Below, in pieces: positions 1 to 42,928 of a DNA stretch of 42,928 nucleotides. The translations under genes were made by a program, and so were the position numbers. The DNA comes from Sphingobacteriales bacterium (lineage in GTDB: Bacteria > Bacteroidota > Bacteroidia > Chitinophagales > Saprospiraceae). Every line of letters begins with the position of its first letter. Positions within the stretch are counted from its first letter, which is position 1. The notes below the pieces were generated by a model. The model was not told the DNA's origin. It worked only from the letters and a program-made list of their open reading frames with translations, and did not search any database. Location: positions 1 to 42,928 of the forward strand of contig OMKD01000127.1 of the NCBI GenBank assembly GCA_900299495.1. Reading direction: 5' to 3'.

Positions 1-1
1 A

Positions 2-703
2 TCAATGTCAGCACTCGCGCTTTGTCTTTGTACGATTGAAGATGAATTGTTTGGTACCTTAAGTGATGATTTATTATTTGATCGTAAAGCTTCTTACCTG
101 TCACGCTTAGGCTCTGGTTCTGCCTCAAGATCTATCTTTCCCCATTGGTCTGTTTGGGGGGCATCGCAAGCAGTAAATGGAAGTAGTGATGAGTTTGCCA
201 TTTCATATGCTCATGAGGTACACGATGTGTTCAAAGGATTCCATGACGATATATTAATAGTTAGTAAAGATGAAAAGTCTGTTTCTTCCACTGCTGGACA
301 TCAATTGATGGAGAATAATGCTTTTGCTGCTCCTCGTTATGAACAGGCAAATAGAAGATTACAGGATCTTTTGGTAGCTATGAAAAAAGGTGATGTAGAT
401 TGTTTTGGAAGGATAGCTGAGGACGAAGCGCTCACCCTTCATGCATTAATGATGGCTTCAAATCCTTCTTACTTGTTGATGCATCCGAACTCTCTAGAAA
501 TAATAAATAGAGTTAGAGCATATAGAGCTGAAACCAATAACCCTGTGTACTTTAGTCTTGACGCAGGACCAAATATTCATCTTCTTTATCCTGAGGAGAT
601 CGTGCACGAGGTTAGGCCATTCATAGAGGAGCAGTTGGTAGACCTATGCGTTGACAATTTTTGGATTAAGGATTGGTGTGGTGAAGGTCCAGAACAATTA
701 TAG
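2..703 (+). CDS. mvaD: diphosphomevalonate (mevalonate diphosphate) decarboxylase, C-terminal part; the 5' end lies upstream of the window
   Basis: The reading frame is open from the window edge. The translation contains RLGSGSASRS (compare the conserved GSGSACRS block of this GHMP-kinase-fold enzyme) and the FSLDAGPN block. Stop codon TAG at 701-703. Confidence 0.85.
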   Translation, partial: SMSALALCLCTIEDELFGTLSDDLLFDRKASYLSRLGSGSASRSIFPHWSVWGASQAVNGSSDEFAISYAHEVHDVFKGFHDDILIVSKDEKSVSSTAGHQLMENNAFAAPRYEQANRRLQDLLVAMKKGDVDCFGRIAEDEALTLHALMMASNPSYLLMHPNSLEIINRVRAYRAETNNPVYFSLDAGPNIHLLYPEEIVHEVRPFIEEQLVDLCVDNFWIKDWCGEGPEQL

Positions 704-704
704 T

Positions 705-1232
705 ATGAAGTATATCAAACTTATAGTCGCTTATATAGTATTGTTTTCCTCTTGTATCTTTGGTCAGGTTAATCCTGAATGGCCAAAGGTAAAAGATGAT
801 AAATATAATAAACGACTTAATTTCCTTTTGAGCGGATCCGTACCATTTATGGAGGTGTCAAGCTTAGAAAAAAATATCAAGGAGTACACCGTGCTTGATA
901 CCCGTGGTCGTGAAGAGTATGAAGTGTCTCATATACCAGGTGCAGTATTTGTTGGTCCTGATTTTGATCTCAAAAATGTAGAGGGTCTGGATCGCGAAAA
1001 GCCAGTTGTGGTTTACTGTTCCGTAGGATACAGGAGTGAAAAATATGGGGAGAAACTACTAAAGGCCGGGTTTGCTGAAGTATCGAATCTTTATGGTGGT
1101 ATATTTGAATGGCTGAATGCCGGTAATAATGTAGCAGTGGGTAATGAGGTTCTAGAAAATAAGCTGATACATACATACAATGCGAGCTGGGGAAAATTTG
1201 TTACCAACCCACATTGTACAAAAGTTCATTAA
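705..1232 (+). CDS. rhodanese-domain lipoprotein (sulfurtransferase-like)
   Basis: ATG at 705 lies one nt after the upstream stop. The N-terminus MKYIKLIVAYIVLFSSC is a lipoprotein-type signal. The rhodanese active-site loop is VVVYCSVGYRS. The track start at 651 overlaps the upstream gene and is not used. Confidence 0.8.
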   Translation: MKYIKLIVAYIVLFSSCIFGQVNPEWPKVKDDKYNKRLNFLLSGSVPFMEVSSLEKNIKEYTVLDTRGREEYEVSHIPGAVFVGPDFDLKNVEGLDREKPVVVYCSVGYRSEKYGEKLLKAGFAEVSNLYGGIFEWLNAGNNVAVGNEVLENKLIHTYNASWGKFVTNPHCTKVH

Positions 1233-1236
1233 GGTC

Positions 1237-1851
1237 TTACTCGCTTTCTTCAAGTTCAGATTCTTTTTTTAATAACAGCTCTTCACCTTTAGAGTAACAG
1301 CTTCTGCATCTTGGTTCATACAGGTCTTTTTCACCAAGTAAAACAAGCACATTCTCTTTTTCTTTACGGTAGGAATGTGTTGCCAAAGAGCCACAGTGTG
1401 GGCATATAGCATGAACCTTTGTAATGTATTCAGAAACGGCCAAAAGGGAAGGAATAGGTCCGAAGGGGTTGCCAAGATAATCCATATCTAAACCTGCTGC
1501 AATAACTCTTTTTCCCTCCAGGGCTAATCGCTGAGCAACTTCAGACAATTCTAAATCAAAAAACTGAGCCTCATCAATTCCAATAACTTCAAATGAATCA
1601 GCTAAACCTAAAATTTCAGATGATTTAGATACACCAATAGCCTGAATAGAATTTCTATCGTGAGATACAATAGCGTCATCTCCATAGCGAGTATCCACAA
1701 CGGGTTTGAATATTATTACTTTTTGATTAGCAATAGTAGCACGCTTAAGTCTTCTGATTAATTCCTCTGTCTTACCAGAGAACATTGATCCGCAGATTAT
1801 TTCTATCCAACCGCATTTTGGCTCTTGCGGCATGTAAGGTTCTAAAAACAT
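1237..1851 (-). CDS. tdk: thymidine kinase
   Basis: P-loop GSMFSGKTEELIRR and a C-terminal zinc ribbon (CPHCG ... CRSCY), with length typical of Tdk. An alternative start exists at the second Met (1833). Confidence 0.93.
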   Translation of the reverse strand: MFLEPYMPQEPKCGWIEIICGSMFSGKTEELIRRLKRATIANQKVIIFKPVVDTRYGDDAIVSHDRNSIQAIGVSKSSEILGLADSFEVIGIDEAQFFDLELSEVAQRLALEGKRVIAAGLDMDYLGNPFGPIPSLLAVSEYITKVHAICPHCGSLATHSYRKEKENVLVLLGEKDLYEPRCRSCYSKGEELLLKKESELEESE

Positions 1852-2136
1852 TTAAATTATTGTAATGTGATTTTACAAGAGATTCAAACCATAAGATAAG
1901 AAGAATGCGTATAAATTAAAATCCATATCTGTAGGATGTTTTCAACACTTCCCTGTAATACATGTCATCAAGGTCTATTTAATATTTTCAAATAGTGTAA
2001 TCTTCAAATAATGTAGGCTTTAAGCAATTTATTTGTTCATATTTTGTTAATGGATATAGACAATGCATTATAGTATTCTGTCCATATTTTTATATTTTGT
2101 ATTTATCTACTTGAGTAATTTCGAAACAGAACTTTT

Positions 2137-2874
2137 ATGAAGATCAAGAAATTTAAAAAGACTTTATCCAGGCTAAGTGTTTTAATCAATACAATGGATG
2201 ATAATGAGCGATTGTCAAAATTGGAGAAAGACTTAATACGAAAGCATCTGCTTGATCTTTATGATTTAACCTTTGTTGGAGAGGAAAAGCGAGAGGATTA
2301 TGATGTAGTAGAGGAAGATGCTGTCCAGGTTGTTCCAAAACAAAAGGTAGCACCAATTCAACGAGTAGAAGTTCCCAAAGAAGAACCTGTACAAGAAAGG
2401 GCAGAACCTGTAGTTGTTGAAGAACCAGTAAGACAGAAAACTTATGTTGATCTTGATCCTTCCATTAGTACGCCTAAAGAAACAGAGGTACAACTTAAGG
2501 AAGAACCCGTTCCTGTGGTTGCTATTGAGCAACCGGTAGCAGAAACAAATGCTTTTATTAGTGAAGAACATGCAGAGATCCTGGAATATGGATCTGAGGC
2601 TAATGAGCTTTCTGATCGCTTAGGTGATAGTCCTATCTCGGATTTGACTAAGGCGATGGGTATCAATGAGCGGATGCTTACAGTAAATGAGTTGTTTGAT
2701 GGGGATAATTCTGCGTTTAAACAATCGCTTAGTGCCTTAAATGAAATGTCTAGTTATAATGAGGCTAAGTCATACATATCAAATCAGTTAATCGAAAAAT
2801 ATAATTGGGTTAATCCAAAAAAGAGGAAAAAGGCCAAAGTCTTTATTAAACTTGTAAAAAGAAGGTTTAATTAA
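2137..2874 (+). CDS. hypothetical protein with an E/P/V-rich low-complexity linker
   Basis: 245-aa ORF. The central region has repeated EEPV-type units (GAAGAACCnGT repeats in the DNA). It is followed by a globular-looking C-terminal domain and a basic tail (KKRKKAKVFIKLVKRRF). No family recognised. Confidence 0.6.
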   Translation: MKIKKFKKTLSRLSVLINTMDDNERLSKLEKDLIRKHLLDLYDLTFVGEEKREDYDVVEEDAVQVVPKQKVAPIQRVEVPKEEPVQERAEPVVVEEPVRQKTYVDLDPSISTPKETEVQLKEEPVPVVAIEQPVAETNAFISEEHAEILEYGSEANELSDRLGDSPISDLTKAMGINERMLTVNELFDGDNSAFKQSLSALNEMSSYNEAKSYISNQLIEKYNWVNPKKRKKAKVFIKLVKRRFN

Positions 2875-2885
2875 AATAGAGCGGA

Positions 2886-3575
2886 TTGAAAAAGTTTTCT
2901 GAACGTCTGAAACTTAGTTTAAAACTACCAGCTGTATTTCTTGGAATTATATGGCTAGCTTTTCTATTCAATTTTCCTCCAACGAATTGGGGAGTACTTC
3001 CATTGAGTGTGGATGGTTTGAAAGGAATCCTCTTCTCTCCTATTATTCACGGAGATATTCAACACATCGTTTCTAATTCTGCTCCATTCTTTATGCTATT
3101 TAGCATGATGTTATTCTTCTACCCCAAAGTAGCTAAATCTGCGTTTGGTTTGATTTATATTTTATCCGGTTTTTTGGTATGGATCTTTGGTCGGGAAAGC
3201 TATCACATAGGAGCAAGTGGGGTTGTCTATGGTATGGTGTCTTTTCTTTTTTGGTCAGGTGTGTTTAGACGATCAATTCCTTCTATTGTTATTTCTTTGA
3301 TAGTAACCTTTCTGTATAGTGGTCTCTGGTTAGGTGTGTTACCTAATCAGCCAGGAGTCTCTTGGGAAGGACACCTACTTGGCGGAATAGTAGGTGTATT
3401 TGTTGCCTATTTGTTTAAGAACTCTAGATCAGATATTCAGCCTCCCAAAAAGACTTATAGCTGGGAGGAAAACCCCGAGCCCAAAAAGAAGTTTTTTGAT
3501 GAAAATCCTTTTGAGCAGAAAAGACCCGAGCGATTGAAGGGTGATGGAGATGGCTGGTACTCCAGTCACACTTAG
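2886..3575 (+). CDS. rhomboid-family intramembrane serine protease
   Basis: Multiple hydrophobic segments, the catalytic Ser motif GASGVVYG and a later His motif HLLGGIVG. The TTG at 2886 is the first possible start after the in-frame stop at 2877. Confidence 0.8.
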   Translation: MKKFSERLKLSLKLPAVFLGIIWLAFLFNFPPTNWGVLPLSVDGLKGILFSPIIHGDIQHIVSNSAPFFMLFSMMLFFYPKVAKSAFGLIYILSGFLVWIFGRESYHIGASGVVYGMVSFLFWSGVFRRSIPSIVISLIVTFLYSGLWLGVLPNQPGVSWEGHLLGGIVGVFVAYLFKNSRSDIQPPKKTYSWEENPEPKKKFFDENPFEQKRPERLKGDGDGWYSSHT

Positions 3576-3582
3576 CATCCAC

Positions 3583-5418
3583 TTAATCTAGTTTTTTAAT
3601 AAATCCGTTAATCCCTTTTTGGTCTAATGCAGTAAGGAAGATTTTTGCAGTTTCCTTAGTTTCAAATTTTTGACTACTCACTCTGTAGAGTGTTCTCCCC
3701 TGCCCTTTTACTTCATCAACAAGAATTCTAATGCTGTGTTTATGTATTAGTTCTTTTCCAAATCGCTCAGCACTGGATGCTTTGGAAAATACACCAAGTT
3801 GAATAATCCATTTACCGTTTTCAATCACAGGGGGATTAAGGTCAATTTTATTTTTAGTCCTTGTTCTTGTATTGGTAGTTGTTTTATCTTTTGGCTTTTG
3901 TACATCTGATTTCCGTCTTTGCGCTTCTTTTACTGCTTTAAGTGCATTCACTCGTCCGTGTCCAAAAATTAGAGAATGTCCGTTGATATAATCACTTTTA
4001 TCACCAATCTTATCTGCGGTTTGTTGAAGTATTTCTTTTACTTCCCATGCATATAAATCAGGATTCACAGATAGCATTAAGGCACAAACACCAGCAACTA
4101 GTGGGGTGGCTGCCGAAGTACCACCAAAGGCTTTATAGTGTCCAAAACTAGATGGTCCATTAATGTAGTCCTTAAGAGATTTTGAGTTATCCCAGGATGC
4201 TTTAGCTGCCAAAACAGGGATGTCTCCATCAGATGGAGCACAAATACTTAATTCTCTGCCTGTATTTGAATAATTCGGGTGTTCATCATTACTATCGGTT
4301 GCTCCCACGGCGATAACCTCGGGCATCAGAGCAAAATTGTTAATTTTATTTACACCTTCATTTCCTGCTGCAAATAAAATTATACAACCTTTGCCATTTC
4401 TTCCTCTTGTGGCAGCATGCTTGATGATGTTTTTCTTGTATGCGTTCAGATGAAAGTTCTGATCAATAGTACCCCAAGAAGCACTTATAATATCTGCCCC
4501 ATTATTTATACAGTGGTCGAACATTCTTTTCAGATCATTTGCTGCAAAACTAGGCTTTTGTACAGGTATGAATTTAGCTTTAGGCGCAACACCAATTAAT
4601 CCACTTGCATCAGCATTTGCTAATGCTATACTTGCACATGGTGTACCGTGAGTTTCCATCGGACTACCTATTCTAAGCCTTGCAGATCCTGTTGTGATAT
4701 CAAAAGGGGCTACTACCTTACCTCTGAAATCACTATGCTGGATATCAAAACCATTATCAATGAGCGCAATTTTCACATCAGACGATCCTGTGTTACCCAT
4801 GAATTGCCAAGCACGTTTGATTTTTGCGTCTGCTCCAGCTTTTGTACGCTTTCTGGTAAATGATATGGAACCGGTGTTTTCAAACTGCCATTGATCTTTT
4901 AGCAGTTGATCAATTGGAAAGGCTTCGTAGGAATCTAGAGGAATATCAAAGTCTGGTTCTGCACATTGAATCATTGATAGTTGTTCAAGCATATTACTCA
5001 CCTTGATCGGATTTGCCGACTGAGCGGTGCACATGGCGAGTATAATATTTTGCTCCTGTTGTTCATGGAGTTTTAGACCAAACTCTTCTAAGACAATGCT
5101 TTGTTCCTCTTTGTTGGTTAAGGGGTCAAAGGTTATGATAACAAGACCTGTTGGAATAATAGGCTTATTGCTTTCCTCTGTATGATAGATGTGAGTACCA
5201 ATTTCTACGGATTTCATAGCACGCAGTTCATCCAGTGTTTCGTCTGCCTGATTTACTTTAGCACCTAATTCAAATAAGTTGAATCCTCCGAAATTCAGTA
5301 AATCTGAATTATCTTTTAGCTTTTGATTCTTGATTTTATCAATAGAACCTTTTAAGCCGACTAACCTATTGCTTTTGAATAGTTTTAGTTTATTTGAACC
5401 GTTAGTAACCTCTATCAT
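3583..5418 (-). CDS. S8 (subtilisin-like) serine peptidase with a C-terminal SPOR domain; no signal peptide
   Basis: Catalytic triad contexts are LIDNGFD (Asp), HGTPCAS (His) and GGTSAATPLVAG (Ser), with oxyanion FAAGNEG. The last ~75 aa (WIIQLGVFSKASSAERF ... LYRVSSQKFETKETA ... INGFIKKL) fit the SPOR pattern. The N-terminus MIEVTNGSNKLKLFK is hydrophilic. Confidence 0.9.
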   Translation of the reverse strand: MIEVTNGSNKLKLFKSNRLVGLKGSIDKIKNQKLKDNSDLLNFGGFNLFELGAKVNQADETLDELRAMKSVEIGTHIYHTEESNKPIIPTGLVIITFDPLTNKEEQSIVLEEFGLKLHEQQEQNIILAMCTAQSANPIKVSNMLEQLSMIQCAEPDFDIPLDSYEAFPIDQLLKDQWQFENTGSISFTRKRTKAGADAKIKRAWQFMGNTGSSDVKIALIDNGFDIQHSDFRGKVVAPFDITTGSARLRIGSPMETHGTPCASIALANADASGLIGVAPKAKFIPVQKPSFAANDLKRMFDHCINNGADIISASWGTIDQNFHLNAYKKNIIKHAATRGRNGKGCIILFAAGNEGVNKINNFALMPEVIAVGATDSNDEHPNYSNTGRELSICAPSDGDIPVLAAKASWDNSKSLKDYINGPSSFGHYKAFGGTSAATPLVAGVCALMLSVNPDLYAWEVKEILQQTADKIGDKSDYINGHSLIFGHGRVNALKAVKEAQRRKSDVQKPKDKTTTNTRTRTKNKIDLNPPVIENGKWIIQLGVFSKASSAERFGKELIHKHSIRILVDEVKGQGRTLYRVSSQKFETKETAKIFLTALDQKGINGFIKKLD

Positions 5419-5460
5419 CTAATTATATATGGATGTTAATAATTAATATAATTAAATGTA

Positions 5461-5497
5461 TAAAAAATAAGAGAGGACCACAATAATGACCCTCTCT
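5461..5497 (-). terminator. putative rho-independent terminator after the sigma-factor gene
   Basis: On the minus strand: a 7-bp stem AGAGAGG/CCTCTCT (plus-strand 5470-5476 and 5491-5497) with a 14-nt loop, followed by TATTTTTTA. It starts about 28 nt after the sigma gene stop. Confidence 0.45.
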
Positions 5498-5524
5498 AAA
5501 ATTTGTTAATATTACTAACTCAAA

Positions 5525-6043
5525 TTAAGCTCTTCTGTCGAAGTTTGCTACTTCGTAAAGATTTCTTAGTTTTTTTCTTGCGAAAAATATCCTACTTTTA
5601 ATTGTTCCTAGAGGTGCATCCAGCTTCTCTGCAATTTCATCGTACTTATAACCTTTGTAAGCCATCCAGAATGGTTCTTTGAACTCTTCAGGTAAAGAAC
5701 TAACCATCTGCAACATTTCTTTGTAAGAAGCATTTGATTCTCCTTCATTTCTTACAACTTTTGAGCCGGAGTTGATAAAATAGTTATTATCAGTTTGATC
5801 AAGCATAACTCCTCTTCTTACTTTTTTACGATAGTTGTTGATGAAGATATTACGCATGATTGTAATAGCCCAAGCTTTGAAGTTTGTTCCTTCTCTGTAT
5901 TTGTCAGAGTTAGACATTATCCTAAGGGCTGTATCTTGAAATAAATCATCAGCATCAACCTTATTACCGGTTAATTTCATAGAGAACGCTCTAAGTGCTG
6001 GATCTATGTTATTTATTTTGTCATTAATAATTTTGATGCTCAT
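5525..6043 (-). CDS. sigma-70 family (ECF-type) RNA polymerase sigma factor
   Basis: Region 2 is DDLFQDTALRIMSN...FKAWAITIMRNIFINNYRK. Region 4 HTH is YKYDEIAEKLDAPLGTIKSRIFFARKKL. The start is taken at Met39 of the track ORF (ATG complement at 6041-6043); the longer N-terminus is AT-rich intergenic read-through. Confidence 0.85.
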   Translation of the reverse strand: MSIKIINDKINNIDPALRAFSMKLTGNKVDADDLFQDTALRIMSNSDKYREGTNFKAWAITIMRNIFINNYRKKVRRGVMLDQTDNNYFINSGSKVVRNEGESNASYKEMLQMVSSLPEEFKEPFWMAYKGYKYDEIAEKLDAPLGTIKSRIFFARKKLRNLYEVANFDRRA

Positions 6044-6056
6044 CTTGATTGTATTT

Positions 6057-6240
6057 TTGTAACTCTTGTTTACAATGATAATATAATTTACATTAAATCC
6101 CAAGACATTTTGTAAAAAATATTTACAATCGTGTTTTTTGTTAACTTTTTTTGACAAATGTTCAGCTGTTTTAAACCTTGCTAACCTTTATATGTTTATA
6201 AACTTGACAATTCATGCTTCTTTTGTGCATTTATTGTCAA
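6057..6240. promoter_or_regulatory. cluster of recurring inverted-repeat half-sites in the divergent sigma/XRE intergenic region (candidate operators)
   Basis: TTGTAA-N7-TTACAA at 6057-6075 and TTGTAAA-N5-TTTACAA at 6110-6128, about 53 bp centre to centre. There is an extra TTTACA at 6087-6092. TTGACAA occurs at 6151-6157 and 6204-6210, with the inverted copy TTGTCAA at 6234-6240. Confidence 0.3.
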
Positions 6241-6278
6241 AGATTTTTAATTTTAGACTTGCGTTCAACATATACAGA

Positions 6279-6797
6279 ATGAAAGAAGGATTTAATTGCG
6301 ACATTTTAAGGTCTAACATAAGGTACTTGAGAAAAAAGATGAACCTTAGTCAAGAAGATTTGGCGACTATGATAGGTTTAAATAGAGGAAATATAGCTTC
6401 CTATGAAAGTGGTACTGCAGAGCCAAGGATCGCCAATCTTGTAAAAATGTCAAAATTATTTTCAGTGCCCTTAGCAGACCTTACTGAAAAGAAGATTTGT
6501 GAAAAGTATGTTTCTATGAGTGCCGAGGAATGGCAAAAAGAATCTGATCGTATGAGCGCTGAATTAAATAATCAGCTTGACCGGCTTAAAGTTACGAAGA
6601 CATATTACAGCAGCATCTTGAACTGCAAAAAAATGTTCAAGGAGAACAACCCAGTACTTTCTGATGACGCTCTTGAATTAGAAATGTATTTCAAGCAATT
6701 ACAAACACTTACCGATAAGATACTCAAAACACAGACAGAGTTTCTTGATCGCTTATCTATTCCTACGGATTGTAAGTCTCCTCAGGAGGATTCGTAG
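6279..6797 (+). CDS. XRE-family helix-turn-helix transcriptional regulator with a C-terminal coiled-coil-like region
   Basis: HTH_XRE signature LRKKMNLSQEDLATMIGLNRGNIASYESGTAEPRIANLVKMSKLF. The start is taken at the ATG at 6279 (Met48 of the track ORF). Confidence 0.8.
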   Translation: MKEGFNCDILRSNIRYLRKKMNLSQEDLATMIGLNRGNIASYESGTAEPRIANLVKMSKLFSVPLADLTEKKICEKYVSMSAEEWQKESDRMSAELNNQLDRLKVTKTYYSSILNCKKMFKENNPVLSDDALELEMYFKQLQTLTDKILKTQTEFLDRLSIPTDCKSPQEDS

Positions 6798-7626
6798 AAG
6801 ATTTTTTAGACCATGTTTTAGGAATAAGGCTATCAAACATACTTTTGGTTTGAGCCTTCTTAGGATTCTTAAGTAACAGTATTGTTCTGGAAATTTCTTT
6901 TCCAGGTCTTCTACTAAGTACCCATTCCTTAAATAAATGCAAGGCTGAGTTTGATAAGACAATAAAGTCTATTTTATTAGAATTTAGATATTCTGTTATT
7001 ACATCGCTTGTGTTATCTGCAGGAAATTTCTTTTCATAGATAAATCTGTTCGCTGTGAGTGGTTTAGAATCATATGTCCATGATTCTCCGTCTTCTTCAG
7101 GATTGAAATAATGTAAATTACAATTGTATTGGATGCCAAGACTTAGTACTTGTTGTTGTTCAATAGCGTCTAGACTTTGAATATCTCCCCCAAAAACAAG
7201 TATGTTCTGAGGTGGTGACCATTTTTTATTATATGGAATAAACAAGGTTTGGCAATGCCCTTCCCTATTTTTTAAGTTCGCAAGATTATTTTTACGGAAA
7301 TAAAAATCGAAGTCTTCATTATTCCGAGCAATAACCGTATACACTTCTTTTTGAAGGGCCAATGTTGTTTGCTCTTTAAGTTTTCCGGATCGAAGTCTTA
7401 GGATTACATGGCTGGGCACTTGTTTTTCCTGCCCTTTTCCAAATACTCTCAGTTTATTCCAGGCAAACTTTTTGACCTTTGATGTACCAAACATCCGTCT
7501 TAGGTAGTAGTCTTCATATGTATATAAAATGGTTAACTCCTCCTTGTGGAAGTTGGCAAGGTCTTTCAAATAGCTGAAAATAGATGCAGCTTTTGGCTCT
7601 AGTTTACATGGATATAAAATTGCCAT
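6763..7626 (-). CDS. hypothetical protein (287 aa), last gene of the upp-symporter transcription unit
   Basis: Long ORF 11 nt downstream of the symporter stop on the same strand. No family recognised. Its 3' end overlaps the convergent XRE gene by 35 nt. Confidence 0.6.
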   Translation of the reverse strand: MAILYPCKLEPKAASIFSYLKDLANFHKEELTILYTYEDYYLRRMFGTSKVKKFAWNKLRVFGKGQEKQVPSHVILRLRSGKLKEQTTLALQKEVYTVIARNNEDFDFYFRKNNLANLKNREGHCQTLFIPYNKKWSPPQNILVFGGDIQSLDAIEQQQVLSLGIQYNCNLHYFNPEEDGESWTYDSKPLTANRFIYEKKFPADNTSDVITEYLNSNKIDFIVLSNSALHLFKEWVLSRRPGKEISRTILLLKNPKKAQTKSMFDSLIPKTWSKKSSTNPPEETYNP

Positions 7627-7637
7627 TTACGTTTTTG

Positions 7638-9128
7638 CTAATTTGGTTTTACTGCTGGATGAATAATACTAGACAAATATAATAAGCCTAAGGTCAAAGC
7701 GCCATTCACTGCTAGTATTGTAGACCCAAAAGAAAAAACATCTTTATATGCATAATTAAGCATAAACGATAAAACGGGAGCTGCAATACAGGTAATTATG
7801 ATATTTACTCCACTTGGAGTCCTTTTCTTGAAAAACATTCCAAAAAAGAATAAACCCAACAGTGGCCCATATGTATAGCCGGCAGCAACAAAAATTTGAT
7901 TAATTACCGAGCTGTCTTTTGGCAATGCATTAAACAGCAGTATAACAGTAAATAACAATAACGAAAAGCCGATATGAACGATTAGTCGAGTTCTTTTTTT
8001 GTGCTCAGCTGATTTATTATCCTTTTCGAAACCCAAGAAGTCAATACAAAAGGCAGTTGTTAGGGCTGTTAGCGCACTGTCTGCAGAAGAATATGCAGCA
8101 GCTATAAGACCTAGAATAAACAGAATACCAACAGTAGACGGTAAATAATTTAAAGCTAGCGTTGGATATAAGTGGTCAGGTCTTTCTGGGATTTGAACAG
8201 CATTTAGATCTGCATATTCAAATAGCATAGCCCCAAGGTAAAGGAAAATAAAGTTGACAATAACTAAAAGAACACAAAACACAAGCATGTTCTTTTGAGC
8301 ATCTTTTAGGGTTCTGCAGGATAGATTTTTTTGCATCATATCCTGATCTAGACCAGTCATTGCAAGAGCAATTAGGGCTCCACTTATTACTTGTTTCCAA
8401 AAATTATTACCGTCTTTCCACATTTCATCAAAGAAAAATAATTGACCATATTTTCCACTGTGTACATGTGCCGGAATATCAGCTATGCTCAAACCAAATG
8501 ATTTGGAAATAGCATACAGGGTAATAATAACCGCAAGCACCATGCAAATCGTCTGAATCGTATCCGTCCAAATGATCGTTTTAATACCCCCTGAAAATGT
8601 GTATACCCAAATGAGTATAATGGTTACTAGAACTGTAGCCCAAAACGGTATACCCATCGGACCCGTTACAAAGCTTTGTAGGACTCCCGCAACGAGAAAT
8701 AGTCTAAAAGATGCCCCCACTATTCTCGAGATCAGAAAATAAGCAGATCCTGTCTTCAGTGCTTCATTACCAAATCGCTGACCCAAGTACGTATATATTG
8801 ATGTGAGATTCAAACGGTAATACAAGGGTAGCAAAACAGTTGCTATGATAAAGTATCCTATTAGGTAGCCAAAGACCATCTGCATGTAGGATAGGCTTTG
8901 GTTCATCCCTTCATTACCTACTGCTCCTGGAAGGGAAATAAATGTTACACCAGAAAGAGATGTTCCAATCATACCAATCGCAACGAGGATCCAGGAAGAA
9001 TTTTTGTTACCAATAAAAAACCCTGCTTGATCTGCTTTTCGGCCCGTTATAAATGAAATAACAATTAGGAATGCAAAGTAGGCAGCTATTATAAAAAGTA
9101 TGACCTGACTCGATAGGTTTTGCTCCAT
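7638..9128 (-). CDS. sodium:solute symporter (SSF) family transporter
   Basis: 496 aa with about 13 hydrophobic helices. The N-terminal region (GRKADQAGFFIGNKNSSWILVAIGMIGTSLSGVTFISLPG) is typical of SSF transporters. The substrate cannot be inferred. Confidence 0.88.
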   Translation of the reverse strand: MEQNLSSQVILFIIAAYFAFLIVISFITGRKADQAGFFIGNKNSSWILVAIGMIGTSLSGVTFISLPGAVGNEGMNQSLSYMQMVFGYLIGYFIIATVLLPLYYRLNLTSIYTYLGQRFGNEALKTGSAYFLISRIVGASFRLFLVAGVLQSFVTGPMGIPFWATVLVTIILIWVYTFSGGIKTIIWTDTIQTICMVLAVIITLYAISKSFGLSIADIPAHVHSGKYGQLFFFDEMWKDGNNFWKQVISGALIALAMTGLDQDMMQKNLSCRTLKDAQKNMLVFCVLLVIVNFIFLYLGAMLFEYADLNAVQIPERPDHLYPTLALNYLPSTVGILFILGLIAAAYSSADSALTALTTAFCIDFLGFEKDNKSAEHKKRTRLIVHIGFSLLLFTVILLFNALPKDSSVINQIFVAAGYTYGPLLGLFFFGMFFKKRTPSGVNIIITCIAAPVLSFMLNYAYKDVFSFGSTILAVNGALTLGLLYLSSIIHPAVKPN

Positions 9129-9134
9129 GGTAGA

Positions 9135-9782
9135 TTATATTTTGGGTCCAAAAGCAAGATCACCCGCATCTCCAAGCCCAGGAACTATATAGGACTTGGC
9201 TGTAAGTTCTTCATCTAAATCTCCTATCCAGATATTTGCATCCGGGTGAAGTCTTTGAACATGTTCCATTCCTGTTCTGGAGGCAATTGCTGTACAAATG
9301 TGAATGGCCGAAGGTTTTCCATAGGATTCTAATGCTTGTAAAGCTAAGTTGAGTGATGCTCCAGTAGCCAACATGGGATCACACAAAATGAGTATTTTAC
9401 CCTCAATAGATGGACTTGTGACTTTATTTAGTTCTATATCAAAGCTACCCGTTTTATGCATTTTCCGTTGTGCGGATATAAATGCATTTTCAGCTCGGTC
9501 AAAAACATCAAGTAGCCCATTATGCATAGGTATGCCAGCCCTTAAGATAGAGGCAATTACTATTTTATCGCTTATCAAGTGACTTTTTGATATTCCTAGA
9601 GGTGTTTCTGTTTCAACTTCTTTGAAATTCAATGTTTTACTGATCTCGTATCCGATTAAACCACCCAGTCTTGCTAAGTTTGTTCTAAACCGCATAGAGT
9701 CTGACTGAATACTCGAATCCCTTAATTCTGCCAAGAAAGTATTGGCAATACTGGGCTGATCTGTTAAAACTTTTGTAGCCAT
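9135..9782 (-). CDS. upp: uracil phosphoribosyltransferase
   Basis: PRPP-binding loop ILILCDPMLATGAS and the C-terminal YIVPGLGDAGDLAFG motif. Sits 6 nt upstream of the symporter gene. Confidence 0.93.
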   Translation of the reverse strand: MATKVLTDQPSIANTFLAELRDSSIQSDSMRFRTNLARLGGLIGYEISKTLNFKEVETETPLGISKSHLISDKIVIASILRAGIPMHNGLLDVFDRAENAFISAQRKMHKTGSFDIELNKVTSPSIEGKILILCDPMLATGASLNLALQALESYGKPSAIHICTAIASRTGMEHVQRLHPDANIWIGDLDEELTAKSYIVPGLGDAGDLAFGPKI

Positions 9783-9875
9783 TTGTAATGATTTACTAGA
9801 AATTGTAGATGAACCTTAAATATAACGAATTCGACTTTTAAACGATTATAGCTTTCAAGGTATTTCCAAAAAAGA

Positions 9876-11228
9876 TTATGAGAATTTCATGTCTTTTGTG
9901 GCCTTTTTTATTAGAGATTCATACATATTCTGCTTTTCAATCGTCCATCCTTCTTCAGTATAAAAAGATGAATTATGCCAGATTGTCCTCAATGTACCAC
10001 CAAAGGAATGTAGATAGTTTATTATCTCTTCCGTTTGATTTAATGCTTTCTCCGGGGATAAATTCATATAATTGAACAAGCTTATATCCATGACTTGAAA
10101 AGGAAATATTCTCAGTGTACTTGTCTTTTCCTCACTAAGGTCGTACCAAAGAAAAGATCTAGAACAGGATGCTCTAAACCCAATACAATCAGAATATCCC
10201 AATGTATAGTCTTCTTTTATACCTTGTTGAATGAGATTCTGGTAGGTTGTCGGAAAAGATAATTTTAAGTAGTGTTGCCTACTTTTTAATATGTTTTTTT
10301 CTACCGTTTTTTCAAGACTCTGGAGTTCTGATTTTAGTATATCAACATGCGTATTACTCCTGTAAGAAGGATGGATTCCTAGTTCATATTTTTTATGAAT
10401 TCTCTGGATCAAGGATTGAAATTCAAGGTTTGAAATAGAGGTGTTTTTATCGAAAGAAGACCATTTCCCAACAGCAAAAAAGTAAATCGCATTCGCTATT
10501 GAATACGTTTCGTGTAAGTTGTCTAAATCATCAAATACCTGATAGGGGTCCTTTTTATTATTAAATAAAGTGTTTATAATATCAATGTTTAATTGCTTGT
10601 TTTTTGATTTTAGAAGCCTTACTAAAAGACCTAATGTTCGAACGAATCCCTTGTGCTTGAAAGCCCAGGCAATATCGATATCATATGTTGGCTGGAAGGT
10701 ATACTTGGCTTTTTCTATCTTCAGGTCGCTAATTGAATTAAGGCGAACTCTTATTAACTCAATCCAACTATCTACCAATGGAAATTGGATGAAGTCATAT
10801 TTCTTTGCAAGCGATGAAGATGAACAAAACCTAATGTGTTTATCTGGCTCAAAATTTTGATATTCCTCATATCTGCTTAAGAGGTAAAAACAAGCAGAGA
10901 AAATATCAAAGTTGATATCAAAGGTAAAATCTACTAGTGCGGGAAAGAGGAGTGTTTCTTTGCCACTGTTTAGAACTTCAGGTTGAAAGTTTTGATAGAT
11001 TTGGTTTTGTTCAAGGAAGCCTTGATTAAAAACCTTTAAACAATTGGAACTGTCATACTGCTTTCCAGAATAATTAATTTTTAGGGAATCATTACATTCC
11101 TTGAATTGTGATATATCTGAAGTAATGGTGTAAGAGAGTCCAAGATTCTCATAAAATAGGAAATCAAACACATAGTGATGCCTGTTAGTAATCGGGCTGT
11201 CAATAAGAATAAGGACTTTTTTATCCAT
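9876..11228 (-). CDS. hypothetical protein, possibly a divergent polysaccharide-deacetylase (NodB/CE4-like) family member
   Basis: 450-aa ORF. Weak NodB-like blocks (TYDIDIAW, GIHPSYRSNTH). The family assignment is tentative. Confidence 0.6.
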   Translation of the reverse strand: MDKKVLILIDSPITNRHHYVFDFLFYENLGLSYTITSDISQFKECNDSLKINYSGKQYDSSNCLKVFNQGFLEQNQIYQNFQPEVLNSGKETLLFPALVDFTFDINFDIFSACFYLLSRYEEYQNFEPDKHIRFCSSSSLAKKYDFIQFPLVDSWIELIRVRLNSISDLKIEKAKYTFQPTYDIDIAWAFKHKGFVRTLGLLVRLLKSKNKQLNIDIINTLFNNKKDPYQVFDDLDNLHETYSIANAIYFFAVGKWSSFDKNTSISNLEFQSLIQRIHKKYELGIHPSYRSNTHVDILKSELQSLEKTVEKNILKSRQHYLKLSFPTTYQNLIQQGIKEDYTLGYSDCIGFRASCSRSFLWYDLSEEKTSTLRIFPFQVMDISLFNYMNLSPEKALNQTEEIINYLHSFGGTLRTIWHNSSFYTEEGWTIEKQNMYESLIKKATKDMKFS

Positions 11229-11290
11229 ATAATGTGAATGATATTTATTTAATATACCTCAAAATGTAAAAATCCTATTAAATAGACACT

Positions 11291-11298
11291 TAATTTTG
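11291..11298 (+). promoter_or_regulatory. candidate Bacteroidota -7 box (TAnnTTTG)
   Basis: TAATTTTG lies 77 nt upstream of the ATG at 11375. The 10-mer ATTTTGAGTT recurs at 11293-11302 and 11322-11331. Confidence 0.3.
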
Positions 11299-11374
11299 AG
11301 TTTAATATGCGTAAGGCTTATATTTTGAGTTAAGACTATAAAGAATCTACCTAAACACCTACAGGAAATAAATT

Positions 11375-12142
11375 ATGAGAATAAAGCTTTTAATAATAGG
11401 TCTAATTTTATCCGTTGGTCATTCTTTTGCTCAGGGAGACTTCTCTGGTATTCCAAAAGAACGCTACACGGGTACTGGTATTATTTATAATAATGAATTT
11501 AGTGTCGATCTTACTAAACAAGCTAAAGGCTATTCTTTGGGGGTATATCGTGGAAAAATCCAAACCTTTTACAAGACCAGATATCTGGGCTTGCAGTTTG
11601 CAGAGTTTAAGCATCATAAGGAGTATAAGTTATCTCTGAACAATGCTAATCTAACCGAATCTGTAATTTTTGGTAAGCAAAATAGCTTCTATGGCCTAAG
11701 AGCTATTGTTGGGGAAAAGAAATATTTTTCTGAAAAATCAAAAACAAGAGGCGTTGCCGTAGGGTTAAATTATAGCTTAGGATTTAACCTGGGGATAGCT
11801 AAACCGTATTATGTGTTGATTAGAAACTTTGATCAGTTATCCACAGCAGTTAAATATTCAGAAGAAAATGCAGACGAATTTTTAAACACAAGTCTTATGA
11901 GAGGGGCTGCGCCATGGTCAATAGGTCTTAATGAATTGAGTCTTTATCCTGGTGGTACTGCCAAGGTGGCTGTTCATGTTGACTGGGGAGCATTCGATGA
12001 ATATATCAAAGCGGTTGAGGCTGGAATAGCAGTAGACGTATTTCCAAAGAAAATTCCTATGATGGTCCCGGTAGAGGGCGTCGAAAATCGTAAATATTTC
12101 ATTAATCTTTTCCTAACTTTGCAGTTAGGAAAAAGAAGTTAA
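11375..12142 (+). CDS. secreted or outer-membrane hypothetical protein
   Basis: Signal peptide MRIKLLIIGLILSVGHSFAQ. The sequence is beta-rich with alternating hydrophobicity. No family recognised. Confidence 0.7.
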   Translation: MRIKLLIIGLILSVGHSFAQGDFSGIPKERYTGTGIIYNNEFSVDLTKQAKGYSLGVYRGKIQTFYKTRYLGLQFAEFKHHKEYKLSLNNANLTESVIFGKQNSFYGLRAIVGEKKYFSEKSKTRGVAVGLNYSLGFNLGIAKPYYVLIRNFDQLSTAVKYSEENADEFLNTSLMRGAAPWSIGLNELSLYPGGTAKVAVHVDWGAFDEYIKAVEAGIAVDVFPKKIPMMVPVEGVENRKYFINLFLTLQLGKRS

Positions 12143-12189
12143 TAGCCTTTTAACCAAAGGCTGTTCTATTTGTTGATAAAAACAAAACA

Positions 12190-13068
12190 ATGATCGATCT
12201 TCCGATAGTTGATAAAAAAGATGATGGGGGCAGGAAAAGGAAGCCTAATTGGTTGAGAGTAAAATTGCCCATCGGCGAAAATTACAAGAGAGTAAGGAAC
12301 CTTGTCGATGAATATAATCTTCATACAATTTGTCAGAGTGGTAATTGTCCAAACATGGGCGAATGTTGGGGTGCAGGAACTGCAACCTTTATGATCTTGG
12401 GTAACACCTGTACCCGTTCGTGCTCATTCTGTGCGGTTAAAACAGGTAGACCACCAGAATATGATGAGGATGAACCACGAAGAGTAGCTGAAGCTATCAA
12501 GCTGATGGAAGTTAAGCACGCTGTAATCACATCTGTGAACAGGGATGAGCTTAAAGACAGAGGAGCAGAGATTTGGTATCAGACAGTAAAAGCAGTGAAA
12601 GAAGTTTCTCCTGAAACGACCATCGAGACCTTGATTCCTGATGTAAGAGGTAATTGGGCTGCATTAGAGCGTATGGTAGAGGGTGGTCAAGAGGTAGTTT
12701 CTCATAACATGGAGACTGTAAGGGCTTTATATAGAAAGGTAAGACCTCAGGCAAAGTATCAAAGAAGTTTAGAACAAATTCAACGTATTAAAGACTTAGG
12801 ACACCGCACTAAAACGGGTATAATGGTTGGTCTTGGCGAAACAGAGGATCAGGTATTTGAGGTTATGGATGATCTTGTCAATCATGGCTGTGATGTATTG
12901 ACCATAGGTCAGTATCTGCAACCAACGAAGATGCACCTTGAAGTTGCAGAATATGTGCATCCTGATGTTTTTGCAAAGTATAAAGAAGTTGGTCTTGAAA
13001 AAGGCTTGAACTTTGTGGAGAGTGGTCCACTTGTTCGTTCTTCTTATCATGCAGAAAGACATTTGTAA
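12190..13068 (+). CDS. lipA: lipoyl synthase
   Basis: The N-terminal auxiliary-cluster cysteines are in [12 protein letters not shown]. The radical-SAM motif CTRSCSFC is also present. Length is typical. Confidence 0.95.
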
Positions 13069-13070
13069 AT

Positions 13071-13101
13071 AAAAAAGGAGGCTAATTTAGCCTCCTTTTT
13101 T
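13071..13101. terminator. bidirectional rho-independent terminator between convergent lipA and the alkaline phosphatase gene
   Basis: A6, stem GGAGGCT (13077-13083), loop AATTT, stem AGCCTCC (13089-13095), then T6. The T-run overlaps the minus-strand stop codon. Confidence 0.8.
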
Positions 13102-14209
13102 ATTTGAATCTCTTCAGTGCTTTAATGTAGTCATAGATTGCTGTGTTTTCATATATTCCACAAAACAGCTCAGAACCTGGTCCGTATGCAAATACAGGAA
13201 TCATGGCTGCCGTGTGATAATCTGTTGTAAACGCTCCAACGATACTTCCCATTTCTGATCCGGGATTAATCGCATATCCTCCTGTTTCATGGTCAGCTGT
13301 AACGACTACAAGCGTGTTACCGTCATTCTTTGCGAATTCAAGGACTTTACCAATTGTTTTGTCGAAGTCCAGCATCTCTGTAATGATATATTCTGAATCA
13401 TTAGCATGACCTCCCCAATCAATTTGTGAACCTTCTATCATAAGGAAAAACCCTTCCTTTTTGCTTCTCGCAGAAAGGAATTCCAAGGCCATATCTGTTG
13501 ACTGATTTAAATAATTTCTACCGGATGTTTTTGGAAGCGGACTTCCGTTAGAAGTGAAGTATCCAAAGTTTTTATTTAAATCAGGGATGATATCAGATAA
13601 TTCGGTATTGATAAAATCCTCGATTTGATAATTCTTAGCTTCAAGCTCTTCTATAATATTCCTATCATCAGTTTCTCTCGCACTAAAAAATTTCATTCCT
13701 CCACCAATAAAAAAGTCTACTTCTGTATTCAAAAATTCAGCGGCGATAGCCTCTTGCATGCTTCTTGATGGTTGATGCGCAATGAAAGATGCTGGTGTAG
13801 CGTGCGTTATCGTGGAAGTTGCTACCAAACCGGTTGGCATATTGCGTTCTTCAGCCATTTCCAGAAGTGTTTTTATGGCAACAGTGTCCTCATCTACCCC
13901 AATCGCACCGTTATATGTCTTTACGCCACAGGAAAAGGCAGTTGCTCCAGCTGCGGAATCAGTTATTAATTTATCTGCTGAATAAGATTTATGAAGCCCA
14001 ATATTCTTGAATTGCTCAAGGTTTAAAAAATTATTGTTTTGGTACATTCCTGCTGTAATCTGGGTAAGTCCCATTCCGTCTCCTATTAAAAGAATTACAT
14101 TCGTGGGTTTAGGCAGCATCACTGTATCAGTAATGTTGTCGGGATTAATTTTTTTATTACAGGATCCAAGAATCAGGATCATAGATAATAGACCAAATAT
14201 CTTTTTCAC
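13100..14209 (-). CDS. alkaline phosphatase (PhoA family), secreted or lipoprotein
   Basis: Metal-site and active-site blocks LLIGDGMG and TDSAAGATAFSCG, plus DHETGG and GGHAN-type blocks. N-terminal signal ends in LGSC. Confidence 0.9.
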   Translation of the reverse strand: MKKIFGLLSMILILGSCNKKINPDNITDTVMLPKPTNVILLIGDGMGLTQITAGMYQNNNFLNLEQFKNIGLHKSYSADKLITDSAAGATAFSCGVKTYNGAIGVDEDTVAIKTLLEMAEERNMPTGLVATSTITHATPASFIAHQPSRSMQEAIAAEFLNTEVDFFIGGGMKFFSARETDDRNIIEELEAKNYQIEDFINTELSDIIPDLNKNFGYFTSNGSPLPKTSGRNYLNQSTDMALEFLSARSKKEGFFLMIEGSQIDWGGHANDSEYIITEMLDFDKTIGKVLEFAKNDGNTLVVVTADHETGGYAINPGSEMGSIVGAFTTDYHTAAMIPVFAYGPGSELFCGIYENTAIYDYIKALKRFK

Positions 14210-14230
14210 TTTTTTGATTTGTGTGATTCT

Positions 14231-15331
14231 CTAAGTTAGGATATATCTTTTCCCCGGGAGCGAAAGTATCAATCCTTTAAACTCCAGGCTTAACAAAGTT
14301 GAGTTTATTTTATTTAAGGACAAACTACTTTTAGCAGTTATTTCTTCTAATTGTATTTCTTTACATCCTTTTAATAAACTAAATACCTCTTTTTCAGTGT
14401 CATTAAGATCAATAAATAACCGCTGCTGAATGCTTTTGGAGCTAGGTAATGACCAGTTTAAGGCTTGGGCAATGTCTTCTGCTGATTCAACAAGCATTGC
14501 TTTGTTATTTTGAATTAAATGATTGCATCCTCTGCTTTTATAATCCTTTGGCCTTCCTGGTATGGCGAATACTTCTTTGTTATAGCCAAAAGCAAGATTT
14601 GCTGTTATCATTGAGCCTCCCTGGGTTTTACTTTCAACCACCAAACAAGCATCTGATAAAGCTGCAATTAAACGGTTTCGCATAGGAAAAAACTCTCGCT
14701 CAGGCTTTTGATAAAAGTCGAACTCTGAAATAGTACCTCCCTTTAATACCATTTGCTGCACTATGTTTCTATGCTCTGGTGGGTAAATGTATTTATGACC
14801 GTGGGCGAGTACGCCAATGGTCTGTAGATTATTTTTTACAGCTTCTGTTTGAGCGCATATATCAATTCCGTATGCTAATCCACTTAGGATAATGGGATCA
14901 TAGTCCTTAAGGTTTTGTACTATTTTCTTGCAGATGCTTATACCTTCGGGGCTTGGTTTTCGTGTTCCAACAACAGAGATTATTCTATGGTGATTTAGAT
15001 CTAAATCTCCTTTAGAATAGATGATTAGCGGAGCGTCAGGAATGAATTTAAGCCTGAACGGATATTTTTTATTATTATAAAAAAAAGCATTGATTTTATT
15101 TTTTTCTAATGTTTCTAGAATTAAATTTGCTTTACTCAATAGACTGTCAATATCTACATCATATACCGAGTTCATTCGGAAGCTGTTTAGTTTCCTAAGC
15201 TTTTGTCTGCCCGCAGGACTGAAAATATTTTCTGCACTCCCACAAAGTGTGATTAGTTTTTTTCCGGTAACTGGACCAATATTAGGAATAAGAGTCAATA
15301 GTAATGTATACAGCAGTTCCTTATTTTCCAT
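14231..15331 (-). CDS. dprA: DNA-processing protein DprA
   Basis: Rossmann-like DprA core (VVGTRKPS, GLAYGIDICAQ, VVESKTQGGSMITANLA) and a C-terminal winged-helix-like tail. Confidence 0.9.
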   Translation of the reverse strand: MENKELLYTLLLTLIPNIGPVTGKKLITLCGSAENIFSPAGRQKLRKLNSFRMNSVYDVDIDSLLSKANLILETLEKNKINAFFYNNKKYPFRLKFIPDAPLIIYSKGDLDLNHHRIISVVGTRKPSPEGISICKKIVQNLKDYDPIILSGLAYGIDICAQTEAVKNNLQTIGVLAHGHKYIYPPEHRNIVQQMVLKGGTISEFDFYQKPEREFFPMRNRLIAALSDACLVVESKTQGGSMITANLAFGYNKEVFAIPGRPKDYKSRGCNHLIQNNKAMLVESAEDIAQALNWSLPSSKSIQQRLFIDLNDTEKEVFSLLKGCKEIQLEEITAKSSLSLNKINSTLLSLEFKGLILSLPGKRYILT

Positions 15332-15381
15332 ATGTTTTGATTATGGAAATTAATTGCCTATACTCTTAATATCTACAAGTT

Positions 15382-15873
15382 ATGTCTGACACAGAAAAGA
15401 AAAAAAAGAAAGGGCTGCTTCCCAAAACCGAATTAATAATCCTCATTGTCTTATTGGGATTCTTTGTTCTTTGGTCATTGAAGCAATGCTCTAATTCTAT
15501 AAAGCCAATAGAAGAAACACCTGTATTGTCTCAGGAAGATCAATCAGATTCTGTTGAAAATCAGCCTATAATTAGTGAATTACGAGTAGATACCTTTGAA
15601 ATTGTCAAAGAGGTGACTGCATTATATGTAAATATTAATAAACTTAAACTCCGATCCTCTCCAAACCTAAAGAGTGAGGTACTTGAAGAACTGGAAATAG
15701 GTTCTAAAGTAATGTTTGCTGGAGAGGTTACTGACAGTCTTTATACCTTCAGTCTTGGTAAAAGAGAAGTAACAGAACCCTATGTTAAAGTTAAGACCTG
15801 GAAAGGTTTAGAAGGTTGGGTTTATGGCGCTGGAGTAGACTATTACAAGAAGAAAGTAGAAGGTACCTATTAG
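15382..15873 (+). CDS. membrane-anchored bacterial SH3 (SH3b) domain protein
   Basis: The N-terminal Lys run is followed by a TM helix (LIILIVLLGFFVLWSL). The C-terminal SH3b pattern is LKLRSSPNLKSEVLEELEIGSKV...WKGLEGWVYGAGV. Confidence 0.75.
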   Translation: MSDTEKKKKKGLLPKTELIILIVLLGFFVLWSLKQCSNSIKPIEETPVLSQEDQSDSVENQPIISELRVDTFEIVKEVTALYVNINKLKLRSSPNLKSEVLEELEIGSKVMFAGEVTDSLYTFSLGKREVTEPYVKVKTWKGLEGWVYGAGVDYYKKKVEGTY

Positions 15874-15964
15874 AACAAATACTCATTTCTGATTCACTCA
15901 ACACAATAATTAATATATTAATTTATTTTACTATAGTTATATCCATTTTAAACTACACTAAAAG

Positions 15965-17647
15965 ATGAAAGTCCAAAACCATCTCAATCTCAAAGGGACT
16001 TTTCAATTGTTAATAGCAATTGGATTATTTGGTTCCTTGTTCACCTTTTCTTCTTGTCAGCAAGAAAGCTCGGCAGATTGGTCACCAACTATTGCTGCAC
16101 CATTAGTAAATTCTACCCTTTCGGTTTCTAGTTTACTTGAACAATTAACAATGGACACTATGTTTAGTACAGACGATGAAGGTCTGTTGTCCGTGAATTA
16201 CAGAGCAGATTTATTTGATTATACGCCAAGTGAGGTATTCAATTTTGATTACGGCGGCGATCCAATACTTGGAGAGGTTGTAAACACACCTTTTGTAGAG
16301 AATTTAATTAATCAAAACGGTGAGTTTGAAGTTAATCTTCCAACCAGCGTGTTTACGTTCGATCCTAAAATTCAGGACGAGAATGTACCTGAGTTTGATG
16401 TGAAGATCGACTCCCTTTATTTATACAATACTTCTATTGTATTTAATTTCTCGAGTACTTTTGGTCATGCTGGGCGTATAAATATAGAGATACCACACTT
16501 GTATGATACAGAGGGGAATTCATTTGATGAAACGATTGAGTGGGATGAAGATGCTGATAATCCAATAACGGATTCTAACATTTTTGATCTGAATGGTTAT
16601 TTCTTGGATATGACTAAATCTGAGGAAAATGACACCATGTATAACAGATTTGATATTGATCTATCTGTTGTGGTTATGAATACTATTCCAAATTACGATA
16701 TAGAAGATGATGCAAGATTAGATTTCACTATCGAAGTTTCTAATATGGATTTTGAGCTTGCATATGGGGACTTTGGTCCTGGAAGCTTCTTACTTGGAAG
16801 AGATACAATTGCCTTCAATCCTTTTGAAGACATAAATAATGCAGACTTCTATCTTGCTGATCCTACTATTTCACTAGAGATCAATAGCGGTATAGGTTTT
16901 CAGCGTATGAATTCATTCGTTGATACTCTGGTATATGTTGATCCAGCGGGAGAAATTAACCAAATCCTTTTCAACCCTACGTCTATACAGCCGGAGATTA
17001 ATGCACCTCAAGAAGTTGGTGAATATGTAACAACCTTCTATAAGCTAACCAATGAGGATGGATATATTTCTGACTTATTATCCCCCATGGATAAAGATCT
17101 TATTTACGGGATACATGCTATTATCAATAGTAATGATGAAGATGAGCAGAGTTTTATTCATAGAGACCATGGGATTTCTGCAAGCTTGGATGTTGAAATA
17201 CCACTATATGGGCGAGTAGGAAATATTGAATTTAATGATACGCTAGAGTTTGATCTTGGTTCTCAGCTTTCGGAGATAGAGGATATGATTATTAAAACCA
17301 ATATGGAAAGTTATTTCCCTGTAAATGCTTATTTACAGGTTTATTTCTTGGATGAAAATTATGTCTTAACGGATTCTCTTTATGGCGCTGATTTTGATCT
17401 TCCTATCATTTCATCTCCGGAATTGAATGCAGAGGGAAGGCCTATTAATCAAGAGCCTGTCCTAACAACTAAAGAGGCAAGTCTGACATCTGAAACCATT
17501 GCAAATTTAGTTGAGAGTAAATATTTGGTATTGAATTATTCGTTCGAAACTTCAGAGTTTGATCAGGAGACCAATGTGAAAATCTTTGATGATTATTACA
17601 TAAATGCGAAAGTTGGCTTCCAGGCAACGGGTAAAATTGACTTTTAA
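15965..17647 (+). CDS. large lipoprotein of unknown function (560 aa)
   Basis: Lipoprotein signal LFGSLFTFSSC. The sequence is acidic and beta-rich. It lies 17 nt upstream of the barrel gene on the same strand. No family recognised. Confidence 0.75.
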   Translation: MKVQNHLNLKGTFQLLIAIGLFGSLFTFSSCQQESSADWSPTIAAPLVNSTLSVSSLLEQLTMDTMFSTDDEGLLSVNYRADLFDYTPSEVFNFDYGGDPILGEVVNTPFVENLINQNGEFEVNLPTSVFTFDPKIQDENVPEFDVKIDSLYLYNTSIVFNFSSTFGHAGRINIEIPHLYDTEGNSFDETIEWDEDADNPITDSNIFDLNGYFLDMTKSEENDTMYNRFDIDLSVVVMNTIPNYDIEDDARLDFTIEVSNMDFELAYGDFGPGSFLLGRDTIAFNPFEDINNADFYLADPTISLEINSGIGFQRMNSFVDTLVYVDPAGEINQILFNPTSIQPEINAPQEVGEYVTTFYKLTNEDGYISDLLSPMDKDLIYGIHAIINSNDEDEQSFIHRDHGISASLDVEIPLYGRVGNIEFNDTLEFDLGSQLSEIEDMIIKTNMESYFPVNAYLQVYFLDENYVLTDSLYGADFDLPIISSPELNAEGRPINQEPVLTTKEASLTSETIANLVESKYLVLNYSFETSEFDQETNVKIFDDYYINAKVGFQATGKIDF

Positions 17648-17664
17648 CATCCAATATCATTAAA

Positions 17665-19947
17665 ATGAAAAACTTCAAAATATATATACTAGCAAGTGTG
17701 TGCTTGCTAACTCAATTTTTTGCACATGGACAGCAGGATATGAACTTATATCAGTTCAGAGAACTAAACCAAAGTTCTTACCTGAATCCTGCATTTAGTG
17801 GAGATCATAAGGTTTCCATAGGTCTACCTGCGCTTTCTTCCTTTTATTTCGCCTATAACAATAATGCCTTCAGTGCAAGTGATATCTTATCTTCGGATTT
17901 GGACGTCAGCTTGAGCAAGGTTATAAACTTAGAAATTAGTACAAGTGAATTTGCGGATGCTTTAAGAAATCCAGCACAGATAACAAATTCACTTACAGAT
18001 AAGAATTATTTGATGACCAGCCTTCAGCTTGATTTGTTTCATTTGCAGATTAATAAGGGTCAGCATTCATTTGGATTTAACATCACAGAAAAGGTAAATG
18101 GAATGATTATTTTTCCTAAGAGTCTTTTTGAGTTGATTCAAAATGGAAATGGAGGTGAAAATCTAGGACAAACAATTTCCATCAATGGTCTTGGTCCTGA
18201 TTTTAATCACTATCGTGAATTCGGACTATCCTATGGCAGAACAGTAAATAGCAAGCTTACAGTTGGAGGTCGTTTTAAGATACTCAGCGGTATGGAAAAT
18301 GTGTCATTTTCTAAAAGCCACTTGGGATGGACAACAGATGAACTAGATTATAGCTGGGATATTACTGGATCATATGCACTAAATACCTCAGGTGTAAAAG
18401 GTGGAATGACTTTTGAAAATCTTCTAATGGGGAGAGGAAACAGAGGTTTCGGAATTGACTTGGGCGCTAGTTATAATCTGAATGATGATATTAATATTTC
18501 AGCTTCCATAACTGATCTTGGTTTCATCAATTGGTCGAATAATAACATGATTTATTCAACCGATGATTTCACATTTAACTATGATGGACTTGATCTTTTA
18601 CAATTAAATGATTCAACCGAGATAGGTGATTTAGTAACTGAAATTTATGAAAGTGCTATTGATTCCGTAAATGGCCAAATGGATTCTACTTCAGTTTATA
18701 CTACTAGACTACACCCTAGAGTAATGCTGGGAGCCAATTATAATGTGAATGAAAAGCTAAATGTTGGATTATTATTACATGGCCAATTTTATGGTCCTGT
18801 AACCAAGTATGGAGCTTCAGTTTCAGCGAACTATAAGGTGTTTAACGCATTATCTGCTATTGCCTCTTATACGGTTACTGATAAATCCTACAATAATGTA
18901 GGCTTAGGTATCATGTTTGATAAGAACCCTGTTCAGATTTATGCTGTAACTGATAATATATTAGGTCTTAAGCTTGAGAATACAAAAAACTTGCATGCAA
19001 GAGTTGGCGTTAACCTTACCTTCGGTAATAGAAACCCTAAACCGGTTGATAATAAGCTTACTAATGAAGCTGAGGCAATGTTAACCAGCAATGAAGAAGC
19101 TAATGAAATGCAAACGGATACGGTTGTGATTAGAGAAATCGAAGTGCTTCCTCCTGTTGAGGAGAAGCCAGCAGTGAAGGCTTCATTTGACTTATATGGA
19201 GAGGTTGTTGATGCAGAGACTAACCTCGAGTTGACGGGCATAATTGTGGAGGTATACAAGAAGGAGATTGGAGGTGTTGAAACTTTATCTTCAAATAGAC
19301 CATATAATTCAGGAAACTTCCTGAAGCAATTGGATCGTAATGCTATTCACAGAATCGTAATCAAGAAATCAGGTTATGAGGATGGTGAATTATTTGTATT
19401 CCCGGACGACATAGGTGATATGCCAGAATTAAGAGAGCTTATCATGCTTCAATCTAAAGAGATGAAGGTAGTAGAGGAATTACCAGAGACTACTTTGGTA
19501 TCTGCATATGAATTAACTTCAAGAACCAGTTTACGTGAAGAGGCAAGTTCTACTTCTGTTGTTTTAGAGCGTATTTCTGAAGGAACGCTTATGGAGCTTG
19601 TTGAAAAAACAAATAAGTACTGGTGGAAAGTTAATTTAAATGGAGTTGAAGGTTATGTAAAGGCTGCTTATTTGGTAGAATCAGATCAGCAAGTTTCTTC
19701 CTCTTCAAACGTAGAAACTCCGGTAAGAAATTATAGTTCCTCTTCATCAGAAATGGGAACAGGAAGCTATTATTTCCTTATCGAAAAGACGAGCCTAAGA
19801 GCAGAGGCAACTTCTTCTTCTGCAGTATTACTTAGGTTTGCAACTGGTGATGAGGTAGAACTTATCGACAAAACAAACAAGTACTGGTGGAAAGTAATCT
19901 TCAATGGTACGGTAGGTTATGTTAAAGCTGCTAAGCTAGAAGAATAA
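17665..19947 (+). CDS. PorP/SprF-like (or DUF5723-like) outer-membrane beta-barrel fused to an Ig-like (CarboxypepD_reg-like) domain and two SH3b domains
   Basis: A signal peptide is followed by QQDMNLYQFRELNQSSYLNPAFSG, which resembles the PorP/SprF N-terminal signature. About 430 aa of beta-strand-patterned sequence ends at ARVGVNLTFG. Next comes FDLYGEVVDAETNLELTGIIVEVY..., then two KTNKYWWKV...G.VGYVKAA.L SH3b units. Confidence 0.8.
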   Translation: MKNFKIYILASVCLLTQFFAHGQQDMNLYQFRELNQSSYLNPAFSGDHKVSIGLPALSSFYFAYNNNAFSASDILSSDLDVSLSKVINLEISTSEFADALRNPAQITNSLTDKNYLMTSLQLDLFHLQINKGQHSFGFNITEKVNGMIIFPKSLFELIQNGNGGENLGQTISINGLGPDFNHYREFGLSYGRTVNSKLTVGGRFKILSGMENVSFSKSHLGWTTDELDYSWDITGSYALNTSGVKGGMTFENLLMGRGNRGFGIDLGASYNLNDDINISASITDLGFINWSNNNMIYSTDDFTFNYDGLDLLQLNDSTEIGDLVTEIYESAIDSVNGQMDSTSVYTTRLHPRVMLGANYNVNEKLNVGLLLHGQFYGPVTKYGASVSANYKVFNALSAIASYTVTDKSYNNVGLGIMFDKNPVQIYAVTDNILGLKLENTKNLHARVGVNLTFGNRNPKPVDNKLTNEAEAMLTSNEEANEMQTDTVVIREIEVLPPVEEKPAVKASFDLYGEVVDAETNLELTGIIVEVYKKEIGGVETLSSNRPYNSGNFLKQLDRNAIHRIVIKKSGYEDGELFVFPDDIGDMPELRELIMLQSKEMKVVEELPETTLVSAYELTSRTSLREEASSTSVVLERISEGTLMELVEKTNKYWWKVNLNGVEGYVKAAYLVESDQQVSSSSNVETPVRNYSSSSSEMGTGSYYFLIEKTSLRAEATSSSAVLLRFATGDEVELIDKTNKYWWKVIFNGTVGYVKAAKLEE
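19495..19944 (+). repeat. tandem duplication encoding two SH3b domains (about 19495-19680 and 19762-19944)
   Basis: The protein units are TSLREEASSTSVVLERISEGTLMELVEKTNKYWWKVNLNGVEGYVKAAYL and TSLRAEATSSSAVLLRFATGDEVELIDKTNKYWWKVIFNGTVGYVKAAKL. The DNA shares AAAACAAAyAAGTACTGGTGGAAAGT. Confidence 0.75.
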
Positions 19948-19970
19948 CGGATATAACAATTATAGAATAG

Positions 19971-20001
19971 AAAAGCCGCTCATTATTGAGCGGCTTTTTT
20001 T
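19971..20001. terminator. bidirectional rho-independent terminator between convergent genes
   Basis: A4, stem GCCGCTCA (19975-19982), loop TTAT, stem TGAGCGGC (19987-19994), then T7. The T-run overlaps the minus-strand stop at 20000-20002. Confidence 0.85.
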
Positions 20002-21157
20002 ATAGTTGATGTTGATAGTTTCCTATACAATCTTTAGTAATTCTTTTTGCTCGTAGGTAGGTTTCTAGTCTATTAGAAGCAAATCGTTTACTGTTAGGAT
20101 CTAGACTCTGAATACGAACTTCTCCCGAAGCATGAATAAAGTCTAAACCTCCAAGGTAAACAGCAACGTGGGTAACCTTTTCTTTTTGATCTTCTGTGGC
20201 TTTTCTTCCGAAGAATAATAGATCTCCTTTTTGAAGCTGATCAAAATTCTTATCGGTATTTACCGCTTCTCCACATCTGACTTGTTGAGAGGCGTCTCTT
20301 GGGAGTTCTATACCATGGAGGAGAAATAGGGTTTTGGTATATCCACTGCAATCAAAGCCCTTAGTGGTTGCGCCGCCCCAAACATATGGGATTCCCATGT
20401 AGTCTTTGGCAAGATCTAAAAGGGATTCCGTATCAATTTCCATATTTTCCCAATAAGATGTTTTCAAATACTTGGCATCCTTTACAAAACCCTCTTGGCC
20501 ATCAGGAAGCCTTATTTGTATGGTGTTTGATTTAGATTCTCCAAGGATGCTTACAATATTGGCAGCAACTAATTCTGTAATAACCTGTCCAGATTCATCA
20601 TATACATCTCTGTTTTTGTTTAGTAAAAATGCACGATCTGAATTTGTCCATTCTTCTAGGCCTTCTGCTGAGATAGGAATAAATGAGAGGGATTCCATCC
20701 ACCCTAAATAACCATCTACCAATTGTACGTAGAACCAGTCATCTTGTTTTTTTAGGATTTTAATTGGCTGTCCCAGCAAACCCTGACTAACTAATTCAGA
20801 AGAATGTTTGGGTTGACCTCGAAGTTGTGCAGTGGAAACACTAATTAATCCAAAAGGCTGCTCTATATCTTTTCCTGGAAGTAATTGTATCGTGTATTTT
20901 ATACCCTGTTTATTAAACATCTCCTGAATGGACTTCAAAGTCTCTTCATCTGACAATGTTCCAGACCATTCACCATTGTCGCCTTTGCTTACATCAAAGA
21001 CACAAACTCTTTTATCAGGGCAATCAGATAATCTAAGCTCTTCTATAAACACCCCTGCATCAAACGAAGATTTGCTTGTTTCTTGTTCCTGATCAACCGT
21101 ACAGGAAAAGATCAGACTGATTAATAAAAGCGGATAAATTATATATGTTTTACTCAT
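20000..21157 (-). CDS. NlpC/P60 (C40) peptidoglycan endopeptidase lipoprotein with N-terminal SH3b domain(s), YkfC-like architecture
   Basis: Lipoprotein signal LISLIFSC. SH3b pattern is AQLRGQPKHSSELVSQGLLGQPIKILKKQDDWFYVQLVDGYLGWM. The catalytic Cys block is GFDCSGYTKTLF and the His block is THVAVYLG. Confidence 0.9.
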   Translation of the reverse strand: MSKTYIIYPLLLISLIFSCTVDQEQETSKSSFDAGVFIEELRLSDCPDKRVCVFDVSKGDNGEWSGTLSDEETLKSIQEMFNKQGIKYTIQLLPGKDIEQPFGLISVSTAQLRGQPKHSSELVSQGLLGQPIKILKKQDDWFYVQLVDGYLGWMESLSFIPISAEGLEEWTNSDRAFLLNKNRDVYDESGQVITELVAANIVSILGESKSNTIQIRLPDGQEGFVKDAKYLKTSYWENMEIDTESLLDLAKDYMGIPYVWGGATTKGFDCSGYTKTLFLLHGIELPRDASQQVRCGEAVNTDKNFDQLQKGDLLFFGRKATEDQKEKVTHVAVYLGGLDFIHASGEVRIQSLDPNSKRFASNRLETYLRAKRITKDCIGNYQHQL

Positions 21158-22706
21158 TGGTCTTGATGATTTTTATGCTGGTTTCTGTATTTGTTGTTCT
21201 AATATGGATGAAATATACACCTGCTTTCCAGTTTTGAGTTTCGATAGTCAGGTCTTTATTAAATTCATTTACAGCATTGTATATAGTTCTGCCTTGTGTA
21301 TCTAAAATAAGGATATTGGCATATTCTTCTTTATAATTGGTGATTTTTATATAATCATTAAACAGACTTGGATATACTTTTATTCCTTCTAACTTCTCAT
21401 TGTTTGAGGTGGATGTAGTTACTTCAACTTGAGCGATATTAGAATAAATGGATGTGTCTTGTTGGTTTGCAGCTAATACTCTGTATTCCAATACATCTGA
21501 ATTTACTGGTATATCATCTTCGAAACTCGTATTGTCTGTGCCATTAGTTGCAATAGGGTAAAAATATGCACTGTTTTCTTCTTTTCTTTCAATTATAAAA
21601 GTGGTTTCGTTATCGGATTGATCTGTCCAGTTAAGTGTGACTGTGTTGGGGTTAGTTAAAGCTGCATAGAGTTGAACGGGAGGTAGAATGTTTCCACAGG
21701 AATTCTCGATTTCGTATGAAATGCTATCTCTTAAACTAGGAAGAAGCGCATAAAGCATATCTCCAGGACATGCAGTTGCACATCCATCTTGATGACCAGA
21801 TACCACAAATAATTCCTCATCAGAAGGAGGATGGTATGATATACTTGTAGGATCCAGGTTTTCCTGGCAAGATTTCCACGCAAATAATCTTTTAAGCGTC
21901 TCCATAGACTGAGGTTTTGGATCTACATCTGTATAGGTACCAAGTATGCAGATACCCATTGTATTTCCATTTTTACCACAGAAGTGAGCGCCTTGTATAT
22001 TGTCAGCGCGTCCTTCGTAAATCACTCCATTAGGATCAATCAACCAATTGTATCCAATATCATCCCATCCATTGGTATTCACATGATAATTCCAGATTGA
22101 ATAGACTACTGCTGACCAGTCTGATGAGGTGTTGGCACCTGCGGTATGGTGCACAATGAGATGACTAACTTCCGTAATAATTGGAGTTATATCTACTGGA
22201 CAGTTTCCGTTTTGACACCATTGGTCTCTTCCTTTAAATGATGGCTGAGGGCAGGGGCAATCTCCCGAGGTTTTAGAATGGCGTACAGTAGGCAGTCCTT
22301 TTACAGATCGTTCTGGATAGAATAGATGTATTTCATCGTTGGAATCTACTGTATAGTTATTCAACTTTAGTTGAATTTTTTGAATGGAGTTTGGCAGAAA
22401 TATTAAGCTACTGATGTCTTGGCTTAAATCGGTATTGTGTATATCATTTGAAAGGTAAGACCAGGCTGACCAAGCGTTATCAGTCAAGTATCTATACTGG
22501 ATTTTATGAATACTATTTTTTTTGGTTTTTATGGCTAGCGTTACAAATGGGGATTCGTCCGCATCTGCGCGCAATGGTAAGTCTACAAAAGATCCATTGG
22601 TGGAAGTTTCCAAAGAAGACAAATCAGTGATGGACATCCTGTTTGAGTCTTGTCCAAAAAGAATGAGACTAAAAGACATCAGGCAAAAAAGAAAAAGGGA
22701 TTTCAT
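21150..22706 (-). CDS. N-acetylmuramoyl-L-alanine amidase (Amidase_2/PGRP type) with an FN3 domain and a type-A T9SS C-terminal sorting domain
   Basis: Signal peptide MKSLFLFCLMSFSLILFGQ. Amidase_2 blocks are LIVHHTAG, IGYNWLIDPNGVIYEGR and GHQDGCATACPG. The FN3-like block is VTLNWTDQSDNETTFIIERK. The Por_Secre_tail-like end is KVYPSLFNDYIKI...GVYFIHIRT. Its stop overlaps the next gene's start in ATGAGTAA. Confidence 0.9.
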   Translation of the reverse strand: MKSLFLFCLMSFSLILFGQDSNRMSITDLSSLETSTNGSFVDLPLRADADESPFVTLAIKTKKNSIHKIQYRYLTDNAWSAWSYLSNDIHNTDLSQDISSLIFLPNSIQKIQLKLNNYTVDSNDEIHLFYPERSVKGLPTVRHSKTSGDCPCPQPSFKGRDQWCQNGNCPVDITPIITEVSHLIVHHTAGANTSSDWSAVVYSIWNYHVNTNGWDDIGYNWLIDPNGVIYEGRADNIQGAHFCGKNGNTMGICILGTYTDVDPKPQSMETLKRLFAWKSCQENLDPTSISYHPPSDEELFVVSGHQDGCATACPGDMLYALLPSLRDSISYEIENSCGNILPPVQLYAALTNPNTVTLNWTDQSDNETTFIIERKEENSAYFYPIATNGTDNTSFEDDIPVNSDVLEYRVLAANQQDTSIYSNIAQVEVTTSTSNNEKLEGIKVYPSLFNDYIKITNYKEEYANILILDTQGRTIYNAVNEFNKDLTIETQNWKAGVYFIHIRTTNTETSIKIIKTNE

Positions 22707-22739
22707 ATATTTTTAGTTAAATATAAAAAAATCCCTTTT
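22693..22739 (-). terminator. extended hairpin that could terminate prfA; its 3' arm contains the first codons of the amidase gene
   Basis: Arms are AAAAGGGATTT (22693-22703) and AAATCCCTTTT (22729-22739), with an inner 7-bp AT helix (22706-22712 / 22719-22725). On the minus strand the stem is followed by TCTTTTTTG. The amidase ATG (22706-22704) lies inside the structure. Confidence 0.45.
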
Positions 22740-22764
22740 ATCCGTAGCTTGAATACTATTATGC

Positions 22765-23835
22765 TTAGCTCTCTTCTTGAGCTTTTAGTTTTTCAGTGTT
22801 TTCAGCAACCTGAAGTGCTTCAATCACATCATTTATATTTCCTTCTATAATCTTATCGAGACTATAAAGCGTCAAATTTATTCGGTGGTCCGTAACCCTG
22901 TTTTGTGGGTAATTATAGGTTCTGATTTTACCTGATCGGTCTCCTGAACCTACCAATGATTTACGTTTGCTTGCAACTTCATTTTCATGCTTTTCACGCT
23001 GAGCTTCATAAATCTTAGAGTATAGACGTTGAATTGCTATTTCTCTGTTTTTGATTTGAGAACGACCGTCTGTACTTTCAGCAACTATGCCTGTAGGAAG
23101 GTGCGTGAAACGAACACCGGATTCTGTTTTGTTTACGTGCTGCCCTCCTGCTCCACTCGATCTAAAGGTATCTACTTTAAGGTCAGCCTTATTGATATTA
23201 ATATCTTCCATTTCCAGTTTAGGCATAACAACTACTGTCGCAGCAGAGGTATGTACTCTACCCTGAGATTCAGTTTTTGGAACGCGCTGTACACGGTGAG
23301 CACCAGATTCGAATTTTAGAGTTCCATATACATTTTCTCCATTTACTTCTATAACGATCTTACTGTAACCTCCTACAGTACCTTCATTTATACTGACAAC
23401 TTCCGTTTTAAACCCTCTAATTTCAAAGTATTTGGAATACATTCTATATAGATCACCTGCAAAGATACTTGCCTCATCACCGCCAGTTCCTGAGCGTATT
23501 TCGAAAATTACATCTTTAGAATCTTCTGGGTCCTTAGGAATTAGAAGATATTTGATTTCTTCGTTTAGTTCAACTTCTTTTTTCTTTAAGGTAGAAAGCT
23601 CTTCTTTTGCCATCTCCTGCATTTCAGGATCGTCCTCTTTAAGCATTTCCTGGGCAGCTTCTATTCCTTCTACAGTCTCTTTGTAGATTTTATATGCTTC
23701 AACAATTTCCTTTAGTTCCTTGTAAGACTGACTGATCTTCTTATACTTATTCATGTCAGAAATGATCTCCGGATCAGACATCTGTTCTTCAAGGTTCAGG
23801 TATCTTGAATATATTTCCTCTAATTTATCGAGCAT
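22765..23835 (-). CDS. prfA: peptide chain release factor 1
   Basis: GGQ motif (SGAGGQHVNKTESG) and the RF1-specific PKT-type tripeptide context (RVPKTESQGRVHTS). The start is taken at MLDKLEEI (ATG complement 23833-23835). Confidence 0.95.
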   Translation of the reverse strand: MLDKLEEIYSRYLNLEEQMSDPEIISDMNKYKKISQSYKELKEIVEAYKIYKETVEGIEAAQEMLKEDDPEMQEMAKEELSTLKKKEVELNEEIKYLLIPKDPEDSKDVIFEIRSGTGGDEASIFAGDLYRMYSKYFEIRGFKTEVVSINEGTVGGYSKIVIEVNGENVYGTLKFESGAHRVQRVPKTESQGRVHTSAATVVVMPKLEMEDININKADLKVDTFRSSGAGGQHVNKTESGVRFTHLPTGIVAESTDGRSQIKNREIAIQRLYSKIYEAQREKHENEVASKRKSLVGSGDRSGKIRTYNYPQNRVTDHRINLTLYSLDKIIEGNINDVIEALQVAENTEKLKAQEES

Positions 23836-23864
23836 ATTAAGCTTATTTTTAGGATTTTGTCCGT

Positions 23865-23872
23865 TAAATTTG
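23865..23872 (+). promoter_or_regulatory. candidate -7 box (TAAATTTG) for tsaB
   Basis: Exact TAnnTTTG match about 82 nt upstream of the tsaB ATG, in the divergent prfA/tsaB spacer. Confidence 0.3.
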
Positions 23873-23895
23873 TGGCTTTTAGACAAAAAGCAAGG

Positions 23896-23903
23896 CAAAT
23901 ATA
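23896..23903 (-). promoter_or_regulatory. candidate -7 box (TATATTTG on the minus strand) for prfA
   Basis: Exact TAnnTTTG match about 61 nt upstream of the prfA ATG. Confidence 0.35.
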
Positions 23904-23953
23904 AGATTTATCGGTAAAGGATAGGTCTTTGTAAAAGTAGAATACCAAAAATA

Positions 23954-24646
23954 ATGGCGAACATTCTTAACATAGAAACCTCTTCTAAAATCTGTTCAGT
24001 AGCAGTTTCTTCATCAGATCAAATAATTGGTTCAGTGCTGGCTGAAGAAACATTTACACATGCAAGAGATCTTACCTCGTTGATTGAAGAACTATTGAAA
24101 CAGTGTGATATGAGTCTTAATGAGTTGGATGCTGTTGCAGTTAATTCAGGGCCTGGGTCGTATACTGCACTTCGTGTTGGATATTCTGTGGCTAAGGGCT
24201 TGTGCTTTGGATTGGACATTAAAATGATTGCTCATTCTTCTTTTGAAATTCTCTTTGAACAGTTCAAAATATTGGGATCAGGGGATAGTTATGATTGTGT
24301 TATTCCAATGATTGATGCACGAAGGGATGAGGTGTATATGGAAACCTTTGATTCTGATGGTTCTACTCTTACTGATGCTCAATCTTTTATTCTAGAAGAG
24401 GAAGCATTGAAAAAAAAGATTTCAACAAAAAAAAATATACTTATTATTGGGGATGCTGCTGAGAAGGCTAAGTTGCAATTGAAAGGAGCAGAATTTCACT
24501 TTATTCAATGTGAAATGGAGGCAGCACAAATGGCTGTTTTAAGCTGGTCTAAATATCAGGCAGGAAGCTTTGAAAATGTCGCATATACTATACCTTTCTA
24601 TCTAAAGCCACCTAATATCGTAGCATCTAAAAAGAAGTATTTCTAA
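23954..24646 (+). CDS. tsaB: tRNA N6-threonylcarbamoyladenosine (t6A) biosynthesis protein TsaB
   Basis: YeaZ/TsaB pattern: ILNIETSS...CSVAV, and GPGSYTALRVGYSVAKG. Confidence 0.9.
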   Translation: MANILNIETSSKICSVAVSSSDQIIGSVLAEETFTHARDLTSLIEELLKQCDMSLNELDAVAVNSGPGSYTALRVGYSVAKGLCFGLDIKMIAHSSFEILFEQFKILGSGDSYDCVIPMIDARRDEVYMETFDSDGSTLTDAQSFILEEEALKKKISTKKNILIIGDAAEKAKLQLKGAEFHFIQCEMEAAQMAVLSWSKYQAGSFENVAYTIPFYLKPPNIVASKKKYF

Positions 24647-24885
24647 GCAATACAAATATTTCTTTCACTAATATTTGCATTACACCCGACCTAGTAATTC
24701 TTTTAGCTCGAAAAAAAGCAAAATACAATACAATATGAAAAAATAATATTAATGATTGCCCACATTTAAGGTAAAAAAATTATTATTTTGTTTATAGCTT
24801 AAATACAGATAGCAAATTTATTCGCATAAGTAATAATTGTTATCGGAGCTACTTTACTAATGAGATTGCTATAAACACAACTATT

Positions 24886-25224
24886 ATGGGAAAACAGAAA
24901 GACGATTTTGTAGTCTTGAAAAAAGGGAAGAAAGATATCCCTATTGACTACAATGAAGTTCGAAAAGCGGTATTAGTCCTGAGGGCTATTAATCATGACC
25001 GCAGACAACAGATCATTCAGTTATTGGAGGAAAATGACAAGATGACTGTTACAGACATTTACATTAAGCTAAGACTGGAACAATCAGTTGCTTCTCAACA
25101 TCTGGCTATTTTAAGAAGAGCTCAGGTAGTAGTAACAGAAAGGAATGGTAAGTTTATTTACTATTCTTTGGACAAAGATAGATTAGTACAGATCTCTTCT
25201 TTTGTAGACGATATAAACGACTAA
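24886..25224 (+). CDS. ArsR/SmtB-type winged-helix regulator, cysteine-free (paralog 1)
   Basis: LRAINHDRRQQIIQLLEENDKMTVTDIYIKLRLEQSVASQHLAILRRAQVV...GKFIYYSL. There is no ELCVCD-type metal site and no Cys at all. Confidence 0.8.
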   Translation: MGKQKDDFVVLKKGKKDIPIDYNEVRKAVLVLRAINHDRRQQIIQLLEENDKMTVTDIYIKLRLEQSVASQHLAILRRAQVVVTERNGKFIYYSLDKDRLVQISSFVDDIND

Positions 25225-25332
25225 TCAGAATTAATCCAAACAAATCCATAGCATTGTTCTAGTTTCCCTAAGAGTCTTTTCGCAATTCTACACAACCCAC
25301 CATTATCAATTTGTTAACATATCTACGTCTGT

Positions 25333-25359
25333 GATTTATTAGTGTATATATAATAAATC
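25333..25359. promoter_or_regulatory. 9-bp inverted repeat upstream of the second ArsR-type gene (candidate operator)
   Basis: GATTTATTA (25333-25341), N9, TAATAAATC (25351-25359), ending 57 nt before the ATG. A degenerate look-alike (TTATT-N9-AATAA, 24818-24836) sits 50 nt before paralog 1. Both are AT-rich, so chance occurrence is possible. Confidence 0.3.
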
Positions 25360-25415
25360 CATACCATTAGGTATTTAATATGTACTATTTATAGAAATTC
25401 TAAAAGGAGACACCC

Positions 25416-25721
25416 ATGAGAAAGTCAAAAGTAAATATTGACAACGATAAACTACAAGACGCTGCTGAAATTCTTCGAGCGATCAATCACAAGCTAAGGA
25501 TGCAAATCCTGGAGTTTATTGATCAGAATGAGAAGATAAATGTTAATAAGATATACAATACCCTTAATCTTGAACAGTCAATCACTTCTCAGCATCTTAG
25601 AATCCTAAGAAAAGCTGGTGTTGTTGATACTCAACGAGATGGTAAGTTTATCTATTATGAGATAAACTATGATAGAGTTAATCAGTCAATCGAAGCCATC
25701 GATCGTTTTTTAGCTGAATAA
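25416..25721 (+). CDS. ArsR/SmtB-type winged-helix regulator, cysteine-free (paralog 2)
   Basis: LRAINHKLRMQILEFIDQNEKINVNKIYNTLNLEQSITSQHLRILRKAGVV...GKFIYYEI. Preceded by AGGAG (25405-25409) 6 nt before the ATG. Confidence 0.85.
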   Translation: MRKSKVNIDNDKLQDAAEILRAINHKLRMQILEFIDQNEKINVNKIYNTLNLEQSITSQHLRILRKAGVVDTQRDGKFIYYEINYDRVNQSIEAIDRFLAE

Positions 25722-25743
25722 TATTCAAGTGAAACCTAAGGAA

Positions 25744-26421
25744 TTATTCGGAGGCTTCCTCTTGGGAGGTTGTAGTCTCCTCTGTTCCTTTTGGTTCTTC
25801 ATGTGACTTGAAGTAGTTGAAATTAAACGCTATCAAGTTGAACACACCTATTGAAATTGCAGCATCTGCAACATTGAAAATAGGTTTGAAGAATTCTACA
25901 TGTTCACCACCAATGAAAGGCATCCAATCGGGAGCAGCTCCATTTATTATAGGAAAGTGAAACATATCCACTACTCTACCGTGGAGAAATCCTGCATAGC
26001 CTGAAACGTCGGGGTTTCCTATGGTCCATTGTGCAGGTTCAGAAAAAAGAGATTCATTAAAGATTAGCCCGTAGAAGGCTGAGTCTATCATGTTTCCTAT
26101 TGCACCAGCGAGTATAAGTACGAAACAGGAAACCAATCTGAATCCAAAACCTTCTTTTATTAGTTGTTTGATGTAGACAAAAAGCAGACTTATTGCTACT
26201 ATTCGGAAGAGACTTAAAAGTAGTTTTCCATAGGTCCAGTCTATCTCCCATCCAAACGCCATGCCTTTGTTTTCTACAAAATGAAGTCTAGCCCAATCAA
26301 GACCTAATAGAAAGGTGATTTGATTGTATGTATAATTCGTTTTTATATAAATCTTAAGTAATTGATCAATTAAAAGAACAACGAGAATAAGGATCAACGA
26401 CTTTTTAGTAATATTATTCAT
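25744..26421 (-). CDS. lspA: lipoprotein signal peptidase (signal peptidase II)
   Basis: LspA blocks NKGMAFG and FNVADAAISIGV, with four TM segments. It has a longer than usual insertion and an acidic C-terminal tail. Confidence 0.9.
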   Translation of the reverse strand: MNNITKKSLILILVVLLIDQLLKIYIKTNYTYNQITFLLGLDWARLHFVENKGMAFGWEIDWTYGKLLLSLFRIVAISLLFVYIKQLIKEGFGFRLVSCFVLILAGAIGNMIDSAFYGLIFNESLFSEPAQWTIGNPDVSGYAGFLHGRVVDMFHFPIINGAAPDWMPFIGGEHVEFFKPIFNVADAAISIGVFNLIAFNFNYFKSHEEPKGTEETTTSQEEASE

Positions 26422-26539
26422 TTAATCGTTATTGAATTTGTATACCTCCGATTAGACAAATCAGACAAACTTGTAATGGAGATGTTCAAAAGCTCCAAAT
26501 TAAGTAAATAATAGAAGAAGTTTTATCTAAGAAAGTCAG

Positions 26540-26905
26540 TTAGTGAGATTTTTTTGCTTCTATGCTTAAAGTGGCGTGAGGTACAGCCATTAGTCTTTCT
26601 TTGGAAATCAACTTTCCAGTTTCTCTGCAAATACCGTAAACCTTATTAATTATTCTTTGCTTTGCGTTTTCAAGGTGCTTAATGTACTTCGACTGCCTTG
26701 CAGCAAGCATATTGATATTCTCCGTTTCGAAGGTCTCGGCGCTATTGTCGTAGCCCCTAAGTTTGGCATCTCCACTTAGACTTTTATCCTGAAGTTGGTT
26801 TTTATAAAAATCGTAAAGTTTATATGCTTCTTCCAGCTTTTTATCAATCAATGATTCAAACTCAGCCAGCTCTAGGTCAGTGTATCTTGTTTTTTCCATG
26901 TACAA
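26540..26905 (-). CDS. DksA/TraR-family protein with a degenerate zinc finger
   Basis: A coiled-coil N-terminal region is followed by KVYGICRETGKLISKERLMAVPHATLSIEAK, a single-Cys version of the C4 finger. An alternative start at MEKTRY is at 26899. Confidence 0.85.
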   Translation of the reverse strand: MYMEKTRYTDLELAEFESLIDKKLEEAYKLYDFYKNQLQDKSLSGDAKLRGYDNSAETFETENINMLAARQSKYIKHLENAKQRIINKVYGICRETGKLISKERLMAVPHATLSIEAKKSH

Positions 26906-26944
26906 GAATTATTTACAATAGGATGTTACAGAATAAAATATCGA

Positions 26945-26952
26945 CAAATATA
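26945..26952 (-). promoter_or_regulatory. candidate -7 box (TATATTTG on the minus strand) for the dksA-like/lspA unit
   Basis: Exact TAnnTTTG match about 40-46 nt upstream of the dksA-like start. Confidence 0.35.
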
Positions 26953-27010
26953 AAAAAATTAGTCGATTAGCATGAAAAAAAAGGATACATGAAGTATAGT
27001 TTTGATAGCA

Positions 27011-28102
27011 TTAATTCTGTGGAAGGTCTTTTAACTCGTTTTTGTTCTCCATATCAGCCTTGATATTTGATTTTTTAAGCGGATTCGCTGAGTCCTCTTT
27101 GAATTGAACTCTTGATCTGTGAATATCTATCGCTTTGAATATTGCATAGCGGAACGAACTTGGGTCGGCCATATCCTGTCCTGCAATGTCAAATCCGGTC
27201 CCATGATCAGGTGAAGTTCTAATAACAGGAAGACCTGCTGTAAAATTAGTGCTATTATTAAAGCTAAGCGTTTTGAATGGAACAAGCCCTTGGTCGTGAT
27301 ACATGGCTAAAATACCATCAAAATTCCTGAATTTGCCTGAGCCAAAGAATCCATCAGCAGGGAAAGGTCCCATCACTAACATGTTTTGCTTTTTGGCTTC
27401 TACTATCGCCGGACGGATGATTTCTATTTCTTCATTACCTATGCTTCCTTCATCTCCTGCGTGTGGATTTAATCCCAAAACAGCTATGGTGGGTCTTTCA
27501 AAGCCAAAATCCATCTTAAGACTTTCATTCATGATCTTAAGTTTCTTGAGGATTGTTTCTTTTTTAATGTTTTGTGCTACCTGAGAAAGAGGAAGATGAT
27601 TGGTTACTAAGCCAACCTTAAGACCTTCTGAGGTCATCAACATTAATTGTTGATTATCTTGGAATTGATCAGCAAAATACTCGGTATGTCCTGGGTATTG
27701 AAATCCGGCTAGTTGCATAGCCTTTTTATTTATCGGAGCGGTAACGATAACATCGATATTACCTTCTTTAATGTCTTTAACGGCATGTTCCAGAGAAAGC
27801 ATAGCATACTTTCCACCATCTTCATTGAGTGTTCCCAGATTGATGTTAACATTCTCCTGCCAACAATTGAAGATGTTTATTTTGTCTTCGTATAGCCTGT
27901 TCGTGGATTTTACTGATTGGTATGAGATGTTTATGTCATTTATGATGTTCTTATGATAGGAAACAACTTTTGTAGAACCGTAAATAACTGGAGTTATATT
28001 CTTTGAGACCATTGGGTTGCTTAGCGTTTTCAAAATGACTTCCAGACCAATACCATTAATATCTCCAATAGTTATTCCAACCTTGACTTTTTTCATTCTC
28101 AT
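27011..28102 (-). CDS. pdxA: 4-hydroxythreonine-4-phosphate dehydrogenase
   Basis: Blocks GITIGDINGIGLEV, HTEYF, NPHAGDEG and SPDHGTGFDIAG. An alternative start exists at 28096. Confidence 0.92.
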   Translation of the reverse strand: MRMKKVKVGITIGDINGIGLEVILKTLSNPMVSKNITPVIYGSTKVVSYHKNIINDINISYQSVKSTNRLYEDKINIFNCWQENVNINLGTLNEDGGKYAMLSLEHAVKDIKEGNIDVIVTAPINKKAMQLAGFQYPGHTEYFADQFQDNQQLMLMTSEGLKVGLVTNHLPLSQVAQNIKKETILKKLKIMNESLKMDFGFERPTIAVLGLNPHAGDEGSIGNEEIEIIRPAIVEAKKQNMLVMGPFPADGFFGSGKFRNFDGILAMYHDQGLVPFKTLSFNNSTNFTAGLPVIRTSPDHGTGFDIAGQDMADPSSFRYAIFKAIDIHRSRVQFKEDSANPLKKSNIKADMENKNELKDLPQN

Positions 28103-28266
28103 ACATTTAGTAATTATACAATGTATTATAGTTAAGTATATTCAGCAGTAAATAATTCCAAAGTTTATTTACAGGACAATTGAAATTTACTCTACCCCGA
28201 ACTAACAATATACTTAATTTATATTGTAAGTAATTATACCTTTGTGAGGATTTAATTTATAAAAAC

Positions 28267-29043
28267 ATGAGCTTGAAGGCGAAGAAATCATTTGGACAAC
28301 ATTTTTTAGTGCAGGATTCAATTGCATCCAATATAGCTGAAAGCTTAAAGCTGACTGCAGAGACGGGTAAGGTTTTGGAGATAGGTCCAGGTATGGGTAT
28401 GCTTACCAAGTTTTTAATCGAAAAGGATTACGAACTTAAAGTTGTTGAGGCGGATAGGGACATGGTCGCTTATATTTCAGAACATTTTCCTACACTTAAA
28501 GAGCGCATAATTTTTGAGGACTTTTTGAAGGTTAACCTTTTTAAAGTGTACAATGGTGATCCTTTCTGCCTGATTGGTAACTTTCCTTATAATATTAGTT
28601 CACAAATTATTTTCAAGACTATCGATCATATGGATATTATTCCGGAAATGGTTGGTATGTTTCAATTGGAAATGGCAGAACGAGTAGCTACAAAGGAAGG
28701 ATCCAAAACCTACGGAGTAATTAGTGTTCTTACTCAGGCATTCTTTGATGTCGAATTCTTATTTAAGGTGAAGAAAGGATCGTTTAACCCTCCACCAAAG
28801 GTAGAATCAGCTGTAATTCGCTTGAAGAGAAGAGAAACGCCAAGAATAGAGTGTAGTTATAAAACTTTCCGTACTATTGTTAAGTTATCTTTCAGTCAGC
28901 GACGTAAAATGCTGAGAAATACATTGAAAGGAATGGTCAAGAACAAAGAAATTCTTTCTGAACCGGTATTTTCAAAAAGACCAGAGATGCTTAGTGTAGA
29001 AGAGTTTTCGGATTTGACTAAACTTATACTTGAAAATAATTAA
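28267..29043 (+). CDS. rsmA: 16S rRNA (adenine1518/1519-N6)-dimethyltransferase
   Basis: KKSFGQHFL, SAM-binding VLEIGPGMGMLT, and GNFPYNISS. Confidence 0.93.
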   Translation: MSLKAKKSFGQHFLVQDSIASNIAESLKLTAETGKVLEIGPGMGMLTKFLIEKDYELKVVEADRDMVAYISEHFPTLKERIIFEDFLKVNLFKVYNGDPFCLIGNFPYNISSQIIFKTIDHMDIIPEMVGMFQLEMAERVATKEGSKTYGVISVLTQAFFDVEFLFKVKKGSFNPPPKVESAVIRLKRRETPRIECSYKTFRTIVKLSFSQRRKMLRNTLKGMVKNKEILSEPVFSKRPEMLSVEEFSDLTKLILENN

Positions 29044-29057
29044 TCCTAAAGATTGAT

Positions 29058-29504
29058 ATGGGACTAGAAGCACAAATAATGACAGATATTAAGGCTGCTA
29101 TGAAAGCAAAAGACAAAGCTGCCTTAAGAGGACTAAGAGCTATCAAACAAGCATTTTTGTTAGCTAAAACAGATGGTTCTGGAAATGAACTATCGGAAGC
29201 AGATGAAATTAAGATGTTGCAAAAATTGGTAAAGCAACGTAACGAATCTATAAAAATCTTTACCGAGCAGTCTAGAACGGATTTAGCTGCTGCTGAACAG
29301 GAAGAAGTAGATGTAATTATGAATTACCTGCCTAAGCAGATGAGTGAAGATGAATTGAGAACCTTTGTTCAAGCAAAGATAGAAGCTTTGGGTGCAAGCT
29401 CTATGAAAGATATGGGTAAAGTAATGGGCGCTTCCTCTAAAGAATTGGCCGGTAAGGCAGATGGAGCAGTACTTAGCAAAATTGTTAAGGAGCTATTGTC
29501 CTAA
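29058..29504 (+). CDS. GatB/YqeY domain-containing protein
   Basis: 148 aa. IKAAMKAKDKAALRGLRAIK...YLPKQMSEDEL is typical of YqeY. Confidence 0.88.
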   Translation: MGLEAQIMTDIKAAMKAKDKAALRGLRAIKQAFLLAKTDGSGNELSEADEIKMLQKLVKQRNESIKIFTEQSRTDLAAAEQEEVDVIMNYLPKQMSEDELRTFVQAKIEALGASSMKDMGKVMGASSKELAGKADGAVLSKIVKELLS

Positions 29505-29506
29505 AT

Positions 29507-29538
29507 AAAAAGGGAGTTGAATTTCAACTCCCTTTTTT
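29507..29538. terminator. bidirectional rho-independent terminator between convergent genes
   Basis: A5, stem GGGAGTTGA (29512-29520), loop ATT, stem TCAACTCCC (29524-29532), then T6. The T-run overlaps the minus-strand stop at 29537-29539. Confidence 0.85.
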
Positions 29539-30184
29539 ATGCGGTTTTAATTATTGTCTGTTCTTTTCTTGTAGAAATAATTCGATCTGAAGTGAATCCC
29601 ATCAACTTTAGACTTTCTAATGTTTTAGGTAAAACGTACTTCAATTTTTCCAAAGCCTTTAGGCTATCATGAAATACAATAATAGCTCCTGGTTGGATAT
29701 TGGAGACCACATTCTGAAGACACATTTCCTTACTCAAGGCTGGATCAAAATCTCCACTCAACAAGGACCACATGATGATATCATAATGTCTTTGAATAAA
29801 TTGAGCCTGTTTAGGTTTAATTCTTCCATATGGAGGTCTGAACAAGTTACTGTTCACTAGGTGCGCACATCTTCTAATGTTGTGGAAGTATTTAATATTT
29901 TCAGTAGTCCAGCCATTCAGGTGGTTATAGGTATGATTACCTATAGTGTGACCCTCATCCAGTATTCTGTCATAGATTTCCGAATGTTTAAGCACGTTTT
30001 CACCAACACAAAAGAAGCTAGCTTTAAAATTATATTCTTTTAAAAGATCCAATACCCAAGGTGTTACTTCTGGGATTGGTCCGTCATCAAAGGTTAAGAA
30101 AACCTTTTTCTCAGAAACGGGAATCGACCATTTGAAATTGGGAAACAGATTCTGAATAAGTCTGGGCGTTTTTACTAAATACAT
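29537..30184 (-). CDS. polysaccharide deacetylase (CE4/NodB) family protein
   Basis: NodB motifs FLTFDDGP and GNHTYNH, plus RPPYG. Confidence 0.9.
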   Translation of the reverse strand: MYLVKTPRLIQNLFPNFKWSIPVSEKKVFLTFDDGPIPEVTPWVLDLLKEYNFKASFFCVGENVLKHSEIYDRILDEGHTIGNHTYNHLNGWTTENIKYFHNIRRCAHLVNSNLFRPPYGRIKPKQAQFIQRHYDIIMWSLLSGDFDPALSKEMCLQNVVSNIQPGAIIVFHDSLKALEKLKYVLPKTLESLKLMGFTSDRIISTRKEQTIIKTA

Positions 30185-30235
30185 TTATTTATAGTCGGAG
30201 TATTGTTATTAAATTTTTTATGCCCAAAAAAGAAT

Positions 30236-30243
30236 TTATTTTT
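30236..30243 (+). promoter_or_regulatory. candidate -7 box (TATTTTTG) for gltX
   Basis: Exact TAnnTTTG match 67 nt upstream of the ATG at 30310. Confidence 0.3.
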
Positions 30244-30309
30244 GTGCTACAATTTAATAACGCAAGTTAGTGAAATTTCGCTGCTTTGCTTTTAAATAAT
30301 TATTATACA

Positions 30310-31848
30310 ATGGAAAACTGTAGAGTTCGTTTTGCTCCAAGTCCTACGGGAGCGCTACATATTGGCGGTGTTCGTACTGCTTTATATAACTACTTACTTG
30401 CAAAAAAATTGGGAGGTACTTTTATTTTAAGAATTGAAGATACCGACCAAACACGCTACGTGCCTGGTGCAGAGGATTATATTCTGGAAGCCTTGTCTTG
30501 GTTAGATATTAGACTGGATGAAGGACCTGGTGTAGGTGGAGATTATGGACCTTATCGTCAGTCTGAGCGTGAATCCATGTATAAAGAATATGCAATAAAG
30601 CTAGTGGAGAATGGTCACGCTTATTATGCCTTTGATACTCCTGAAGAGCTGGATGAGCGAAGAAATGCAGAGAAAGCAAAGGGAAATCATAATTTCAAAT
30701 ATGATCATTCTGTTCGTAAGGAGATGCGCAATAGTTTAACTATTGATGCAGATGAAGTTAAGCGTATGCTGGAGTATGGGACGCCATATACTATTCGTCT
30801 TATGGTTCCAACAGACGAAACAGTGGCTTTCAATGATATTATTCGCTCGGACGTTAAGTTTAGCTCTAATGAATTGGATGATAAGGTAATGCTTAAGGCT
30901 GACGGTATGCCAACCTATCACCTAGCTAATGTTGTGGATGATTATCTAATGAAAATAACACATGTGATTCGTGGAGAAGAATGGTTACCTTCTACAGCAC
31001 ATCACGTTTTATTGTATAAATTTTTAGGTTGGGAGGATGCTATGCCTCAATTTGCGCACTTGCCTCTAATCCTAAAGCCTACAGGTAACGGTAAATTAAG
31101 TAAGAGAGATGGAGCAAAACTGGGTATTCCTGTATTCCCTCTTTCTTGGGATTCAGAAAAAGAAGAAGATTCATTCAAAGGGTTCAGAGAGTTCGGATTC
31201 CTTCCGGAGGCAGTTTTGAATTTCCTTGCCTTTTTGGGGTGGAATCCTGGAACAGAAGAAGAATTTTTCAGACTGGATGATTTAATACAAGCTTTTGATC
31301 TTAATAAAGTGAGCAAAGGTGGAGCAAGGTTTGATTTTGACAAGGCAAAATGGTTCAATCAGCAATATATCATTAACAGTGATACGAACACATTACTTGG
31401 GCTTGTGAGGCCTTTAGCAGATGCAAAGCAAATCGATTGTACAGATGAATATTTGTCAAAATGTATCGATTTGATGAAAGAAAGAGTGCAGTTTTTGCCT
31501 GATTTTCTTGAAGTTGGTTATTATTTGTTTGAAAAAGTTCGTAATTATGAAGAGAAACCAATTCGAAAAAAATGGAAACCAGAGCAAAGACCAATGTTTG
31601 AAGAGCTACTGGAAGACTTGTTAAGTCTAGAGAATTTCGAATCGGCTTCTATCGAAACCAGCATAAAAACCTTTATGGCCAAATATGAACTTGGTTTCGG
31701 AAATGTACTTCCTTTCCTAAGAATCGGGATGGCAGGGACCATGAAAGGTCCTGGAGTTTTTGAGATGATGGAGCTTCTTGGAAAAGATGAGGTTAAAGAA
31801 AGAATGACAACAGCCTATACTGCCTTTGATGGCATTAAAGCTGGTTAA
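30310..31848 (+). CDS. gltX: glutamate--tRNA ligase
   Basis: The HIGH region is RFAPSPTGALHIGG and the KMSKS equivalent is KLSKRDG. The start is taken at MENCRVRF; the track TTG start at 30286 is rejected. Confidence 0.95.
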   Translation: MENCRVRFAPSPTGALHIGGVRTALYNYLLAKKLGGTFILRIEDTDQTRYVPGAEDYILEALSWLDIRLDEGPGVGGDYGPYRQSERESMYKEYAIKLVENGHAYYAFDTPEELDERRNAEKAKGNHNFKYDHSVRKEMRNSLTIDADEVKRMLEYGTPYTIRLMVPTDETVAFNDIIRSDVKFSSNELDDKVMLKADGMPTYHLANVVDDYLMKITHVIRGEEWLPSTAHHVLLYKFLGWEDAMPQFAHLPLILKPTGNGKLSKRDGAKLGIPVFPLSWDSEKEEDSFKGFREFGFLPEAVLNFLAFLGWNPGTEEEFFRLDDLIQAFDLNKVSKGGARFDFDKAKWFNQQYIINSDTNTLLGLVRPLADAKQIDCTDEYLSKCIDLMKERVQFLPDFLEVGYYLFEKVRNYEEKPIRKKWKPEQRPMFEELLEDLLSLENFESASIETSIKTFMAKYELGFGNVLPFLRIGMAGTMKGPGVFEMMELLGKDEVKERMTTAYTAFDGIKAG

Positions 31849-31878
31849 AATAATTTTTTGCCAAGAAAAATTCCCAAC

Positions 31879-32058
31879 ATGAAAAAGGACGATATTAAAG
31901 AAGACGAGAAGAAAAAATCAGGTTTTCAAATTCGTATAAATAAGTTTGGGCAGGTGGAGCTGAATCAGGAAATTGATCAGCTCAATACCTATCTGAATGA
32001 TAATGTTGAAGATAAGAAGCTGGTAGGGCGTAAGGATCCTTACGCAAAGAAGAAATAA
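31879..32058 (+). CDS. small, highly charged hypothetical protein (59 aa)
   Basis: ATG lies 30 nt after the gltX stop. The translation is MKKDDIKEDEKKKSGFQIRINKFGQVELNQEIDQLNTYLND...KDPYAKKK. There is no family signal, and coding status is uncertain. Confidence 0.4.
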   Translation: MKKDDIKEDEKKKSGFQIRINKFGQVELNQEIDQLNTYLNDNVEDKKLVGRKDPYAKKK

Positions 32059-32247
32059 GTATAGAGAGTCACATCAAACTATCTCGCCAAAATTGTCCTA
32101 ACCAAAAATCGGTATTTGATTTTTAAAGGATCCCTTTTGCAACCTAATGTGTAAAGCTGGAGGCATTTACTGAAGCAGAATTTATTTACTTTCTGAAAAA
32201 TAGAAGTAATATTTATACCTAGTTCTTATAACGTGGAATGGCCGAGT

Positions 32248-32265
32248 ATTCACATTTTTGTGAAT
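32248..32265. promoter_or_regulatory. perfect 7-bp inverted repeat 20 nt upstream of the giant adhesin start codon
   Basis: ATTCACA-TTTT-TGTGAAT. This could be a 5'-UTR hairpin or a protein-binding palindrome. Confidence 0.3.
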
Positions 32266-32284
32266 CTCGTTTAGATTGATATAC

Positions 32285-35200
32285 ATGAGTGTCCAAAATC
32301 GATTTCTATTAGTACTACTCTTACTGGTAAGTATGACTTTCAATTCACTGAAAGCTCAATTCTCTATTGAATATATGGGATTTACTGAGTTTTATTTGGA
32401 TTCAAATTGCTCAGATATTTTTGATTTGGGTGGTGTTTTGCCCACTGTCAGTTCTACCGTTCCGGGAGCTGTAATTACTGTAGATTCATTAGATACAGGT
32501 CTTACAGGCTATGCATTGAATGATATTATTATTGGGCAAGACACTATAGATGTTTATTTCCGGTATGAAGATGATCAGAACAATGACAGTTTGTTTGTTT
32601 TTCAAGTATTTTTCTTAGATACCATTCCTCCTGTGCTTCAACTGGAAAGAGATACTGTCTACCTGCTATGTGAAAACGAATTACCAGAATTGTCGAGTTA
32701 TATTGTTGAGGATAATTGTGATGTAGCCGGAGGAACAGTTCTGATCTATGATCCCTTACAGACTTTGCCCGAGTACAATTGTGGAACTGCTCAAATTGAG
32801 GTTACTAGTTATATTTATGCAGTAGATTTCTATGGGAATCAGGATACATTGATTCAGACCGTTTTTATGGGCACTGATACAGTAGCTCCTACGGCGATTG
32901 TTCCAAATGATACCATCATTAATTGTATCGATGATTTAGACGCCTTATTAGCTATTGGGCTAACTGATAGTTATGATAATTGCGGCTCATCAAACTTTTC
33001 TATTGATACTTCATCTCAGATTACAAGTGGTAGCTGCTCCAATGATCTTACATACAAAAGATATTGGACATTAATTGATTCTTGTGGAAATGTAACTGTA
33101 GATTCTCAGATGATTACCATAGTGGATGATTTACCACCTGTATTTAATAGTCCATTGGATACATTAGTTAATTGTGGTACGGATATGGATCCTTCCTCTT
33201 TAGGCAGCCCTTCCACTATTTTTGATGAATGTTCTGGTGTATTTGAAGTTCAGTACCAGGATGTATTTGATACTTTAAATTGTCCAGATTTATATTTGTT
33301 GACAAGAATCTGGACAGTTTCTGATAGTTGTCAAAATATTGCTCTGGATACACAGCACATACAAATTATAGACACATTGGCTCCTTTATTTACAGATCCA
33401 TTGATTGATAGTATTTACCTACAATGCAATCAATTGGATTCATTGGATGCTATAGTAGGACCTTTTGACCTAACAGATGAGTGTACTGGTTTTAATACAG
33501 ACACTATAGATTTAATAATTAATCAAACATGTACTAATACCTATGAAATAGAACGCACTTTTTTCGTGGAAGATGAATGTTCAAATAGAGATAGTACAAA
33601 GGTCTGGATTTTTGTTACAGATTCTATTGCTCCTATAATTACAACCGCAGGGTCGGATTTGACGGTATCCTGTACCTCAGGAGTAAATTTAGATTCTATT
33701 TTTCAAGCTTGGATTAATAATCACGCTGGAGCTACAGCGGCTGACGCCTGTAGTCAAGCTCAGGATTTAACGTGGGCGGTATTTAATTCTGGTACTTCTA
33801 ACCCTGCCATATTGGATGCATTTTCTTGTGATATTACTGCTGGAGTCTTGCTAGATCAATCTATAGACTTTGTTGTAGAGGATGAATGTGGCAATCAAAG
33901 ATTGTTTACAAGGAATTTTATCTTAACAGATACCGAGGAGCCGATTATTACATTTTGTGGTGAAGATATTGTTGAGATTGCTGAACCTGGTATTTGTGGT
34001 GCAACTGTAAATTTGCCTGCTCCATTTGCCATGGACGAATGTCAATCAAGAGATACGATCATAAATGTGTCGCAGCTTGAAAATTTGCTATCCAATGGTG
34101 ATCCACAATCTATACTTTTTGATTTAGCTTTTTCTATAGCTGTTCCTAATACTAGTGTAAGTCCTACTAGTGATATTACCCTTGAGATCTTACTTGAAAA
34201 TGTGGATGCTGAAGGCCCTGAGGAATTTATGACTATACTAGGTGAGGACGGCACCCAATTAGGGATTACTGCAGCTGCAGATATGCAATGTGGTACCTCT
34301 TTAACACAGCTCACTATTCCAATGCTCCAATACATAGATTGGGCCATTGATGGAACGATCCAGATTACCTTGCAACCCAATATTCCAGCTAACCTTATCG
34401 ATGGAATAAATCCGATATGCCCTGTTCAGCCAACTGCCAGTATTTCATTGAATTATAATGCTACTTTCAGCGAGGACTTAAGTTATTCTTTTTCCTTGAA
34501 TAATATGGATTATGAGTTAATCGATGCTTCAGGAATTGGCAGTGCATTTTTTGAGGTAGGAATGCATACAGTAAGCTTTAGAGTCGAAGATTGTGTTGCA
34601 AATGTTACAACTTGCACAAACACTATAGAAATAATTGATACAGAGGCTCCAACGCTAAGTTGTGCGCCCAACAAAGAAGTATTTTTACCTGCGGACAGTT
34701 GTCAAATAGAGACAGTTTTAGACTTACCTCTTAATATTGAGGACAATTGTAGCCCAGGAATATTGAATATCGTTAGTAGCGATAATCAGTTCATTCCATA
34801 TACGCTTAATTCAAATCTCGGGGTATACGTAGCGGATACTGTTTTGATAAGTTTTGAAGGAATATCCTCTAACCAAACAGGTACAGCTAATCTTCAGATA
34901 AATCTATTGGGAGATGTTGACCAAGCTGGAGAATACTTTACTGTTATGACAACGGATGGGTCAATAATAGGAACAACCGAAATAGGTGGAACAAATGTAA
35001 CTTCAGGTTCTTGTTCGGAAGCATCCTTTATTGAATTACCTATTGATGAAAATATTATTCAATCAAACCTAAGTGGAGGTATTCTTACTCTTCAATTGAT
35101 TTCAAATAATCCATTTATACCAGGCAGTGATGCAAATGGCATTAACCCTTGCGACTCTCTTTTATTGATAAATGGAGTGCAAATTGATTCTGTTTCTGAG

Positions 35201-38200
35201 TTGTCAGCAGCTTTAAGCTATAGCACTTGGGACTTATCATATTTTATACCAGACTTAGGGATTTCGAATACAGTTATTGATGATATCAGTCAAGCGTACT
35301 CCACAATATTTAATGCAGGAGAAAATACCGTGTTTTACACTGCTACAGACGCTTATGGAAACGCAGACACCTGTTCATATCTGATTGAAGTTACAGATAC
35401 TATCAATCCTGTAATGAACTGTGTTCCTTTTACGAATATATCATTTAATAGTCTTGATCTTGTACCAATGCCCCTGGATGTAAGTCCGTTTGACAATGGT
35501 AGTTTTGATAATTGTGCTTTGAGTACTTTGCATATATCGCCAGCAGAGATAAATTGTTCAGATGCAAGCAATGGCTCGGTAATAATTACTTTGACAGGAA
35601 CAGATGAATCTGGAAATACGGCATCATGTACTAGTGAACTTGTGATTCAGGAAACACCATTGGATCCGGTATATGCCGCAATATGTGATGGAGATACCCT
35701 GTTAAACGTAGTTAATGTCTGTTTAGGGGATAGTTTGTTCTTAATGTCAAATGTATCAGGACCAAATACAAATCTTTTGAGTTTTGAGTGGATTAATCCC
35801 ATTGGTGAGACAATAGCAATAGGTACAAATCCAGCGATTCCAATTACGGACGGAGTGGATTATAATGGGGTTTATTCCTTAGTGGTGACAGGACCAAATT
35901 CCTGTACAAAGACTTCCACGTTTAGCGTAAGTGTTTCTGATTTGGAAATCCCTGAGATTCAAGCTTCAATTACCGGATTAATTTGTGAAGGAGCTAATAT
36001 AGATCTAAGTGTTTTAAATTATGCAGGAGTTTCAGATGTGACCTATGTATGGTACGAGGGAGATGAAATAGGATTAGGTGATTCTATTTCAACGACTAGT
36101 TCACCAACCTTGAATTTAGGAGATGAATTAGAACCAGGGGAGCATTGCTACTATGTTAAGGTTTTTACAGACTGTTGCTCAGAGATTTCCATGTTTACCT
36201 ATTGCCTGGAAATTGTTAGCCAACCCCTTGTAACCTTGCAGGATGAGCTTATCCAACTTTGTGAATTTGATGATCTTGAATTGGCAGTTGTACAAACGAG
36301 TAACAACCCCAATTGGGTATATGAATGGACAGGACCAGGTATTCCTTCAGGAACTACTGGAGCATCTGTTACGATTGAAGATTATAGTCCAAATACGGCG
36401 GGTATTATCACGATAGTATTACAGGTGTATGATGAAAACCTTACTTCTTGTGCCATTACTCCATTAGAGTTATCTGTAGATTTACTTGAGAAACCTGCAA
36501 CACCAATTTTAAATATAGACAATACTTTAGTCTGCGAAGGTGCTGAGATAGGCTTTGAGATAAGTGGGGACTTGACGGGAGTAACTTCATTTGAGATTAT
36601 CGGAGATAATACTAATCTTTTTGTATCAGCAGACGAGATCTATACATTGAATCCTGTAGAATTATCGGATGCGGGCAATTATTTTGCAGTGTCAATAGGG
36701 AATGGATGTCAGTCAGATCCATCAAATGCTATAGGTTTAACTATAAATCCGGATCCAGTAGCTGAAATCATATCAGCTGATGAAATTTGTTCTTCACAGA
36801 ATACCTATGACTTGGAGGCTAGTCTACAGCCGGGACTAAATTACACATGGGCGCTGCCCGACGGGACAGAGGAGAATGGATTTACTGTTCCAATAACTAA
36901 TCCTGTTTCAGGGGATTACATTCTTGAGGTCAATAGTGGCTTTCCTGGTTGTATAAACTATGATACTTTGGGGTTAGTTATTAATGAGAATCCTGAAGTA
37001 TTAGTTATAAATGATAATGTACCCGATTGTTATCCAGGACCTAATTTTGAACTTATTGTATCTTACGAAAGTGATCCATCAGATAATTTAGATCAGGAAT
37101 GGAGTTTTGACGATTTGACTAGTTCAGACCCTGAACTAATTATTCAAAATCCGGGGGAAGAATATACCGGTGTATATACTTTAGAATTAATAGATCCTTC
37201 GACAAATTGTAGAGATACAATGTCTGTTTTTCTTGAGATACCCTTAGAATTAGAGATTCCTAATGCTCCATTTACTCAGGTTGAAGATTATGTATTCTGT
37301 GAGGGGGATACGGTACTTTTTCAAACAAATAATTTTATAAATATTTCCCAATACAACTGGAATTTTGGGGAAGGAGAACTTGTGTTGAATACGGCACAGC
37401 TTAATCTGCAGCTTATAGATATCAGTAATTTTGATTTTGGTACGGTAAAAGTTCAGTACGTTACTGATGAAGGTTGTGTATCAGGATTTTCTGCTTTAAG
37501 GGAATATGAGGTTATTTATTTGCCTGAACTTGAGGTTGATTATGAGAATTCAGTTTGTGCTAATTCTGCTATAGAATTATCTATGATAAATTGTTTTAAT
37601 TTTCCTTCTTCTGGTGTTTTAAGCTGGGAACTTCCTGATGGTGATATTCAAAATAATACTTGTCAAATATCTGATGTTCAATCTGTTAGTGGTTTGTATT
37701 TCTATATGTATAAGTACGTGCAAGATGGTTGCGAATCTGATATAGATAGTGTTTCGGTATTTGTGAAACCTTTACCTGAATTAGTAGACTTACAAACTCC
37801 ATTTGATTCTATTTGCTTAGCTACGGAACCTATCGATTTATCTCTTGAAAATGCTCAACCAGGAATAGACTATGCTTTATGGGTAAATGATTTAATATTC
37901 AGCGATTTTAACGGATCTCCAGGCCCTACTAATTGGGCTATTCCTATTAATTCATTGCCTCCTATGAGCGAAGAGGTATATTCATTTGAATTATTGGGAT
38001 CTCTTGATGGCTGCTTTACTGAAGACACTTCTTTCTTAGAGATTTCTGTTTTTAGTGAGCCTATAATAAACGCAAATATTGATCCAGAGATATTTAGATA
38101 CTGCGAGAGTCAGGATTCATTTAATTTGATAGCGACAAATGTAATACAAGATGGCCTTTCTGGAATGTGGTCTTCGGTAAACTCAATAGATCCAATATTT

Positions 38201-39379
38201 GTAAATGCACAATCTCCTAATACTAGAGTAACTGGATTAGATTCACGGGAGTATTATGATTTTGTATGGAGTCTTAGCTATGGGGCCTGTGAAGATTATA
38301 GTCAGGATACAGTATCTCTTTATATAGCCATTGAGCAGGAGGCGATGACTAGATCGGATATTGATACTTGTTTATTAGAATCGTTGTTTATCACAGCAAA
38401 TCCCTCTGAAAATATAGGAGAACCTGGATATTGGACTCAGCCAAATGGTCAAGATGCTGAATTTGCTTCTCCGAATTCTCATTTTACGAGTGTAGGTATG
38501 TTCGGTAATCAAACGGAGTTAGTGTTCATTTGGGAGTTTCCTGATTATGGATGTGGAGCATCTTCAGATACATTAAATGCCAGACTTTTGAATGATTTTC
38601 CAATGGTTGAGGAGAATTTTGTTTCTGATTGTGGAGATGGCTCGCATATGCTAAATGGGATTGAGCCTATGGATTATGTTGGCTTGTGGAGTTCTCCGGA
38701 TCCTAATATTGTCTTTGACAATGAGAATCTACACAACACTACTGCACATAACATGGTGGAAGGACAGAATATCTTTTATTATGAATTTCTAAATGGTATT
38801 TGCGGGGAGGCGTACAGGGAAGAACTTATTGTTGACTATACATTTACTCCTACAGCTGTCGATGATAATGTATTTCTAGAGTTTGCTGGTACTAATGTAT
38901 TGATTGATGTTCTGGTAAACGATTTTAATGCAGATACGGACTTGGATGAGCTTGTTATTGTCACAGAGCCAAAACATGGTGTGGTGATTCTTGAGCAGAA
39001 TACTTTTCGTTATTTCTCTGATCAAAATCATGTTGGGCTAGATTCATTCAAATACGAGATGATTAGTAAACAATGTGGGAATAGCAGTATAGGAACCGTT
39101 CGCATAAACATTGGAGAAAACTCAGAGTGTGATTTTATTCCTAATATTATTACACCGAATGATGACGGATTTAATGATGAATTTATCATTCCATGTTTAC
39201 CTAATTTTCCAGAAAATACAGTTCAGATATTTAATATATGGGGAGATAAGGTGTTCGAGGCTGAAGGTTATGAAAATGATTGGAAGGCCGATTTGTTGCC
39301 AACTGGGACCTATTATTACGTAGTCAGATTTTCTCCTGATTCAGAGGAGGTCATTGGTTTTTTACATATTCAACGATAA
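32285..39379 (+). CDS. giant (~2360 aa) cell-surface repeat protein: HYR-like and Ig-like repeats, a cadherin-like module, and a type-B T9SS (gliding motility-associated) C-terminal domain
   Basis: Signal peptide MSVQNRFLLVLLLLVSMTFNSLKAQ. At least 10 HYR-like units carry the pattern xDxCxN ... C ... I.V.D...P. The second half has Cys-framed Ig-like units (CEGA.I.L, CEGDTVLF). A cadherin-like block follows (VDDNVFLEFAGTNVLIDVLVND). The last 84 aa (39125-39376) are IPNIITPNDDGFNDEFII...IFNIWGDKVFE...LPTGTYYYVV, matching the Bac_Flav_CTERM (TIGR04131) pattern. A TTG at 32276 is an alternative start. Confidence 0.92.
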   Translation: MSVQNRFLLVLLLLVSMTFNSLKAQFSIEYMGFTEFYLDSNCSDIFDLGGVLPTVSSTVPGAVITVDSLDTGLTGYALNDIIIGQDTIDVYFRYEDDQNNDSLFVFQVFFLDTIPPVLQLERDTVYLLCENELPELSSYIVEDNCDVAGGTVLIYDPLQTLPEYNCGTAQIEVTSYIYAVDFYGNQDTLIQTVFMGTDTVAPTAIVPNDTIINCIDDLDALLAIGLTDSYDNCGSSNFSIDTSSQITSGSCSNDLTYKRYWTLIDSCGNVTVDSQMITIVDDLPPVFNSPLDTLVNCGTDMDPSSLGSPSTIFDECSGVFEVQYQDVFDTLNCPDLYLLTRIWTVSDSCQNIALDTQHIQIIDTLAPLFTDPLIDSIYLQCNQLDSLDAIVGPFDLTDECTGFNTDTIDLIINQTCTNTYEIERTFFVEDECSNRDSTKVWIFVTDSIAPIITTAGSDLTVSCTSGVNLDSIFQAWINNHAGATAADACSQAQDLTWAVFNSGTSNPAILDAFSCDITAGVLLDQSIDFVVEDECGNQRLFTRNFILTDTEEPIITFCGEDIVEIAEPGICGATVNLPAPFAMDECQSRDTIINVSQLENLLSNGDPQSILFDLAFSIAVPNTSVSPTSDITLEILLENVDAEGPEEFMTILGEDGTQLGITAAADMQCGTSLTQLTIPMLQYIDWAIDGTIQITLQPNIPANLIDGINPICPVQPTASISLNYNATFSEDLSYSFSLNNMDYELIDASGIGSAFFEVGMHTVSFRVEDCVANVTTCTNTIEIIDTEAPTLSCAPNKEVFLPADSCQIETVLDLPLNIEDNCSPGILNIVSSDNQFIPYTLNSNLGVYVADTVLISFEGISSNQTGTANLQINLLGDVDQAGEYFTVMTTDGSIIGTTEIGGTNVTSGSCSEASFIELPIDENIIQSNLSGGILTLQLISNNPFIPGSDANGINPCDSLLLINGVQIDSVSELSAALSYSTWDLSYFIPDLGISNTVIDDISQAYSTIFNAGENTVFYTATDAYGNADTCSYLIEVTDTINPVMNCVPFTNISFNSLDLVPMPLDVSPFDNGSFDNCALSTLHISPAEINCSDASNGSVIITLTGTDESGNTASCTSELVIQETPLDPVYAAICDGDTLLNVVNVCLGDSLFLMSNVSGPNTNLLSFEWINPIGETIAIGTNPAIPITDGVDYNGVYSLVVTGPNSCTKTSTFSVSVSDLEIPEIQASITGLICEGANIDLSVLNYAGVSDVTYVWYEGDEIGLGDSISTTSSPTLNLGDELEPGEHCYYVKVFTDCCSEISMFTYCLEIVSQPLVTLQDELIQLCEFDDLELAVVQTSNNPNWVYEWTGPGIPSGTTGASVTIEDYSPNTAGIITIVLQVYDENLTSCAITPLELSVDLLEKPATPILNIDNTLVCEGAEIGFEISGDLTGVTSFEIIGDNTNLFVSADEIYTLNPVELSDAGNYFAVSIGNGCQSDPSNAIGLTINPDPVAEIISADEICSSQNTYDLEASLQPGLNYTWALPDGTEENGFTVPITNPVSGDYILEVNSGFPGCINYDTLGLVINENPEVLVINDNVPDCYPGPNFELIVSYESDPSDNLDQEWSFDDLTSSDPELIIQNPGEEYTGVYTLELIDPSTNCRDTMSVFLEIPLELEIPNAPFTQVEDYVFCEGDTVLFQTNNFINISQYNWNFGEGELVLNTAQLNLQLIDISNFDFGTVKVQYVTDEGCVSGFSALREYEVIYLPELEVDYENSVCANSAIELSMINCFNFPSSGVLSWELPDGDIQNNTCQISDVQSVSGLYFYMYKYVQDGCESDIDSVSVFVKPLPELVDLQTPFDSICLATEPIDLSLENAQPGIDYALWVNDLIFSDFNGSPGPTNWAIPINSLPPMSEEVYSFELLGSLDGCFTEDTSFLEISVFSEPIINANIDPEIFRYCESQDSFNLIATNVIQDGLSGMWSSVNSIDPIFVNAQSPNTRVTGLDSREYYDFVWSLSYGACEDYSQDTVSLYIAIEQEAMTRSDIDTCLLESLFITANPSENIGEPGYWTQPNGQDAEFASPNSHFTSVGMFGNQTELVFIWEFPDYGCGASSDTLNARLLNDFPMVEENFVSDCGDGSHMLNGIEPMDYVGLWSSPDPNIVFDNENLHNTTAHNMVEGQNIFYYEFLNGICGEAYREELIVDYTFTPTAVDDNVFLEFAGTNVLIDVLVNDFNADTDLDELVIVTEPKHGVVILEQNTFRYFSDQNHVGLDSFKYEMISKQCGNSSIGTVRINIGENSECDFIPNIITPNDDGFNDEFIIPCLPNFPENTVQIFNIWGDKVFEAEGYENDWKADLLPTGTYYYVVRFSPDSEEVIGFLHIQR
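34045..34423 (+). repeat. copy 1 of an unassigned ~130-aa module inserted between HYR units of the giant protein
   Basis: ...ITLEILLENVDAEGPEEFMTILGEDGTQLGITAA..C......LTIP.....DWAIDGTIQITLQPN....LIDGINPICP. It aligns by eye with copy 2. Confidence 0.5.
34751..35165 (+). repeat. copy 2 of the unassigned ~130-aa module
   Basis: ...ANLQINLLGDVDQAGEYFTVMTTDGSIIGTTE....C......IELP.....SNLSGGILTLQLISN....DANGINPCD. Confidence 0.5.
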
Positions 39380-39390
39380 AGTAAGAGCAT

Positions 39391-40341
39391 ATGAAGAAGA
39401 TATTAACAGCAATTTATTGCCTGATCTGCTTAGGGGCTTTTGCTCAGCAGGAGTCCTTGACATCAAATTTTATGATGAACAAGTTGTATTACAACCCTGG
39501 GTTTGTAGTTGAAGAGAAATCACCAGTTGTAGTCGCTCAGGTGCGTGCTCAGTGGTTGGGGGTAGATGGTGCACCCAATATGCAAAAAGTCAGTTTTTCT
39601 ATGCCCTTCCTGAATAATCGAGTAGGCGGAGGATTGACGATCAGTAACTTTAAAGCGGGAATCACATCTGAACAAACGGTTAGTGCTATATATGGATATC
39701 GCCTTCGATTCGGGAGAGGTAGTTCAATGCTTATGGGTCTTAACCTGGATCTCAATTCGTATGGAGTGGATTATTCTGATGAGCGATTAGTTTCTATACA
39801 TCCTTTGGGTGAAGATCTTAGTATCCCTGGAGGATTTCAAAATAAATTTTTGTTCAACGTAGGTCTTGGAGCATATTTTAGTGCAGAGAATTTTTATATG
39901 GGCTTTTCTGTTCCGGGTATGATTGAAGAAAATATAGAGTTTATACCAGAGGAATCAGGGCTTAGCCAGGGAGTAAGACACTTTTACTTTATGGGAGGTG
40001 CAAATTTCGATCTGAAAAAAGGAAGTTCTCTTCAACCAAATCTATTGGTGCGTTATGTTTCAGAAGCTTATTTGAATCTGGAGCTCAACTTAATGTACAA
40101 TATTGAGGACAAATTATATTTAGGAGCTACTTATAGAAATGGAGGACTCAATTTTGGACTTATAGAGTCGGCAAATATCATCATTGGTACTTACTTGTCT
40201 CCTAAGACGATGTTAGCAGTAAGCTATGATATCACCTTGAGTTCAATAAGTAATTATAGTGCGGGATCTTTTGAACTTATGATTAAATACAGAGCATTGA
40301 AAAAAGAGAGTAAACGAATCGGAAATCCTCGATTCATGTAA
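39391..40341 (+). CDS. PorP/SprF-family type IX secretion system membrane protein
   Basis: Starts 11 nt after the giant gene. The signal peptide is followed by QQESLTSNFMMNKLYYNPGF. RAQWLGVDGAPN and NRVGGGL blocks are typical of TIGR03519/PorP_SprF. 316 aa. Confidence 0.9.
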   Translation: MKKILTAIYCLICLGAFAQQESLTSNFMMNKLYYNPGFVVEEKSPVVVAQVRAQWLGVDGAPNMQKVSFSMPFLNNRVGGGLTISNFKAGITSEQTVSAIYGYRLRFGRGSSMLMGLNLDLNSYGVDYSDERLVSIHPLGEDLSIPGGFQNKFLFNVGLGAYFSAENFYMGFSVPGMIEENIEFIPEESGLSQGVRHFYFMGGANFDLKKGSSLQPNLLVRYVSEAYLNLELNLMYNIEDKLYLGATYRNGGLNFGLIESANIIIGTYLSPKTMLAVSYDITLSSISNYSAGSFELMIKYRALKKESKRIGNPRFM

Positions 40342-40461
40342 GTCTAATCGTTAATTCTATATAAAATTTTTAGTTTTTTGTATTTCAAAGAGACTTAGTT
40401 GCGTTATATAAAATTATATATAAGTATATTAAACAACTTCTGAAGTTCAAAATCAAACTAA

Positions 40462-42531
40462 ATGACAAAGTCTTACATTGTTCTAAGATTTTCAGGATGT
40501 CTTTTCTTTTTATTATTCATGAGCCTGAATGTTTTTGCTCAGGAAAATAAAGTGAAATCCAAGACATCCGATGATAAATATGACAAACCTAGCCATTGGA
40601 ATCAGGTACGTATAGATAATGCATCCGCTATTAATTCTGAGCGTTTTGATTTCTCTCCTTCTTTTTATAAAAATGGTATCGTCTTTGTTTCTTCGAGAAA
40701 GAAATGGGGAGATGTTGATAAGTCAATCAATGAAACCTTTTTTGACCTATATTACAGTGATTTGGATGGAAGCAACCTGCCAACAGAGCCTACAAACTTT
40801 TCGAGGACAATAAATTCGGATCTCCATGAGGGTCCTTGCTCTTTTAATTTGAATGGTGATGTGATGTTCTTCACTCGGAATAACTATATAGATGGGGTAC
40901 AGGCAACAGATGCATCTGGGAAAGTAGGTACTAAGATTTACAGAGCAACTAAGGGGGAATATGATTGGGAAAATATTGAAGAATTGCCTTTCAATTCTAA
41001 TGAATATTCCTGTCAACACCCAAGTTTGTCTAAGGACGGTAAGCGATTATATTTTTCCTCAAATATGCCTGGAGGTAAAGGTGGTTATGATCTTTACTTT
41101 GTCGAATGGACTCGAAATGGCTGGTCTGATCCTGTCAATTTAGGCCCAGAGGTGAATAGCAAATTCAATGAAGCATTTCCTTTTGCGCATGATTCAGGCT
41201 TTTTGTTTTATGCCTCTGATAACAAGAAAAGTCTTGGGGGACTCGACATGTTCATGATTGATTTAAATGAGACTGGCAAATGGAAATCAGTAGCATTAGG
41301 TACACCATTCAATTCGCCAGAGGATGATTTTGGCCTGTTAGTTAGTGAAACAGGAGATTTTGGATTCTTTTCTTCAAATCGAAATTCGAGTATGGGTAAA
41401 GATGATATATATCGATTTGCTTTTGAAGGAGGTATTCCTTTTATAAAAGAAAAGGCTAAAAGTCCGTCAATGGTCTTTGTTTTCGATATGGAGGATCAGT
41501 CTTTGATAGAGGATGCTGAAGTGCGTTTTTTCGCTTTGAAATCAGACGGAGGATTTGAAAATCCGGATGTATATGAGGTTGCTTTAGATAATTCAAGTGG
41601 TGAAAAGTTGAATTTTGAGCTGCTTAAAAAGGAATTATACACCATTGGGAAGCCGAATGAAATTACTAATGAGGATGGTAAAGCATTTTTACCACTCCTG
41701 AATAGTAAAGACTATATATTAAGTGTAGCAGCAAGGGGGTATGATCCTGTTGAAATCCCAATTGAAAATGTATTTATTCGATCTGATGTACAGCAAGAAA
41801 TTGTAGTGCCCATGCGAAAGTCAGAGTGTATTCCAGTGGCAGCCTATGTGAAAGATAAAAACAGTGGAGCGGTTTTGGAAGGTATACAAATTGAAGTTTT
41901 GGATGAGACAGAACGCACAAGAAAGATCGTATATTCAGATGCTGAAGGTCGTGTGGAACTATGTTTTAGAAAACAGTATAAGTATAGCTTAAAGACACTT
42001 CCTTCAGATTACGAAACTCAGGAAATTTCTCTTCCTGCTTTTGGTTCAGATGAATCGCAAATCAAAGATTTAGATTTAACAATTGAGTTAGAACCTGCAA
42101 GCAATGAATTGCTCTCAGAGCCACTAAAAGAGGGGGTTACTATCGTTTTAGAGAATATATACTACGATTTTGATAAATCAGCAATTCGTACTGGTGACGC
42201 TTTAGAACTAGATGCATTGGCAAGTATATTGAATGCGCACCCAAGTATCGAAATCGATCTGGTTGCTCATACAGACTCAAGAGGAAAAAAGGCATATAAT
42301 CTTCATTTGTCTGAAGAGCGTGCTGCTTCTGCAAAGGTATATCTTGTTGCTAAAGGTGTAGATGAGTCAAGAATTATAGCAATAGGAAAGGGAGAAGAAG
42401 AATTGAGAAATGCATGTTCAGACGGGCAAAATTGCTCTGATACGGATCATCAGTATAATAGACGTACTGAAGTAATAATTCGCAAAATTAGTGAGGATTC
42501 AACACTTCGGTTCGTAAATGAGCAGAAGTAA
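40462..42531 (+). CDS. OmpA-family peptidoglycan-associated protein with an N-terminal PD40/TolB-like beta-propeller and CarboxypepD_reg-like domains
   Basis: Signal peptide. Five PD40-like blades are visible (FSPSFYKNGIVFVSSR, CSFNLNGDVMFFTRNN, PSLSKDGKRLYFSSN, FAHDSGFLFYASDN, ETGDFGFFSSNR). The OmpA_C block is IYYDFDKSAIR...LVAHTDSRG...YNLHLSEERAASAKVYL...NRRTEV. Confidence 0.9.
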   Translation: MTKSYIVLRFSGCLFFLLFMSLNVFAQENKVKSKTSDDKYDKPSHWNQVRIDNASAINSERFDFSPSFYKNGIVFVSSRKKWGDVDKSINETFFDLYYSDLDGSNLPTEPTNFSRTINSDLHEGPCSFNLNGDVMFFTRNNYIDGVQATDASGKVGTKIYRATKGEYDWENIEELPFNSNEYSCQHPSLSKDGKRLYFSSNMPGGKGGYDLYFVEWTRNGWSDPVNLGPEVNSKFNEAFPFAHDSGFLFYASDNKKSLGGLDMFMIDLNETGKWKSVALGTPFNSPEDDFGLLVSETGDFGFFSSNRNSSMGKDDIYRFAFEGGIPFIKEKAKSPSMVFVFDMEDQSLIEDAEVRFFALKSDGGFENPDVYEVALDNSSGEKLNFELLKKELYTIGKPNEITNEDGKAFLPLLNSKDYILSVAARGYDPVEIPIENVFIRSDVQQEIVVPMRKSECIPVAAYVKDKNSGAVLEGIQIEVLDETERTRKIVYSDAEGRVELCFRKQYKYSLKTLPSDYETQEISLPAFGSDESQIKDLDLTIELEPASNELLSEPLKEGVTIVLENIYYDFDKSAIRTGDALELDALASILNAHPSIEIDLVAHTDSRGKKAYNLHLSEERAASAKVYLVAKGVDESRIIAIGKGEEELRNACSDGQNCSDTDHQYNRRTEVIIRKISEDSTLRFVNEQK

Positions 42532-42585
42532 TTGAGTTTTTTAAATTCTGTTGGGATAATTGCTTATAAATTAATTTTTATAAAA

Positions 42586-42593
42586 TAAATTTG
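42586..42593 (+). promoter_or_regulatory. candidate -7 box (TAAATTTG) for the gene starting at 42625
   Basis: Exact TAnnTTTG match 31 nt upstream of the ATG. A TTG lies 23 nt further upstream (42560-42562). Confidence 0.35.
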
Positions 42594-42624
42594 CAATTCA
42601 TACCATGAAAAGACTTGACACACT

Positions 42625-42928
42625 ATGCGTTATCTGAATAATCGAATACTAACAGTAGGATTTCTTTATGTCCTATTTTTAATCAACTTACCTAGTGCGA
42701 AAGCAATTTCTCTTGATGTAAATCAGGGGCTTGCTATGGATACTACTGAAATTGATTCTCTTATGTTCATTTGTGAAGACACCTTATTTGCTTTTGGTGA
42801 ATCGTTTACGGAGGAAGGTTTATATGAGATATTTCAGGAAGGTTCTATGGGTATGGATACCTTGATTATACTGGAAGTTCAATTTTCGAATTTAGGTAGC
42901 TTTAGTGTTAGTCCTTCCGACACTACCG
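42625..42928 (+). CDS. secreted hypothetical protein, N-terminal fragment (runs off the window); not in the supplied ORF track
   Basis: My own translation is MRYLNNRILTVGFLYVLFLINLPSAKA|ISLDVNQGLAMDTTEIDSLMFICEDTLFAFGESFTEEGLYEIFQEGSMGMDTLIILEVQFSNLG... It is open to the window end, has a clear signal peptide, and is preceded by a -7-like box. Confidence 0.6.
   Translation, partial: MRYLNNRILTVGFLYVLFLINLPSAKAISLDVNQGLAMDTTEIDSLMFICEDTLFAFGESFTEEGLYEIFQEGSMGMDTLIILEVQFSNLGSFSVSPSDTT

Follow-up and report, generated by a model that had tools for sequence, protein, structure and literature searches.

The window analysed here is a 42,928-nt stretch of contig OMKD01000127.1 from a Sphingobacteriales bacterium. 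Two open reading frames that an initial annotation had placed 17 nt apart, encoding products of 560 and 760 aa, are both real genes (Table 1). The mature N-terminus of the 560-aa lipoprotein, as read from the sequence, is CQQESSADWSPT, and the 760-aa product consists of a signal peptide, then QQDMNLYQFRELNQSSYLNPAFSG, then ~430 aa of barrel ending in VGVNLTFG. The two genes are probably co-transcribed; a hairpin scan detected no terminator-like hairpin in the spacer between them, and the palindrome beyond the barrel gene is likely to act as a terminator in both directions, closing the transcription unit. Terminator-like hairpins were also detected within coding sequences, at 17318-17339 and at 17688-17711 (just inside the signal-peptide region of the barrel gene), which we take to be chance matches (5 found, 2.7 expected). 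The barrel-SH3b fusion is not an assembly artefact, for eight protein clusters and a further five contigs share it, with identities of 58-97%.

Table 1. Features of the lipoprotein and barrel genes in the window.
Feature	Position	Strand	Description
Partner lipoprotein gene	15965..17647	+	ORF, 560 aa; all-beta, several sandwich domains
Lipoprotein signal peptide and lipobox (…LFTFSS-C31-QQE)	15965..16057	+	Read from sequence
Intergenic spacer, 17 nt	17648..17664	+	Between lipoprotein and barrel genes
Barrel gene, 760 aa	17665..19947	+	DUF5723 barrel, linker, beta-sandwich, two SH3b
Mature N-terminal segment, QQ…NPA, residues 23-47	17731..17805	+	Read as FadL-type hatch/plug
Transmembrane beta-barrel, residues 48-455	17806..19029	+	Predicted FadL-type fold, 14 to 16 strands; AF2 and PF18990
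Disordered acidic linker, residues 456-499	19030..19161	+	pLDDT <50 at 462-499
Seven-strand beta-sandwich spacer, residues 500-600	19162..19464	+	AF2; possibly CarboxypepD_reg-like
SH3b domain 1, residues 612-675	19498..19689	+	SH3_3 and SH3_4 matches; AF2 strands 614-672
SH3b domain 2, residues 698-758	19756..19938	+	SH3_3 match
GC-rich palindromic hairpin, 12-bp	19971..19998	.	Between convergent barrel and NlpC/P60 genes

The 760-aa product matches PF18990 (DUF5723) at residues 42-430, over model positions 1-376 of 376 (E 1.4e-80), and the barrel is a full-length DUF5723 domain with a predicted FadL-type fold. In the AF2 model (pLDDT 80) the barrel strands occupy residues 48-455, preceded by short helices at 26-30 and 35-39. 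Foldseek matches to the barrel include TodX (3brz, E 5e-7), TbuX and FadL, as well as BamG from two species, Flavobacterium johnsoniae (9n2d_B, E 9e-7) and Bacteroides thetaiotaomicron (9hiv_F); these have a probability of 1.0 for the FadL, TodX and BamG barrels and target-normalised TM scores of 0.36-0.46. At the sequence level, the DUF5723 profile reaches TbuX at E 0.11 in a search of PDB sequences and a relative, P0098, has a below-threshold Toluene_X match (E 2.7e-6); PF03349 gives no match on the window protein. Among 67 DUF5723 proteins P42 is invariant and conservation is 90% or higher at Q23, Q36 and N41, and the NPA of this segment is what we take to be the hallmark of the FadL hatch. 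The conserved hatch motif would suit a transport role too.

The barrel had been annotated as PorP/SprF-like, an identity that is rejected here: PF11751 and TIGR03519 give no match even at E<=1, the barrel bodies do not align, and it is DUF5723, the alternative listed in the same annotation, that matches. The claimed N-terminal likeness survives as the QQ…NPA motif, which is the sole resemblance between the two. Profile-profile alignment of PorP/SprF and DUF5723 spans only this motif and the signal peptide, and removal of the signal peptides lowers its probability to 4-5%. A glutamine after the signal-peptidase site is common in Bacteroidota, and such a residue together with a FadL-hatch NPA, which is conserved in PorP/SprF too, better explains the resemblance. 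The window does contain a textbook PorP/SprF-cargo-PorE example at 32276-42531, constituted as originally described: an adhesin with a type B CTD (TIGR04131, 35.3 bits), a PorP/SprF protein (PF11751, 193 bits; TIGR03519, 212 bits) and a PD40+CarboxypepD_reg+OmpA protein. The Rosetta-stone support that the fusion was expected to lend to a link between PorP/SprF and a wall anchor was not delivered, the barrel not being a PorP/SprF member, and is unnecessary, since the PorE-PorP-PG1035 complex and peptidoglycan binding by PorE are published (PMC9143113, PMC7192894).

The proposed order of barrel, linker, beta-sandwich and two SH3b domains is borne out by SH3_3, which matches two stretches of the 760-aa product (E 9e-19), and by the AF2 model, in which the seven strands of the sandwich (residues 507-595) have pLDDT 85-96. 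The label CarboxypepD_reg for the sandwich did not hold, as the window sequence has no Pfam match at E<=5 and the homologous domain of relative P0057 (residues 453-523) falls short of the PF13620 threshold (E 4e-5; 24.3 bits, where 32.3 are required). In Foldseek searches the SH3b pair resembles wall-binding SH3b repeats, domain 1 matching the wall-binding proteins 9a7d_A, 4krt_A and 6biq, and the two domains, at 60% identity to each other, are an internal duplication. The barrel-sandwich-SH3 layout is kept in relative P0115, but with one SH3 only.

The window barrel carries, as had been suggested, a periplasmic tail of wall-binding type, and among its relatives the wall-binding modules are interchangeable. 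The 84 related barrel genes carry OmpA-type (39), SH3 (6), other (6) or no (33) tails. The OmpA-type tail, the commonest in the family, is TSP3+OmpA_C; the SH3b tails mark the window's Saprospiraceae-like clade, and relative P0080 has a SPOR tail (22.5 bits, cut-off 21). OmpA_C, SH3b and SPOR thus represent three unrelated peptidoglycan-binding modules occupying one position. The idea that SH3b replaces OmpA_C is upheld by the closest relatives without SH3, which are DUF5723+TSP_3+OmpA fusions, and by the SPOR fusion, but the replacement lies inside DUF5723 and not PorP/SprF. Tail-less barrels make up ~40% and tail states are scattered over a rough neighbour-joining tree, which argues that wall anchoring is accessory and not the core function. 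A split version of the fusion also exists, since a PorE-like PD40+OmpA gene comes 6 nt after a tail-less DUF5723 gene in locus L069 and such a gene is adjacent in Owenweeksia.

The 560-aa product was correctly described as a lipoprotein (lipobox C31). Neither Pfam nor NCBIfam has a model that matches it, hence it has no T9SS C-terminal domain. Its AF2 model (pLDDT 77) shows strands almost throughout and finds jelly-roll-type sandwiches and 4h3w in Foldseek; BamH is absent among the top 50 matches. The family comprises 5,837 clusters at 50% identity (E<=1e-3), likewise without a matching Pfam or NCBIfam model. A lipobox cysteine is present in 69/69 distinct homologues, followed by the conserved segment C-[VIT]-K-D-[NY]-F-[ED]-[FL]-D-K.

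The proposed synteny between the two genes was confirmed in public genomes: at 83 non-duplicate loci, 82 of the 84 related barrel genes are immediately preceded, on their own strand, by a gene for a lipoprotein homologue (E 1e-30 to 1e-210 by hmmsearch), the exceptions being one displaced copy and one contig end. The 80 surveyed loci are those most similar to the window protein, and the near-universal pairing applies only to that subfamily. The spacer has a median of 17 nt over the 82 loci and is <=3 nt or overlapping in 27. Paired loci span Saprospiraceae, Flavobacteriales, Bacteroidales and Cytophagales. By blastp, the window lipoprotein matches that of locus L002 at 1.5e-45 and two Owenweeksia paralogues at 4e-11 and 1e-10, and even a distant SH3-fused barrel (P0107, 25% identity) has a partner lipoprotein upstream (E 4e-103). 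Distant DUF5723 proteins without a partner occur in L086, L087 and L089. Among close relatives, barrel and lipoprotein are 50-73% identical, against 92-96% for flanking housekeeping genes. This undescribed pair is conserved across Bacteroidota, and the evidence supports the lipoprotein as a true conserved partner of the barrel and not T9SS cargo.

On balance we lean towards the view that the pair constitutes a two-component module, conserved in Bacteroidota, that sits in the outer membrane and is anchored to the cell wall. Both ends of the FadL-type DUF5723 barrel would face the periplasm, and in the Saprospiraceae-like clade the C-terminus would lead through a flexible linker of ~40 residues and the sandwich spacer to the two SH3b domains, which may extend as far as the wall and attach to it non-covalently; in other lineages the SH3b position is taken by TSP3+OmpA_C, by SPOR or by no tail at all. 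The cognate lipoprotein of beta-sandwich domains would be produced in step with the barrel and held by it, probably at the cell surface, by way of the lipoprotein's conserved N-terminal segment with its lipid, with the net effect that the lipoprotein-barrel complex is fixed to peptidoglycan. If so, the complex could act as an outer membrane-to-wall tether or as a load-bearing surface display.

An uptake system appears unlikely. In such a system the barrel would be a working FadL-type channel that admits hydrophobic or amphipathic molecules, with the lipoprotein capturing substrate for it at the surface, following SusC-SusD logic, and the wall-binding tail would merely stabilise or position the channel. 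The predicted fold, the invariant P42 and nearly invariant N41, and the Toluene_X match are consistent with this, and the jelly-roll, CBM-like sandwiches could bind a ligand. However, no conserved catabolic or regulatory genes lie beside the pair in the surveyed loci, and we know of no peptidoglycan-binding tail on characterised FadL channels. NPA is moreover shared with PorP/SprF, a non-transporter, and BamG, PorV and PorP show Bacteroidota reusing the FadL fold to hold proteins.

Next in plausibility, and likewise doubtful, is a periplasmic integrity module in which the lipoprotein faces the periplasm like PorE or Pal and, with the barrel tail, links membrane to wall, with no surface display. 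Every tail is a periplasmic wall binder, and the most conserved barrel motifs, GNxGFGxDLG (257-267) and DLGFINW (284-290), lie, as we read the model, at periplasmic strand ends. A rule used for surface lipoproteins asks for two or more acidic residues among the six that follow the cysteine (PMC12578637); the window lipoprotein has one and so matches the export signal weakly, and C-x-K-D-N, the motif most frequent in the family, looks like the weak 'KD' signal and not the optimal K-(D/E)2 (PMC5080379), which together leave room for a periplasm-facing orientation. Against this, 50/64 homologues satisfy the acidic-residue rule, a subgroup with 'CTDDYFEFD' is similar to SDDFE, the consensus for SusD export in F. 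johnsoniae, and the pair diverges far faster than its housekeeping flanks, as surface proteins often do.

The initial view of a T9SS accessory, in which a PorP/SprF-type barrel with its wall anchor fused on would receive secreted cargo or anchor it, is improbable. It could draw on the shared QQ…NPA, on the common general fold class, PorP-like proteins having been described as 14-stranded FadL-family barrels (PMC9143113), on the PorE-like neighbours of tail-less DUF5723 genes in loci L004 and L069, on the orphan DUF5723 gene in L086 beside genes with a type A CTD, and on a Porphyromonas gingivalis DUF5723 protein whose UniProt accession is adjacent to that of a T9SS CTD protein. Neither window protein, however, matches any T9SS-component model at E<=1, the barrel bodies fail to align, the partner is a CTD-less lipoprotein in 82/82 pairs, and lipoproteins travel to the outer membrane by a non-T9SS route. 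Least probable is a dedicated exporter, the barrel being a private conduit for its lipoprotein across the outer membrane (compare Slam with TbpB), which strict one-to-one pairing, a lateral opening that might in principle let a lipid anchor through and the still unknown Bacteroidota mechanism for flipping surface lipoproteins (PMC11885536) would accommodate, but orphan barrels exist and a wall anchor serves no obvious exporter need.

A wall-tied barrel-lipoprotein module has precedents. PorP/SprF, reported as a FadL-family 14-stranded barrel and likewise with an N-terminal QQ…NPA, holds type B CTD cargo encoded just upstream and PorE ties it to the wall (PMC9143113), the link running through a sandwich and a domain that binds the wall, as it would in the window module (PMC9143113, PMC7192894). 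The two barrels nevertheless belong to separate sequence families (~430 aa in the window, ~300 in PorP/SprF), the partner in the window is a lipoprotein that lacks a CTD, and the wall binder is SH3b fused to the barrel, whereas PorE is a separate lipoprotein with OmpA_C. BamG, among the best structural matches, is a FadL-fold platform on which the conserved lipidated N-terminus of BamH docks and packs, and the paralogous BamG2-BamH2 pair is encoded together, as a putative operon, like the window pair (PMC12611786, PMC12578637). BamG lacks sequence similarity to the window barrel (the DUF5723 search of PDB sequences misses it) and a wall-binding tail, and nothing connects the window pair to BamA, unlike BamG-BamH. 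FadL, TodX and TbuX (PF03349) are the best overall structural matches and have NPA in the N-terminal segment, but are linked by weak sequence signals only, and the window barrel differs from them in its fixed lipoprotein partner and predicted peptidoglycan-binding tail. Myxococcus TraB resembles the DUF5723 family in its TSP3+OmpA_C tail only (154 bits for that tail against NF033763), and is likewise encoded together with a surface partner, TraA. In OmpA/Pal-type tethers, as in the window protein, a barrel at the N-terminus precedes a wall-binding domain in the periplasm, but the OmpA barrel is 8-stranded and that of the window large and FadL-like, and two SH3b domains stand in the window clade in place of OmpA_C.

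The lipoprotein and barrel genes are present exactly as the initial annotation had described them, separated by a spacer of 17 nt on the same strand (see table), and both the anatomy and the gene pairing that it set out were right. The barrel gene product starts with a signal peptide followed by QQDMNLYQFRELNQSSYLNPAFSG and matches DUF5723 (PF18990) end to end (residues 42-430, model positions 1-376 of 376, E 1.4e-80), at 272 bits against a gathering cut-off of 26.8, so that the N-terminal region scores over its full length with one of the models that the annotation had suggested for it. In an AF2 model built on a 67-sequence alignment (mean pLDDT 80), the strand list of the barrel reads 14 to 16 strands, with short turns alternating with long loops; the strands within residues 113-224 are very long (17-27 residues), which would raise a tall wall on the extracellular side, and an even strand number would place the tail, the part of the protein that follows the barrel, in the periplasm. 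A DUF5723 protein of Brachyspira has been modelled with 16 strands in a preprint.

Features of the lipoprotein-barrel pair, its surroundings and related loci (residues are those of the barrel protein; L numbers are loci from public genomes that encode barrel relatives)
Feature	Position	Strand	Remarks
SH3 protein gene	window 15382-15873	+	163 aa; N-terminal membrane anchor and one SH3_3
Partner lipoprotein gene	window 15965-17647	+	ORF, 560 aa
Barrel gene	window 17665-19947	+	ORF, 760 aa
Hairpin, 12-bp, GC-rich	window 19971-19998		between barrel gene and convergent NlpC/P60 gene
NlpC/P60 lipoprotein gene	window 20000-21157	-	product with SH3 domains
Amidase_2 gene	window 21150-22706	-	product with T9SS type A sorting domain
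Complete T9SS type B module	window 32276-42531	+
Short helices around NPA	residues 26-39		AF2
Barrel, ending in …VGVNLTFG	residues 48-455		AF2
Disordered acidic linker	residues 462-499		AF2
Seven-strand sandwich	residues 507-595		AF2, pLDDT 85-96
Two SH3 folds	residues 614-672 and 701-754		AF2
DUF3352 gene, example	L002:3446-6193		others: L017, L028, L067, L072
DUF5723 fusion with TSP3+OmpA tail	L002:8001-10460		tail matches Myxococcus TraB model
Two lipoprotein+DUF5723 pairs, Owenweeksia hongkongensis	L004, CP003156.1, 1071-9386		divergently arranged
Lipoprotein, tail-less DUF5723 and PD40+OmpA genes	L069:63-4050		consecutive; lipoprotein gene cut by contig end
Orphan DUF5723, sandwich+SH3_3 or SPOR tails	L086:7001-9148, L087:7001-8923, L089:835-2649

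When the barrel was compared with the PDB using Foldseek, the best matches were FadL-family channels, namely TodX (3brz, E 5e-7), TbuX and FadL (3dwo, 2r4l), with further matches to CymD and BamG (9n2d_B, E 9e-7; 9hiv_F). The FadL-family and BamG matches (E 5e-7 to 3e-4, probability 1.0, target-normalised TM 0.36-0.46) are moderate, and the query is itself a predicted model. A fold of this kind could belong to a FadL-type uptake channel served by a capture lipoprotein, a rival reading of the pair; PF03349 (FadL/Toluene_X) gives no match for the window barrel, and P0098, one of its relatives, reaches Toluene_X below threshold (E 2.7e-6, 26.6 bits against a cut-off of 29.7). Searched against PDB sequences, the DUF5723 profile returned no BamG and only an OmpA-tail match and TbuX at E 0.11. 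Because of these profile results and the sub-threshold Toluene_X match of the relative, DUF5723 is regarded as a family of its own with a predicted FadL-type fold. The corresponding search with the lipoprotein returned nothing, and sequence homology of the pair to BamG, BamH or any solved structure was rejected.

The tail of the window barrel consists of a linker, a sandwich and two SH3 folds. For residues 500-602, described initially as a CarboxypepD_reg-like domain, Pfam returned nothing at E<=5, CarboxypepD_reg (PF13620) included. An iterative search ties this region to the equivalent domain of the relatives P0115 and P0057, the latter matching CarboxypepD_reg below threshold (E 4e-5, 24.3 bits against a cut-off of 32.3), and it is plausible that the window sandwich is CarboxypepD_reg-like. 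The C-terminal repeats are SH3b folds, as had been proposed: SH3_3 matches two stretches above threshold (E 9e-19, 67.9 bits; 73.9 bits on the tail alone), and by Foldseek the predicted structure resembles the wall-binding SH3b repeats of YrvJ (9a7d_A), Psm endolysin (4krt_A) and NlpC proteins (6biq). Between themselves the two domains share 60% identity, and neither is related to the SH3 domains encoded by neighbouring genes; they therefore arose by internal duplication, and derivation from either neighbouring SH3 gene is ruled out.

Relatives of the barrel were collected by a genome scan using a 14-sequence alignment and one genome per species, which yielded 424 loci. The best 80 of these, together with exact-protein look-ups, gave a survey set of 84 barrel genes in 83 non-duplicate loci; as the loci were chosen for their high similarity to the window protein, the counts describe this subfamily only. 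Fusions to OmpA_C, for which the initial annotation had suggested a survey, are common, being found in 39 of the 84 barrels and usually following TSP_3 repeats, whereas 33 have no tail, six carry SH3b (the window protein and relatives 59-73% identical to it) and six have unassigned extensions of 97-231 aa. A SPOR domain forms the tail of P0080 (22.5 bits against a cut-off of 21), and P0057, P0107 and P0115 each have a single SH3_3, P0115 with the same barrel-sandwich-SH3 order as the window protein. Replacement of OmpA_C by SH3b therefore stands within the DUF5723 family, although not in PorP/SprF, where it had been envisaged. The occurrence of three unrelated peptidoglycan-binding modules in one position amounts to a natural experiment, and domain content thus strongly indicates that the tail would be periplasmic and that its job would be to grip the cell wall. 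When the barrel domains are placed on a rough neighbour-joining tree, barrels with different tails are mixed together and the window clade is one branch; this patchy distribution shows that the wall grip is accessory to the core function of barrel and lipoprotein. In the commonest DUF5723 fusions, exemplified at L002, the TSP3+OmpA tail scores 154 bits in four stretches with the NCBIfam model of Myxococcus TraB, an outer-membrane-exchange protein. TraB is co-encoded with a surface partner, TraA.

The split counterpart of a barrel-wall-binder fusion that had been sought in the adhesin locus exists inside the DUF5723 family itself. At L069 a lipoprotein gene, a tail-less DUF5723 gene and a gene for a 695-aa PorE-like PD40+OmpA protein are consecutive, with gaps of 2 nt between the first two and about 5-6 nt between the second and third, and in Owenweeksia a PorE-like PD40+OmpA gene adjoins the DUF5723 gene.

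The upstream product has a lipoprotein signal (…LFTFSS-C31-QQE), and neither it nor 26 further family members, including variants of 690-710 aa, has a Pfam or NCBIfam name. Searching with an 18-sequence profile detected 5,837 clusters (50% identity) at E<=1e-3, of which 2,897 reach E<=1e-30. The predicted synteny of lipoprotein and barrel is borne out in relatives: a lipoprotein homologue lies directly upstream on the same strand of 82 of the 84 barrel genes (hmmsearch E 1e-30 to 1e-210), at a median distance of 17 nt (range -44 to 159 nt; <=3 nt in 27). Of the two exceptions, L035 has its homologue at a distance of 690 nt upstream and L054 is truncated by the end of its contig. Paired loci derive from Saprospiraceae/Lewinella, Flavobacteriales (Crocinitomicaceae, Vicingaceae, Lishizhenia and Owenweeksia), Bacteroidales/Rikenellaceae and Cyclobacteriaceae. 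The partner is kept in two distant relatives with 25-27% identity (L090, E 4e-103; L088, E 9e-81), and three more distant DUF5723 genes (L086, L087 and L089) are without an upstream lipoprotein partner. Two pairs lie side by side in Owenweeksia hongkongensis (694+415 aa and 527+461 aa), the second barrel being very divergent (E 4e-13 to the family profile), and adjoin a PorE-like TPR/PD40/OmpA gene.

A lipobox is present in all 69 distinct lipoproteins, and the cysteine is followed by a conserved segment, C-[VIT]-K-D-[NY]-F-[ED]-[FL]-D-K, with a CT[DE]DYFEFD subgroup. The export signal of Bacteroidota surface lipoproteins is C-X-K-(D/E)2, 'KD' alone being weak (PMC5080379), and a rule used in work on the BAM complex asks for two or more acidic residues among the six that follow the cysteine (PMC12578637). 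As many are present in 50 of 64 family members, and surface exposure of the family is likely on the basis of these signals. For the window lipoprotein (CQQESSAD), with one acidic residue in the first six, surface exposure is uncertain. A second rival reading, in which barrel, lipoprotein and tail would form a purely periplasmic integrity module, would accommodate the window signal and the wall-binding type of tail, and is to be set against the likely surface exposure of the family as a whole.

The initial annotation had assigned the barrel to PorP/SprF on account of its N-terminus. This assignment fails: PF11751 and TIGR03519 give no match even at E<=1, while in the same searches the true PorP/SprF gene of the window, at 39391, scores 193 and 212 bits. 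When 67 DUF5723 and 31 PorP/SprF sequences were compared by hhalign, only 48 columns aligned, comprising the signal peptide and a QQ…NPA motif (probability 95%), and once signal peptides had been removed the best alignment had a probability of 4-5%; membership of PorP/SprF is thus ruled out by Pfam, NCBIfam and hhalign, with and without signal peptides. The N-terminal likeness is real in that both families have the motif (conserved residues Q23, N41 and P42 for DUF5723; Q19, Q20, N35 and P36 for PorP/SprF), but it is not specific to PorP/SprF. In the DUF5723 alignment N41-P42-A43 lies in a putative hatch segment, with P42 invariant and N41 at least 90% conserved. NPA is a hallmark of the FadL hatch, and in Bacteroidota generally a glutamine follows the signal-peptidase site. 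PorV and PorP-like proteins have been reported as 14-stranded FadL-family barrels (PMC9143113). For these reasons the resemblance is a trait of a wider fold class, not a sign of PorP/SprF membership.

The fusion consequently lends no Rosetta-stone support to a partnership of PorP/SprF with a wall anchor, a link that had in any case been established experimentally (PMC9143113, PMC7192894), and the pair has no bearing on the PorP-PorE question, already settled by those experiments. The comparison locus itself is as described, a complete T9SS type B module composed of a type B CTD protein, PorP/SprF and a PD40+CarboxypepD_reg+OmpA protein. Its adhesin-like 2,367-aa protein, encoded at 32276, carries a TIGR04131 sorting domain (35.3 bits), and its third protein resembles PorE/CHU_0125 below both equivalog cut-offs (270 of 600 bits for PorE, 332 of 620 for CHU_0125). 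The cargo of PorP/SprF is a type B CTD protein encoded adjacently, as at 32276, whereas the neighbour of the window barrel has no such domain, TIGR04131 or any other CTD being absent from the lipoprotein in Pfam and NCBIfam searches, in agreement with the initial annotation. A third rival reading, that the pair is a T9SS accessory, has this result on one side and on the other a DUF5723 protein of P. gingivalis, Q7MT24, listed beside the T9SS CTD protein Q7MT25 (PMC12937337). Among the neighbours of the orphan gene at L086 are two that encode proteins carrying a T9SS type A sorting domain.

All-against-all clustering of neighbours in the surveyed loci identified no universal third gene, the only recurrent ones being a DUF3352 gene (30-33 loci) and an RNase HII-like gene (33 loci). 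The DUF3352 protein (∼900 aa) has an N-terminal membrane anchor, the DUF3352 domain and a BamB/PQQ-like beta-propeller. In 30-33 of the 83 loci its gene immediately precedes the lipoprotein gene on the same strand (in 28 of them with a gap of -8 to 243 nt), which makes an arrangement of three genes, mostly with OmpA-tailed barrels; it is absent from the window. A DUF3352 profile found no match in the PDB, and a literature search on 'DUF3352' found no mention.

In the window, the slot held by the DUF3352 protein in other clades is occupied by the membrane-anchored SH3 protein, whose gene precedes the lipoprotein gene by 91 nt on the same strand and is 63-78% identical in close relatives. Two peptidoglycan hydrolase genes, overlapping each other by 8 nt, converge on the pair from the other side; judging from the domains of its product, the second would supply the cell surface with an exported wall amidase. 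Synteny among close relatives extends over the entire neighbourhood of 15 kb, which other clades lack, and conservation of such a block is uninformative on a functional link of the pair to the flanking NlpC/P60, amidase and membrane-anchored SH3 genes. In the same relatives (L001, L006-L009) the lipoprotein has 50-70% and the barrel 59-73% identity, against 92-97% for flanking housekeeping genes (for example release factor and lipoyl synthase), so the pair diverges much faster. A sigma-70 promoter scan gave no more sites than expected from shuffled sequence, Bacteroidota promoters lying outside the model of the scan.

It is proposed, by analogy with PorV, PorP/SprF and BamG, all FadL-fold barrels that hold proteins, that the DUF5723 barrel would hold its cognate lipoprotein and, where a tail is present, would also fix the complex to the wall. 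The proposal draws on four features: the two genes are strictly co-encoded, the lipoproteins share a conserved N-terminal segment, the barrel has its predicted fold, and the tails are of the types described; contact, topology and binding are all inferred. The last rival would make the barrel a private exporter for the partner lipoprotein, which would also fit the co-encoding but gives no obvious role to a wall anchor. The Bacteroidota outer membrane is unusual in its many surface lipoproteins and in its use of FadL-fold barrels as docking platforms in the T9SS and BAM complex, and the pair would add to it a component that is widespread, as the number of lipoprotein clusters attests, strictly co-encoded and frequently extended by a wall-binding domain. 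Literature on 'DUF5723' comprises two passing mentions in a search that was incomplete, and an earlier description under another name is possible.

Among known systems, PorV, a FadL-fold barrel, holds type A cargo, and the type B cargo is held by PorP/SprF, which PorE links to peptidoglycan (PMC9143113, PMC7192894). A broader reading, entertained tentatively and judged rather unlikely, is that DUF5723 barrels constitute, with PorV, PorP/SprF and BamG as the first three, a fourth class of FadL-fold protein holder in the outer membrane of Bacteroidota, each serving one member of the lipoprotein family for docking and perhaps surface delivery, with the complex fixed to the wall by swappable OmpA_C, SH3b or SPOR tails and, in about one third of lineages, joined by the inner-membrane-anchored DUF3352/beta-propeller protein in an undescribed envelope-spanning apparatus. 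The OmpA-like tether, a barrel followed by a periplasmic peptidoglycan-binding domain, is matched by the window barrel in domain architecture only. BamG matches it in fold, whereas PDB profile searches return no BAM chain for either window protein. BamG holds the surface lipoprotein BamH, whose conserved lipidated N-terminus is packed tightly against the barrel, and a putative operon encodes BamG2-BamH2 (PMC12611786, PMC12578637); the conserved post-cysteine segment of the lipoprotein family is compatible with a similar, BamH-like docking in a groove of the DUF5723 barrel.
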